Assembly: GCA_965655095.1 (NCBI GenBank)
Contig: OZ296649.1
Span: forward strand, 79,236,001 to 79,300,000
Direction of reading: 5' to 3'
DNA from: Haplodiscus bocki
Taxonomy: Eukaryota
DNA: 64,000 nt
Position 1 is the stretch's first letter. The number at the start of each line of letters is the position of its first letter. Below the pieces are notes generated by a model. That model had not been told where the DNA came from and searched no databases. It saw nothing but the letters and a program-made list of their open reading frames with translations. This document shows, piece by piece, positions 1 to 64,000 of the stretch. The translations under genes were made by a program, and so were the position numbers.

Positions 1-299
1 CCCCTTTGCTTACATGATTTTGTTTAAAAAATTTGACAATACCTTCTGATACTAATTTTTTTCGGCGCAAAAAAGTCCCAAAATTTTCACAATACCTCTC
101 TCACACGTTTTGAGACAAGAATTGAGCCTTCCTGGCTTGTTTGTTTGCAACAAGACAAAAGAATGCAATTTAAAATTTGATCTTTTTCGATTATTTGCTG
201 ATTATATAAATTTTGATAGTTTTGTATCGGACGTTTCTCGAAACTTATTTTCTGCCTTATGGTCCCAACAGAAGTTCTGGTACAATCTCATTTTAGATT

Positions 300-3200
300 A
301 ATGATGTTATCGGGAAATATCGATTTTTCCCTCAAAAATTTACTGCTTTGATTTTTTGGATGATAGCGGCGATTTAGAATTTTGTTGGATACTTTCAGCA
401 CATTGGGTTTTTCTACTGGATCAACGTGATGGTAATGTACATTAGCTTGGAAAAATTCAATCAAACTATTGACAGTTTTTCTCTGCAGTATTAATTTGAG
501 TTGAGTTGTTTGACAATTTCTTCGGGGTGCTAAACACGCATTTTCCCTCAATCGGAGCCTTGGGTTTTGCTAATGAAGTCTTGTTTCATTTTCTTTTTAC
601 CCAATCAACCTTTCGCTCAAAATTATCTGACAACTCTCTTTATTCTGCTATCACCTATCCCAGCTTCTATCCCTAGGCTTGTTATTTTTCCTGTCAATTC
701 CGATAATGGACTTGTTTCACTTACAATTTTTCTCTCTTCTCAAGCGCCTCTTTTCAATGTAAAACGAATTCAATGGTCACGTCTGATCATAATTGCTCCT
801 GACATTTTTTCTTTTTCATGTTCAAAGGGTAATCGCAATTGCTTTCCGCCAAACTTGGGCTCAATATCGGTGGAGAGTACATTTTTTCTTTGAAAATTTT
901 CCTTTGAAATCTGTTGATTTATATTCTTGCGGCTTTTTTGTGAAGTAAATGCTTTTTATTATTGTTGTCCTGGCAGAAGCAGCAGAAAATAAATTGAGTC
1001 AGAAATTTGAATTATTGTTTGGTTGCTTTTCGTGATTTTGTGAATAAAAATTCGATTAATTTCAATCGCTGTGTTAAAGGACTATCGCGTGTCCTCTCTA
1101 TATCTCACAGAAATGAAAAAACTGGCACGTGGGATAAGATGGAGGCTACTAAATTCGCAGCATGAAGAAAAATTATTTATATTTTTCACGCATTCAAAAT
1201 CATGCTCCCATAATACCTTTTAACACCATGATAAAAACGTATTCTGGCCATGCTCCTCCTTCTGCGTGCTGCAGCCGCCTGTTAATTACTGTATGTGGCC
1301 GCCTTATAAATGAAGTTTAGAGCATGCCGCCTTCATTTTGGCTTCTTTTGTCTTCTGACTTACGACGCTGTAAAAAATCTACCTTGCGTTTGTTGTTGTT
1401 CTTGATTTTTGTGACAAAGTTGCTCCTGTTTTAACATGAGCCTCAAGTGATTTTGATTTATGCTCGAATTTTCTCTATATTTTGGCAAAAACAGACCGTG
1501 ATTGAGGCTGGTAAAGCGGCTGTGTAAATGTTGTCAAACAAGGCCATATCTATTTTGTTCTGAAATCAATTTCCCTTGACTTTGAAGTTCAACAACTGTT
1601 TTGTCCAAGCGCCCGCGTTTCTGTACACGCTTTGCCAATTCGTTTCGTTTTCTGTAAATATTTTTCTTCTTTTGTTAGCACAGAAAAGCATGAAATTTTA
1701 TCTGTTGTTTTTCCCAAATGAACAAAGGCCTTGTTTATTATCTAGTGCCGTTCCCAGATTCTAATAATAAGTTGCTTTCGGACATGACGTTCAACAACAT
1801 TAGCGCAGCTTTTTAAATGATAATTTCAAACTTAGAACACGTCCATTTGAGCTATATCAATTCACAGGGTCATTCATCAGTCATAGGGATCTTGAAACCG
1901 CAGAAACGTAATTTGCCATATCTGATTGAATGAGAAGAACTCTCTATCAGATACTTGAGTCTGTCCATCTAATGTCATTTCCTTCCTTTATTTGAGATGT
2001 GGAAGATAAGCCTGCCGACGCTGTCTGTCTACGCAACCTCCCCACTTCGCACTGAGGAGATTGTGTAAACTTAAGAACGCCACTCTGGCCATCATTCTAC
2101 ACTGTAGCTATCTGCACTCCTAATTAGCATTTCACATCGCGGTACCTCGGCTGCGTCACTTGGAAGTTATTCAAATTAGAAGCTCGAATACCCTACTGCT
2201 CAAGTTCTTTTCAAAAAGACTTCTATTTTCATTCATTTTTTCAATCCCATACTTGGCTACCTGTCAGTTGGGACATGTGTTATTTTTGTGTGTGAACGGG
2301 GATACTAATCAAAGCATTGTTGCAGGAAACTCTAGCTCTGATTACAAGCGGTTAATTCATGAGAATTGAATGTTCGAGCACCTTGAACGACTTCCGTCCA
2401 CTGTGATGTCAATCTTCTGAATGAATCAATATTTCATCTCGAACAAATTTTGCTGTGTGCACCCCGTTTCCATGATTGTGGCGCTGCCCAACATTACTAA
2501 CAGAGCTTACTTTTCTCTGTATTTGAGCTGCTATCTCTCTATTTGAGTGACACATTTCACTAAAATTGGTATCTGAAATTGCGAACATAGTGATACGTGA
2601 AACATATCGGGCTGAAATTCGCTGAAAGTGCTATCATGAAAGTCCAACTACAAAAGTGAGCATAAAACAAGCATCCATTTGTTAACTGCACAGCTCCATT
2701 TTGGCTGATTGTTTTATGACTATGCCGTACTACCACCGGATCTTTTTCCTGATCGAGCTCAATAAAATTAGTATAATTTGTTTTATCAAAACATTCCAGC
2801 CATCCTACTATCGTACCGTCAACGTGCAAAAGACGGGAGTAACTGTACTCCCTACTATTTGAGCATTCACCTAATGGCATAAGCTACTAAGCCACAGTGA
2901 CATTTTGCCAATCTTCTTTGACATTGCATTTATGACAGTTATTCCATTTTTTCACCTCGCTCATTTGCAAAAGCCTCTTTTCAGCAGCAGTCACTCATCT
3001 GATTAACGTCCTCGTCCTGTTACAGTGTACTCTTGGGGCTGCTCGTATTTCCTTTCTCCTCTTCCCGCCAAAATTGTCGCTTCTTTTTTTCAATTAGCAT
3101 CCCTATCGTCTATTCCTGTGCCAGGGATCGCTTAATTTTCAACTCTTACCAAAGTATTTTCATTTATCTGTCGAAACTATTTGAGTGCGATTATGTGTAC
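300..3200 (-). mobile_element. Possible decayed non-LTR retrotransposon relic
   Basis: A-rich, coding-like bias on the minus strand. Fragments SPKS..GRG (~3020) and RHNH (~2480). No intact domain. Confidence 0.22.
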
Positions 3201-3697
3201 TTTATATTTCTATTGAAAGAACGGATCAAGCTTACAACCTCCCCCCCGCGCGCGCATTGAAGTGTGGTGGAGATCAGTGATGCACATTTTTATTTTTTGA
3301 AAGTACCTTTTTGCTATTAACAAAAGCATATTTTTAAAGGAATCCTATAAATTTTTGTATAATCAATTTTGAATGTTGAGTGAAATTCATGAATTAAATG
3401 AATCATAAATTTTTCTTGTTCTTTGAATGATGACTCAATTTGGTTGGATCAAAAGGTCTTCTCATTTTTTCTTCTTATGGACTGTCTGAAACTTACTTTT
3501 CGTTCCTGGTGGTCTGCAGAATTCTAGTTTTGTCATCTCTGAAAGTTCAAAAGCTACTATTTGAAGCTTGAACGTTTACTTTCAACTTTTAAAGTGTAAA
3601 AATGATTCCTTTGAAAGGAAACATTTTGAAAAATTTACAAATAAAAAGGGGATAGAAATCTATAGTATCCTCTAAAATATACTTTGACTGATCCTAC

Positions 3698-4254
3698 TGT
3701 AGCGTCCCATAGCGTGGGGAGCTATTTGTTTATGGTTATTGTGGCTGACTTGATTTTTTTGTGCTTTTCCAAGCGAAAATTATTTGTTTTTGCAGGTTTA
3801 AAGAGTTAAATTTGGGAGATATTGACGACTAACATTTCTTCAGCTGGTTAACAACAGTAAGATTCGAGTATTTTTCTCCAAATCGGTTACAAAACTACAA
3901 TCACTATAAACTGTGAGTTGTACAAATTTTATTGGAAGCGATAAATATTTTGAGTCTGCCCCATTTAAAAATGCCGATAGGCGACGTTGTTCAACCGTTC
4001 GGTTGAGCGAAGAAAATCATTCAAAATATGTTTGTCCAATAAAAAACTTATTAAAGACTCGCGGTTGCACGAAGGGAGATGATTAACATTAATGCTACAC
4101 GATTAAAAACGAGATGAAGTTAACTAATAATAAAATGGGAAGCCTGGAAATAAAATGTGTGCCTTAGAAACAAAATAAATTGAATGACCGAAAAGAAAAA
4201 TTTTAAAATGTCCGTTATTAATTTAGAAGTAAAGTTTTGAGTTGTCTTATTGCA
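3698..4254 (-). repeat. 3' LTR
   Basis: Runs tgtagcgtcc...cttattgca with TG..CA termini. On the minus strand it is preceded by a short TTTAGTTGGG tract, a weak PPT. Confidence 0.9.
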
Positions 4255-4318
4255 CCCAACTAAATAGAATGCGTCCGTGCATTCTTGAACAAGCAAAGGA
4301 GAGGGGTCAGCGCTAGTT

Positions 4319-5530
4319 CTAAACGTCATCCAAAGATTCATTTTGTGGGCGGAGGTTGCAAAGGCGACAAAAATGACTGGAATCATTTCGCAGGACCGCG
4401 CGAATACCACAACAATCGTATTTTTTGCGAGTGATAGTGTCCGCTAGAATGTTGTGAATGGCGAATAGTTGTTGTGAGATGTTGCGATCAACTTCAGGGT
4501 GGCGGTCAGAATGGCAGAGGCGCATGAGTTACTGATAGTTCTTCTTGATATCCGCCTCTGATGTATGTCGGTGGGACGCTAAAACTTTGTAGAGGAAGTT
4601 TGTAGGGTTAACTTTATTTATATAAACAATGTCAGGGCAGGTCAGATAGGTGAGAAGCTGACGAAGCATGGGGAGGGATTTTTGGTCCAATTTCAACTCA
4701 TCAACGTTTTTCCATAAATCGGAGTTAGTGTCTTTCATGTCAGCAAGATTCGGTCATCAAGACCTTTTTGGCGAAGTTTTTCATCGATTGATTGTGGGTC
4801 TTTTCATATTTCTCTTTCTGTTTGTCAATAGCGCGCTCTAACCTGCAGAACAACGCTTTTTGAGAGTTCAATTCCTTACGAGCGTCTGCTGAAGTCTGTT
4901 CAAGGCTTTCAATTGCTTCGTTTGCTTTTGAGAGACCTGCAAATTCTATGTCCTCGAAACTGTCGGTGTAACAGGAGACAGAGGAAGTCCGTACAGGTGA
5001 TGTCAGCATGCCGTAATCGACAATGTCAGGCAAGACGGGAGGTGGCACAGGTGATGGTGAAGATGGAGTCATATCAAAATACATGGGTTCTGTGTTAACG
5101 GCCATTGATTTAGGGGGTTTTGGCGGCGTCCAAGCAGTGGAGGCGGGAGCGAAGAAATTGAACTTTTTGCTACCCTTCGCGGGAAAAACTAAGAGACTGT
5201 CGGAATTGGCGTTGCACCGAAAAACACGTTCAGGGGTCGGGTCAATCAGGAACACAATAGAACCAGGCTGGGCGTCGTCAGTAGAAGAAGCACCACGCAG
5301 TATAGTGGAAAAACGGAAGCAGAGAGTAATTCGAAACCCTTTTCGACAAAGTAAAAAAGACCGGAAAACGGCGGCGAAAGCAAAGTCGTGTCAAGCAAGG
5401 AACTACAGCAGAGCTGTGAAGTACCTAATCTCTTGAAGAAAACACGGAACTGCAGCGAGGCTGCTTGACTTCTAGTCTCGTGGGGGAAAACCACGGAAAG
5501 AAGAAACGTTTTGCAAGTTGTATGTCTCAT
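4319..5530 (-). pseudogene. Accessory ORF downstream of env: Pro-rich region, coiled coil and C-terminal DnaJ J-domain
   Basis: ORFs 4740..5255, 4529..4738 and 4319..4525 join through one frameshift and one in-frame TAA. The segment LYKVLASHRHTSEADIKKNYQ*LMRLCHSDRHPEVDRNISQQLFAIHNILADTITRKKYD (4415-4594) matches the J-domain helix pattern YxVL..EIKKAY.L...HPD..Y.IL.D...RK.YD. Confidence 0.8.
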
Positions 5531-5756
5531 GAGTGAGTCACGGAACGCGCAGCGGGGATATGCGAGCTAGTTGCTGGTAAGACCAGGGAAAAAGGAAAAT
5601 ACGTGGAAGACCACAGAAAAACGCAAAACTCTGTTCAGCAGAGCTGAAGGTTTCCGTGAAGGTGGAGAAAAAAGTTTACGCTCACCGTTAAATTACAGTG
5701 GACCTAACGTTCTCGGTGAAAAGACACCGGTAGTTGGTGTGAGCCTAGGTTTGAAC

Positions 5757-8063
5757 TTATGTCGCCGATGTGTAAACAAGAGTTCTATCGGGATACAAAG
5801 TATTCGGAGGAGGAACGCATGAGGTAGTTTCTCTTTCACTTTGAACAAGGAATTCGCGGGCCAATCCGTTGGCAGCCAGGAATTCAGCATCCGTCATATA
5901 CAGGAAAGGTGTTGTTACGTTATGGTCATCGTTCAGCGTAGGAACAGTGTGTAGGAATCGGCCGTGCGTGCTGCGGAACAACCGTTGTAGATGTTTGAAG
6001 AAACTTTCCCACTGACGCCGTAAGAGCGTGAAACTGATGCCAAAAGAGAAGAGAGAAATAGCAATGGATACACATGCCAGTCAAAAAGCAGTCCGCATAG
6101 GAATGTAATCTGCTACACCGCGACTGGTGGAAAGGGATAATGTCGTGTAATAATGTGGAATCGGTTGGTCCACTGTGTGAAGATCCTCGCTGGTCATTTT
6201 TTTCACGTACAGCAAAGGTGCAAGCTCCAACTGTACCTCACCAAGCGAATACACGTTCAGATCGGCGCTTGCGGACGGTAAGGTGTTGAAGATTGCAGCC
6301 ATAGAAGGTGTGAGTTTGGCAGTTCCAACAAACGGCTCGGGTTGTGTTCCACAAAAGTCCATGTCTGGGGTAAGAACAAGATCGCCATGGTTAAAAGTGA
6401 GTGTTGACGAACAGCTGGGTCGAATAAGATAGGCTTGACACTGCACTGTGGATATGGATACAGGTCAGCCATCGGTGTCGTTTTTGACTTGTAAACGTGC
6501 AGTACGGGATATGACGTGGTAAAAGCCATCCCCTTAATAAGTTTGCGGGGCCTCTGGCAACAAGACAGAGTCCATTAAACAGTTGCAAAGAGCTGGGATG
6601 CTATACTCATGAAAAAGAGACGTCGAAAAGAGAAGAGTTTCAACCGTGGTGGTGGAAAAACTTCGGCATAACTTATTGCGATTTGTTCCAGAGCATTGAA
6701 TGAGGTTAGGGGCACGCACTTCAGCATATTGCGAGTTATCAGTGGCAATTGCCACCAACTCATGAGAGAAATGATAAACCGAAGCTGTCGATCCATCCTC
6801 ATTGCGCTGGTGCAGGGGAATGGCACGAAAGACATCGAACGTGGACGATTTCGACTTCATTGGTATACCCCAGAGGATAGATAAGACTTCTTGCAAAACA
6901 GTGACTTCAAATACAATTTGGACTGCATAGTAAGTAGCCTCACAACCGGCTTGAATGGCTGGGGTCACCTTCGCTCCACGTCGAATTTCTTCTGAGGTAA
7001 TATCCTTGACAATTTCAGCGAGTTGGTTGGGTGTGAGGAAACTGGGTGGGAAAAAACCAGAAGAGTGCGAGGACAGTGGAATATATGGAGGTTTTATGCG
7101 ACACAAATTGAGCACCATAAGGTTTCAAGTGCTTATACATATAGGCAATATCTAAGTAGGACGTGTAATTGTGGACTTTATCTACGATGAGTTCGAATTG
7201 ACTCTGGACACTCATGCAATCACTGATAATGTTCAACTGGGGATTCAGCTGGCGAACGGCTTCTCCGTTAGCATTTAAACGGGCATGGATAACGTCTTGT
7301 AAGGCTTCAACGCGCTTTGTGGTGGCTGCGATTTCTGCGCACACAAGGACGAATTTCTCTTCAATGGCTTCTTGGACACGACGGATACTGCTCGAATTTA
7401 TCCTGACACTGGAGCAGATTGTGGACATTGTTCTTCAATACCGGGTTATCACTGCATAAGCTAAAGACGGAAAGGGCTTTGCAGGCAGCATTTCGTATCG
7501 CGTTTCCTAAAACAAGACCTGCGACACCAGAGGCTGCCATGAGTGCGGGAACAAGTCGTCGTTGTCAATGATCAGTAGCGCGAAAAGAAGGGGCTCCGTT
7601 AGGGGAGGCGCAAAAAAAGAAGAATTACGTAACAGTTCAGCGTTATCTTTTGCAATAGCAGAACGTTCATCCGCAAGTAGCTGTACACAATAGTTATTAC
7701 TTTATCGCAGGCCATCGGCACGACCGTGAGAGGTGAACCTAGCGATTGGGCTGCGCTCATTGGACGCAACTGTTCGTAACTATTGCAAGGAAGTCAAATG
7801 CCTTCGAACGTTACTGACGAGATCAATAGATGAATCAACTGCTGTCAAATCAACTGGCGGCGGTTGTGGGAAGGGAGAACAGACACGAACTCTGCTTCCA
7901 CTTTCTGTAGTGACTGCTTGGTAGTTTTAAATGAAGGTAGCGACTTCTTAGATGATGGGACTGCCATCTTCGGCAGGACCATCAGGAACAAACTGACCCA
8001 CAGGGACACTGGATACGAAGAGGAAACAAAACAGGTAGATATTAGCACATAAATTTGCGACAT
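5757..8063 (-). pseudogene. env: env-like class I fusion glycoprotein, disrupted
   Basis: A hydrophobic N-terminus starts at ATG 8063. [R>*]QRR|LVPALMAASGVAGLVLG forms a furin site plus fusion peptide (7567-7505). A heptad-rich helix (ORF 7015..7428) and Cys-rich ectodomain (6081-7118) follow, then TM LACVSIAISLFSFGISFTLLRR (~6080-6015) and a cytoplasmic tail to 5757. Confidence 0.8.
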
Positions 8064-8269
8064 CTAAACAACAAAAACGGCGATAAATACGGGTGAAGAT
8101 ACCAGAAGACTATTTTGGTACTAGCAGGAAAAAAGCATGAATTGACTAGTATGGGTATAAAAATGTAAGCAATCCGATCGGGTGATGAACCGTGTTTAAT
8201 GATGCGGTTGACATAGAAAACATGATTTTGTTACTTTGTTTTTTGTGTTTTTTTTTGTATTTAGTCTAC

Positions 8270-11200
8270 TGACTACTTGCGACCGGTTTTAGGACCTTTG
8301 GGTTTTCCGAATGAGCGGAAATGGAACTTGCAGTGGTTTGGACGGTTTCGTGCAGCTCTTTGTGCTGTAGACCGCGTTGTTTCAAACGATTGACCACTGT
8401 AATCCGCGTCTCGCGTCCTTTCACGTCCTAGTTCTTTCATTAGTTCGTGCTTGACTTGTTTATTGAGACTGTGTTGAATAATGGCGTGCCTTTCATTGAC
8501 TCTATTGCTGCGTATTGGACGGGGACAATTCTAGTCAGACCGGCGTATTGGAGAAAGTGTTGTCATACGCGAGTATGCATCAGTAAATACGGCGTCTGTT
8601 AGAAGTGGCTGTTGCGTGACAGTTTTAGCGGGCATTGAAGTAATTATAGGGGAACCAGATGGAGATGGAGGAATGACGGTTAGCCTTGGCGGAGATTGGT
8701 CTCCAAGAAAAGACGTGTAGGAATTAGCTGTGTTCAAGTGACATTTTGGGGAGTGAACGGCTTCTGGAACATGAGAAGCAAAGGCCAAGGGGGAATCACT
8801 TGATCGGTTTCGAAAAATGTCTTCCTCCAGTGGCGCAGAAGAACTTTCAATTGTTGGGACGGAGCCTGGGACGGGAACTGGGCCAACTGTTGGAGTACAA
8901 GTTAATTTGCTTTCACGGAAACAACCATGACACTTTGCAGGTGAAGGATGGGAAAAAAAACTCGTTTGGTGGTTTCGTTGGAAAGGGCGGTGTATGCGTT
9001 GGCGGGACAAAACCAACAGGAGGCGAACGGCACGGTTTCATGTGATGTTAGTGAACGATCAACACTTTGTTGGTTTCTATCTCACAAATTTTGTAAGTCT
9101 TTTCACTAATGACTTTCATGAGTTTGTAGGGATCGCGCCAAGAAGAATGAAGTGTAGGACTGAGTCATTGGGGAGTTGAGGGCTTACGGGGGATACTATT
9201 TGGCCTTCGGTGTATGTGGGGCCATGTACTTTAGCGTTATAAAGCGTATGTTGACGTTTCTGCTGACCGTGCATGTGCTGACGAGCCTGTTCGCAGGCTG
9301 TGTGGAACCGAAGTTGCGTCTCAGCAACCTGTTCGTAATAGCTTGTCCAAGAAGCTTCAGTTGCGGCAGGGAATTGTGCGTCTACTGGTAGGGTCACTTC
9401 ATGGCCAAAAAGCAGGAAGTGAGGTGTGTAGCCTGTTGACTCGTGGGCGGAAATGCGATAGGGAAACATTACATATGGAAGCATTTCAGACCAATTACGT
9501 TGGTTTTTTATCGATCGTTTTAGCCAGCAAATTCAGTAGCGTATGGTTTGTCCTTTCAATAACTGCACTGGATTGTGGGTGAAAACCGGTTGTGCCTGTT
9601 TTCTCTAATTGGAGCAGTTTGGTCCGACATGTGAAAAGTTTAGCTTCAAAATTAGGTCCTTGGTCGGAATTAAGGCTCTCGGGGTAGCCAACGCGGGTGA
9701 TCCAGTGATCCACGAGGGCGTTGGCTGTTGTAGGAGATGACTGGTCTGGTAGCACGACTGCTTCATGCCACTTGGTGAATTGATCATCGATCAGCAGGAT
9801 GTATTGATTACCTGCAGTAGACGGAAAAGGGCCTAAGAAATCAATACTGACCGTTGAGAATGGAAAACTGGGTTTGCATGCTCGGAGACTGTGGATATGC
9901 TCTTCCTGGGACTGCTGCGTTTCTGACAAACGAAGCAACTGGGAACAAACACTCCAACATCGCGTTTGTGAGCGGGCCAATAGAAACAGGAGCGTAATTT
10001 TTCTAAAGTCTCCGTGACTCCTAGATGAGCACTCGTCTGGTCAAAGTGGAGGGAATGGAGTATATATCGATCTAATCGTTGACCTGAAAAACCGTTTGAC
10101 TCTTTTTGAGATTTTCAAGCTTCCGGCAAAGAATGCCGCGAAAGATTGTTAGCTCATCAAAAAGATTCCACAGAGTCCGTACATCGCGAAGGAAACCCTG
10201 TTGGTGGGAACGGGGTGGACGAGATTGATTGCGTACGCAAGTCAGTACTTGATTGATTCCAGTACTGGTTGTTTGTGCGTTCTGTAAATGCATTGCTGAG
10301 TTGTGATCACCAGCTGTCGTGCGCGGGCGGAGTTTTGAGAGTAAAAACGGTTAGTTCGAGGTTTGATTCCCGAAAAATTTCACGGTTATTTTTTGTAGTT
10401 CAGTTCATTGAAGCTTATCCAAACCACATGATAAATGTGGAATACCCAATTTTTCGATCCGAGCAAAACTCATATGATCTCGCAAAACCAGTGTTGCTTT
10501 TGTCAGGGAGCGGTAAGTAGGTTTTTTAAAATAGCGTGGTTCGACTATCAAGTGAAACACAAATTTATCATTACCCAAATACTGTGCATGCAGTACTTGT
10601 TGCTTCTATTCCTTTCGCGTCGGGAAATAACTTGGAAAAATTCTGATTTGTTTCGCGAGACCAGCGGCCAGCTTGAGTCAATTGAAATAGAGTGGGCTTT
10701 TGAATGTTAAAAGTCCACTAAATCTCCTTGCTGCTCAATCACCGCGAAGTGTGATACTGGTTCGTTTGCACTGGCTTCGTGGCCGTTTCTATTCTCAGAC
10801 TGCTCATTAGTCTGATTGCTTTTGTTTTCTCCGGCTGTGTTGCCGTTTCTGACTTCAGACTGCTCATCATCAGTCAGTTTGTTCGCTCTAGTTTCATAGC
10901 CCTCTTCGACGTCAGACTGGTCATCATCAGTCGGAGTGATTTTATCGGTGTCCCGTGATACGGTGGTGCTATGCGATTGTAGTGCTGGTGGATTTTGACT
11001 GCTTGAAGAAGAAAGATTTTGCGAGAAGTTGTCTACCGAAGCGTCAACGTCGATGGATGGTTGTAGTCATGTTGAGAGCGGCGGCTAGTGCCGGGAGTCC
11101 TGACATACATTCAGCATGTCCAATGCTTTTACCGCTTCGGTGTTAAATCTCATAGTCAAAGGCAGCGACTTTTCAAGCCAACGAACAGTTGAGGCGTCTG

Positions 11201-13300
11201 GATCCTTAAAACTATGAAGCCAATGGAGCGCTCGTGGTTCGTATTGATCTCGAATCGTCGGCCAAGAAGGTAGTGCTTGAGGTGTCTGGTGTGATCGACT
11301 ATAGCTAAAACTTCTCGCTTTGTTGTCGAGTAGCGACTTCGGGTTTTGCTGAGAATTTCGGAAGCCTAACAAATGACTCGTTCGAGGCCATTCCGTGCTT
11401 AAGCCAGGACGGCACCGATGGCAAACTGACTTGCGTCAGTATACAGGTTGAATGGCTTTTTCATTGAGGGAAGGTTAAAATAGGTGACGAAGTGAGACAA
11501 TCTTTCAGTTGTTCAAAAGTCTGTTGGGCTGCTGAATTCCAATAATATCCTTTGATTTCCTCGGCTAGCTGATGAAGAGGTCGAGCAGTCGCTGCGAAAT
11601 CGCGAAGGTACCTTCGATAGTAGGGTCAGAGTACCAAGAAACATTCAACCTCAGTAACCGATTGCGGTACTGGATACTGGCGCACAGCTAAAGTTGTAGC
11701 TGGATCGGCTTGAATTCTATCTCGACTGATAATGTGACCCAAGAAAAGCACATATGGCCAGTGAAACTCACATTTAGGCGAATTGATTTTCAAGTTTGCG
11801 TCTTTGAAGTGTTGGAAGACCTCTGGAAATCTCTCAATGTGTCCCTAAAAAGTTCGAGAATGAATAACGCAATCGTCTAAGTATGAACTTGTGATTTTCC
11901 ACGTAAGGCCGATCAGGACTTTTTCCATTAGAGATTGGAAAACGGTAGGACTGAGCGTGAGATCCATTGGCATAAAGAGCCACTTGAAACAACCAAGCAG
12001 AGTACTGGATGCTGTATAATCTTGACTACTCGTTTCTAAAGGAAGCTGGTAGAAACCCCATGACATGTCGATAGTTGAGAAGTAGCAACTTCCTTCCAAA
12101 GTTTCGAAGGCTTTTTTCAACAGAAGGCAATGGCCAGCAAGATTTGACTGTTTGTTTGTTCAGTTGTCGATAGTCGATGACCAACCTGAGTTTACCATTT
12201 TCCTGCGGGACCAACATAGCTGGTGAGATATAGGGACTGTGGCATTGTGTTACCAATTTGTGTTCTAAAATTTTGTCGATCTTTTGACGTAGATCTTTTT
12301 CAAAATGCGCGTGCATTCGGCGATTGGGTATTTTCGCCCGTTTCTAGCCCGGATAAAGTTCAATCCTATTCTGAACAAGATCGCTTTTGCCATTATCCTA
12401 TTCTGATTTCGAGAACACGTCGGAAAATATGCGAAGGAGCCGCGCGGACTGTGCCTGAATATGTGGATCCATGGAAGAGTTAGTTTGTTTCAACTCTTCC
12501 TTAACGTCGTACTTATCTGGAACCTGGCCTCGATGGTGGTCCGGCAGGTCTGCGATGACTCGATTCATTGCCGCTATTTCAGCGGACCCAACCACGGAAA
12601 AAACTTCCCAGGGACGTGCCTTTGTAAAGAGTTACATCTTCAACAGCATTAATGAGGCGCGTTGGTATCATCTCCTCTGACTCACGAAGAGAACTGAAGG
12701 CTAATGACTCATGTTTCTCGCAAAGTGCGGGTGATGTCTCAGAAATACCCTGGATTTCTCCGCAAAACTCTGGGTGAGTAGCTCACCCATGATCACCGCG
12801 TCATGATCAGCTGGAATGAATGTGGTTTCTCGTGCAAAGGCAGTTGCTTGTTCAGTAGAAGGATCCGACGGAGCTTACGGCTATGAAACGAAAGAATTGT
12901 CTGAGAATTGGGGATATGAGTTGCATGCTAGAGGAAAGAGCAACACAGTGATTTTCTTCGAGGAAGTCTAAATCAAGAAGATATTCAGCTTCTGACGACT
13001 TTAACACAAAGAACTGTTGCTGGTATCGGTTGCTAGCGAGGGATATCGGCAATATTACTCAGCCCGAAACTGGTAATTCAGCTTGATTTGCGGCCAAAAG
13101 TCGTCGATGGGCTGGTTGAAGCTGTTTCTAGATGTTGACAGGAAGTTGTTTCAAAAGCTGTTGGCCAATGGAAGACACTAGCGCCAAAATCGCAAAATGT
13201 TCTAACTGAGGAGCTACACACCTCAAAATTCACAAAGACACCTTTGTGGTCTATGACAGAATTGAGACTAGCTTGTTATCTATTGAGACGATGGAGATCC
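8270..13300 (-). pseudogene. pol: pol polyprotein (aspartic protease, RT, RNase H, macrodomain, integrase, S/P-rich tail), disrupted
   Basis: Protease: FCDFGAS (~13190). RT: SPYISPAMLV..GKLRLVIDYRQLN, YFSTIDMSWGFYQ and YLDD (11845-12316). RNase H: FNLYTDASQFAIG (~11440). Integrase: SIDFLGP, SDQGPNF and HPQSSAVIERTN (9495-9980). Confidence 0.93.
10337..10742 (-). pseudogene. TARG1/OARD1 (Poa1p-like) macrodomain embedded in pol between RNase H and integrase
   Basis: Hand translation across frameshifts gives VIEQQGDLVDF*HSKAHSISID..LAAGLAKQIR..KFVFHLIVEPRYF..PTYRSLTKATLVLRDHM..GIPHLSCGLDKLQ*TELQKI..EIFRESNLELTVFTL. This follows TARG1 (GDLF..LAHCISED.MGAGIA..YYLITK..KPTY..L..MPRIGCGLDRLQW..IEEVF..ITVYTL) from end to end. 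Confidence 0.85.
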
Positions 13301-13329
13301 ACTGCGTAGCTACCTCGCTTATGCGCAGG

Positions 13330-14310
13330 CTGCTTTAATTCAAAGGTTGGGACCGACTGCGGCAATCACGCTCAAAATGTCACGCGCGCCCACATTTGAA
13401 GCAGGCTTTACAGTCATTGATCTCATGATTTTTACGATCGCAACATTGGCATTGTTTCTTGGAGTCGGTGCCAGAGGTGTTGAAATTCACTCAATTGTTG
13501 GAATTGTGCGATTGGCCTCGATTGAGGGTGGTACCTCGGTTATTGGTACAATTTCTTTGGTTTTAGTTCCAATTGCGGCGCTGGCCTTGATTAGCGTGGT
13601 TGAACGCCGAATGTGGCGATCGGCTGGTTGTGGGACATTCACCATTGCGGCCTCGCTGTGGGGGACCGCTCTGTTCATATACAGCTCCTTTACCTTCTTC
13701 GTTGTTGCTGAAAATGAGATCGGAAAGAGTTGGCTTTGATACGTCGAAGGACCGGTCAAATTTTTAACAGACGCCTCGGAAATGTTGGGCTGCTGGCTGT
13801 GGAGGTTTGAGTAGGATTGAATTTCAAGCGCCAAACTGACTGCGTCTTCAACCATTGTTGATTTAGCTTTTCGTTTTTGCCAGCCAACGAAAAAATTGGC
13901 CAACCCTTCGATGAATGAGGCGAGGAGTTCATTGCGCACAGCATCATCGGTATAAGCTTTTCCTGCCAGGTCAGTGAGTGTCCGGCAGAAAGCGGACACA
14001 TCTTCGCCCGATAGTTTGCCAAGAGGTTTGACTTGGGCCTTCAAGACGTCGGTGTTGGGTTTGTATTGTTGCCGGAAGAGGTGCTTGAGTTCATCGTAGC
14101 TGCCTTTTGGGGCAGTGGTCAGGTACCGGTAAAAAGTAAGAGCATCACATATGAAGCGGGCAGAAAAGAGATGGGGCGTGAGTCGGGAGTCAGAACGACC
14201 CAATTGGAAAGCGTGGAAGCGGCCTCTAATTGTGTAAGAAAGTGTCATATCTGTGAAACCACCGAAGGATGGCGGTAAAGGCAGGAATAGTTAGGTGCAG
14301 GTGCAGTCAT
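13330..14310 (-). pseudogene. gag: gag (capsid plus two CCHC zinc knuckles), frameshifted
   Basis: ORF 13487..14248 reads YDELKHLFRQQY..FIEGL. Hand translation of ~13355-13455 gives CQCCDRKNHEINDC and CFKCGRV[1-nt loss]HFERDC, both C-x2-C-x4-H-x4-C. Confidence 0.85.
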
Positions 14311-14653
14311 TGTCAGTAATACAGAATGGTTTTAGAGGAGCAAGGTTATCCGCCGCTAGCACATTTTCTTAGACATATAGTCGAGTACTTCATAAAGTTC
14401 ATGTTCGTGTAACGCAAAAGCAAAAACAGTTTTATCGCGATAAACATGCGGGCAATAATGAAGATCAGTCCAGGTTTGAGTTTTCGGGAAAATGTGTAGT
14501 TTTTCTTCAGACTAGCTGGGAGCAGGCGACGCATAAGTGGCGCTCCATCGGTAGGACATCAGAGTTCATGGACGACCAGTGGGAACTGGAGATCAAGAGG
14601 AAACCAACAAAAGTTGAGAGGAATGACAGGAGTGCCGAGCATCAGAGAGTGAA

Positions 14654-15382
14654 CTATTGAAAGTGGGAGAAGGAAACGGTCAATAAATTGGAATGTAAAC
14701 TCAGTGGGAGCGTAGTTGTTTTCCGATACTGAAAAACCTCTGCGTAAACCGGTGGAAACGTACGGGACGAAACGGTACGAGGAGGCGACTCGGGTTCTGT
14801 AAGATGTGTGGACATGAAGTGCGGAACGTTTAACCAGACGAAGCGGGCGTGATTGTCACCTAAGTTGACGTCGAGGCGGTAGAGACGGGGAGGAACTAGA
14901 CGGAATTGCAAGCGGAGTGGGCGAACACCACGGGAAAACAGCCGCGAGGCGTTGATTCAAAATCAAATGTTGCAAATGGATGATCCAGGCAGCAGCTAAC
15001 AAAGAAAAATGGCCATCTTTTGCGGAAGCGGAAGTACGGAACTGCAAGTATGACAGAGTGAGTGATTCTTAAAAAGTGTTTGCTTAATGTTGGCGGAGGA
15101 GTCCTGTATGAAGGAAACCAATTGTGACGCGGGGACCGGTTGACTTGAACCTAACTGAGCTAACTGAAAATCGAACGGAAGTTGTGCTTGAACAGACTGA
15201 CAAAAATAACACGGGATGGCGAGTGGGACGAGACCGGAGTAAAGTGGAGAATAATGTTTGAAAAACATCCAATAATAACTTTTTGGAACGGATAGAGCCA
15301 CGTCGCAACGACGGTTGCAAAATCGAAACCGGTACTTTCGGTAACCTTAAGAAAGAATCTCAGTGTAAGACTGGAACTTCAT
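14654..15382 (-). pseudogene. Extra Cys-rich ORF upstream of gag (ORF0), disrupted
   Basis: ATG at 15382 is in frame with ORF 14996..15301 through one stop. It contains FCNRRC, CYFC and CHTC and continues by frameshifts into ORF 14654..14911. Confidence 0.45.
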
Positions 15383-15637
15383 TTAGCCTAAATCTAGCTG
15401 TTCTGGTACGGTAGAAATGGAATTTGGCTACTTTATGTATTTTTCAATGGTATTTGATCTGTTCAATTGACGGTACTCTCCTTGAAAACGCCGGAATGAA
15501 CCTATTTTCGCTGATTCAGAGTTCTAAGACTCGGGGTTGTCTCAATTTTGATCTCAAAAATTCAGAACAGCCGAAAGAAATTAATACCTGAGGTTGCAAA
15601 TGCAACAAAGGTGAAAAGAACTGGATGAATCAGGTTC

Positions 15638-15655
15638 GCAAACACACTGTCACCA
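15638..15655 (-). promoter_or_regulatory. Putative primer binding site
   Basis: The minus strand reads TGGTGACAGTGTG.. 5 nt inside the 5' LTR, and TGG pairs with the tRNA CCA end. The cognate tRNA was not identified. Confidence 0.55.
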
Positions 15656-15660
15656 GTTTC

Positions 15661-16210
15661 TATAGCGTTCCTTAGCGTGGGAAGCTATTTGTTGTTGGTT
15701 AGGATCAGACTTGAATTTTTTTGTACTTTTCTAATAAAGAGATTTATTTTTTGCCGGATTAAAGAGTTAAATTTGGGAGATATTGACGACTAACTTTTCT
15801 TCAGATGGTTAACAACAGTAAGATTAGAGTATTTTTCTCCAAATCGGTTACAAATTTACAATCACTATAAACTGTGAGTTGTACAAATTTTATTGGAAGC
15901 GATAAATATTTTGAGTCTGCCCCATTTCAAAATGCCGATAGGCGACGTTGTTCAACGGTTCGGTTGAGCGAAGAAAATCATTCAAAATATGTTTGTCCAA
16001 TAAAAAACTTATTAAGGACTCGCGGTTGCACGAAGGGAGATGATTGATATTACTGCTACACGATTAAAAACGAGAGGAAGTTAACTAAAAACAAAATGGG
16101 AAGCCTGGAAATAAAATGTCTGCCTTAGAAACAAAATAAATTCAATGACCGAAAAGAAAAATTATGCAATGTCCGTTAATAATTTGAATGTAAAGTTTTG
16201 AGTTCTTATA
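15661..16210 (-). repeat. 5' LTR
   Basis: Direct repeat of 3698-4254 (tatagcgttccttagcgtggg...aaagttttgagttcttat). Its outer edge abuts a HINE-like insertion starting at ~16213. Confidence 0.9.
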
Positions 16211-16212
16211 CT

Positions 16213-16728
16213 AACAAGACGGCCGGTTATCCCCGGCATATTTTGCGCCTTCCCATTTTGCTGAAAATGCACTTTCAAAAGATGAGAACGTTTTGTTTTT
16301 GCCTTGAAAAAAAACACTCTTTCTTCATCTTATTTTCTAATTTTTCCAACGTTCAAACTTTTTTTGATTTTTTTGTCAAAAAAACCTCATAATTAGAGCG
16401 GAAAAGACATTTTTAAATAATACCATTCGATACGCATTCCAAACCAAATTTGCTATTTTTAGCGATTTTGAAAAAATTCAAAAATTTTCACGAGAAACAC
16501 ATTTCTTGCGAAAAAACCCAAATTTTTGAACGTTTCGAGAAATCTTACTATTTCAGTCGCAATCTACGGCGAATTTGCAACAATTTAATGAAAAAAATTC
16601 AGACACGTGAACAACCGTTGTTGGCTCGTTTACACGAGCTAAATTGGCAAACATCGGGTAAAAAAACGGACCTATTGGAGAGGAAGATTTTGCTTTCATA
16701 TTCTTAAGAATATGTCGCAAAATAACAA
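16213..16728 (+). mobile_element. HINE/Helentron-like non-autonomous element, family A
   Basis: Starts AACAAGACGGCCGG. Subterminal inverted repeat tattttgcg/cgcaaaata and 3' palindrome CATATTCTTAAGAATATG (16697-16714). Confidence 0.6.
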
Positions 16729-16757
16729 TGTACATCACTGGTGGAGACAATGAACTG

Positions 16758-17449
16758 GCCCGGGTTGAAGTCCAAAAGATAACGCTGAACAGAGCAGTTT
16801 CAGAGATTTGGCGTTTTTCAGCGCTCATTCAGAGGACATGAAAAGCATCAGCGTTGATGAGCGCTGTTTCAGAGCTGATCAACTCTGATTTTCTTTGAAT
16901 CAGGAGTGTTCAGAACTGAAAATTTCAGCGTTCTTTTAGAGATTCACCGCTGTTCAGTGCTGATTTTCTTACCTCTGAAACATTAGGTTTTCAGTGCTGA
17001 ACAGCGCGGATTTACTCTGAATCGGCTCTGATATTAACACATAAGATTATCAAAATGTGATGATGCACTCAGAAGTGATGAAAACGCATGCAGTGGTCAT
17101 TACAACGGCATTCTTGGCATTAAAAAAATTAAATTTCCTCAATATTCTGCAAAATGACAGTGAAAACTCATATTCTTCTAAATACTCTTGAAAGTTCATC
17201 CCACTGAATGGGTGAATGCGTCTGAAAATTTGAACTATGTCAGTTTTACTTGAGCAGTAACAGAAACCCAAAATTTCGAGTTTTTGTTTTTGGACCGGAA
17301 GAAGATTGGACAACTACTTTTTTATTGTCCACTTCTTTTCGCTAATTGCGTTGATTATCAGGAATGTTATTCTGACTCCGTCAAAAATCAGTGCTGTTTC
17401 AGAGATGTTCAAGTTTCAAGAACTGAAACATTTCTGAATCAGCTTAGGG
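16758..17449. repeat. Probable non-autonomous DNA element rich in CAGCGCTG/TTCAGAG motifs
   Basis: Recurring cagcgct/cagtgctg motifs at both ends, with weak terminal complementarity. Confidence 0.35.
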
Positions 17450-17740
17450 TTGGCTGCTGTATTAAATTGTGCTGCGCCGGGGAAGGTGACCATGAACTAG
17501 GTGGATGCGATGGAGGGGGGAGATTGTGAACTTGGTCCACAAGAACATAGCGACAAGGGATTGGAAGTACATGTACACACCATTGTACTGACTAAACAAA
17601 AAGTCCTGTTGAGTCGAGCGATTTTTCATAACAGTTGCCAATTTTTATCGGTACCTATTTCATTCCAAATTTTACAGCATGCAGTTTTATGTTACAGACA
17701 ATATAAATGTTACAGCTACTTCAAAGGGTTTGCTGTTGCA

Positions 17741-18133
17741 CCCAGACACCGCGAAATTTTGCTGCCCTCAAACCGAAATTCTGCTGCCGCCCGAAATGAA
17801 ATCTGCTTTTTTCTGCTTTTTGGAAATTTCCTTGGAAAATTAATGAAAATATTATTTTCAACGCAGCAAATGCTCTCCGACCAAAAATTATGGAATCATG
17901 AACTGTTTTGAATATTTTTCAGGTGGCTTTTTGTTGGATTTCTCAATGTAGTATTCCATTGTACGTCAAAATTCTCAGTTACATGTTCTTTTACTTTATG
18001 GGAAGACGAGACTTTTTCTGATTTTTCCGTTAAAAGCAGAGCATAAATATGAAATTTTTCCATTCTTCTTAATCTGCTCTGAATGGTAAATTCTGCTGTT
18101 TTCTGCTCGCAGCAGATTGTCGCAGTGTCTGGT
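17741..18133. mobile_element. MITE with ~25-bp TIRs
   Basis: Left end CCCAGACACCGCGAAATTTTGCTGC and right end GCAGCAGATTGTCGCAGTGTCTGGT, with TGCA on both flanks as a possible TSD. Confidence 0.65.
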
Positions 18134-20970
18134 TGCACCGCAGTTGGGGCAATTTAGTTTTGCATTGTTTCATTGCATTGCTGTTGCACGTCGTGCAGTG
18201 ACTTTAGCGGCTGTTGTTTAGAGAAGTTGTTGCGGTGTTTTATTGACATCAATTTTAAAATTGTTGTGCTGGATTCGCTTCAGTTCTTTCAGTTGTACAA
18301 AACTGTTGTATTTTCTGGCCTATCATATCCATTTTTACACTACTCTATGTTCTACATCGTGTCTATCGTCCTGTAAGAAATGCAATTACAAACTCAAACC
18401 GTAGAGTTGTTCCTGCTAAAAAAATTAACAGATACTGTCGTGCTTCGATTCTATGGAATGGACTTAATGGCTTTTACAGCTCGAATCAAATCCATGCATC
18501 TCATATCACATCAACTCAAGAACTTATCGCATTGCCCTTCTCCTGTCAGAAAAGCTAACAACTAACACGTTTCAGCAGCAACACAGCAATGCAATGATAC
18601 ACTTGCACTCTACTGAATTTTGAATAAAAAATACACTTATGCTTTTAAAGGCGTTCAATTGAGTTTATCCCAGTGCTGCAAAAATAAACATACCAACTGC
18701 TCCTCTGCCGTTCGATCGTTCATCATCGCAGACAGCAGACAATTTTTCTCTTTTTCTTTATAGCAGCTTCCGCTCTTACATTATTTTTTCTTCACGTACT
18801 TCCTCAAAATCCCATTCCATCATTTGTATAGCACATCCTACGCACTCTATTTTTGTGGCTTCTTAATTTTTGTCTCGCGGCTACAGCAGTGAGAGATGTA
18901 ACAAAAACTTGCAGTAGCTGTGAAAAAGGAAAATTATTATCAGCGTTGGTAATTAAAACGCAGAGAGGCAGCAGCGTCATGGTGGAAGTGAAAAGATAAG
19001 ATTTCACGAGGAATCCATTCATTCATTCAGATAAGAAGGAAGAAAGACAAAGAGAAAGAAATCATGGATTGCTATACTTATCCCTCCTTTGCTTTCATCC
19101 CTCCTTGTTTTCAAAATAACGGAGGAACTGATCCCTTGCTCAGCTCAGCTGATTCTGTAACAAATACTACTGTATAGTAATAATACTAGTAATAGTAAAA
19201 GTAATAGTTGTTAAATAAGTTGTACCCAGGAAGCAATGGGGGCATCATTATTACTGCACTAGTAGGAGTTGGGAAGAAGTTATAAATTTTAAAGCTAACT
19301 TACTACTCCTCGTTATCATTTCCCATTTTTCTTCTTGTCTCTTGTTCTTTCTCAGCTATCCCTCCCTCCCTTTAGCCTAGCGCTTCCCTGTCCTCTTATA
19401 CCTGTATAACTACACTTGTTTTCTGTCTCGTATCCCCGCCTCGTCATACAATCTTGCGGGCTTACGCAGCAACTATACAGATACATTATCAATCGGCGAA
19501 CCGATCCTCGGTGGCCGTCCTGCCTCGCCATATACGATTGCAGGCATCACTCGTCGTGTCCAATCTGCAACTAGGTATAAAAAGAAAATGCATGGTTGAA
19601 GTTCAGCATTGCAGCAATAGTTGTCGGAGAAGCTGACTGACAAAGTACTGTCTGCTGCATCAGCCTGTTTACCTTTTGTGTTTGTGTACTTTAAAAAATT
19701 CTCCCGCAATTGACTGAATAATCGTGAAAAGTAGACAAATATATGCAATATGACCTGTTGTCGCTGGACTTGGGTATCGGAGGCGGATGCAGCTTCGGCA
19801 GACTGATACTCAACTCGGAAAAGGCCGTTGGCGGATATTTCCATTTTGATTCAATATCCTTATGCACACAAGACAAATTTCTACATAATTATTTTCTCAG
19901 TTGTCAACGTCTTATTGACATCTTCGCCACTCTTTTTTTTGCTAATTTCCACATCATTCCCCTATTTCCCGCCATTTTCCCAAATATCCTCTTACCTGAG
20001 GCTGCTAAGACTTCCTCTGCTGCTGTTATTTTTTCGTGAACCCTACGGCGAAAGCAGGAAACGACGAACAGTGTAAAGTGCACAAGAAAGAACAAAAAAA
20101 ACGAAAAAGAAGGATTTTCAGAAAATTGAACTGCTGCTCATGTTGCATCATTATTTTGGTTGAATATAAAATTCTAATTGGTTCACAACTAACTGGCTCC
20201 TCGATGTTGCTCCTCGATTCTTCCTGTTCAACAGTTTTCGTCATTTGCTTTTTCCTCACATCTGATCAATGGTTTTATAGTCGCGGCCGCCGCGGCTCAC
20301 AAATTATTGCATACACACACGCCGCGCTTTTATTTTGCTTAATCTTCCCTAAAATTATCAGTTTACTTTACTTTCTTTTTCCATATTCTCAGTTCTGCGC
20401 AGTGATCTAATCAAACGAAACGTAGTTGCAAGTAGTCAAGTAGTCGCTGTGCATTTAATCGTAGCTTCAATCAACCTCAAAGATGACCGTTTTTCAAGAC
20501 GATGCAACACGTTATTCTTTGTTGTGGCTAAACACTTGCATTTACTATAAAAACAGCGCAACCAGTAGTTTTGCTGTACATGTAGATGCGGATCACTACT
20601 ACGACAGACTACAAATGTATCATTGCGGTTACTGCTTTATTATTTCAATATTTATTAAACCGATTATTGAAAATAAACAAAAACATGGTCTTTAAAATGT
20701 TTACAAATCTAGTCGACCATCTTCTATCCTATGCTATCATTCTTTGCAGACTGTTTGCTGCTTGTAGAGCAACGATTTCACTGTCGACGTTGTTGATGCA
20801 TCCATCTTAACTTAAACTTCAAACTTACTACCATTCATTCATTAACTAACCCAACGAACCATTGCAAGAAGTGCATCTATCAGTATAGGTCAGCTTCGAG
20901 TGTTTAACTGAGGCCAAGGTCTCTGTACGTTCTGCGAAAATCGAGAACTTGTACTGTCACGTAACAAGTG

Positions 20971-21238
20971 ATGTCTCATCATGAATTTTACCCTTACACA
21001 CCTTTAACCAACTCCACAAACGTGGCTTCCTCTGCGTTTGACCCCTCAACTCAACTTCGCACACCTGTGATGGATCACCATTGGCGCAACTACCCTTTCT
21101 CGCCCCACCTTCCCCCTCGCAATTACATGCAACATGGCATTTTCGTAGAAGGTCCCCAAACTCCCGTGAAGTACTTGACTACTCGCAATTACCACCAGCA
21201 CACGCAGAGTTATCTTATTGATTCTATTTTATCTCAAG
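20971..21238 (+). CDS. TENM: Teneurin putative exon 1 (intracellular domain)
   Basis: ATG 20971 opens a Pro/His-rich frame. The donor CAAG|GTAAG is phase 1, matching the acceptor at 29214. Confidence 0.55.
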
Positions 21239-24200
21239 GTAAGATAGCCGGTCAGTTTTCCAGCGGAATTTGAGACTAGACAATCATATAATCAGTCATT
21301 CAGTCGGATATGTCAACGTGGGTGGGTGGAGATGTAAGATACAGCCAGATGAGTAGATACGCCCACAAGCATTTGATTGCAAGCATGATATGTCTTGCAA
21401 AACTGGAGTTGTACATGTATGTCTAAGTAGTCATCCAGTCAAGCGTGCTTTTAGAGCGCCTTTTTCTTTTTCAGTCAACTAATTAGTACTTTATTTGGTA
21501 CAGTTTCACATTTGTAGAGGTTTTGCTGCTTCCGAAAAAAAAACTAAAAGTTATCGTGGCAATATTTTCTATAACTTTACGAACGGTCTCGATTTATTGA
21601 AGAGACCTGTTTGTGAATTAGACAACCAGGGATTGAAAGACTTGCAATGTGTCTTCTTCGTCTGTCTGTTTCATTGTTTCAACGCTTGCGACTCCTGGAA
21701 CTAATGAGTGACCGAAACCGCAGAAATTATATATTCATCATTTAATCTATAAATCCAGGGCAGCAAATTTTCATCAACATTTTCAACAGCTGCATCGATA
21801 TAGTTTTGGAAAAATGTATGATGCATTTTGCATAAATTGAGGACGATAAACTTTGTTTAAAAGACGTTTTAACTCGCCTTTGAGCCGGATTCATTTCCGA
21901 CAAAAAATACATTAACAAAAGCATCGAAAAAAACTTATTTAGTCGTTTTGGCCAATTCATTACGCGAAGACTGTAAAATTCGATATTTATATGCCTTTAA
22001 CGTAGATAACATTTTCCGTTCAAGTTTTTCCTGAAAATACTAGAAATATATGCGATTGATGATTAGTGTGTTTGCAAACAATAACTTGTAATTAGCTTGT
22101 GTTGATTCACCGGTCGCCGGAGCATGTGATATGGGGCTGTACAACATACTGCACGAATGAACATAATTTTTTCATGAGTCATGAATAAATAATTAGAAGT
22201 AAATTAGGACCCCTCCCCCATTGACGAAAGAGAATCTATTCATCTCTGTTTCCTTAGGATATAATTTCCATGGTAGATTCTTTCATAACATTTTGCATTT
22301 AATGGAATATATATTTTACATACTATAATTCCCGTCCATGCTGCGTAGGACGGAAGGATTTTTTTTTTAAATTGTGTGCTAGGAGCTAAAGACTTTGGGA
22401 AAGTATCTTCGAGTGTCTTGGTAAACAGGTAATGCGCTTGTTACCCCCTTGACGGTTACAGATAATTTTCATTGCGCAATACAATTGCATTAAGCACGAT
22501 GGCGATTAAAACTCAACATTAAAAATTAACAAACCCTTGTCAGAACAATCTTTTATCGCCGTGAGAAAAACTGAAATTAATCTCAAAATTCTCCTTCGTG
22601 AAGCCTTCGGTAATTCTGCCCTTGAATTTTTTAATTATCCAAAAACTCTCAAAAAATGTGCAGATAATTAGAGATTTACGGGATAGAATAACATTCCATT
22701 AAAAAGGAAGTAGCAATCTTACAATACGCGAGAACCTCTCACGTAATAATCCCTTGTTGACGTACCTAATACCTTTAATTGCGCTGACGCAGTTATAGTA
22801 ACTAATGCAAGTATGGGAATTCGTGTAACTACAAAAAGTCGATGCCCAAATTATCCACTACCGTGTAATTGTCATCCATCTGTTGGAATTTACATTTCAG
22901 TTGCTTTTTTGAATTGGCGTCTTAACTGAGTCGATAATTGCTGTTTTAATGGTTCAATTTGTAATTGTTGCTTTTCTGTTCAAAATTGATTTGCATGATG
23001 TTGTTTTTTTCTTTTTTTTATGATGTTTATTGATTGTTGAAGGTCTCATGGAATTGTTTCTTAGAATCAAAATGCCACAGTTTTTAAAATGGTACTTTGC
23101 ATCACGTATCATAGGCCTTATCGGAAAGTAAGCTAGTTACTCAAAATATGCATGCGTTTATCGCAAAAATGTGTGATTCGGAAAATAAGTTGAAAACCCA
23201 TATGTTCAATTTTAAGTTGCCGCTTTAGTAATTACAAAAAACCCACTATAGTAGCAATTTTTTATGTCGGCGCTTTCAGTTATAGTAAAAAGCGTGATTA
23301 TAGTAGTACGTTGTTTTTTTAAGATGGCAAACCTAACTCTATATACGACGTTTTTACTAACCTTGCATGTTTTTTTTATACTCACTCTACCCCAGAATAA
23401 GTACCATAAATATTTTCGAAACTTTCCGAAGAGCCAATTCGAAAAACTTCCATGGTACCATCATTTGGATAATCCAATAAATTTCAAGAGAAAAATACCA
23501 AAAGTTTTGAGAACCGCCCCATCGTGTTTTTTGAAAATGAATTAGGGGCCTTCGGCCCAAAATTTTTCGTTATAGGCATTGTGTATCACAAATTTTTCCG
23601 AAAAGTACACCAACATCAAAGCTCCCGTTGTATGAGTATTTCGAGCTTTACGGGCGGCGCTGACTTGGTCGTTCTCGGCTTGTTGATTTTTTTTTAAGAC
23701 GACAGACTTCACTCTGTATACAACGTTTTTAATAACTTTACGTATTTGTATCTCTGCTACACAGAAGATCACAAACTCACATTACTACGTGTTAGAACCG
23801 TTTCTTCAAAAGAGCAATTAAGAGAACTTGAAATTCTTTTATGGGCGATTATCATAATTTTCACGTCAAAATTTTTTTGGACTAGCCACAATGTTATGTG
23901 ATACCCTCTTTCGAGTTCTTCAATAAATTTTTTCTAGAGAACAACCAAAAAAATTCACATGCCCCCATCGTCGGTTTTGGGTAAGTAAACGTCTGGTATA
24001 AGTTTTTTTGTCATAACCCTTGTGAGTTGGTTTTTTTTTGAAAAAACGAAAGTTTTCAAAACACCAAAAACCTCCGCTTTTTTCATTTTTCGCTGCATAT
24101 GTGATATGCAAGAAAAATTATTCCTTCAGTACAGTGTACAGTGGTGTCAAATTTCTTTTTTTTTCAGTGCAAAACGGCCAACTCTTTCTATTCAAAAATA

Positions 24201-27200
24201 AATGAGAGCAGTAGGGTTAGGACAACAGCGTTCTCAAGCAGTAGGTTTGGGGTTCGAGTCACTGCCCGTCCAAAATTCTTTACGATTTATCCCTAACATT
24301 TTTCGATACCCGAATTTATCGAATTACTAAAGGATTCACCTGCGAACTTTTTCGGGACTGTGAGGCAAAAAAATTAGACGGAAAATCTTGATACTCCCCC
24401 CCCCCCCCCTCCTATCCAAACTTTTTCGCTACCGGAAATTAATGCAACAATAATGGATTCCCCTACAGAAATTTTCGGCACTGTGAGACAAAAAAATTTC
24501 GACAGAAAATCGAAAATCGTGAAATAACCCCCTGAAGCATAAAATTTTTCGATGCCCGAAATTAGTGAAACACTAAAGGGTTCCCCTACGAAAATTTTCG
24601 GCACTGTGAGACAAAACAATTTTGACGGAAAATTGTGATACGCTTTTGCTTAAGTACAGAAATCAGTGGTCAAATTGATGTTTGTAGAAACTTTGGAAAC
24701 TAATATCAAAACTGTAGTTTTGTTTTTAACCGTTTGCAAAAGTTGATCAAAATATTTGTAGTTGGGCGAAAAATATGCTGGTGCTAGCCGGCCGTCTTGT
24801 CTTACTATTTTGGGCCTTACGGGCAGTGCCAACTTGGCTGTTCTGGGCTTGTTGGCTAGTGTTTTTTTTGCATAACATTGTTAGTTGGTGCTGTGCTTCT
24901 TGGAAGACAAACTGCCCGACCGAATGCTACAGAAACTTCTCAAGTCGACGCTTCATTAAAACTTTAGCTGTTGCCGATGCTTTCGTAGCAAAAATGGCAC
25001 AAAATTTCGAAGGTTTCGTAGCAAAATCGTTAAACAACTTATTTTCTTCCCATATTTAAATATGGTAGGAAAATCGTCCATTCCCCGCTTTCATGTTCAC
25101 TCGCTATTTGCTCGATTCTAGCAAGTTGCGCGACTTCTGACTTTCAAACTTTTTCTGCACGAAATTACAGGAAATTTGGTGTGGAACGCGCCTAAATTGT
25201 TACTTTAAAACGCCATTTTTTTAACCATAACAGATAGCTTATTGGGGAAAAAATCTGAATTTTCGTAAAACAAAATTCAATTGAGTTAAAAGGGTAATAT
25301 TTCTCGAAAACCCTTTTTTGGACCAAAATTTAGGGTTTTTGAAAAATTAATGAAAAATTACAATTTTGCTCTCGAATGCTTCTTACTCTAAAAATCCTTT
25401 TGTAACAAAGTTGGAGGGCTAGCCGGACGTCTTGTTCTGGTATTCTAAAGCATTTTAAAGCCATAGGTGCGGGTTGGAGACGTGGTAAATCCCTGAATTT
25501 TTTGCTTTTCAAATTCTTTCAAGTACCATTAAAAGAAGATTTCTGATACATTTTCCTTGAATCAAAATTTTCGGAAAATTCAAGAATGCAAGAGATTTCC
25601 GTGACGCCAATTTTCTCATACCATAGTTCTTGGAACCCAAATTTTCAATGGATCCTCTCAAAACTTTTGGATACCCGCCGACATATTTTGAGCCTTATGT
25701 GCAGCGTCGATTTTAGCGATCCCAGCTTGTTTGTGTTCATAATACAACTGAAATCAACTAAAATGAACTGAAGATTGCATCCCAGTGCGACCAAATAGGT
25801 ATTCAATTGTAATGTAGCTATTCCGAAGGCTCAATGAAACAACCTTTTCAAATTATCTGGAAATGTTCGAGTACCAATTTTTTTTATACTTCCGTTAAGC
25901 GAAAAATTTAAAACTCTGTCATCTGCAGACATAAAAATCTGTAATGTATAGAGACAAGAATGCTATATAGTGGTGTGATGAAAGATTTGGACTTCGTATT
26001 GTGAAAACCGTTTCGAGCAGGGCTAAATCTCAAAAATTAACAAGTTTCGATTACTAATAATACCACATGTGTGATACCATTCAAGAACCATCGTAGGGCA
26101 CAAATTACACAAGTACTGGATATACACTTGTTATTTTTCGCCCATATTTATAATATGGAAGGAAAATCATCCGCACTTTTTCACGTTTATTTCCCTAGTC
26201 GAGCTTGCATAGAAGTTTTTGTAAGTACATGTTTCTGTAAGTTGCCTGACAATTTTTACAATTTTTTACACGATGCATGTACTCCTTATTTACGCGAAAA
26301 ACGAACCAAACTTTCAAGAAGTGCAAGCGATCTAAGCGTTGAGAAAAAGCAGCCGCTGAATGGGATACGATATAATCCATCGCTTTGATCGATGAATGAA
26401 TTCACAGTGTTTCGTCTAATTTCGTCAGAATTATTTTGACGGTTGGTTTTCGTACAAGACACCCAGCCATCACCGAGATATTTTCCGCCTTCCAACTTTG
26501 TTAAAGTTACCTTTTAGAAGGATGATAGCGTTTTTTCTCCAAAAAGAAGACTTTTTTCCTCAAATTTGTAATTTTCCTTCTTAAGCAATTTTTCCATTTT
26601 TTTGACCTCAATTAAGGTGGGGAAAAAGGCATTTTAAAGAAATAACATCCTTTGCTACGCATTCTACAGCGGATTTGCCATCTTTTCCCGATTTTGAAAA
26701 AGATGAATTAATTTTTGAAAAAAAAACAAGTTTGGTACGCTTATGAGAAATATTATTTCAGTCGCATTCTACGGCAAATTTGCCAGAATTCGGTGATAAA
26801 AATTTTCATATTCATAACCGTTGGACATTCGGACATTTTCAAGTGGCAAGTAAGCATTAAAAAACGCACGCGTTGTGTGGATGATTTTCATTCCATATTT
26901 AAATATGGGCGGAAAACAATAAATGGCACAGTTTTTACCCTCAAGCAATCCCTGAAATACTGTATAAAGTGGATTCAAGTGTTTTTTGGTTTCAGCAGAT
27001 TTTAAAACTCCAACGATATAATGAAAAGTTTTTAAAACGACTGTTCAACATGATGTCACGTGACACTAGTTATCATTAATTTGAACTCTTCTTTCCGTAT
27101 ACGCAAAGGGAGTTGTAAATTGATGTGAGCCGAGTTCAATACACCACCGAACATATTGAACAAGATGTAGGACTTTAAGCTTTTTTGACGTTGGTTTTCA

Positions 27201-30200
27201 ACTTGAAAAACTCTCGGCACATTTGGTCCCTACATCTTGACCAGTGGAGTAGCACGCCTGAATTGTTCTAAAAACGAAACAAAACACGTGGTTGGTTGTG
27301 TAGCTGAAATGAACAATTGGAGAAACTGATATAGTTGGAATATGTGCACATTTATGTATGTAAAGTAGTAGTATACATAACAGGCACGTGGATACATGCT
27401 ACTATATACAAATACTAGAAGTGTTCCTAGATGTAGATGTAGAAGCAAAGTGACAGCTCGTTCACTGTTTCTATTAGTCTTTTTTACTCAAGTGTAGAAA
27501 TTGTGTGCCGTTATTTTGAAGCGCTGTTCTGTCTAAGTAGGAATTAAAGGCATGTTTAAAATGATTCCAATCCTGCCTTGATACTCTACGTACTGCTAAG
27601 ACTAATACAGTTGTAGTAGTCTTGCACACTCTCGAGCAAAATTCAATCTATGCTCTTCCTCCTCTTTTTGTTTTGCCGTTGAATGGAAAAAAAATAAAAA
27701 TGAGTCACTTTGTTCACATCATCACTTTGACGGTCATCAGATGTACTATCGGCTTTAAACGATGGGAAATTGCATGAGAAAATGTATAATGTGAAGTGTA
27801 AATGTAAGCTATTTAAGTAAGTCAAATTGGTTTTGTCCAGTTAATAGAAATGGTGCTGGCCTCTCCCTGGTTGCATGGCTGGTGTTTGTGCTATGGATAA
27901 TGAGAAGAGGTCCCTTTATAATTACTCTTTTTATCAACTCCCTCGACACGTGTGTATTATAATTCGATTCCATTGTTCCTCTAGAGTCTTGATCAGGGAT
28001 TTAATTAAAAATTACAGCAGTCTTGTAACTGCTTTACCTACCCAAAAATTTGATTATTAATTCAGCAGTATTTCACTAGCCGCTCTCCCAATTATTACTA
28101 CCTGTACGCGGCAGCGCTGGTGGCTCAGTTTTCCTGCACCAACGCTGCAACCGAGCGGAATGAACAAAATAATTTGGAATTTGATAACATATTCTTCAAC
28201 AGCTCACGGGAGTGTTTAATGCAACATCTTTTTAGTTTAGCTCACAAAAATGGTTCATCTCCAAAAAATATATTCCACTGTAACGCCTTTCTATTTCTGT
28301 GCAGTGGCGGCTACTCACTGATTCCAAAGTATCTACATTTTTATAATACGGCTCCTCAACTACTGTAGTCTGGTGTTATCCCAGGTCAAGCAAGGTTCGC
28401 CGTGGTCTTCCGGTCTGAAAAATGAAGGCATCATACGCCACTGAAAGGATTAGAGAAAGGCAAAATCCTATTCGTTTGAGCGAAAGAATGTCTTTGTTGA
28501 TCAAACAATCGATTGAATGAAAAGACTTATTTGAATGTAAATTAACGTTCCGTGCACCATGCTTGAAAAATGTACCGATAAACAGACCTTTTTTAATTAA
28601 TGCTAACACGGGCTGATACAGACAATTCCCTGATGCTGAAGACGCTCATTAATTATGAATTTTGCATTGAAATGAATGCACTGTAGTTTTTGAAAAATTT
28701 TTCAAGCAGCACGCATCAAAGATGCATCCAAAATAACTTGCCCGCCAGGATGAAAACAATTACTTTTGCAACAACGCGTTTTGCTATAGTCATCTGCAAC
28801 AAAATTGCAAAGTACTCATTACTTTTCAGAAATATAAACTGCCTTGACAAAACTTGGGGATGCATTCATAAATTGTCGGAAACCACTGAGAAAAACTGCG
28901 GTGCGTTTTTTTACTGTTGCAACATTGCAACAGTCAAGGAAAAAACACCGCACATGTTCTTCTCTGTGGGTCCCAAAAATATATTTGGATCTTCCATGAT
29001 CTCACTCAAGAGTGACCATGATACATTTTTCCACTCAAGTTCTCTTAAGTCTAGAACTATGCCTTCAAATCACGCGGCAAAGTGTTTTTGATGCGTTTTG
29101 AGACAGACTACGGTACAGCTTATGTTAGTTTCAAAGTTTTGGGAATATGTTGCTTTCAAATGAAAAAAAAACAAGTCGATAAGATTGGATTTTCATTTTC
29201 ATTTTTTTTCCAGCCACATCTCGGGTGAATCCCTCGGCCGCAGCAGGTCATGACTTCGATTCCGCGACTCTGGGCCGACGGTCTCTTGGGTTCCCTAACA
29301 ACAATAACAACATCCACAGAACTTCCCTGGCCGGTCAGAACAGAATAAACCCCCACCAACAACAGCTTCTCTCTAATGGAGGGAGTCCCTCTCTCATCAA
29401 CAACCACCATCATCACCACTCTGTGGGCGAAGAACCCCCCGAAGAAATGTTCATGAAGTTCCCCCATAATGGCACCGTATATGTTCCCCCAGGTGAGCCA
29501 ACCATCTTTCGCTTGTGTGTAGAGTTCAGTCATGGAATTGCAACTTTAGAAAATCATAATGGGGTAGGAAATGTTCGGTTTTCTGAGATTTGCGCAAAAA
29601 ACTAAATACAGCCCAAATGTTAGAAAAAAGCATTGTTATGCATGTTCGATGCATCGAATTGAATTTATCAGTAGACGAACTGGTTGTTCCCAGAAAAAAC
29701 TCGGAAGGTTGAAAAATATTATAGCAACTCAAAACAATTTGTTTGATTCAAAAGGTGGCGTCAGAGTTTCCGAAGTTATCCGTTGATTCTAAAAAAGGTT
29801 TGGTTTTGGCGTGTTTTGCAGTTGGGGTGAAAAGGTAAAAGAAAAAAATGCGAGATTGTATTTTGAACAGCTGGCGACGATCGTGTGCAATATATTAAAG
29901 GTGTCGCTGGTGGTCCGTCCAACGCAGTATCGGCCGATGAGTACGAACTGGCCAGTGGCATTGGTGGAGGAAGCATCATATGGCCCAGCAACGTCACTCG
30001 AAGGTTAGTGTGCACCTTTTCTCCCTTATCCTAATCACTTATTCTATCATAGATGTTTTTTTGATTCTCATAATTTTTCAATTATTATTTTCACCCATTA
30101 TTTTCCATTTTAATAACTCCACAACTTTGGAGTGTGAAACAATTGAGGCTCTATTTCAGAGGTGCATTATTATAAAAATTCTAATAAATAATTTTCACAC

Positions 30201-33200
30201 TTGCGGAAGCAAGTATTATAAGTCTTGAAATTTTTTTCCGATCCGTTCACAACTAACACAAGTTCCTAGATTGACTAAAGAGGAGTAAGTGTGCCCTAGA
30301 CTCGAACCTGTGATAGCCCGCATCGAAGTCACTTTCTGTATCTACTAAGCTATTTGTGCTCGAGAATTGACAATTTCTTAAAAGTTTTAAAGTCCTGATA
30401 TTAGATGGTTTGTAACCCCTCTTAAACTTATTTTTGACAAAATTTTTTGAAATCTCATATTTTCTCTGCCAAGAAATTTTATTTTAATTTCTTTCAATCT
30501 GAGCCGATATCTTAATCGCCTCGCGGGCTTAGCAGTATATTTGAATCTTCCTAACAGCCAAAAATTGCAATGAAAATTGTCAAATTTCATGCAAAACAAG
30601 CTAAGAACAGCTCAAAGTCGGCGCTACGCATCTGTCGGGTGCGAAAATTTTAGTGAACAAGAGAAGGCGTATCACAAAAAATCTTTTCACGGAAAAAATT
30701 CGTGAGAGGGCACTTTTGGTGTTTCGGAAAGACTGCGTTATCGAAAAGTTTTATGCGTATATTATAAAAAATTATATAACTTTTCTCCCAAAATTTTTTG
30801 TCCCACAGTACCGAAAAGTTTCGTAGGGGAACCCTTTGGTGTTTCTGAAAGTTCCTGGTATTGAAAAACTTTATACATGAAAGGGCGGGGGTAACTGGAT
30901 TTCTGCTAAAATTTTTTTGTTTATACAAAGTTCTGGGTGTTTCCGAAAACTTCTGGCGTTGATCATTGGTCGGGTGCGAAATTTTCGATAAACTAAAGAG
31001 GAGGGTATCAGAAAAAAGATGTCGAAAATTTTTTGTGTCACAAAAAAATTCATGAGGGGAGCCTTTTTGGTGTTGCAGAAAGTTTCTCGTATCGAAAAAA
31101 TTTATGCATATGGGGGGTATCACGAATTTTTGGACATTTTTTTTGTCTCACAGTGCCGAAAAAATTTTCGTAGGAGGCACTTCTTGATGTTTGTGAGTAC
31201 TTGTCCGCGCCTCTTATAGAGTCTATTTGTGTGCTTTGAAATGATATGCCATGGAAAAACGTTAGGGAAAGTAGACAATTCTTTGTGATCTTGAAAAAAA
31301 CTAAGTGACTACAAGAGTCGGCTTTTTTTACAAGTAAAAGCGCCGACTAAAAATGCTATAACTTATCTTAATTCATGTGAAAGCAAATTTATCTGTCTAA
31401 ACACAGTTGATGTTCTCAAGAATGACAAATTTTATCGGTCAAAATTCACTTTCAGCCTTTCAGAAGTTGAGGGGTTGTAGGCTTAGAAAAAAATGCCAAA
31501 TGGGTTAAAATGCTTTAAATAGGTCAAGATTTATAAAAACAAAATGATGGTTCCGAGAGTATAACTGCGATCGTCTATTAATTTGATACATTTTTTTTTT
31601 CAAACAAAAGGCATTGCAATCTACGTAAAAATTGAAGAAACTTCCTGAAACTTCCTTGTAAGTTCGCTAGATTTTTTGATATTCCGCTGTCCCGTTTCTT
31701 TTTCACAGCCTCGTGTTCCATTTCTTCATCACAGCATTCTATTTAGACGTTCGTGCTTATTACACTTGTATAAAAATTTATAAGAATTAACTGACTTAAT
31801 TAATGTTCTGTTTAATCAGTAGTTTTTGTAGTACCGTGACACCTCTAAAATAATTATACTTGTTCGATTTGTTCACTAGTTTTCCGTTGGCGCAAGTGTT
31901 GCGAAACACAGCTTCGCCTTTGTGTTGTAAATGTAACAATTTTACCTCCTTCACTCTAAGATGACTCTGAAGTGATCAAATTCCGTGTTGCAATAATCTC
32001 TAAAATAATACAATCGACTGACTATTTCATTAGGGAGCTTATGTTCTTGGAAGTAGATGTTTATGCAATTTTGAACAACTCCGGAAGGTTCAAGTTGGCG
32101 CTGCCTGTAAAGCTTGGAATTTGCTAAGAGGTTTCACAAAAATTTCTGTTTCTGGTCTTTTGGTAGATGCATCTGGGCTTATCACGAAAAAAGTCGAAGC
32201 GGTGGTCCAGTTTTTTTTCGAAAAAAATCTAAATATAAAGGGGGTGGGGTTATCATTAAATTTTTCGGTTTTGTCTTTTCGGAAAATTTTTGGTAAATGC
32301 AAAGTGGTGCTATCGCAAACTTTTCGGTTTTTTTTCATTTTAAAAAATTTTGAATTTGGGTTAAGGTAGGCAGGGGGTTACTCAAAAAAATTGTGCATGG
32401 TAGAAATGACTTCGACATGTCCAAAATAAGCCTTCTTTTCAGCATTTGGACCTGTGCTTCTGTAATTTTTGAACAATTTTGAACATTTTGGTGGAACTGA
32501 ATTGTGTACCCTAGCAGTAAGTCTTAGGAAAGAAGATCACTCATAAGCTGAAACCTTTTCTTCTAAAAAGGGACAGCTAAAAGAAATTTTGATAAAGCTA
32601 GATGGCGTATTTTGGAAACATTGAAGAGCATGCAAATTGAAACTGTTGAAACTTGTTTCGTGGAACTCTTGCTTTGGGCCTATTTGGTCCAAGTGGGTCA
32701 AAACCCGTATAAGGGTTTGATTATGCCGAGTTGTTTTTTAGATCAGTTTGACGATATTTTGGTCAAGTGTCATAATTAAGTAGTTATTAATTAATTTTGA
32801 CTGCATAATTAGGCCTCCTTTTGAGCCCTGGTTATTAACCTTGTTCGCTACTGACACTAAATAAATAAATTTGACAGCTTTGTAATTATTTAAGTCTTAT
32901 TAACACAGTTAGCTTCAAACGCTTTGCTCTATCCGAGGTTGTTATTCTTTATGTAGAATACTTTTTTGTTTTCCGTTTGCTTGTCTTCGCGATAGTGTGA
33001 AATTGAAGATAAAGTTGGTAATCCTGTTTGTGTGGAAGTAAATGAGTCATTGATCCTATTGAGCAGCTTCGTTCTTCTGTTTGTATCGTACACTTTTCTC
33101 CCCTGGAAGTCCTCTTTGTGTAAACAGCCTCTGCCCACCGTAATTCGCAACAACAGCTGGTGAACTGGCTCCTGTTAAGATAAAGTGTTCAGCGCCTCAG

Positions 33201-36200
33201 GTCTAATTGTTCACGCTGTGGAGATTCTCAATTGTCTTACCATGCTTGATGTCTGTCGTGGATCAGAATTATCTGCATCTTTTTGTTTCAGTAGTAGAAC
33301 GATTTATTGTTACATGAAAACATAAGGCTTGACTGCTTTCTATTCTAGCACATTGGTAGGCACGTCCCAAAAGTGTAGATTTTGAAAGCTCCACGGATCT
33401 TTCACAGTCATCAAATCGTTCAAATGTTCCGTACGTGGCCGAGAAATATCTGCAGGTATCGCCAAATGGCATCAGGGGCTCCGATAATTATCTGGAAAAT
33501 ATTTTGGGTCTTTTGGCATCCGGACCCTAAAAAGTCTGTCTAAGGTGTCGCCCCGGCGTCTGTGTTTGAAAAAATTTGGTTCAACACGTGCAAGGGAAGC
33601 TGAAGTTAGAGCCAATGCGAAATAAAATTATGCGAGACTTTGGCACCGGTAACCAAAATGGTATTGGATCTTTTTGTTAACTGCTCTCTCTCCAAGAAAA
33701 ATATGTGGAAAATGTGTCTTCCAAGTTTAAGTTTGTTTTTGTCTCCTGCATATGAACGACGAGACTCGGCTTCTTTCTTGATGAAATAAAAAAAACATTT
33801 TCAATTTTCAAAAGATTTCATTAGAAATAAATCTATCATTTTTGACATCGAAGCCAATGGAAGAAAAAAATCGTTCCTTGGCTTAATATTCGTGCAATGT
33901 TTTGGTTGCCGCTTTGTCTAAAAAATGAAAATGTATTTACTTTAATGTTTGCTCCCGACCATGCATCACTGATTGCAGCCACTACGTGAATGAGAATTGA
34001 AAGCTCATTTCAGGGATGTCGCTTTCGAAAGAATTTTAATTGATTATTGCGAAGTACTTGAAATAGTTGCGGGGGTCAACTGAAGTCAACTCGCATCCGA
34101 TACTAAAGATTCTCTCTTGCCCGCGCCGCCCCTTCACTTACCTGTAATGTCTCTCCTAATTCTTCACTCCCAAATTGCGGGGTCTCTCCCCGTCCCTTTC
34201 CTGCTTATCATCTTACTCACTTAGTCAAATCTCATTTCTCTGGAGGTTCCAATTAGTTCTAACGACATAAATTCCCTCTTACTTAACGGTTATTGACTGC
34301 ACCTCAACAAGAGCAACATTGAAGTGAATAAAATTTAACGATTATTTTCAGTAGTTACGATTCCTTAAAAGCCCATATTTTTAAGCAGATTCAATCAAAT
34401 TGCTAAAATTGTAACGACTCTTTTTAAGCCATTGTTTTCTCACTTTTTCGGTTTAACGGCGCTGTCATGCTTTGGTTTTTTCCTCGTTTCAGCAGGAAAA
34501 AAGACAGATCAAAAAATTATGTTAAATACGCATTGGCTTTGCAGTTATTTTGACTATTAGTTGTTCATTCGGTGACGTAATTGGATCACGTGATTTTCCC
34601 CTGAGTGTTACTTTACATCAGTTGAAAGCGAAAGGTTGCTGTAATAGCGTGATGGACAGGTTTGCACCGATAACTGTTCCCTGATGTATTAATACTGTTC
34701 CCTGATGACAATTGCCTTCTGAATTTGGGACAATTTTGGTATTTAAAATTCACTTTTTAAGCATAATGAGGTAATAGAGCGTAAATGTTTCTTGTCAACC
34801 AAATTATACGTGTGGAAATGTTCACAATTATTGTCCATACAATTGACTGCTGTCAGCATAATCAAATCCTGGATAAATGCTGTGGGTCTTTTTATTCGAT
34901 CCCAATGTTGAAATGTTCAAGTCAAAGGGAATGATTTTTGCTGTTTCTGTCATAAACTAAACAAAGTTAAAATCAAATTAATAAAATTAGCTTCAAGCTC
35001 TACCCGACTATACAGGTTCATGAACGAAGAGTGGTGTTAAAAAATCTTCAATTTTTTCTACAATAGATACATGTTAGACAAGGTGTGTGCACATGTGTCC
35101 CAGTCGGTATTCCTCGGCCAGGGGCTCCTGTCATTTTTATGTTCAAGATGTTCTTTGTCACTCACGAGAGTATTTCATGTCTGTATTTAATTTTTCTTAT
35201 TTGTGTCCGATGATTTCCATTGTTGCACGCGGGTGAGGGCCCGCCGTTTCGCCTAAAGTAAATCCATGATTTTCCGCTTCCATAATTCTATTCCGTTCAC
35301 ATGAATTACCCCATGCAAGTTAGCTGATGCCTCTGCTCTGCCGCCGCATTCAACCATACACCTTAGAAAGCAGACTTGCTTTTTTCTCTTTTTCTTCTCT
35401 TGTGTATTTCTGTTGCTTCTGGTGCAGTAATTTTGGTGTCCCCCTTTAATATTATAACATTCTATTCTTCTGCCTTCTTTTTTTATTCCAGCTTGTTGTG
35501 CTTGTGTCTTTTTGCCAGCCAGCAGCTAAATAAGCTTATTCCGAGTTAAGTTGGCTTGTCATTTGTGTTGGTTTTGTGCACTACCAGTCGCATCTTCAGA
35601 GAGAAATATAACTATAAAAAGAAGTTGGCAATTTTTTCCTACTCATAAACTTGCCCGATTTCCCTGTGTTGAAATAAATTTCTGTCAATGTGTCCGTTCC
35701 TGCGTGCTTGTCCAATTTAATTCTCCACAACCAACTTTCATTAACTAAAATGTCTCTGGGGTTATACGTTATGCACCGCATCCAAAGTGTAACTTTTATT
35801 TTTTTTTCGCTGAACAGCTTTAATCTTTCATTCATTATTCAGCGCTCCTAAAAATGCTGAGATGCAATGCAAACTTCAATATCTGCTTCTCCCCGTTTCT
35901 CCACCTCGTGCTGTATACTGTGATGCCTACAATACGCATTGTTTTTGACGTCCGACAACTCGAACAAGTAGCCCCACTTCTCAATCTGTAACTTTCCCCC
36001 TCTAACTTTTTTTGCATTTGTGGCATAGCAGTTATTAGCTGACTGAGTTAGCGGCGAATTTTAAATGATTATAACCCCATTGTAACAATCCTATTTCTGA
36101 CGCCGCCACCTGATTCAGTTGCTTCTCTCAAAACCCACTTTTGATTACTCAGTCCTAATTTTTTCGATGCTATCCTCCATTCCCCCTTTTTAATTTTCCA

Positions 36201-39200
36201 ATGCGCCAACTTATTCTATCAACATCTTGTTGTTTATTCGTTTCATCCATCTCCTGGTTGTAATTCCATGCTTGCAATCATTTATCACTTTCACTTTGAA
36301 CATTGTTCACCTCTTTTTTCACCATTACCATCTCCGCCGTCGCTTTTAATATGCAATCGGATTTTTGTGCTAATCGCAATTTTCATCATTTTCTGGAGTG
36401 CTTCCAATTGTTTGGCCCTATTGATGAAATTGAATAAATGCTGATACCTTTTGTTATGGTTACCCTGCCCCGTGGTCCACCTGAAGTAAAAACCAGCTGA
36501 TTTGCTTTCAACTCTCTGCGGGGTACTTCATCCAGCACTCCAGACTCCACTTAACGTTTGCAATCGGTTTACTACCACTACTAACTATTTCTACTTCTGC
36601 TAACTAGAATTGCTACTACTTCTACCTCCTACCTAACTAACTAACTGACCATCACATCAGCTCCACTCTTCTTTCACACTGTTTCCCATTTAAACTCACT
36701 TCCCCTTGTCCCTTCAACTGGATTCGACTCTCCTATCCATCTATCTATCTCTATTCTTTGCCTTCTATAGTCGGCAGTGGCGGCGGATTTGGCAACATTG
36801 GTTGAAGCAGCAGCTTTTCTTTAAAATCTATTCCTTTTCCCTCTTAACTTTATCCCTTCACAGTATTGCGCAATCAATCGATTCCCGCACTAACTTACCC
36901 CCTACCCTTACTCAACCCCTCGCTTGCCTTCACTCGTTTTACTCCAGTTGCAACATGCATCACCATTAGTGACAGCATTAATCGTCTAGTATTACCCAAT
37001 CCACAGGCTGCCTGGCCTCTATGTTGACTCCACAACTAAAGTGCATTCTGAAGCCCAGACATGATTAATAGTTATACTTATAACTTCTAAGCTAAGGCAT
37101 AACTATGCGTGTAGTCTGATGCGGCCGTGTCAGCCAAACAATTTTCTTACAGGTGTAAATTACCAAGTAGAAGGAACCAACCGCCGGCTCAATTCCAGAC
37201 AAACTGTCGTCTACTCGCTGCTTTTGATACCCCAAATTTCAAATCATTGCAAAATAAGCAACCATTACCCCAACATGATTTGCCATCACAGGCATATAAT
37301 TAATTAATTGCTTCAATTGCTGACTTAATCGATCACATCAACTCATTTCAAATCAATATTACGAGCCATCAGTTTGTTGGCTTAAAAGTGATTCAGTAAA
37401 GATACCAGCATTTCATTATTCTTTTCAAACATACTAACTTCCTGTGGAATTTAAAGCTTACTTAATACTGCGAAGAGTTTTCAGCAAATCACAAATCGCC
37501 ATTTATTTTGATATTAAAACAGACTTCATTTGGTTATTCCGGTCACTTCATATCACTCAGCTAAATCCACACCGAGCCTAAATTTAATATCCGCTGAAAA
37601 TCACAGTCCCCTAATGTCAAGGTTACTGTGAACACTTTCGTTTTGTGCTAATTTTTTTGCTTGTCGTGCCAGCCCTTGTCAGTGTGTGACGCCAAATTCT
37701 ATCTGATAACTCACTTTTATCTTTTTCACAACATCTGATAACAAAAAGTGTGTAGCACTTCTACATTTTCACCCCCTGTTAAGTTTCCGGTTTATCAAAA
37801 CTCGTGAAATGAAGCATAATTGAAAACCTTCTCTCATAAATGTAATAAATACGTACTGTAAGTTATCAATGTTTCTGTGCTGAAGAGAAGAAATTGCATA
37901 AAACAAAAGCTTTCATTTATTTACCACCGGTTTTACAGAACAATCGTGACAACAATTCAATCAGTTGTCGTCAGTCAATCTGACATATTTGGTTATAGAG
38001 GCTGTGCAAGTTTTATCAAGGCCTAAAGAAACCGATCCAGTTCATTTCTTGTTGTCACACAATTACGCTAACCAATTTTCAATCCCCGGTTTTGCTGTCA
38101 ATCAATTTGTAGCAGGAAAAAATTGACATATTTTCCATTATCAGCTAAAAGAAGTGGTTAATTTTATGCATTGGCAATCATTTGCATTTCAATTTTACAT
38201 CCCCTAGTACTAAAAGTGACTCCCCCAGCCGCTACTTTGCTTACTTTCTACTTGTTTATCCAACGTGGGGGCGGTACTTGTGATTGTGGAAAGACTGTTT
38301 TCCTGATAAATTGCTTATCCATTCTTTTCATTATATAATAACGGCTCACAGTGTGTAGCTACAGGTTCAACAATGAGGAATTTGAGACTCGCGAATGATA
38401 TTAATCCCGTAACTGTCACTTTTATCTTTCCCAAGGAATCACTTTGAATGCCTTCTTGAATTTCTATCCCATATCGAGCATAAATGCCGGAAGAAGCTGT
38501 CGTCGTTACTTCTGCTTAGCCACAGGCTACGACTATAGCTAACAAATCACTTTGCCAGACTTCGTGGATTTTCTGAGGATCCGATTCCATCGCCGAAAAC
38601 AAGTTTATTTTGATACGCACACCATTTTATTTACTTGTTTAATATCCCCTTTGTTTTCAACTAAGTGAACCATGTCAGGAGCAGTGAAACGTAACAACTC
38701 TTGTTTATTCCCAATTACGGAGTTTGATCATCACCCCTTCCACCCCTCGCAAACGTCCTTCTCATTAGCTAATTACTCTAATTTAAGTTATAGTTATTTC
38801 ACTAATAATAACAATATTAATTATCCCAATTATCGCTTTTTCAATGATCATAATCGTCATCATTCCTCGTCGGCCATGATTCTTAACGCGGGTTTTTTGC
38901 ACCACAGCAGTCGGTATGCGCAGAATGGGGCTCCTCAGTACCGACCCAACTCAGTGCACGACTACCAGCCTCTGGCGCCTTTCCAAGAGAACCCCCATCT
39001 ACCTCCAATATCAACCATGGGCACCGCCCCGGGACAGAACTCCAAGTCAGTGTACGACGCCCACGATGACGAGAATTACTGCATTAATTGGAAATGTATC
39101 ATTACTTTGTGCTGCATTCTGGCGCTACTAATCATTGGACTCGTTTTTCTGCTAAGTTAGTAATACTTACAATTATCGCTTATTCAAAAATTCTTTTAAA

Positions 39201-42200
39201 TACTTCTGGTTTTCTGGAAAAACACCGCAGCTTCATTTTGTACCAAAAAAGCTAGGCAGAGAAATGAATATGTTTTCGGAGATAACAAAAAGAGCTTTTT
39301 TCTGATAAAATGCAAGAAGCTGATATTGACTGTTTGTTGCTACTCATCAAAAATGGTAAAAACACACAAATTGGCAAATCATCTCATAATATTTGAACAA
39401 AAAACGCCTGGAAAAAATGTAAATTGTCTTTTCCCTCCTATTACATAGCTTTTTAAGCTAATTTAGGAAGTCAGTGGTAGGTCAGGTCAGTCTACGTTTG
39501 TCAAATTAAATTTATTTTATCTACAGTTTGAATTTTTCAACTGATGATACTGAATTTTCAATAAAAAAAAAGAAATGAAATTAAGTTTAAGTTGATAATT
39601 TTTTGCAGAAAGTCAACAAAATTAACTTTGAGAAGGAAATCATGGTGCATCAATTTTTAACGTTATTATTGAAAATTTTTACGGAGTTATTAGAAAACAC
39701 CTCCATAGTGACGAAGGTTATTAGAATCAAGCCGAGAACGGCCAACTCGACGGCGCCCGTAAGACTCAAAATACTCATACGATGGAGTTGATTTTCCTGT
39801 GTGAAAATTTTTGGATTATCGAACAAAATTTGTCAAATGCAGTATTAAGACTTATCTTCCAGTTTTTCGGTGCAAAATATTTTCGCTGAAGGGATTTTCG
39901 GAACCTTCTACACTACCTGGGAAGACAAACAGTTGAAAAAAATTGGTATTTGCTTTTCGGAGTTTTTGGTTTTGGCGAAGGGAGTAGGGGGTATCGCGAA
40001 AACTTTTGGCAGGTATATCATCAAAAACTTTTGAGCATTCAGGAGGGCGTTATGTCAACACGCAATCAGTGTTTTTAAAAATTTTTTACGTATTTGCGAA
40101 ATGTGGGTATTGGCGGTTTGAAAAAATTGTGTTCGCCCAAGAAAATTTTTGGAGCTTGCGTTTCGATAAATGTTGGCATATGCAAAGGGGGTATCATTTT
40201 TTTCGATTTTTTTTGTCTCAAAATGCCGAAAAACATCGTAGGGGGAACCTTTGATGTTCAGAAAACTTTTGGCTCTTTGGAAATATCTATCGTAATTTTG
40301 TTAGGAAACTTTTCAGAGCGTGGAATTTTTTTTGAAGGTACTCTGTAATGTCATTAAATCCGCGTGAATCTCAGTCTCAAAAAAATTGGACAAGCAAAAA
40401 AGTACATTTAGGGGGGGGGGGGCATCATGGAAGATTTTAAAAACTTTTTAAAAAAATTTTAAAAAAAATAATTTTGGTGGTGGAAAATGGAAAGTATAAA
40501 GAATAAGGAGAAAACAGTAGGGTATCACTTTTGGAATTTGTTTGCTCGAAATTTTCTGGATTTAAAAAGGTGGTATCACGAATGGTTTTCGTTTTCTTCT
40601 GATTCGAAAAAAAATGAAAAGTGAAAAAAAAACACTTTGGTATCTGCTTTATTCAAAATTTTCTGGATCTGCTTTCCACAATTTTCCGGCTCTCTGGTGT
40701 TTTTTTTGTTTGGGAAGGTCTTTGCTACATTCTAGACTTTGTAGTGCTTTAAAAAAATTGAGCTCCTATGCATAAATTGGCCAATTTTAGACATCAATAT
40801 CTCTGAAACAATTCGAAATGGTTAATTTTGGTAGAAAAAAGCTTCTTAGATTTTTATCTAGTTTACAATCGTTTTTGTTTCAAAATTTTGCGACCAATAC
40901 ACCAAAAGTTGGAAATTATCATCTTTGGGATAATTTTAAATAAATTTGATGCATTTTTCATATATAGAGACCTCAATGAAAACTTTTTTGGACACATTTT
41001 CGTAATTATTGCCCTAATTATCTTTAAACCATTGATATAAATAATTAATTTTCAAAAACAATTTCGAATTGCTCATAAAATCGCTGTTTAAACAATGAAC
41101 TTTGAAGTTACATGTTTTGAGATAGGTTTGAAAAATTGTTTTTCTTTGAAGTTTTGCGATATCTATTTTAATTCAAAATATTTCAATCAAAATTTATCAC
41201 AGGATTCAAGAAATTCTGGGGAATTTTTGTGGTACATAATTTTTCTAAAGTTTTTTCTAACTTGGTCGCACCTCAAAAAAAACGTCAGAAACTGCCGAAA
41301 CTGGCAAATGTTAACCAATGAGATTGCGAATTGAGAGAAAATAACGAGACCCTTTTGGCTAAATGGTTTCAATGTATGTTCTTAAGCTCCCTTCTTTTGA
41401 AACATTACTGGTAGTATATTATATTATATGTTGTATCGGTTCGTAAAGACGTCTTGTACAGAGTGAACCCTGTCGTCTTTAAAAAAAACAAAGCACTACT
41501 ATAGTCGGCCTTTTTAGTGGTAACTAAAGCGCCAAAAGTGTCCAATGGCCATTAAAACTTCCAGAATCAAAACTGGAACTGCTTTTGATCTGAAAATGAC
41601 CAAAATTTTTCGGCGTAGGCTTATCGCTTCAAGTCTCAATGTTTCTAAACTGTGTTTCAGCAATCAAATTCTTCTATGTGGACAACTCCATGTACTCCGT
41701 ATCACGCAGTAATGACCACAGTAAGTTCTATTTCATACAAATTGCATCCATTTTTCCAGGCTTGTTGATTTGATGTGGGTTTTTACCCCAAAATGCTTCT
41801 TCTTAGGACAAGAAAACAAGATTTTTGAAAGAATTCGTTTGAATTAAATTCGGTTGAAAGCTTCTGTACCTAACAATAGCAAATCAGGAAATGAATTTGA
41901 ATTCGTCTTCCAGACATAGTGAACGAGAGAGTGCGCGAATTTATTATTCTTTGAATTTATTTTGAAAACTCGCAATATCCGTTTTGGGTAAACAAATCTC
42001 TTCTCTGAAATTCAACTACCCGCGCCTAATGATCAAATACCTCGATAACATGCGAACATGCGCTACATTCATAAAAGTTTGCCTCTTGTTTTAGCATATG
42101 AATTTTAAAGTGCACTGCATTGCGTTTTTGTTGATCTTTTTTTCAGGCGTCATTTTATTGAACGAATACAAAGACAAGCAATTAGAAGTATCTGTAGCCC

Positions 42201-45200
42201 CTAGATCATCGAGAATGTTGAGCGTGTACTCGATGGGATCAATTCTATTAACCCTTCACATCAAAACATCATCATCTAGACTGATAGTTTACGGCCTGGA
42301 AGGCGCTGAGCCACACGCCACTAACTTCACTTTCATCCATGAGCTGAGTGCTCTGACTCCTCAGTTCGACAGCAGCAACAGAGTCCTCTACACCAGCTCC
42401 TTCGCCAGTGAAGACATGAAAACGGTGCATCAATACCTGAGCAATGGCAAGTGGTACATCAGAGTGTTCAACGATGGATCCGGGTACGAGATGTTGGAAA
42501 TTCTGACCAAATGGGAGGAAGGAATATCTGCAGTTTGCCCTGCTGATTGCAACAGTCCCCAGGGAGAGTGCAATGCAATTGGATACTGTGTGTGTAAACA
42601 GCAGTTCAAAGGAGCATATTGTGACAGACCATCTCTTAAATGTGGTCCTCACGGCAGATTAGTTAGAAATGGAAATCTTCTAACTGGAGTTACCCAACAG
42701 GCGTGCAAATGCGACCCCGGGTGGACCGGAAGCCTTTGTGATCAAAGTGAAACAGGCTGTTATCCGCCTGACTGTTCTGGCAATGGACAATGTGTGTTTG
42801 GAACATGCCACTGCAACCCAGGGTTTGTTGGCCATACCTGCAACCACAGTAAGTTCTCCGAAATACTAATTTCCTGTGTAAATTTGCTCAAATCACGCTT
42901 TGCAGAAAAAGATAATCTCAAATAATCAAAGAAGAAAAGGAAGGCATGTGATCGCAAATTAGATCGCATGTGATGATATTTAGTTTTTTAAACACATTCG
43001 ATACTAATATTTGCTCCCTGAAATTTCGACTGGGAGAATAATTTGAGCTTTGTTGGTTCCCTTATTTGTTTTTTGAGCTCTCAGATGGAGAGCGATGATC
43101 AAAAGTAGATTTTTAAAGTAAATGCAGGAATTTAATTTTAATTTTTTTCAGCTATGTGCTCCAAACGTTGCAATGATAATGGCGTGTGTCTCAACAACAA
43201 TTGCGTATGCGCCTTGGGGTTCTATGGAGAAAACTGCCAATCGAAGAAGAACCCGGATTGTGACTCAACCTGTGAGAATGGTGATTGCATATATGGACAC
43301 TGTCAGTGTCGAAAGGGTTTCAGAGGGTCTACGTGTCGCCAAAAAGTCTGTGAAAATGACTGTTCGGGTAATGGAATCTGTGCAGCCAATGAAAATGCTC
43401 AGTGGTCATGTAGGTGTAATATGGGCTGGACCGGATCCAAATGTGAAGCAAAGATGCAGCCCGAGTGCCCGGATATTTGCAAAACCAACCCGGCATGCTG
43501 CAAAGCCGATGGATCATGTCTGCCTCCTGCAAGACGACCTCAAATGTGCCAGGTCACTTCCTTGTCAGCTGATAAGATTTACAGCAATAAAGACATCCAA
43601 GACTCTTTCAACCACCGAACAACCTTCCTTGAAAAAACTTCGTTCCTCTTCCGAGAACAAACTGGGCAAAGAACATTGCCTTTTGACCTGAAAGACAAGA
43701 AGTATGTTTTTGTGGTCAGAGGTCAAATTGTTTACGGGTCATTGAGACAACCTTATTTGGGTGCTTTGATTTATGCCAACAACCATGAAAACTTAGGACA
43801 TACTAATACACAGCACAGTGGCTGGTTTGATTTCCTAGTCGCAACTGACGAGCAGCAGTTTACTTTATTGGTCAATTATACTGGCATGCCCTCTGGCTTG
43901 CCCGAATGGAAGGTAATTCAATTGAATTCAAAAAAGAACGATTTTGTCACTCTTGTCTTTCCCATTGTGATTGATGACATTTCATCTGAAAGATGTCCCA
44001 ACTCTTTGTCCAAACTGCCGGTCTTCTCAACCTCTATGCCCTACTTTTTGCAGTCTTCTAGAATGCTATCCAAATTTGACCATGGTGCAGTAGTTGCTGA
44101 AAATGTAAGTATTCATTACCTTCATTGACTCAATGCCAAAAAAGTCCCCCAAAAGTCCCAAAAAGTTTTTGTCCCCCTTTTCCTGAGAAACATCACGTTA
44201 ACACTTTTCTTTCCTAGAATTTGTCAAAAAATGTTCTTCAGCTTCGTCAGCTTTGACTTTGTTTTTGTACACTGTTGCTAATCGGTTTTCTTATTGCAAT
44301 TACAAATTAGCATACTGTCTGTTTTCCAATACAGTCAAATTAACTTGCCGTTTTTCAAGTGAATGAAAGAAACGAAATCGTGAAGTAAGAGGGTATCCAT
44401 TGTTCATGAATTGCGTGGCACGATTGAAATTTAATTAATATTTGTTTCAGTACCTAACCAAAAGCTTCAGCCCCGATGTTCAGTTCCCAAAAATGGTGTT
44501 CAACAGCCATATGCAGGGCTCGAAGAAACTTACAATTTATCTGGGAAACTTCAAAGAGCAACCGGAAGTTGAACAAATATACGTCACTGTTACTGTTGCC
44601 GGCTTAGTTTTCACTGAGGTTTTCGACAACAACCTGGACGAACTTTACTGGGAAATCTACTGGAATAAAACTGACGTGTACGGCAACAAAGTCTATGGAC
44701 TGGCAGAAGTGGAAGCTTCCATTGATTACAAAGTATCCGGGTGTTCCAGCAGATATTGGGCAAATTCGGTCAAAACACAAATCGAATCTCTTTCTTGTCA
44801 CGAATCGATCACTTACGAAAACCATTACTGCATAACCCAGACAAATTCTCTTTATTCTGGGAAAGGTCACGCATTTCATTTCAACTTATACCCACCAGTA
44901 CGCCGTCACATGCAATGTCTCACACCACCGAAAGTAATTGAAGCGCTTCCAAATGGAGATATTTTGATAGGCGATAACAACCACATATTCCACGTGTATG
45001 CCAATAAAATTGGAGCTCGGTGCGAGCTGAACAGATCTGTCTTCTCTTTTGGCATAAACGGCTTTTCTGAAGATTTAGAGTACTTCATAGCAGCTGATCC
45101 CTCTTCAGCGTTCTTTTATCTCACCAGATCCGATTCCCCTGTGATCATAAGAGTCAATCTCAAAATTTCTACCCATGAAGTGATCTTGGGCCAGCATTCC

Positions 45201-48200
45201 AAGAAATGCGCGGGAAGGTACTCTCTGTGCTATGACAGCCTAAAATCTCCCAAAGGTAATTTAATGTCTCCAGCAGCTGTTTCTCTATATTTCCCAAAAG
45301 CCATGTTTTTTTTCTCCGAATAAAAAATGCGATTCATTTTTTCAACTTTCATGTAATTTTAATTTTCTCGTTTTCAGGACTAACAGTTCTCAATAATGGA
45401 ACAGTCGTCTTTGTGGATGGTCTCGCTGTGCGATCTTGGACTCCAGGAGATCGGACAGTCCAGACGCTGTGGGCTCCTTCTTCCGATTTCATGTCTCCGT
45501 ACAAAACGTGCGCCGATATCCCTGCTGACCAGGTTTGCACAATAGCTCATCAGTTTCTATATTTACCATATGCAATACTGATGTTATCACTGGAAGAAAG
45601 TTGGAAAAGACGTTGTTGAAAAATCTTTGTTTTGGGTGCCTGTATTTAGTATAGATAAGTGCCTTTCCATATCTTCCCTTGTTTTAACTGAAAATTAGTT
45701 TCCGATCCGGCTTTGTTGCAATGAATTCAAAATGATGAGAGGTACCCTGGAAGTTACTGGAAAATCAATTGTGAGTTGTTTAAAATCTTTTAGGTCATTC
45801 TCCAACAGCTGAAAACTGTGAAGCACAACCCTATGGACGACACCTTGATCCTGTTTGATTACAGCCGATCTGTCGTGAAGCTGAATCTGAGAACTCAGCG
45901 TATGTCATTCTTGGCAACTCGAGCCAAACTGTCTTGCAAGTGGATGAACACTTTGTCTGTGGCTCGTGTCTACTATCCATTCTCGGTCACCGTGGGCTCC
46001 AAAGGAGACATCTTCCTTGCAGACTCCGATCCCCTAAACAAAAGAACCACAGTGTACAGAATATCTACCAACAACCAATGGGAAGTGTTCTGGCAGCAAG
46101 ATCAAATGCAAATTCTTTCGCAAATGACAATCACAGCCAACGATACTCTTCTTATGATCAACGACCAAGAAAAGCGAGTCGACATTTTGGGTCGTTATCA
46201 AATTCTGTCTGCTCAGAACAAAGAGATCACTGATTACGAAAATAATCGCATCATTCGCTTTAATGATCAATGGCTCCACGAGAGCTCAGAAAGTTACGCT
46301 ACATCAACTTTCACCAGGGAAAACTTTTATTACTACCAGGAAAATACGGCTTTGAAGACTTTCATGCAGACTGCTGGGAGTGAGAGACTGTTTTTAGCCG
46401 TCAAACAAGATTTCTGGGAAGTGAAAAGTTACAAACTCACTGGGGACTACTCTGATTGGCAGAATAGTGTTCTCTCTGAAAATTATTTCGACAGTAAGGG
46501 TATGATTACCCGATTTGAGTCGAATGTGATCAACCGATATATTGCCATGCTGGATGATCAGCTGGTAGAAATATTGGTGAACAAGCACCAGAGAGATGAC
46601 TTGCAGAACACATGTGTCATGAAATCCTACCAGAATGGCCAAGAAAGTTTATGTACAGGTAGGTCTGAGTTTCATGCCAACAAACATATTTACGAGCACT
46701 TATAAAACTTTAAATAATTTTTAAAAAAGAACAGTTAGAAGCCGGAGCTTCATCTATATTCTAATGACAGGTTTCGATTTTTTAATATGATTAGTGTATC
46801 AATGTAAGATACAGCTTATGACCTGGTGTTTCAAACGTTTTTGTGAATCGAATTCTTCTGTTAGAAGGTGCAGATTTTGGGGTTTACACTCGATATACAA
46901 AGCTACCTAGTGGAGATGACAGAATCACGTTCGCAGACAAGTCAGGTTTCACGATTTCAAGCACTCTTCCCGGAATGAGCCCAAGCGCGAGTCTAGAGTC
47001 TTCGACCTCTGACCAGAAATACAATCTCAACTACTTGACCAAAGATGAAAAAGTATACGCTCTGCAGCTTTCTTCAAATGACCAGATCCTAATGGAAAAG
47101 TTATTCAGATTCGACAAAAGTTTAATCACCTTTGGACCCGTCAAAGAACCTCTCTCCTCCTTCCAAATTGACTCTTCAAATAGCTTACCTTCGAAGGTTA
47201 CAATCATTTTTAGACAATGTCTACTGTTTTTTAAAGGATGCCAAACCAAAAATCAATAAGATTTGAATCTTGCTTTTTGTGGCAAACATGATCTCCGCAT
47301 CTACATTTGGCCTAAAAGACTTAGTTACACATTTGACTAACTTTTGCTCATTTAACCAAGAATATTAATGTTTGCAGATGGTTTCAAAGACCGGACAGAC
47401 CTTTACACACTCATTCGAGTTCAGCAATGAACGAAGATTGACTTCAATTGAAAGCAGTTTCGGAGAAGATTCGCTGTTTTTCGGCAAATACGATAGAGAC
47501 TCTTTGTTCGTTGATGACACTTTGTACTCATTGGACCCCCGCAAAAGCCAAATTCAGGTAAGTATCTTTTCAACGGCATCATTATTGATAGATTTTCTCG
47601 AGTAATGACCGAGTTTTTGTCAAGAAAGTGCTTAATTCCATGCTGTATTGTAAAATGTAATGTTCATACTCTTGCTTTTGACACTTAAGCTAATATTGCT
47701 TTTGGAACGAATTTGCTAAGTTTGTGTTTTGAATGATTGCTTGAAATTCAAGCTAACTAGAACGGGTCGTACTTCATTTCAATTTCTGGGATGTTTAGGT
47801 TACACTAATGGGCATGAGCAATGACCGACACACAACTCAGTCGCTCTATAACTTGACATACGACGAAAGCAAGTTTGTGCTATCGACCAACTCTGAGGAG
47901 AACAACCAAAGACATACAGTTTTCACTTTCTCCGACAGATTTGGGGAACCGGCCACTTCCGTGTTCCATGTCTTTGCTGAAAGATATGCTTACAAAACCC
48001 AGTTCAATTCTTCCACCAAAGAAATGAAAACTTACGATGGACTGAAACGCGTGACCACTTTGAAATTTGATTACTGCAATCGCTTGTCGAAAATTTTATA
48101 CCGAGACACTGATTTCTCCATATCGTATTCTTTGTTGTTCGCGGAGCCCAATAAATACACAAAATGGGTGTCTTCCAATGTAGTTGCGCAATACTCCAAC

Positions 48201-51200
48201 AGCCTAATGTTTTCTAACTACACTTACAACCGTGCGAGTGGATCTCAGTGGCTGTCTGCTTCCTACTCAAAGATGACAGGCGACTTTGTTATAAAGCTGC
48301 GTCAACAATGGGGTGCTCTGATTAAACTAGAAAGCATGTATTCTCCTTTCACTTTGAAATCCTCTACTCATTCTTCCAAAAACTATGAAACGGCTTTGAC
48401 CTTCACTGATTCTGACGGCCTTGATGTAACTCATGTTTTCAACAAGCTGGAACAAGGTTTCAATGAGAAGTTCGGCCCTAATCGTTTTCAAGAAACGACC
48501 TTTTACTTCCATGGTCGACAGGTTTTGCAACTGAAAACATCTGATGATTCCGAAGATAGCACTTTTACATTCAGTGTTCGCTCAAACGATCAAGAAACGA
48601 AGACGTATTCGTATGCTGTTGGGCTCAAATCTGTGGAACATTGTGGAAAAGTTGTACAAGATCCAGTCAGTGAACAGCTTTTCCTCCGTAAGATGTGTCG
48701 TGCTTACCAGATAGTCCACCGAAGTAAAAACAGTTATTCGATTGAAAAGAAGTTCTCCATAGACGGAAGACTGGATGCAATAGTCAAGAGATCTGGAAGT
48801 AAGGAAATCCAGGTATTGCTCAAGTTCGATGACAATGGATTCATTTCTCAACTCGGAGACAAGACATTCAACTATAACCCTCTCGGCCAATTGATTGAAG
48901 CTAAGACAAAAGATTATGTCGCTGAATATGTGTATGATATCCAAGGCCGTCTAACAGAACGTCACTTATCGTCAAACGCTGGATCCGAAACTACGGACCA
49001 TGCCTTTTTCTACCTGGACAGCAGTCATCCCTCTCGAATATCCCAGATTTTGGTCGGCAGCAAAGACGAAGACCCAAAAGTTTTTCAAATTTATTATGAT
49101 TTCACCGGCAAAGCAATTGTGGTGAAACATAAAGAGAGAACGTACCTCATAGCGAACACTCCGGTTGGCACTGCCAAGAGTTTATACTTGTTAGATAAAG
49201 TGGACCAAAAAGTGACTGAAGCTGGCTTCCCAGAAGGTGTGAAGTTGAGTCTCAAAGGAAGTTGGCTGGATGAAACATTCGGATTGGTTTATCTCAATCA
49301 TCGGTTCTTCCACCTTGAAACGTACACATACCTAGATTTAGATCTGGGCTTCCTCCAACAAGCTTTCTCCTCACCCTTCCAAACTAAGTTCACTACATAC
49401 CTCAATGACCACGATTCTTTCTGGCCCGAAACTAAATTCTCTGAAATCGGTAAGATATTTTTGAGTCAAGTTTTTTCCTCCTATTCAGTTTTACCTGCAG
49501 ATAATTTTTTCGTAATTTATCAAAATGAAAAGTAAATGAAATTGTTCATAACTACGATTAAATTTTTCGGCATTTTTGGCCATTTTGTAAGATTTCCATG
49601 TTCATTCAACGTATTGACTTTGTTATTTTCCGCGTCCATATTTTATATATGGAAAGGAAAATTATTCAATGGCTAGTGGAGTTTTTTTCAAACTCAATTT
49701 GCCAATTTAAAATTTATTCACTTCCTCTGACAACTTGTTACACGCCCTCTGCGTTGCTTGAATTGGTTGGAGCGTACTAGTTTCTTGAAAATCTGTAAGA
49801 CAAGGTTGCAATTGACCATATCCAAATTTTTCGACGACCGAAAATTTTTCGCCGAGAAGTTATTAGTCTTTCTTTTTCTTGTCAAACCTGGTTTTTTTTC
49901 AGAAAAAAATTGTAGAAATTGAAATGTTTGGAACGCATTTTTTCGCTCGAATTACTGTTTTTTAGCGTTTCTTCCTGAATTTGGAAGGCGGAAAATGTCC
50001 CGGAGTTAGCCGGGCGTATTGTTGTTAATTGAAAGAATTCGCCACCGAAGAGTAACCAAAAGAGAACCTGCCGGCAATATGTAGGGCGCCATTTAGTGTT
50101 CCAAAAGTGGAATCAAGATTTTATCAACTTTCTGAAGGGAAGCAGGTGCGATAGGTGGAAGTATCTGAGGCGTGTTTGCAATAAACTATTTATACAGTTG
50201 ATATTGTTCATGTAATATTCATTCGTGCCTCAAGATGTTTTCAACAAATTTTGGCGTTGTAGACAGGCACAAATGAAGCTCTTTGGCATGACTTGCTTTC
50301 ATCAAAAAAGGAACAGAGACCTTGGAGCACTTGCTCTCAGTGTCAGAAAAGCCCATAGTGTGAAATACTTTCTGCTCATACATGAATTTTAATTCCTGGT
50401 ATGCTCAGAAATATCATTTCATTAAACTGTGTAGCCTCTAGCCGCAAGACTGTCCTTTGTTTTACATTTTTGAAAGAACTTTCGGGTGCTTTTCAGGAGC
50501 TTTCAAGACGTACATGCCCGAACTGTGGTTCAACAGTTCTATCCAGAGAATTGTGCAGGAAAGTGAACGACTTAAATCGAAGGTAAATGAATTTTGATAG
50601 CTATAAAACATCCTGCCAGATTCTGTCTTAACTTAATCCTAACACATATTTTGTGGGTAGACGTCAATGCCGGCGTAATAACATTTGTTGCTTCACACTC
50701 GTTTACAACGTGAGGTTGCATCAAAAGATAGTCTTTGATCTCTCTTAATCCGGGTATTTTCAAAGCAGCTACACAACCGACATTTATAGCCAACTGCTGG
50801 AGCCACCCATGCCGACTTCTACATGTAAAGCTAGATCCGTAAAACATAAAAGTAGCAAGAAATATAGAATGTGCGTTTGAACAGCAATGTTTTGAAAATG
50901 ATGAGAATATCGCAGCCACTTACTTTGGATTTTCATTCTTGACCAGTAGAGGAGGGAATAAACAAGTTGCAAAGTGAAGTGTTGTCTCCACACATGAAAT
51001 AAAAAATTTAGCGCGCTTCGAACATGTTTGGCCTTTGAAAAGGTTTGTGTCAAAAAAACATTGAAAATTAGTGTTGCGAAATATTTATTAATAGAAGGAA
51101 AGAAAATACATTTCTTGACATTTTTTGAGAAAATTGTTTTCATGACATCATCAAAAGCTTTCATCAATGAATTCCGTGGGCAAAAATTTGGATATTTTTT

Positions 51201-51545
51201 GGTCAACATATGGCTCCATTTCTGTTAATTCATCGTTCCGGATTCCAAGCGTTTGTGATTCATTGTTTTTGTTCATGTATAGATGCAAATGAAACCAAAA
51301 GTTAACTTAAGTATTTTATTTTTGTTTTCAAAGTTAACATGCCATGCATGTTGAGGACTTTGAGAAGAAATCTTTCGAAATGCAGTGAATTGAAGCTAAT
51401 ATGTGATCACTTTTTTTTCCTGTCATCTTTTATTTGATTATGAATTGTGTTGATGCCTACCGTGAATTATAATATTTTGTCTTTTGTTTCAGCCTGGCAC
51501 AATCCAAATGATTCCCTCTCTGTGCAGCTTCTCCAATCTGTTTGA
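20971..51545 (+). CDS. TENM: Divergent teneurin, 13-exon model, 6621 nt CDS, ~2206 aa
   Basis: Domain order: Pro/His-rich ICD, NWKC plus TM, beta domain, EGF repeats, Cys-rich, TTR/FN-plug (WNKTDVYGNKVYGLAE), NHL propeller, YD/RHS shell. All 12 GT-AG junctions are phase-compatible. Confidence 0.88.
23258..23684 (-). mobile_element. HINE-like element, family B
   Basis: The reverse strand starts AACAAGCCGAGAACGACCAAGTCAGCGCC and ends AAAGCGCCGACATAAAAAA. Confidence 0.55.
24290..24645. repeat. Three 123-bp tandem units (TTTTCGGCACTGTGAGACAAAA core) inside a composite HINE-like element whose termini lie at ~24800-24853
   Basis: The core recurs at 24358, 24481 and 24604. The same unit appears inverted at 30650-31180 and around 40200. 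Confidence 0.7.
25039..25437 (-). mobile_element. HINE-like element, family A
   Basis: Same termini in reverse orientation (ccatatttaaatatgg hairpin; gctagccggacgtcttgtt). Confidence 0.55.
26453..26920 (+). mobile_element. HINE-like element, family A
   Basis: Starts ACAAGAC..gatattttccgccttcc and ends ccatatttaaatatgggcggaaaac. The interior is homologous to 16213-16728. Confidence 0.6.
29214..29492 (+). CDS. TENM: Teneurin ICD exon 2
   Basis: Acceptor ttttttttccag and donor CAG|GTGAG. Poly-N/Q/H tracts and NGTVYVPP, which resembles the teneurin ICD motif GTVYSPP. Confidence 0.7.
29871..30003 (+). CDS. TENM: Teneurin ICD exon 3
   Basis: Acceptor ttttgaacag, open frame AGDDRVQYIKGVAGG..VTR, donor AG|GTTAGT. 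Phase 1 in, phase 2 out. Confidence 0.65.
30595..31353 (+). mobile_element. HINE-like element, family B, with internal ~120-bp repeats
   Basis: Starts AACAAGCTAAGAACAG. Perfect subterminal inverted repeat AGTCGGCGCT (30616) / AGCGCCGACT (31339), with a 3' hairpin followed by an A-run. Confidence 0.62.
38911..39155 (+). CDS. TENM: Teneurin transmembrane exon (frame is also open upstream to ATG 38672)
   Basis: YCINWKCIITLCCILALLIIGLVFLL is the teneurin WKC plus TM signature. NAGNAG acceptor cacagcag in phase 2; donor A|GTTAGT in phase 1. Confidence 0.85.
39725..41537 (+). mobile_element. HINE-like element, family B (long or composite)
   Basis: Starts AATCAAGCCGAGAACGGCCAA.., homologous to the reverse complement of 23620-23684. 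Ends CACTACTATAGTCGGCC..AAAGCGCC. Confidence 0.45.
42147..42848 (+). CDS. TENM: Teneurin exon: juxtamembrane beta domain and EGF repeats 1-3
   Basis: Contains QYLSNGKWYIRVFNDG and CPADC..; bounded by acceptor tttttcag and donor A|GTAAGT. Confidence 0.92.
43152..44104 (+). CDS. TENM: Teneurin exon: three EGF repeats, Cys-rich and TTR-like domain
   Basis: ORF 43154..44128 contains VVRGQIV and GWFDFLV; donor AAT|GTAAGT. Confidence 0.93.
44451..45255 (+). CDS. TENM: Teneurin exon: FN-plug and start of NHL
   Basis: Contains VTVAGLVF, WNKTDVYGNKVYGLAEVEASIDY and LYSGKG, and ends LKSPK|G. Confidence 0.93.
45378..45532 (+). CDS. TENM: Teneurin exon: NHL repeat
   Basis: Splicing gives PKGLTVLNNGTVVFVDG, compared with canonical PKGIAVDKNGLIYFVDG. 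Confidence 0.88.
45794..46658 (+). CDS. TENM: Teneurin exon: NHL and start of YD shell
   Basis: HNPMDDTLILFD resembles INPMDNSLYVLD; also VTVGSKGDIFLAD. Donor CAG|GTAGGT. Confidence 0.9.
46865..47196 (+). CDS. TENM: Teneurin exon: YD shell
   Basis: Open frame with phase-compatible ends. The donor GTTACA is weak, so the boundaries are less sure. Confidence 0.7.
47378..47557 (+). CDS. TENM: Teneurin exon: YD shell
   Basis: Acceptor tttgcag and donor CAG|GTAAGT, phase 0 on both sides. Confidence 0.78.
47799..49449 (+). CDS. TENM: Teneurin exon: YD/RHS repeats and RHS core-like end
   Basis: Contains FNYNPLGQL, YVYDIQGRL, YYDFTGK, YLIANTPVGT and KGSWLDETFGLVYLNHRFF; donor G|GTAAGA. Confidence 0.9.
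49620..50025 (-). mobile_element. HINE-like element, family A
   Basis: Reads tgttattttccgcgtccatattttatatatgg ... ggaaggcggaaaatgtcccggagttagccgggcgtattgtt. Confidence 0.55.
51493..51545 (+). CDS. TENM: Teneurin putative terminal exon (17 aa then stop)
   Basis: Strong acceptor ttttgtcttttgtttcag. The phase-1 join gives AWHNPNDSLSVQLLQSV*, followed by AT-rich 3'UTR-like sequence. Confidence 0.5.
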
Positions 51546-52311
51546 CAATCTAATCCTCACTCCTCTCATTGCCAACCTTCCCACCATCCAACCGCCCCAC
51601 TTCGTAGAACCTCTCAAGTCATCATTATCTGCAATTCTCGACAATAGACTCATTTTACCTCCGTTCAACCGAGTTTTATATTCCACAAACGTCGCCCATT
51701 GATTAGTTTCAACAGCAGTCTTTTTCTGTTTCTTTTTCTTTGTTTGGGGCCTTAAAACTTGCCAATCGCCTTGCAGATTTCATTCGGTGCTATTTTATAA
51801 CTTTGGAATCAAAAGGAAAAAGCTGAATTGCGAAAAAAAGAAGAATTCTACATGAATCCTACATTTCAATTCAAAACTGAGAGTATGTTGTTTTGATATG
51901 CAAACAATACATAGCTGATGAATTGCTACATCTTAAACTTTTCTTTGAAGCTGTGCTTTAATTTTGTATGCATCAATTCTCCATTTCACAATGTGTTCTT
52001 TTTTAGCTAATTTATGTTAATTTATGTTGTATGCTAGTTTTTATACTGATAATTGATTATGAATTTATCAGTCAAATCTGCGTTTTTCTCCAAATATAGC
52101 ATCAATACTTCGAGGTTCAGTTAACATCTCATTAGCAAGGACCTTGAAATTTTGCCTTCAAGTACTTAGAAGTTGTTCAGTAGTTGAATCTATTCATCAT
52201 TAATTGGTATTCAAAAATTCTTTATTTTTTCGATGCAGAGTTGTTAACGTGAGAAAAAATGAAATGCTGAGAATATTGGGGTATTGGCAGGAAGTATCGC
52301 AGTGCGACTGC

Positions 52312-54487
52312 TCCTCTTGTTGAGAATAAATTTGAATAATTTTTTATTCTAAATGGTTTGTGGGCTTTTGAAAGCTTTATAACCAGGTTTATCTAAAGTA
52401 AAATTGAATGACATTCGTTCTCTCAAACCAACTACTGTAGATCTATCAACAATAAATTTTAAAATGGTTTTTACCAATTGCAGTTTTTAATTTTGGGCTC
52501 TCACTCATGCATTTTTTGACGTTCAATTGTTCAGTTCCAGTACAACATAATGGCCTTCTGAAATTGAAAGTTTATCAGAAAATTAATTTTGACTAGTTTT
52601 TACATTAGTTCTCTATCTTCTTTCATCAGCTTAAACACTAACGCTAACATTTGTTGGAAGTATGATAGGTAAGAACTAATATTATCAAGAAGTTCATAGA
52701 CAGCAGTGCTAAAGCATATTTGTGAAAATGTGAATTATAGTGCTCTGAAAGCCTCGTACTATCTTCTTTCTTATCGTTTTCAATTTCCTATCACGTTTCT
52801 TAAATTGATTGAATTTTTCTTTTCGAAATAAAATATCAAAATTGATCTTTGTACTTTCTTCATTAGGTAGAAATAAAATACGTTTGGCTTGGAATATATT
52901 ATCAGTGAAGTTCATTTAGATAACAGAAGTATCATGGTTAAAAAAACTTTCAAAATTAGTTTTTTCTTTACAATAATTAAAAACGGACAATTTTGATGCG
53001 ACATCCGTTAACTCAAGTCTTTATTCTTTCAGAATCTAAATTCAACGCGATATCGAAAGAAAAGCTATCCTAATGTTTTGTTTTTTTTTTCAAAATTCTT
53101 TTCCGCTTCTGGTATCGTCATAGTTTGTGGAATAAATTCTTCATTGTTTCTGGTAATTGGAAATAACAAATTTCCAGCTGTGTCACTTGGTACTTATCAA
53201 GATTCACTGAAGAACGTGAAAAAAACTGGTTGATAGTTTTACAAGGATTTTTTTTGTTTTTAGGACGGACTCAGTTGCCTATACTTCTTTTGCCGAGTAA
53301 AAAGCAGTTTTGTATTATGTCCTCTACCTGCATCAAAATCTGTTTTCTTAATATTCATTTGATTCTTGTGATTCTCTGATAACATGAAGTCGAAACTTGT
53401 TTCCTCTTGTTGAGAATAAATTTGATTAATTTTTTATTCTAAAAGGTTTGTGGGCTTTTGAAAGCTTTATAACCAGGTTTATCTAAAGTAAAATTGAATG
53501 ACATTCGTTCTCTCAAACCAACTACTGTAGATCTATCAACAATAAATTTTAAAATGGTTTTTACCAATTGCAGTTTTTAATTTTGGGTTCTCACTCATGC
53601 ATTTTTTGACGTTCAATTGTTCAGTTCCAGCACAACGTAATGGCCTTCTGAAATTTAAATTTTATCAGAAAATTAATTTTGACTAGTTTTTACATTAGTT
53701 CTCTATCTTCTTTCATCAGCTTAAACACTAACGCTAACATTTGTTGGAAGTATGATAGGTAAGAACTAATATTATCAAGAAGTTCATAGACAGCAGTGCT
53801 AAAGCATATTTGTGAAAATGTGAATTATAGTGCTCTGAAAGCCTCGTACTATCTTCTTTCTTATCGTTTTCAATTTCCTATCACGTTTCTTAAATTGATT
53901 GAATTTTTCTTTTCGAAATAAAATATCAAAATTGATCTTTGTACTTTCTTCATTAGGTAGAAATAAAATACGTTTGGCTTGGAATATATTATCAGTGAAG
54001 TTCATTTAGATAACACAAGTATCATGGTTAAAAAAACTTTCAAAATTAGTTTTTTCTTTACAATAATTAAAAACGGACAATTTTGATGCGACATCCGTTA
54101 ACTCAAGTCTTTATTCTTTCAGAATCTAAATTCAACGCCATATCGAAAGAAAAGCTATCCTAATGTTTTGTTTTTTTAAAAAAATTCTTATCCGCTTGTG
54201 GTATCGTCATAGTTTGTGGAATAAATTCTTCATTGTTTCTGGTAATTGGAAATAACAAATTTCCAGCTGTGTCACTTGGTACTTATCAAGATTCACTGAA
54301 GAACGTGAAAAAAACTGGTTGATAGTTTTACAAGGGTTTTTTTTTGTTTTTAGGACGGACTCAGTTGCCTATACTTCTTTTGCCGAGTAAAAAGCAGTTT
54401 TGTATTATGTCCTCTACCTGCATCAAAATCTGTTTTCTTAATATTCATTTGATTCCTGTGATTCTCTGATAACATGAAGTCGAAACT
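52312..54487. repeat. Near-perfect tandem duplication, 2 x 1090 bp
   Basis: 52312-53397 is repeated at 53402-54487 with only scattered substitutions. ORFs 52709 and 53799 translate identically. Confidence 0.97.
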
Positions 54488-56399
54488 GTTGTTTTAAAAT
54501 TGATTGTCACTAAAAGAGTTTTTTAAAATACATATATACAAATAGCTCGACCAAAACCATCTGATTGAGTTTTAATCTCAGAATATGAATTTTTTTCTAA
54601 CTTTAGCATCAAATTCAAAAATTTCTCTAGGAGTACAATAGTATTAGTAAGAATAATTTCCATAGTTTTACTCAACTCAACATGTTCCTTTTGATGCGTG
54701 CAGCTTTAAACTTCCTAGGTCAGTATGGAATGGTTCAACTCTTTTTTTATGCTGAGACTTCAGCGTCAGAATGAAAAGCTAATGTTTCTTGAACTAAAAA
54801 ATTTCATGTTGATCTGTTTTTTTTTGGACTATTTTTTGTCGAAAGTGTCTTATTTTCATCGTTGATTCATTCATATAGATCATGTAAAACAATTTTTGTA
54901 TACTATTATGTGATAAAAACTATTTTGGTAGACATTTCTTTTTACTGTTTATCAAACAAATCTTCATTATAGAAAAACCGTGTAACTGATTCAATTGAAT
55001 TTTCGAAGACATCGTTATATTTAGAAGTTAAGTCTGCTAAGGCTTGATGCAAGACCCTCTCAAACAACCATCTATATCTTCTTTTACCTTATGAGATTCG
55101 GAGCGGTCTAGTCGCTGTCAAATATCGCACCCACCATCTCTCTGTTGATTTAAGATAGCTGATAAGAAAAACCTAAATTCCATTTTCAGTTTAGCAGATG
55201 ATGCTGAAGATGGATTACTTGTTGACATTGAGTTAGAACGCCCTCTACCTTTCTTTTTTCGTTGAGTGTGTGAAAAAAAATGAATTCTGGGAGTGTGAAG
55301 ATTTTTTTCCGCAAAATGGTTGCGAGCAAGCAACTACTGGCACTGTGCGTGCGATAGCTGCCATTTTCACTTCGAGATGTTTAAAATTGACCAAATATAC
55401 AGTGAAACGTTCAAATAAAATTATTTAGGAGCTCTCTTTTGCTTTTCCTGCACCTGCAATCTTTTCCCAGTTTCGTGTGTTCTTATTTATTGCAAGTCGT
55501 GGAGTTCTGGAGTCGCATAACTGCCTGCCGCCTCCAAGATTTTCCTTAATAAAAGGCGCGTCAATTGTCATAAAGCTTAGACAATCACTTCGAACAAATC
55601 AGGACAGGAAATGATATGTATTGGATTGTTGAAAAAGCATAATTTTGAAACCTTGTAATTTTCCCGTAGATTCTTGGTTTCGTAAACAAGATTTTTCGGA
55701 AAGTATGCAAGGGACAAGAAAGTTTTGGGAAGTAAACTGTTCGGAGAAACTCGTTCCCAAAAAAAGCCGATTATACACAGATTTATATCTGATATGTTGT
55801 AAAGTAGGCCCTGTCCGCCTTCTTTTTCAAACCGTCTTCTTTCGAAAAAAATGCCAACTTATCGAAATGTTTAATACCCGAAAAATTTATAAATCATTGC
55901 AAGTTTGAAGAATGTCACTGTCAAAAGCATCCTCTGAACATGACTTTCAAAGCGAATTTGAAAATTATGTTGAAGATCTGTTTTGAAAAAGTATTTGTGG
56001 GGAGGGAAAGTGGTGGTACAAAAAAATGACGATATGATGGGGGAATGAAATGATAAAAATTTGGAACACTAAGCTAACAGAGAAGGTTTTATCTGTTGAA
56101 CTTGCAATTTAAGGTGGTATCTGAACCTAGAGGTTTAAGAAATTACAAGGATTTAACATTGCAAGATCAGAGAGTGGGTATAAGTAGATCGAACAATAGA
56201 TACCTCCTCATGTAATGGTAAATCTAAGACACAAGTTTATGCTTTATGATATAAACGGACACCACAAGTGAAAATCAAAATCCATGTAAGCCGTAAAAGA
56301 AGGTAACATTGAATGTACATCGGTTAAAAACAATGTTTTATTTTTTTAGATTTTTCAACCTAAAAATCAACCGCAGTCCTGAAGATGAGTAACTGGTAC

Positions 56400-58250
56400 T
56401 CTCAAAAACGATTCTCCAAAAATCATGTATCCCTTTTTGTCTGCTTGAGTAAACGAGTTGATTTGATTTAGTATTTGCGATAGCAGGTTAACGGAATTTA
56501 AGTGAATGAGAAAAGTTTTCGTCCCAAATTTATATCATTAGCAGAAAAAGAGTTGATCCAAAGCCTAACAAAACTTAGCATACCTAACAAGCAAAAATGC
56601 CGTCCCAGAATTTTCATCATCAAAAAGCAAAATCAGTAAGAATGTGAAGACCTCTCCCCGTAGCAAAAAGGTTATGTTTACATACCACTGAATTGAATTG
56701 ATTCGCTACTGCATTGGTAAACATACACCCGAATCCATGTTTCAAAATTTCCTGCGTCAGCATCCACATGTAACAATTCTGAATCATTGAATTGCACACA
56801 CTGACTAAGATCTGCATTTATCAGTACTGTCAGTTCCTTCCTTCTTCGTTATGGGTCTTTTTAATCCGATTCATCTTGAGATTCCTGAGCGGGAGAAAGA
56901 AGGTTCGTGCAGGAAACAATCATCTGTGTTTTCAACTATTACACCAGCATTTTTGTTCCTCTTCGCAAAGTTGTGAAAATCTTATCCTTAGCTCGCGAAC
57001 CACGGATAACACAGAAAAAATATGAAACTAAAAACGTGAGGATTGCTTGAAGTTTTCTTATACATTTTCCCTGCTGTTCATCAAATCCGCAAGGTCATGA
57101 TAAAAAGTGTCTAATTTAGGAAATAGACTTCCTTCCGATCTTCATTTGTTTAAAGAGGTCTTTTGCCTCTTGAGTATGGGGGAAGCGAATGCAATCAAAA
57201 CTTAAGTCCCCGTAAATTTAGGCTGTCTGAGCTAACATCTTTCGTTAAAATAAAATATCCGACATGCACGAACAATAGATTGGACATTTCTGCTCTAAAG
57301 AAAAAACTGATGAATACCAAATGAATAATCTGACTTTCATGATATTGCAAAAGTTGTTATGGAACATCTTTGAGGTGTTCCTAAACCTATAAATTGTTTA
57401 GTTTTCCTATATCTCTCTGAAATTTAATTTTAGATTTCTAAACGGGTACTGAAAAATCAGAGATAAGCGCGCGTATTGTTATATAATATTTTGCTGACAC
57501 CTCAGCCACAACGTTGAATTTCTTCTTTACAGGCATCCCCGGCTCAGACGCTGGATTGTTGCAATTTTCCTTCGCGTCAATTTTCCTGCAAATTCGTTTC
57601 CTTTCCGATAACGGCAATCAGTCGGTAGGGTACGTCATTTGATAATATGCTTTGGGATGGCATTCCCATCATCAGCTATTGCTTGCTCTCCGCTAATCTG
57701 TTCTTTGCCAACTGTTAGATGATGTCCTGAAGAAAATGTAGTCAAATACATCAAATGTTCAAGTATCGACTATGGGGTGTTCTGCTCTTGTATCAAAATG
57801 TAAAATGTCTCGTACGGGTAAACATTTTGAGAGGATTGACTCATAGAGACACCCAGTTCAGAATGAAGATCAATCTGGAAACGGTCCTCATTTGTTTCCT
57901 GGTTGTCTCCATTAGAATTCCGGGATGTTTCCGGAACGGCACCCGAACTTGTGAGTTCACAAGGAATTCGTTTAACTTGGACAAATCGCCCAAATACGAA
58001 TCTCTGTCCTACGGAACTCCTGAGACAATCTCTTTGTCACTCTCACTTCAATCTCCTCTGACACCTGAGTGAAATAGACCTCTTCGAATCTGGGAACAAC
58101 TGTGTCTTGTGACTAGTTACTCATCGAACATTCCTCGTGATTCTCTCAGTTCATGGCTGCTAGCTTTGTCTTGTTTGGCCATTTGAAGGAGAAGAATCAG
58201 ACAGCGTTGAAGACGGAATTAACTCTCATTTTTCAACATCAACTAGGAAA
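56400..58250 (-). mobile_element. Highly decayed RLE-type (R4/Dong-like) non-LTR retrotransposon relic
   Basis: Fragments RICRK..ATIQRLSRGC..FNVVA (~57500-57600) resemble the CxxC..ETIQH...C..RHN module. KFWDGIF (~56600) and KTKLAAMN (~58150) resemble R4-type pre- and post-RT motifs. Confidence 0.35.
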
Positions 58251-59249
58251 ATAAAATAAGTCAGAGTCCCAGAAAATACAAAACTAATTATAAATGCTAG
58301 GACAACTAATACTGTTCAGTCCCTTTGCACTTTCGTTTATTCCATTTATACCTTTTTCTTGGTGGGAGACATAATTGTTTACACGCCAAATCAAGGTACA
58401 AATAGAGAAAATTACTTCCAATATACAGACATCAGAAGGAAAATGCCAACTCTGGTGGGAAATAAACACCTTTCCGTCAATTTCTTTCCTCATAGGACGC
58501 CTCTTTTCCATCTTCCGACAGAAAATGGACGGACCTAATCCCTCGGAAACAGACATCACATTGCTTATCCACGCGCCGACATATTGTTTACGAGTTCAAT
58601 TAATTCCTTAATTGGGAAGTAAAATTGTTTTATCAAATTTAGGCATCAGAGGTGGAAAAAAATAAAATAACGATTGAAAATAAAAAATAATCAAGTCTTT
58701 TTCACGCATAGTACTATACTAATTGCTCACTTGAAATTTTACATCAAAAAAGAGGATTGCTACAGAGAATTTCCGTTTTTACTAGTAGCAGCAAGTCACT
58801 ATTCCAGCTGAGCGGAGAGGCGAGGTGAATACGGGTTCACTCCGTATTCAGTAGAACATTGTAGCACAGCTCATTAGTCGGAATGATTGTGACGTCACCA
58901 GACTAGTAGCGACTTAACACTACGGAACAAATATTCACTTCTAGAGTTCTTCACATTGCTTTACAGTCATACTCCTTTTTAGCTGGTAAATTGATTCACA
59001 CAGCACTTGTTTTAAGTCAGTAGTTACTGCACGTCAATCAAACTGCTTCACTTAAAAGTTGGATTTAGATTACATAAATAAATAGATTATTATTAAAATA
59101 GCTTTTTTTCAGGTTAAAATTGTCTGCTAGTATTTATTTGTTCCGTGGCGGTTCAGTTCTAGTCTGGATCAGTCCATTATGGTTATCCGTATATTTATAT
59201 GTATCAATTACATGCAAGTTAAGGAAAATATAAGAATAAAATCTTTTCA

Positions 59250-62200
59250 TTTGTTTTCCAGTTCATCAATTTTCTTGAGGGTCTGGGGATGTTTTTTCTA
59301 CCAGCAACGCTTGCCCACAGGCTTGGCAGATGTGCTGCGACAGTAAATACTTTTCAATTAATGTTGGGTTTTTAATTAAGAGATAAACATAAAGATCACT
59401 CATAATTGTCTGAACAGAATCGAGCCTTTCTATCTGATTTAGATTGTTCGAGGCCATGTGATATTCCAAATTTCTTTTCCATGGGGCACCAGCACTAAAA
59501 TTTCCTCTATGTTAGGTTGATTTTGCTTCAATTCAACCATTTTCGTCAGCATATATTGTTGGAATTTTACAAATCGATCAGCAGTAAACTTGGCCAGAAC
59601 CTTAGTCACCTCACATTCCTTTTTGTCTGCACAATTTTTCGCAAGATCTAAAACAACGCGAGTGCCAAGATGTTTGGATCCTGTATACATTGTCCTTTGA
59701 GAATTCACAACACTTTCTCATTGGATGCATTAAATATGTCTGGAGTCCAGTGACAGCTCGCTGGCGCAAGTATAATAATCTATGTTTTGATTGAGGATAC
59801 TCCGTGCAAGTGACAATCTCCAGCATCCAGGCGATCGCGCTACCACAAATAGTTTGATTTTGTTACTGCATTTTACGGAATTCTCATACATGGTCCCATG
59901 TCGGTCAGAGTTAATAGTTGGTTTAGGTTAAAAATGTGATACATAAGCTACGAATATAATCAATCCGTCTCCCTCCAAAGAATACTTTTCCATTGATTCC
60001 TAAAAAAACATCTCATGTAATTTTGTTCCAAAAGAAGGTCCATATTTTACAAGCGCAACGTTGTGGTTGCAGGAGTGCTTGTGGAAGACAACGACTTCTG
60101 GTTTGGTTCACTTTATTTTCAAGGCCTTATGATGGCAGATCCATTGGTTATTTTAGGAGCAGTTGAAGCTGTTGAATTTTTTTGTTCCTGGCCAATAGTT
60201 GCTTCTGAACAGTTGTTCTCGGTTTTGTTAGTTAGGATTCCATGCTACTGGGGATTTCCGGGAATTTTCTAGCCCAATGATATAAAAAAAAACTGACGCA
60301 CCCCGAGATTCTTTGGGTTTTTTTCATAACAGCGACCAACAAACAATTTCAAAGCCTTTTACTCTTTCAATCTCGTTATGAAAGCAATTTTTGGTGTGTT
60401 TTAGTCAGTTCTATCAGTTCACAAATATCAAATTGATACCGAGCAAACTTCAAAGCAACAAATTTCAAGAAATCTGAAGCACAATAATGGGAGCTAAAAA
60501 GTGAATTAATTAGAACAATTTTCGTCCCACAGCATTCCCTCAATAGCACCCAAAGCCGTCATCCCAAAACTTTCAATCAATCATTAACAAGCAAGACTGT
60601 CGAGCCAAGACTTCTCATCTTTAATTAGCAAAATAAAAGTCACCACTACAGCCAAACGATATCGTCTGCACCAAAACTATTTTTGTCCAAGTTTTGAAAG
60701 GTGTGCGGAGCAAGCCCACTTGCATGATTACTATAAGTGACAGTTTTCCACTGAACGTTAAGTTTTAATCCAGCTTCTTTAATTTTCTTTAGTGCGTCAT
60801 GCTTGTTAATGCTCGTTAGAAAGCTGAGAAAATTATAATGCTTGGTTTTCATCTTTTGCGGGTCTCTAGTTTTGCCAAACTAAGGGTTTGAATAAATGTT
60901 TTACGATCAATTATGTAGCCACAACTTGCGGACGCTCCTGATGCTGATGAGTTGCAGGACTTGGACTCTTTACGGTTTTTCCGGTATTAGTTCTTGAGAA
61001 TGAAAGGGCATTTACATGATTCGCTTTGATCAGAGAGATCTGAATCTGCGTCAGGGTGGAAGGAATCAGAGTAAATCTGCAAAAGGTTCCTTCTGTTGGC
61101 TTTGAGGGTCTTTGACGCCTCAACAGAATTATCTTGCGAGACCAGGGGATCTTTGCCTACCATCTTGGTGGAAAAAATTGGGGTAGTACCCTTCTTGCCT
61201 GTGGATCTCACATTCGGAGTGGACGTCATCTGGTGATCTTCCTCTTCCTGGGAAACAAATGAGCTCTAAAAATATCCCAGACAATCAGTACGTGTCGAAT
61301 TGAATATGAGACAGTTCCTTACGGCATTAAGATGTCGAATTCCCTCAGCATAACTTGTGGTGACGTACCAAATTCGTCCTAACAATTAATAGATTCATGA
61401 AATACTCCCGTTAAAGAAACTAAACTGCTTTATTTCAACTCCTTGCCATTTTCTATTACTGTATTATCTCACCGTAGCACAGGGTAATACTCATTCGAGT
61501 GAAATGAGTTCCTAGGAAACTGGATGTAGAAACTGCTGGATAGCCTCCAATTGTTGATATAACTAAACTTGATTTGCTGAGCTCAGGTTTTCCAGGGTTG
61601 AAAGGTTTGTACTTCAACTTTTGCACTTTTCGCCTTAACGTGCTGTTTTACAAGTTCACAGTTTCGAGGTTTGGTTTCACATAGCGGCCTTCTGTAGTTC
61701 GTTTTCCATGTGTTCTCGGATTTATGAGAACTCAGCTCCACTGCAGTCAGTTTGTCTTTGTTGTAATGTACATAAGTTTTCCACATATTATGAAATACGT
61801 TCCCGTTAAAGATGCATTAAATTATGTTGTCGTCGAATTGTTTCGGAACCATTTCATTGATTATTATCGCCAACGAATGCTCCTTTTAATCTCGTCGTCC
61901 CAGAAACTTACGTGCCCAATTGTCTACGACTCGATATGTATGCTCAGTTTGCCCAACCCAGCCAAAAAGAATTGCTTAAGCTGGAGCATGATTTTTGTGT
62001 TAAAGAAGTGGCCTGTTTTGTCTGGCGCTCAATGAATCTCTCCAGACTTTTTTAATCAGTCCAGAACTTCCCAGGTTAAATCGATCAAAAGCCCAGGCCG
62101 CCCGTTCATGTAAGAAGCCAGTGACAAAAAATTGAAACATTTGAGCTCACTTGTACATCACTATTTCAGCTCTTGATTGTATTTATTCCTTAGACGCTGA

Positions 62201-62450
62201 CAAGCTCTGGCGAGCAAACATTGGAGCGTGGGTACCAACTCTTTTCTCATGGTTAGTGATACGAACCGTGAAGATTTATAATCCAGATATCCTCTGAACT
62301 ACTTAATCTATGCTCATTTCCGCTGCAATGCTTAAGTAAACATTGTGAAAAAGTATTGCAATTGCTCAAAGTTCAATATTAATCGGCGTAAATGTCAGGG
62401 AATTCTGAGTTCGATCTGGAGGTCATCTGTCCTCAACTAAAACAAATTGT
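59250..62450 (-). other. Decayed coding-like sequence, probably TE-derived
   Basis: A cluster of short minus-strand ORFs with a GGLG motif at ~62095. No recognisable intact domain. Confidence 0.2.
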
Positions 62451-64000
62451 TTTGTTGCATGACGCTTCCTGCCTTGAAACACTTCCGGCCCGCTAATAAT
62501 TAGCATCACAAGGTCGGAGGAATGCAGCGTTTATGTGAATCGAAAAAACTAAAATTCCTAAGTTGAATGGATCTAAACAGACAAAGTGAACTCAAAGAAA
62601 TCCCCTTTGAATGGAAAAATTCCGTAAGAATCAGTAAAAGTAATCGATAGAATAAAAACAAGCACAACTGTCCAGTTTCCAAAGTTGGCACGTGTTCGTA
62701 GTGTGATATAGTTGTTTGAGGTGGTCCCAAACTAATGTGTTTTATTTAGACGCAGATTCACTACAGCTACTTCTACTTTAATCAGTTAGCATTTTTTATA
62801 AGGAAACGAGTACGTAATTCAAGATTGATTAAAATAACTGTTTAGTTGAAAAAGACCATGAAGAAAAGAAAAAAAATCGACCATGAAGTAGCAGCATTAT
62901 GGGTTGTTTTCTCCAATGAAGTTACGATGGACGACAACAAACGTATTGTCGTCAGCATCTAGTTGAATTGAAGAAACAAACTTTTGGCGTCCATATACGG
63001 ATGTTGAGTTTTCCGACTTACAACGGTAAGGAAAAGAAAACAGGTGTCGTGGTATTCATGTCAGTTTCATTAGGGCTTGAGAGTGAGCGGTAATAAAATT
63101 TACGGCGCTCAGAACACAATCTTGTGAAGGCTGACGAAGTGGTTTCAGTTGAAGTTGATTTGGAAATGTTTCTTGGGCGTAGTAGAATCCGCGATCTAAT
63201 CTGCGGGAACTTCAAGCTCTGATTTGATACCCGTTTTTTCTGCGAAGATCGATTCATTTTAAGAAAAAGTAGTCGAGAATGAAAAACATACATGACGAAT
63301 GAGATATAGCACCGACGAAGCAACAAAAACAAAAATAATCCATGTGAACGATACCTGAAACGGAATATAAAGATTTAATTAACCGGTGAAAAATAGTTGG
63401 TTTCAAGGTTTTCATGTGTTGTGAAAAAAGGGGTTATCTCAGTTAACTAATTGATTCGACCGACTCTCGGGATTTTCATCAGTTTCTGTCTGATACTTTT
63501 CTGAAGTTTTACTCTGGCTTCTGCTTTCAAGTCTTTCAAGTAAAAATAGTAGGTTGTCTAGAGGATGGAGCTGGCATGATTAAACGGTTCCGCCAAGGAC
63601 AATTGAAACTTGTTTGGCGGTATCCGAGACGAAGGCGTGAGGTTTCACCCTGTGATAAGTTCACCTGTAGAGATTTGCACGCCATACGCTAAGGTATTGG
63701 AACAAACACGCGAGACTTGAAAGATTTTGAAGAAGTTTGCTGATGACAAAGAACATAACTCACTAAAAGTGAGATGAGTTGAGGCGAATTTTATGACCAA
63801 CAGACCAAAGGTGAACTTTTTGGTTTTTTCAACATTAAGTATTGAAAATGATAGAAATTTCATAAACCGTTAGCGCAGTGAAAGAATTAAAAAAATGAAA
63901 TTGCAACACAAGAAGAGTGACTTTATTCAATTGGAGAAGTTTCGAAAGTTCCACAACGGACCAAAACCTTGCTCATACTGTTCAGCTGACAAAACTGACA

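Follow-up and report, generated by a model that had tools for sequence, protein, structure and literature searches.

Organization of the element

The window analysed here is a 64,000-nucleotide stretch of the Haplodiscus bocki contig OZ296649.1 (positions 79,236,001 to 79,300,000). Positions 3698-16210 carry, on the minus strand, an old broken copy of an env-bearing Ty3/Gypsy element (Table 1). The LTRs called in the preliminary description were exact at both ends; they are 91% identical and are flanked by a 4-bp duplication in which 3 of 4 bases match. The Ty3/Gypsy hallmarks are present: LTRs, PBS, PPT and a short target site duplication (TSD), with termini TATA or TGTA...TATA and not TG...CA. 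The termini and 4-bp duplications are also visible in young copies. In families G and H, the PBS match to tRNA-Leu(CAG) spans 17-22 nt. The Pol order PR-RT-RH-IN, the Ty3-type RNase H and the H2C2 integrase match Ty3/Gypsy (Metaviridae) as well.

Table 1. Features of the element in the window
Feature	Position	Strand	Remarks
TSD	3694..3697	.	3/4 bases match 16211-16214
3' LTR	3698..4251	-	one end approximate (~4251)
PPT position	4252..4275	-	degenerate in window copy; purine-rich in young copies
J-ORF	4313..5312	-	between env and 3' LTR; broken in window
J-ORF, J-domain	4409-4600	-	HPD
J-ORF, KOW/SH3-like barrel	5121-5288	-	
env	5757..8063	-	F-type; 778 aa in open copies; pN/pS 0.12
pol	8273..13365	-	protease, RT, RNase H, low-complexity linker, macrodomain, integrase; broken in window
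Macrodomain in pol	10337..10748	-	TARG1/OARD1-like; broken in window; pN/pS 0.13, p=3.5e-7
Linker repeats	10761..10932	-	~60-nt repeats; acidic, weakly constrained, directly before macrodomain
gag	13335..14310	-	Retrotrans_gag, CCHC knuckle
u3	14356..14642	-	97 aa in open copies; broken in window; pN/pS 0.16, p=9e-5
u2	14654..14815	-	74 aa in open copies; truncated in window; pN/pS 0.16, p=4e-5
u1	14830..15268	-	143 aa in open copies; CxxC motif; broken in window; pN/pS 0.27, p=6e-5
PBS	15643..15655	-	first 9 nt match 3' end of host tRNA-Leu(CAG)
5' LTR	15661..16210	-	TATA...TATA termini in the element's family rather than TG...CA

The Pfam scan of the minus strand returned gag (weak), RT, RNase H, integrase and DnaJ, in agreement with the gag, pol and J-domain blocks described earlier. 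Pfam missed both the macrodomain and env in the broken window copy; they were recognized in sister copies with open frames and then mapped back to the window. The blocks are co-oriented and similarly decayed, as first reported, with 4-12 lesions per kb in each ORF. They had also been called intronless, which holds for the coding blocks, but splice-acceptor-like sites are found where env and the J-ORF begin.

The imperfect TSD and the 9% difference between the LTRs would fit a copy-specific chimera or an assembly artefact. This explanation is refuted. The window copy was compared with 14 two-LTR copies and is colinear with all of them; two of the 14 carry internal deletions or rearrangements. 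Every one of 30 bins along a sister copy is covered by raw-read contigs (four runs, one study), and the J-ORF and LTR occur together on an independent metagenome contig.

Related families and selection on the ORFs

In this clade, the layout starts with three small leader ORFs and continues with gag, pol (PR-RT-RH-TARG1-like macrodomain-IN), an F-type env and a 3' J-ORF. At least six related families exist in the genome, with copies that have open frames and LTRs 99-100% identical. The clade has been amplified recently in the host animal genome, and the relic lineage of the preliminary description is reduced to one relic, the window copy. Family D has the same seven-ORF order at 54% Pol identity, and its LTRs are 99.8-100% identical. 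The six families form one RT-RH clade (support 100/100) in a tree built with database proteins that carry no clade labels, and their macrodomains form one clade as well (support 99/94).

It had been considered that the extra modules might be missing from other copies. The macrodomain and env are present in 6/6 families examined; the J-ORF is retained in five of the six and vestigial in the sixth (F), and leader ORFs are retained in five. Every ORF is under purifying selection (pN/pS 0.12-0.32). The values for gag, RT and the J N-terminus were 0.19, 0.12 and 0.23, respectively, and these, like those of u1, u2, u3, macrodomain and env in Table 1, had p<1e-4. In non-coding control frames pN/pS was 0.49-1.7, with none of nine significant. 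A further ORF was sought in the env-J spacer, the pol-env spacer and the PBS leader; a selection signal was found in 0 of 9 frames. Because the extra modules are retained across families and all ORFs are under purifying selection, the data support a complex env-bearing lineage with accessory modules.

The extra ORFs might instead be passengers, either pieces captured from the host or frames open by chance, in an otherwise ordinary env-Gypsy element. With at least 60 env matches and LTRs 99.85-100% identical, family F is multiplying although its J is reduced to a vestige and leader ORFs of 40 aa or more are absent, so the leader ORFs and J are dispensable; u1 and u3 are missing from family G. 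However, each ORF is under strong purifying selection compared with the controls, and the ORFs are kept between families at 22-44% identity. The passenger explanation is largely refuted by pN/pS, and we regard it as very improbable.

gag, pol and the macrodomain

The 3' end of gag overlaps pol in the -1 frame at a UUUAAAC slippery site, which is degenerate in the window copy. The heptamer is kept in 6/6 families. A hairpin 3' of this heptamer shows no significant stability (z +0.8 to -1.3). The linker before the macrodomain showed a pN/pS of 0.72, which was not significant, and a conserved segment of about 80 aa lies between the macrodomain and the integrase (pN/pS 0.21).

The macrodomain of a sister copy matches human TARG1/OARD1 (PDB 4j5q) at E=8e-24. 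Macrodomains of alpha- and coronaviruses belong to the MacroD-type class. The preliminary description had compared the domain in pol with these viral macrodomains, and it is of the TARG1 class instead. The TARG1 signature is borne out by homology together with H32/S35, GxG, K84, G123 and D125. Both residues of the catalytic pair (PMC6397177), K84 and D125, have equivalents in 15 of 23 copies, and family D keeps the two as well; in a strict motif check, the K84 equivalent was unconfirmed in G and H, and the D125 motif in F. TARG1 acts on protein and on nucleic-acid ends (PMC11088682).

The F-type env

The Env protein has an RxxR furin site, a hydrophobic fusion peptide and a C-terminal transmembrane helix. 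Its ATG is directly preceded by AG, and AGATG is found in 19 of 23 family-A copies. The Baculo_F cut-off was passed by 2 of the 5 env relatives scanned. The match to a solved fusion protein was weak (E=4e-4) and was lost with a two-sequence profile; the atlas match had low recognition, and the single-sequence Env model reached a pLDDT of 36. Judged from these sequences, the layout is errantivirus-like, with the order gag-pol-env and an F-type env.

Young copies with env deleted also exist. A shared deletion of ~2.5 kb was considered as a spliced retrocopy and rejected, since its ends lie inside pol and env, not at acceptors. The ends of four other env-deleted copies differ from those of the shared deletion.

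Leader ORFs u1-u3

What was first proposed as a single Cys-rich ORF0 is in fact three small ORFs, and their frames differ even where the LTRs of a copy are 99.5-99.8% identical. Each leader ORF of the sister copy examined has only 2-3 cysteines. Families A, D and I carry the full set of three, H carries two and G one. In family A, each leader ATG lies about 11-14 nt after the preceding stop. In family D, u1 is 50% identical over 72 aa, and homologues also occur in H and I; u3 shows 44% identity in family D, and the match of I to D has E=2e-6. Neither u1 nor u3 has a family match in Pfam, PHROGs or the atlas.

The protein encoded by u2 has an N-terminal PPxY/LPxY motif and one transmembrane helix. 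The PY motif is found in A, D, H and I and is absent in G; the helix is found in all five. When u2 was compared with MDG1 sORF2 and FAST-like proteins, no N-terminal MG was found in A, D, G, H or I, and no basic tail follows the helix in A and D. The u2 protein thus does not fit the FAST-like pattern of an N-myristoylation motif and a polybasic stretch after the helix, and it may still function at membranes.

The J-ORF and its predicted splicing

Besides the barrel and the J-domain, the J-ORF encodes a Pro-rich linker, a coiled coil of about 105 residues and a C-terminal Cys cluster. The DnaJ match in the window has E=3.6e-6 and 27.4 bits against a cut-off of 27.8; scores are above the cut-off in A, C, D and G and below it in H and I. 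The open-frame copies that represent A, C, D, G, H and I all have HPD. It is absent in the B copy compared and present in B-like database proteins. Fold comparison of J gave Z up to 9.1. The barrel matched UBE2O with Z 7.0 and an rmsd of 1.9 over 53 residues, a Z within the range of common arrangements, and it matched Spt5 and eIF5A weakly. Word-based searches, which distant forms would escape, found relatives of the J-ORF in 43 ENA proteins and one metagenome contig, and none in viral contigs.

An acceptor-like AG precedes J in the same phase in A, B, C, D, G, H and I. An AT|GTRAG donor was found in 4/4 lineages without an early ATG (chance 0.10-0.17 each), a figure that is indicative only because the motif was picked after the sequences had been inspected; nor do the donors occupy homologous sites. 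The donor is absent in 3/3 lineages with their own ATG or no J. The J-ORF therefore looks spliced, with the AUG apparently formed at the junction. A precedent for splicing at an AU dinucleotide is available (PMC12992720). Contigs listed from four runs of unrecorded kind held no informative joint.

Exchange of the J-ORF and the LTR U3

Deeply diverged alleles of the J-ORF are swapped on nearly identical backbones, and as a rule the LTR U3 moves with them. Two copies compared are ~98% identical up to the J acceptor, where identity drops to ~70%; it is regained only near the 3' end of the LTR. Three J alleles have 55-70% amino acid identity, saturated synonymous sites (pS 0.75-0.79) and pN 0.20-0.31, and the backbones under them have env pS 0.003-0.15. 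Mismatched pairs also exist: in one copy, J allele C stands beside a type A LTR, and A-type LTRs are also found with B alleles.

Tat/Tas/Rev-like roles are a model for a regulatory trans-factor. The J-protein could be such a factor: a short spliced RNA would yield it early, it would act on the cognate LTR or RNA, and it would use Hsp70 to remodel a host transcription or export complex. The joint swap of J and U3, the position of J between env and the 3' LTR, the predicted splice from an LTR exon and the weak resemblance of the KOW-like barrel to Spt5 are consistent with this. On the other hand, adjacency alone accounts for the co-transfer through template switching, the mismatched J/LTR pairs speak against such a role, and no DNA-binding or activation domain was found in J. 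We consider a regulatory role possible but rather unlikely.

Small-RNA loading depends on Hsp70/Hsp90. The J-protein, perhaps with the macrodomain, might thus be a counter-silencing factor that diverts this loading, and the cassette alleles would persist since host small RNAs target the 3' end and LTR. Such diverged alleles on such similar backbones would fit repeated sweeps or a balanced polymorphism under host pressure. However, the alleles are under purifying and not positive selection, as their pN indicates, and a switch of promoter or tissue niche accounts for the swaps equally well. Counter-silencing seems unlikely to us, and slightly more so than a regulatory role.

Proposed life cycle

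We believe that the window copy is probably an old insertion of a 'complex', errantivirus-like Ty3/Gypsy clade with an F-type env that has recently multiplied. The LTR would give a full-length RNA primed by tRNA-Leu(CAG). The three leader ORFs would be read by leaky scanning or re-initiation, a -1 frameshift at UUUAAAC would produce Gag-Pol, and spliced RNAs would produce Env and the J-protein. In most lineages, the J start codon would arise when a 5' exon ending in AU is joined to an acceptor starting with G. Env would then mediate pH- and furin-dependent entry, most likely from soma to germline within the animal. The TARG1-like domain carried by Pol may ride in the particle and remove host ADP-ribose from element proteins or from cDNA/RNA ends, during reverse transcription and integration. 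A putative role of u2 is that of a PY-motif membrane adaptor for Nedd4-family ligases in budding or surface remodelling. The J-protein may be an oligomeric co-chaperone whose KOW-like barrel binds element RNA or a protein complex, and the HPD loop would bring Hsp70 to remodel the bound complex for assembly, uncoating or export. Like the preliminary description, we infer counter-defence, chaperone hijacking and infectivity from sequence.

More broadly, this Metaviridae clade might have arrived by itself at the organisation of complex retroviruses. It would be an infectious invertebrate retroelement with an envelope, a late-domain adaptor provided in trans, a particle-borne ADP-ribose eraser, and a spliced Hsp70-recruiting regulator of the element's own LTR or RNA that is exchanged with U3 as interchangeable cassettes in a host arms race. 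We put this forward only tentatively and hold it to be improbable as a whole.

Comparison with known systems

Env-bearing Gypsy elements are usually treated as 'simple' elements with three genes. The present clade has seven selected ORFs retained over deep divergence, including a predicted J-domain co-chaperone gene, and thus a richer virus-like toolkit than usual. The combination had been suggested to be new. No precedent was found for the J-domain ORF; F-type env and Gypsy Pol macrodomains occur elsewhere. No paper listed by the literature searches (Repbase, GyDB and Dfam lay outside them) describes either a J-domain ORF or a macrodomain in a Gypsy element.

F-type env in Gypsy elements has been reported across animals (PMC13524379). 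The 'ancient errantiviruses' of Chary and Hayashi in that report share the Ty3/gypsy Pol, the gag-pol-env order, the furin site, the fusion peptide and the multicopy state, and tRNA-Leu primers are common among them, as here. A term search of the main text and seven supplements found no mention of macrodomain, DnaJ, accessory or sORF, and the RNase H-integrase bridge domains there are RNase H-like or 'mini' folds. Drosophila 412/MDG1 elements (PMC11952523) have small ORFs under purifying selection ahead of gag, sORF1 and sORF2, one of them encoding a transmembrane peptide of ~70 aa. These elements have no env, whereas three leader ORFs, env, macrodomain and J are found here. Their sORF2 encodes a fusogen of the FAST-like kind that carries N-myristoylation and a polybasic region. 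In u2, by contrast, a PY motif is present, and the transmembrane helix is terminal in A and D.

A TARG1-like macrodomain lies between RNase H and integrase, as here, in Gypsy Pols of Athalia rosae (XP_048515211), Frankliniella fusca (KAK3918320) and Rhynchophorus ferrugineus (XP_076269006). The RT-RH region of the external Pols in the alignment shows only 40-47% identity, and these Pols branch outside the present clade. The macrodomain is common in Gypsy Pol, yet no discussion of it was found in the literature. The clade offers a testable handle on whether ADP-ribosylation restricts retrotransposons, and others on element budding and on swaps of 3' accessory gene and LTR cassettes over an invariant backbone. 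Families with and without each module in one genome are natural built-in controls.

Giant-virus DnaJ shares a virus-encoded HPD J-domain, in DNA viruses and in a different domain context. Polyomavirus T antigen likewise carries an HPD J-domain in a viral genome. The KOW-coil-J-Cys arrangement was absent among the viral J-domain matches. Enzymatic extras also occur in retroelements of other lineages: macro-domain ORFs in teleost endogenous retroviruses (Basta 2009, as cited in PMC4977317), and captured ORF3s in bdelloid LTR elements, which are GDSL, DEDDy or CNPase and not J-domain (PMC5408684, in which the term 'DnaJ' occurs 0 times). The herpesvirus Nedd4 adaptors UL56, U24 and UL42 are tail-anchored and, like u2, have an N-terminal PY motif and a C-terminal transmembrane helix, a likeness that we take as analogy only (PMC5849660).

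The element in its host locus

By structure, the decayed 12.5-kb unit in the window is a Ty3/Gypsy element, which we likened to an errantivirus with accessories of complex-retrovirus style. Its LTR pair is 91% identical, and three of the four target-duplication bases are repeated in the flanks. Translation in three frames, with stops read as X, gave matches to RT, RNase H, integrase and DnaJ and weak matches to gag. All ORFs are broken, with 4-12 lesions per kb in pairwise comparison with open-frame sister copies. The LTR-bounded Gypsy element with decayed genes of the preliminary description was thus confirmed. Teneurin exons lie in the same window, and therefore the host is an animal.

Coordinates of the element, its surroundings and related loci
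Feature	Location	Strand	Remarks
LTR element	window 3698-16210	-	
Teneurin gene exons	window 42095-49535	+	EGF, TTR, FN-plug, NHL, RHS domains
Candidate upstream teneurin exons	near window 29183 and 38669		no Pfam matches
Tandem duplication, ~1090 nt	window 52312-54487		95-99% identity
Dispersed repeat family, ~120 nt	window 24295-24633, 30620-30999, 40208-40258		direct and inverted copies
Extra ORF, ~205 aa, 3' of J-ORF in family I	loci L100:4944-5555, L098:4855-5475		66% identity between copies
J vestige in family F	loci L088 ~5100-5450, L086 ~3970-4140		barrel kept; Cys tail too in one copy
Large tandem array of tRNA-Leu(CAG) 3'-end pattern	G000:C1:~161.07-161.15 Mb		~424-nt period

Copies and amplification

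The LTR query gave at least 40 matches in the genome (317 candidates, 40 scored), the J-ORF query at least 139 match rows (1400 candidates, 134 scored) and three Env queries at least 60, 56 and 58. The window element is colinear with 14 copies that have both LTRs, two of which carry internal deletions or rearrangements, and an artefact was therefore rejected. Ten of the 14 had LTR identities of 84-99.8% (>96% in eight), TATA termini and 4-bp duplications. Open-frame sister copies encode Gag of 346 aa, Pol of ~1749, Env of 778 and J of 325-339. More distant families were sampled via J and Env relatives (four copies of D; two each of F, G, H and I), and 11 of these 12 copies had an LTR pair, 99.3-100% identical. 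One RT-RNase H clade unites all six families (support 100/100); a single database Pol, P0045, falls inside it and 13 others, at 40-47% identity, fall outside. Because near-identical LTRs and many copies occur across six families, the lineage was amplified in the recent past. The word "relic" fits the broken window copy but not this lineage.

Two young copies with unlike J alleles (L056 and L059) have a common ~2.5-kb deletion covering most of env, and four further copies carry other env deletions.

Macrodomain and Env

The macrodomain lies between RNase H and integrase of Pol and matches human TARG1 (E=8e-24). Its absence from other copies had been raised as a possibility, but it was found in 6/6 families and is monophyletic (99/94), with a pN/pS of 0.13. 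Equivalents of K84 and D125, given as catalytic positions of TARG1 in the available text of PMC6397177, are both retained in 15 of 23 copies and also in family D.

A TARG1-like macrodomain in Pol is not unique to Haplodiscus bocki elements. From the best 150 matches of a macrodomain-integrase search, 23 longer proteins were domain-scanned together with P0045, and 18 of the 24 had retroelement domains. Less two probable clade members, the macrodomain preceded integrase in nine, followed it in six and was ambiguous in one. The hosts known by name are a sawfly, a thrips and a weevil, and macro domains in fish retroviruses are cited in PMC4977317. Since TARG1 strips ADP-ribose off proteins and off DNA and RNA ends (PMC11088682), we infer that the macrodomain would shield the complex that carries out reverse transcription or integration. 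A TARG1-like macrodomain 35% identical to that of Pol here also occurs in the replicase of a virga-like virus of insects (P0046), and the database protein P0155 is an FHA-macrodomain-PNK3P fusion.

In 4/4 families checked, a hydrophobic peptide comes after an RxxR site in Env, and a TM lies at the C-terminus. The pN/pS of env is 0.12. An F type is indicated by a weak match to a solved fusion protein, which was not reproduced in the profile search, by atlas neighbours in Baculo_F and Fusion_gly, with low recognition, and by two of five close relatives scanned, which passed the Baculo_F cut-off. Gypsy elements with F-type env are widespread (PMC13524379); the accessible text of that paper, with term searches of its seven supplements, mentions neither macrodomain nor DnaJ.

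Leader ORFs

A single Cys-rich ORF0 had been described upstream of gag. No copy has such a long frame, and the region instead holds three ORFs, whose ATG is retained in 21 (u1), 16 (u2) and 21 (u3) of 23 copies. Over distinct codon variants common to at least two of 17 copies, pN/pS was 0.27, 0.16 and 0.16 (p<1e-4); the nine control frames gave 0.49-1.7. The reading of the extra ORFs as passengers was therefore rejected, and the proposed per-ORF selection check, with the macrodomain and env values, points to purifying selection. All three leader ORFs occur in family D, in the same order, and in I, with u2 first; H has two of them, G has one, and F lacks them all. A TM is present in u2 of 5/5 families and a PY motif in 4/5, and u2 is closer in likeness to herpesviral Nedd4 adaptors (PMC5849660) than to MDG1 sORF2 (PMC11952523). 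A CxxC motif is retained in u1; searches with u1 and u3 found no match to any known family.

J-ORF and expression signals

The J-domain identity of the J-ORF is solid. Its model (pLDDT 69.5, 22 sequences) runs from a small beta barrel, which is, with modest support, KOW/SH3-like, through a disordered Pro-rich linker and a ~105-residue helix to the J-domain and a Cys tail. The J-ORF recurs in families A (alleles A, B and C), D, G, H and I, with 22-37% identity between families, and is a vestige in F. Beyond the assembly, relatives were 43 unnamed ENA proteins and contig L084. Copies of family F have multiplied too, as have copies with env deleted, which counts against the J-ORF, leader ORFs and env as necessary genes.

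Structure, selection and amplification are established from the sequences, and conserved signals suggest that splicing, frameshifting and re-initiation may be used. Each of the seven lineages has an acceptor-like AG ahead of the J-ORF, always at one phase, and within family A it is found in 20 of 23 copies. The donor AT|GTRAG, a motif picked after inspection, is present in the LTR or leader of A, G, H and I, which lack an early J ATG; it is missing from F and also from C and D, where J starts at an ATG of its own. Joining donor to acceptor would make the J start codon AUG in A, G, H and I. In the Drosophila springer clade, the splice that yields env starts from an AU dinucleotide (PMC12992720); a term search for splicing in the available text of PMC3383448 gave no matches. 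UUUAAAC stands at the gag end in 6/6 families, with a small hairpin of non-significant folding energy. The PBS matches host tRNA-Leu(CAG) over 17-22 nt in G and H and 9 nt in A. Two dispersed copies of the pattern seen in the tandem array were confirmed as tRNA-Leu.

From family knowledge, we consider it probable that the element is enveloped and that the J-protein takes Hsp70 to an element RNP. A trans-regulator is unlikely, and a counter-silencing factor somewhat more so, each being partly compatible with the Hsp70 role. Precedents exist for three of the four extras, namely Env, the macrodomain and the leader ORFs. The claim that no described element combines them with a J-ORF stood in the literature searched, which did not take in Repbase, GyDB, Dfam or the majority of subscription journals. 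Within the same limits no J-domain ORF was found in any retroelement, and "DnaJ" occurs 0 times in the available text of PMC5408684 and of PMC8672886.

J alleles are exchanged between copies. Two copies are ~100% identical across gag-pol-env, and their J proteins are 57% identical. The switch zone reaches from the J acceptor almost to the 3' end of the LTR; synonymous sites of swapped alleles are saturated, and mosaic J/LTR pairings were found.

The extra family I ORF looks SGNH/GDSL-like by eye, Pfam and PDB searches giving no match. One family F copy has other unexplained ORFs 3' of env. At loci L082-L083, units containing the J-ORF form a tandem array with periods of ~2-4 kb.

Follow-up and report, generated by a model that had tools for sequence, protein, structure and literature searches.

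A clade of env-bearing Ty3/Gypsy retroelements in Haplodiscus bocki carries a conserved fourth gene downstream of env. It encodes a DnaJ-type protein that probably steers host Hsp70 to a target useful to the element. One decayed copy lies in the 64,000-nt stretch of DNA analysed here (the window), to whose numbering all coordinates refer unless a locus is named.

The window element and its fourth open reading frame

The window contains a decayed LTR element at 3697-16209, in which gag, pol and an F-type env of a Ty3/Gypsy element are followed by a fourth ORF; all of its features lie on the minus strand. The 5' LTR (15660..16209) and the 3' LTR (3697..4250, 4250 being the aligned edge) share only 92.9% identity (508/547), so the insertion is old. 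A primer-binding site (PBS) common to the clade, TGGTGACAG, is present at 15645..15655, and a polypurine tract (PPT) at 4253-4261. Between them lie gag (13338..14328), pol (8276..13365; Ty3/Gypsy type, order PR-RT-RH-(Macro)-IN) and env (5760..8061), each of them broken, and the window copy itself is non-functional. Sister Gag has Pfam matches to Retrotrans_gag and zf-CCHC, sister Pol has the domain order PR-RT-RH-IN, and sister Env matches Baculo_F (PF12259; E 4.5e-7, 29.3 bits against a cut-off of 24.1); a transmembrane (TM) segment is present in Env (KD19 1.83). An exact 4-bp target site duplication (TSD) flanks three of the four young copies checked, the remaining copy having a duplicated LTR; three of the four TSD bases match in the window element. 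By its defining features (LTRs, PBS, PPT, TSD, pol order and F-type env) the element is an F-type errantivirus in the broad sense.

Several smaller features were also seen. The LTR ends of the clade often read TATAAC...GCTATA or GTTATA, not TG...CA, with 4-bp target duplications (3697-4250 and 15660-16209 in the window). A Macro domain lies between RNase H and integrase in the clade's Pol (about 10200-10700 in the window, minus strand); its match to PF01661 in a sister copy (E 8e-4) is below the cut-off, and the region is partly unaligned in several distant families. Three in-frame repeats of 57-60 nt with a TDDEQS motif, present within pol at 10761-10932 (minus strand), vary among copies. A conserved GCGGACGCA-like motif occupies 4267-4279; such GCG(C)GGACGCA-like motifs are located 15-25 nt 5' of the PPT in 9 of the 13 families shown and in one further family, and are a possible cis-element, perhaps a small hairpin. 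Outside the element, the window holds a host gene that encodes EGF and YD-like repeats (42095-49535, plus strand), which we take to be teneurin-like, a tandem duplication of ~1090 nt (52312-54487) that is 95-99% identical, and a dispersed repeat family with a 123-nt period in both orientations (24295-24633, 30620-30999 and 40208-40258).

An initial annotation had described the fourth ORF as a J-domain frame between env and the 3' LTR, and its main points hold. The J-domain peptide is placed on the minus strand at 4415..4594, with LYKVL starting at 4594 and TRKKYD running to 4415. With the in-frame stop, confirmed at 4529-4531, read as X, the peptide matches Pfam DnaJ (PF00226) with 32.7 bits and E 7.8e-8 (cut-off 27.8). 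HSD is found at 4505-4513, where sister copies read HPD, and the ORF stop at 4319-4321 is indeed 65-68 nt from the LTR. The order given, a Pro-rich stretch and coiled coil and then the J-domain, is correct, but the ORF is not continuous, as 5312-4797 and 4750-4322 are in different frames. Nor does it reach to 5530: conserved coding begins near 5312, and the sequence upstream is non-coding acceptor sequence with T runs of variable length. When mapped from a sister copy, a basic N-terminal barrel of the SH3 fold (KOW/Tudor-like) would lie at approximately 5118..5276 and a Pro-rich acidic linker of low pLDDT at approximately 4959..5117. These are followed by a coiled-coil helix (4620..4958, with the frame change between 4750 and 4797), the J-domain, and a C-terminal portion containing a putative metal site, CCG-x13-CxxC, and the stop codon (4319..4414). 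For this site a CC-x11-HxCxxC pattern had been suggested, the His of which is not conserved; the conserved form is [C/H]-C-G-x13/14-C-x2-C. Its first ligand is Cys in eight families and His in four, a swap that is expected of a metal site. A chance J-like ORF is ruled out, since many sisters carry this ORF as an open frame with HPD.

Start codon and predicted protein

A Met 5' of the barrel is absent in 11 of 12 families. Just 5' of the conserved start, one base before the next codon, 13 of 14 families have a pyrimidine-rich acceptor, AG/G (the slash marks the junction). Inside the LTR, 12 of 13 elements have a donor, AT/GT[AGT]AG, placed 144-266 nt 5' of the PBS; the background rate of such sites is 0.096 per 450 nt. 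An element that had no PBS match was excluded from this count, and the elements are related, with LTRs divergent across four clades. Since the donor provides AT and the acceptor provides G in phase, an ATG start codon would be made by splicing, and the LTR donor is very probably spliced to the J acceptor. The family in which the acceptor G is missing (AG/A) carries its own ATG at that spot and is the exception that has a Met. Only the decayed window copy lacks the donor AT: AT precedes the donor in 12/12 other elements and is missing at the donor position of its 5' LTR (15789..15799). An AT/GTTAGT donor-like site occurs in its 3' LTR (3828-3838), and the acceptor position (5313..5345), TTTCAG/G in sisters, is degenerate and lacks their AG. 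The same LTR donor would serve env in most families; the env acceptor is a same-phase AG/G in most distant families and AG/ATG in families A and B. In Drosophila gypsy, the env start codon is made by splicing a donor AT to an acceptor G; the present elements have their donor within the LTR, where it would serve two acceptors. Four runs proved DNA-like (they cover unique flank), and the lack of a donor-to-acceptor joint among 15 of 85 joints in them is uninformative on expression. Read-through or frameshift from env was rejected because the spacer is 360-450 nt and frame-unstable, and a start at an internal Met was rejected because the conserved barrel would be cut off in 11/12 families.

An AlphaFold model of the fourth-ORF protein (pLDDT 75, pTM 0.37) contains, in order, a beta-barrel (40-90), a disordered Pro-rich linker that is acidic in 12/12 families, a helix of ~100-105 residues, a J-domain and a small C-terminal region. 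The predicted J part has the helical J fold, including the loop between helices II and III. Its structural matches include ERdj5, at Z 9.5 with an rmsd of 1.9 across 72 residues, and Ydj1, at Z 9.1; the top Foldseek rows are all J-domains, at E 3e-3 and weaker. The J-domain has a fold match as well as a profile match. An open sister reaches 46.1 bits against Pfam DnaJ (cut-off 27.8), and 14 further family proteins divide into six above the cut-off, six below it and two without a match. Helix II is fairly canonical in families A, B and G (43-53 bits). Its basic surface, present in these three, is weak in D, E and Ll and largely lost in H, I, Jj and K, a clade of four of the twelve families in which helix II is without the usual basic and aromatic residues; the net charge of the J region is -2 in H, I and Jj. 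HPD, followed by K, is invariant even in these degenerate families. Pfam gave no match to DnaJ_C or CXXCXGXG, and J sits near the C-terminus; with neither an N-terminal J nor a DnaJ C-terminal domain, a class A/B DnaJ was rejected. By modelled fold and by motif, the protein is a class-C J-domain protein, with predicted Hsp70 activity.

When modelled alone, the barrel (pLDDT 81) matches the KOW domains of Spt5/NusG (Z 7.7, 7.4 and 7.2) and Tudor domains (Z 6.8), scores that are below the tool's caution line of 8 and show a common SH3-like fold, not a ligand. Its sequence has no Pfam match, and its only invariant residues are V, Y and F. The first 75 residues have a net charge of +2 to +6 in 12/12 families. 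Searches of the 12 families for a signal peptide or TM segment (maximum KD19 1.42) and for a simple basic NLS pattern found none in any of them.

Reach, conservation and exchange of the J gene

A DNA search of the 1.5 Gb host assembly yielded 43 matches, and many sister copies have naturally open frames of 325-380 aa with HPD. LTR pairs identified in 15 elements are 95-100% identical (at least 99% in 12 of the 15), so the family has been mobile recently. An HMMER search of 1.84 billion representatives returned full-length relatives of 26-32% identity. Genome searches with these gave 127-222 matches apiece and 1,441-2,032 first-look candidates per search, which are lower bounds and not copy numbers. 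All ten distant elements sampled (~50-60% Pol identity) have pol and env upstream of an open fourth frame, with gag detected in seven and HPD in nine, and both copies of a further family show the same arrangement. When the survey is anchored on env, the J ORF is found downstream in 29 of 30 copies, and the sole exception is truncated 3' of env. Three env-less copies have one common deletion junction; they retain the J region, in which two distinct J alleles are represented. Among the candidates scored, matches to this genome are at just 41-59% for the relatives P0084, P0098 and P0143, so other hosts probably carry the J-gene family. A profile search gave 93 matches, all from ENA; metagenome contigs gave 177 pattern matches, none confirmed as a relative. 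An atlas search with the J part returned generic DnaJ clusters only, under 0.9, and one with the barrel returned no usable match. Profile searches find more element J copies than host DnaJ genes, and Hsp40 counts in the annotation of this genome would be inflated by them. At locus L190:476-3999, at least five tandem units of ~2.7 kb each contain an open 267-aa fragment of the J ORF without the barrel.

Between families, dN/dS is 0.09-0.13 for the five pairs with estimable dS, four further pairs being saturated, and these values are rough because dS is near saturation. Young pairs range from 0.10 to 0.52; the two pairs at 0.42-0.52 reflect frames that take in non-coding sequence before the acceptor, together with post-insertion drift. 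Judged from the substitution ratios, the fourth ORF is under purifying selection (dN/dS ~0.1). HPD is present in 12/12 families, which use all four Pro codons, both His codons and both Asp codons, and no more than 12 alignment columns, those of H, P and D included, are conserved in 22 or 23 of the 23 rows. Over the 63 parsed places (8 loci are unparsed) HPD occurs in 48, and the 15 departures, one of them a mis-parse, are scattered; thus HPD is the rule in sister copies, as the reading of HSD as an altered HPD had supposed.

Trees of J, env and RT from 12 elements recover the same four clades, with the D/E/Ll group unresolved in RT. In a tree of J-domains, 22 from elements are separated from 16 cellular ones by a 100/97 branch. 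Near-identity to a host DnaJ was looked for, and the best host match over the J-domain is 38% (16 J-domains read from 17 host loci). This grouping and this distance fit one old acquisition of the J gene, and recent host capture was rejected because no host J-domain exceeds 38%. The closest host match to families A and B (36-38%), a J-domain ending in YDCG at L164:1500-1690, is a weak lead as a candidate for the donor gene.

In five sister pairs, taken from all four clades, env is 93-100% and RT 94-100% identical, whereas J is only 57-70% identical. In the four of those pairs that were measured (A/B, A/C, E/Ll and F/G), and in H/Jj, J is at or close to saturation at synonymous sites. In the sister pairs pS is ~0.75 in J compared with 0.002-0.18 in env/pol, with sharp boundaries, so that faster evolution alone was rejected as the source of the J divergence. 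Identity falls at some point from the env stop to 300 nt into the J ORF, and it recovers 100-200 nt before the PBS; the evenly diverged pair I/K has no identity step. Given these steps, the J-gene, U3/R and the donor travel as one block, and the alignments establish, at the level of sequence, that the block has been swapped between near-identical backbones. Such an exchange is what template switching during reverse transcription would produce. A spliced J mRNA was rejected as the recombination template, since two of the breakpoints are 80-90 nt 5' of the acceptor. Locus L074:1400-1520, in which a family-C acceptor region is joined to a family-B J ORF, is recombinant at the ORF start. Since divergent J alleles pair freely with the same Gag/Pol, the partner of the J protein would be on the host side or the RNA side, not at a Gag/Pol interface. 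The repeated exchange of the J plus U3/R block points to a site of host selection.

Proposed role and known systems

The initial annotation had proposed an element-encoded co-chaperone for capsid assembly or uncoating, RT activation or disassembly of host complexes. Profile, fold, HPD and distance from host genes bear out an element-encoded J-protein; stimulation of Hsp70 is predicted from these. Among the proposed jobs, the basic KOW/Tudor-like barrel and the predicted separate spliced expression would favor a regulatory one, the remodelling of a complex bound to nucleic acid, rather than a chaperone for capsid or RT. In the mechanism that we propose, an ancient fourth gene of the env-bearing clade would be expressed from its own spliced mRNA, in which the donor AT and the pre-ORF acceptor G form the start codon, to give a soluble class-C J-protein that acts as an adaptor. 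The barrel would bind the target, the coiled coil would oligomerise the adaptor, and the HPD J-domain would trigger host Hsp70; the bound complex would then be dismantled or remodelled, as Rb-E2F is by the T antigen of polyomaviruses. The likeliest target would be a nucleoprotein complex that limits element expression by silencing, by blocking elongation or by keeping unspliced RNA in the nucleus. It is likely that the J-domain stimulates Hsp70 and, if Hsp70 is engaged, the odds somewhat favor a nucleic-acid or chromatin target. For the adaptor as a whole, with its barrel-bound complex most likely on the element's RNA or chromatin, we put the chances at slightly short of even. A more specific version, in which the protein is an anti-silencing or RNA-export factor whose barrel, a reader of chromatin or RNA, aims Hsp70 at repressors, and in which the J-gene, its promoter and its splice donor pass between near-identical backbones as a cassette of ancient alleles, in an arms race akin to serotype switching, is offered tentatively.

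A co-chaperone of the particle would bind Gag/Pol and recruit Hsp70 for capsid assembly, auxilin-like uncoating or RT activation. The protein is soluble and conserved, has an intact HPD and is retained in env-less copies; hepadnaviral RT is activated by Hsc70/Hsp40 (cited in the available text of PMC7356129), and RNA-virus J-domains are proposed to help folding or assembly (10.1101/2022.02.15.480533, as far as available). This role is rather unlikely, however, since near-identical Gag/Pol backbones carry J proteins that are 57-70% identical, a poor fit with a tight interface, and the N-terminal fold resembles transcription and chromatin readers. A J fold serving as a decoy or scaffold, which ties up Hsp70, rivals the host's own J-proteins or acts independently of Hsp70 instead of catalysing the remodelling of clients, would account for the degenerate helix II of four of the twelve families and the negative J charge in H, I and Jj. 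It is improbable given that those same families keep HPD and the following K, and that helix II remains fairly canonical in A, B and G.

An ER co-chaperone that folds the Env glycoprotein is suggested by the position of the gene, always next to env and sharing its splice donor, and by ERdj5 as the top fold match, tied with cytosolic J-domains. With no signal peptide or TM segment in any of the 12 families, and with the J gene retained when env is lost, we consider it very remote. The decay of the window copy and the stops in many old copies would also be seen if the gene were a functionless passenger, a captured fragment of a host DnaJ. This reading, which we regard as scarcely credible, is largely refuted by the selection signal, that is, dN/dS ~0.1 across saturated synonymous sites; the frames are also open in four clades, host identity does not exceed 38%, and the start signal is compensated by an ATG in the AG/A family.

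The proposed adaptor resembles known systems in part. Errantiviruses with F-type ENV (Chary and Hayashi, eLife, PMC13524379, as far as available) have the same LTR-gag-pol-env order and are likewise multi-copy, with recent expansion in an animal genome; the present elements add a fourth conserved ORF after env, and neither DnaJ nor J-domain occurs in the main text and seven supplements of that paper. As the J gene has been kept through the radiation of the whole clade, a "simple" errantivirus becomes a complex retrovirus-like element with an accessory gene. A search confined to the openly accessible literature turned up no J-domain gene in an LTR retroelement. J-domain viruses (polyomaviruses and some RNA viruses) and accessory ORFs of a few LTR elements are known, and their combination in an LTR retroelement appears to be new; that these elements carry the first retroelement-encoded Hsp70 co-chaperone is possible, if doubtful. 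The system offers a direct test of Hsp70 use by a retroelement in silencing escape, RNA export or particle dynamics.

Among the viruses, polyomavirus large T antigen also joins an HPD J-domain encoded by a mobile element to a targeting module, and its J-domain is a model for Hsp70-driven disassembly of a host complex (PMC7356129, available portion). However, it belongs to a DNA virus and has an N-terminal J and a helicase partner, whereas the J described here comes after a barrel and a coiled coil, in a protein of its own. J-domains reported in 11 RNA virus families are likewise virus-borne, but are polyprotein domains of RdRP viruses (Kitrinoviricota and Pisuviricota) (10.1101/2022.02.15.480533, available portion). 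The available text on rotifers (PMC5408684) describes LTR elements of bdelloids with an additional host-derived 3' ORF3, typically with spliced messages; in contrast to the J gene, these recent, patchy ORF3s encode a GDSL esterase or DEDDy nuclease and replace env, and the word DnaJ does not occur there. CERV of C. elegans Cer1 (PMC10309623, available portion) is also an accessory protein of a Gypsy-class element and is made from a spliced mRNA, as is predicted for the J protein; like the latter it has a coiled coil, a Cys cluster and a domain of cellular origin, and it is required for gRNA export. CERV differs in having no J-domain, in sharing exons with Gag and in its folds. On the host side, SILENZIO is a J-protein that takes part in TE silencing (PMC8616336, available portion).
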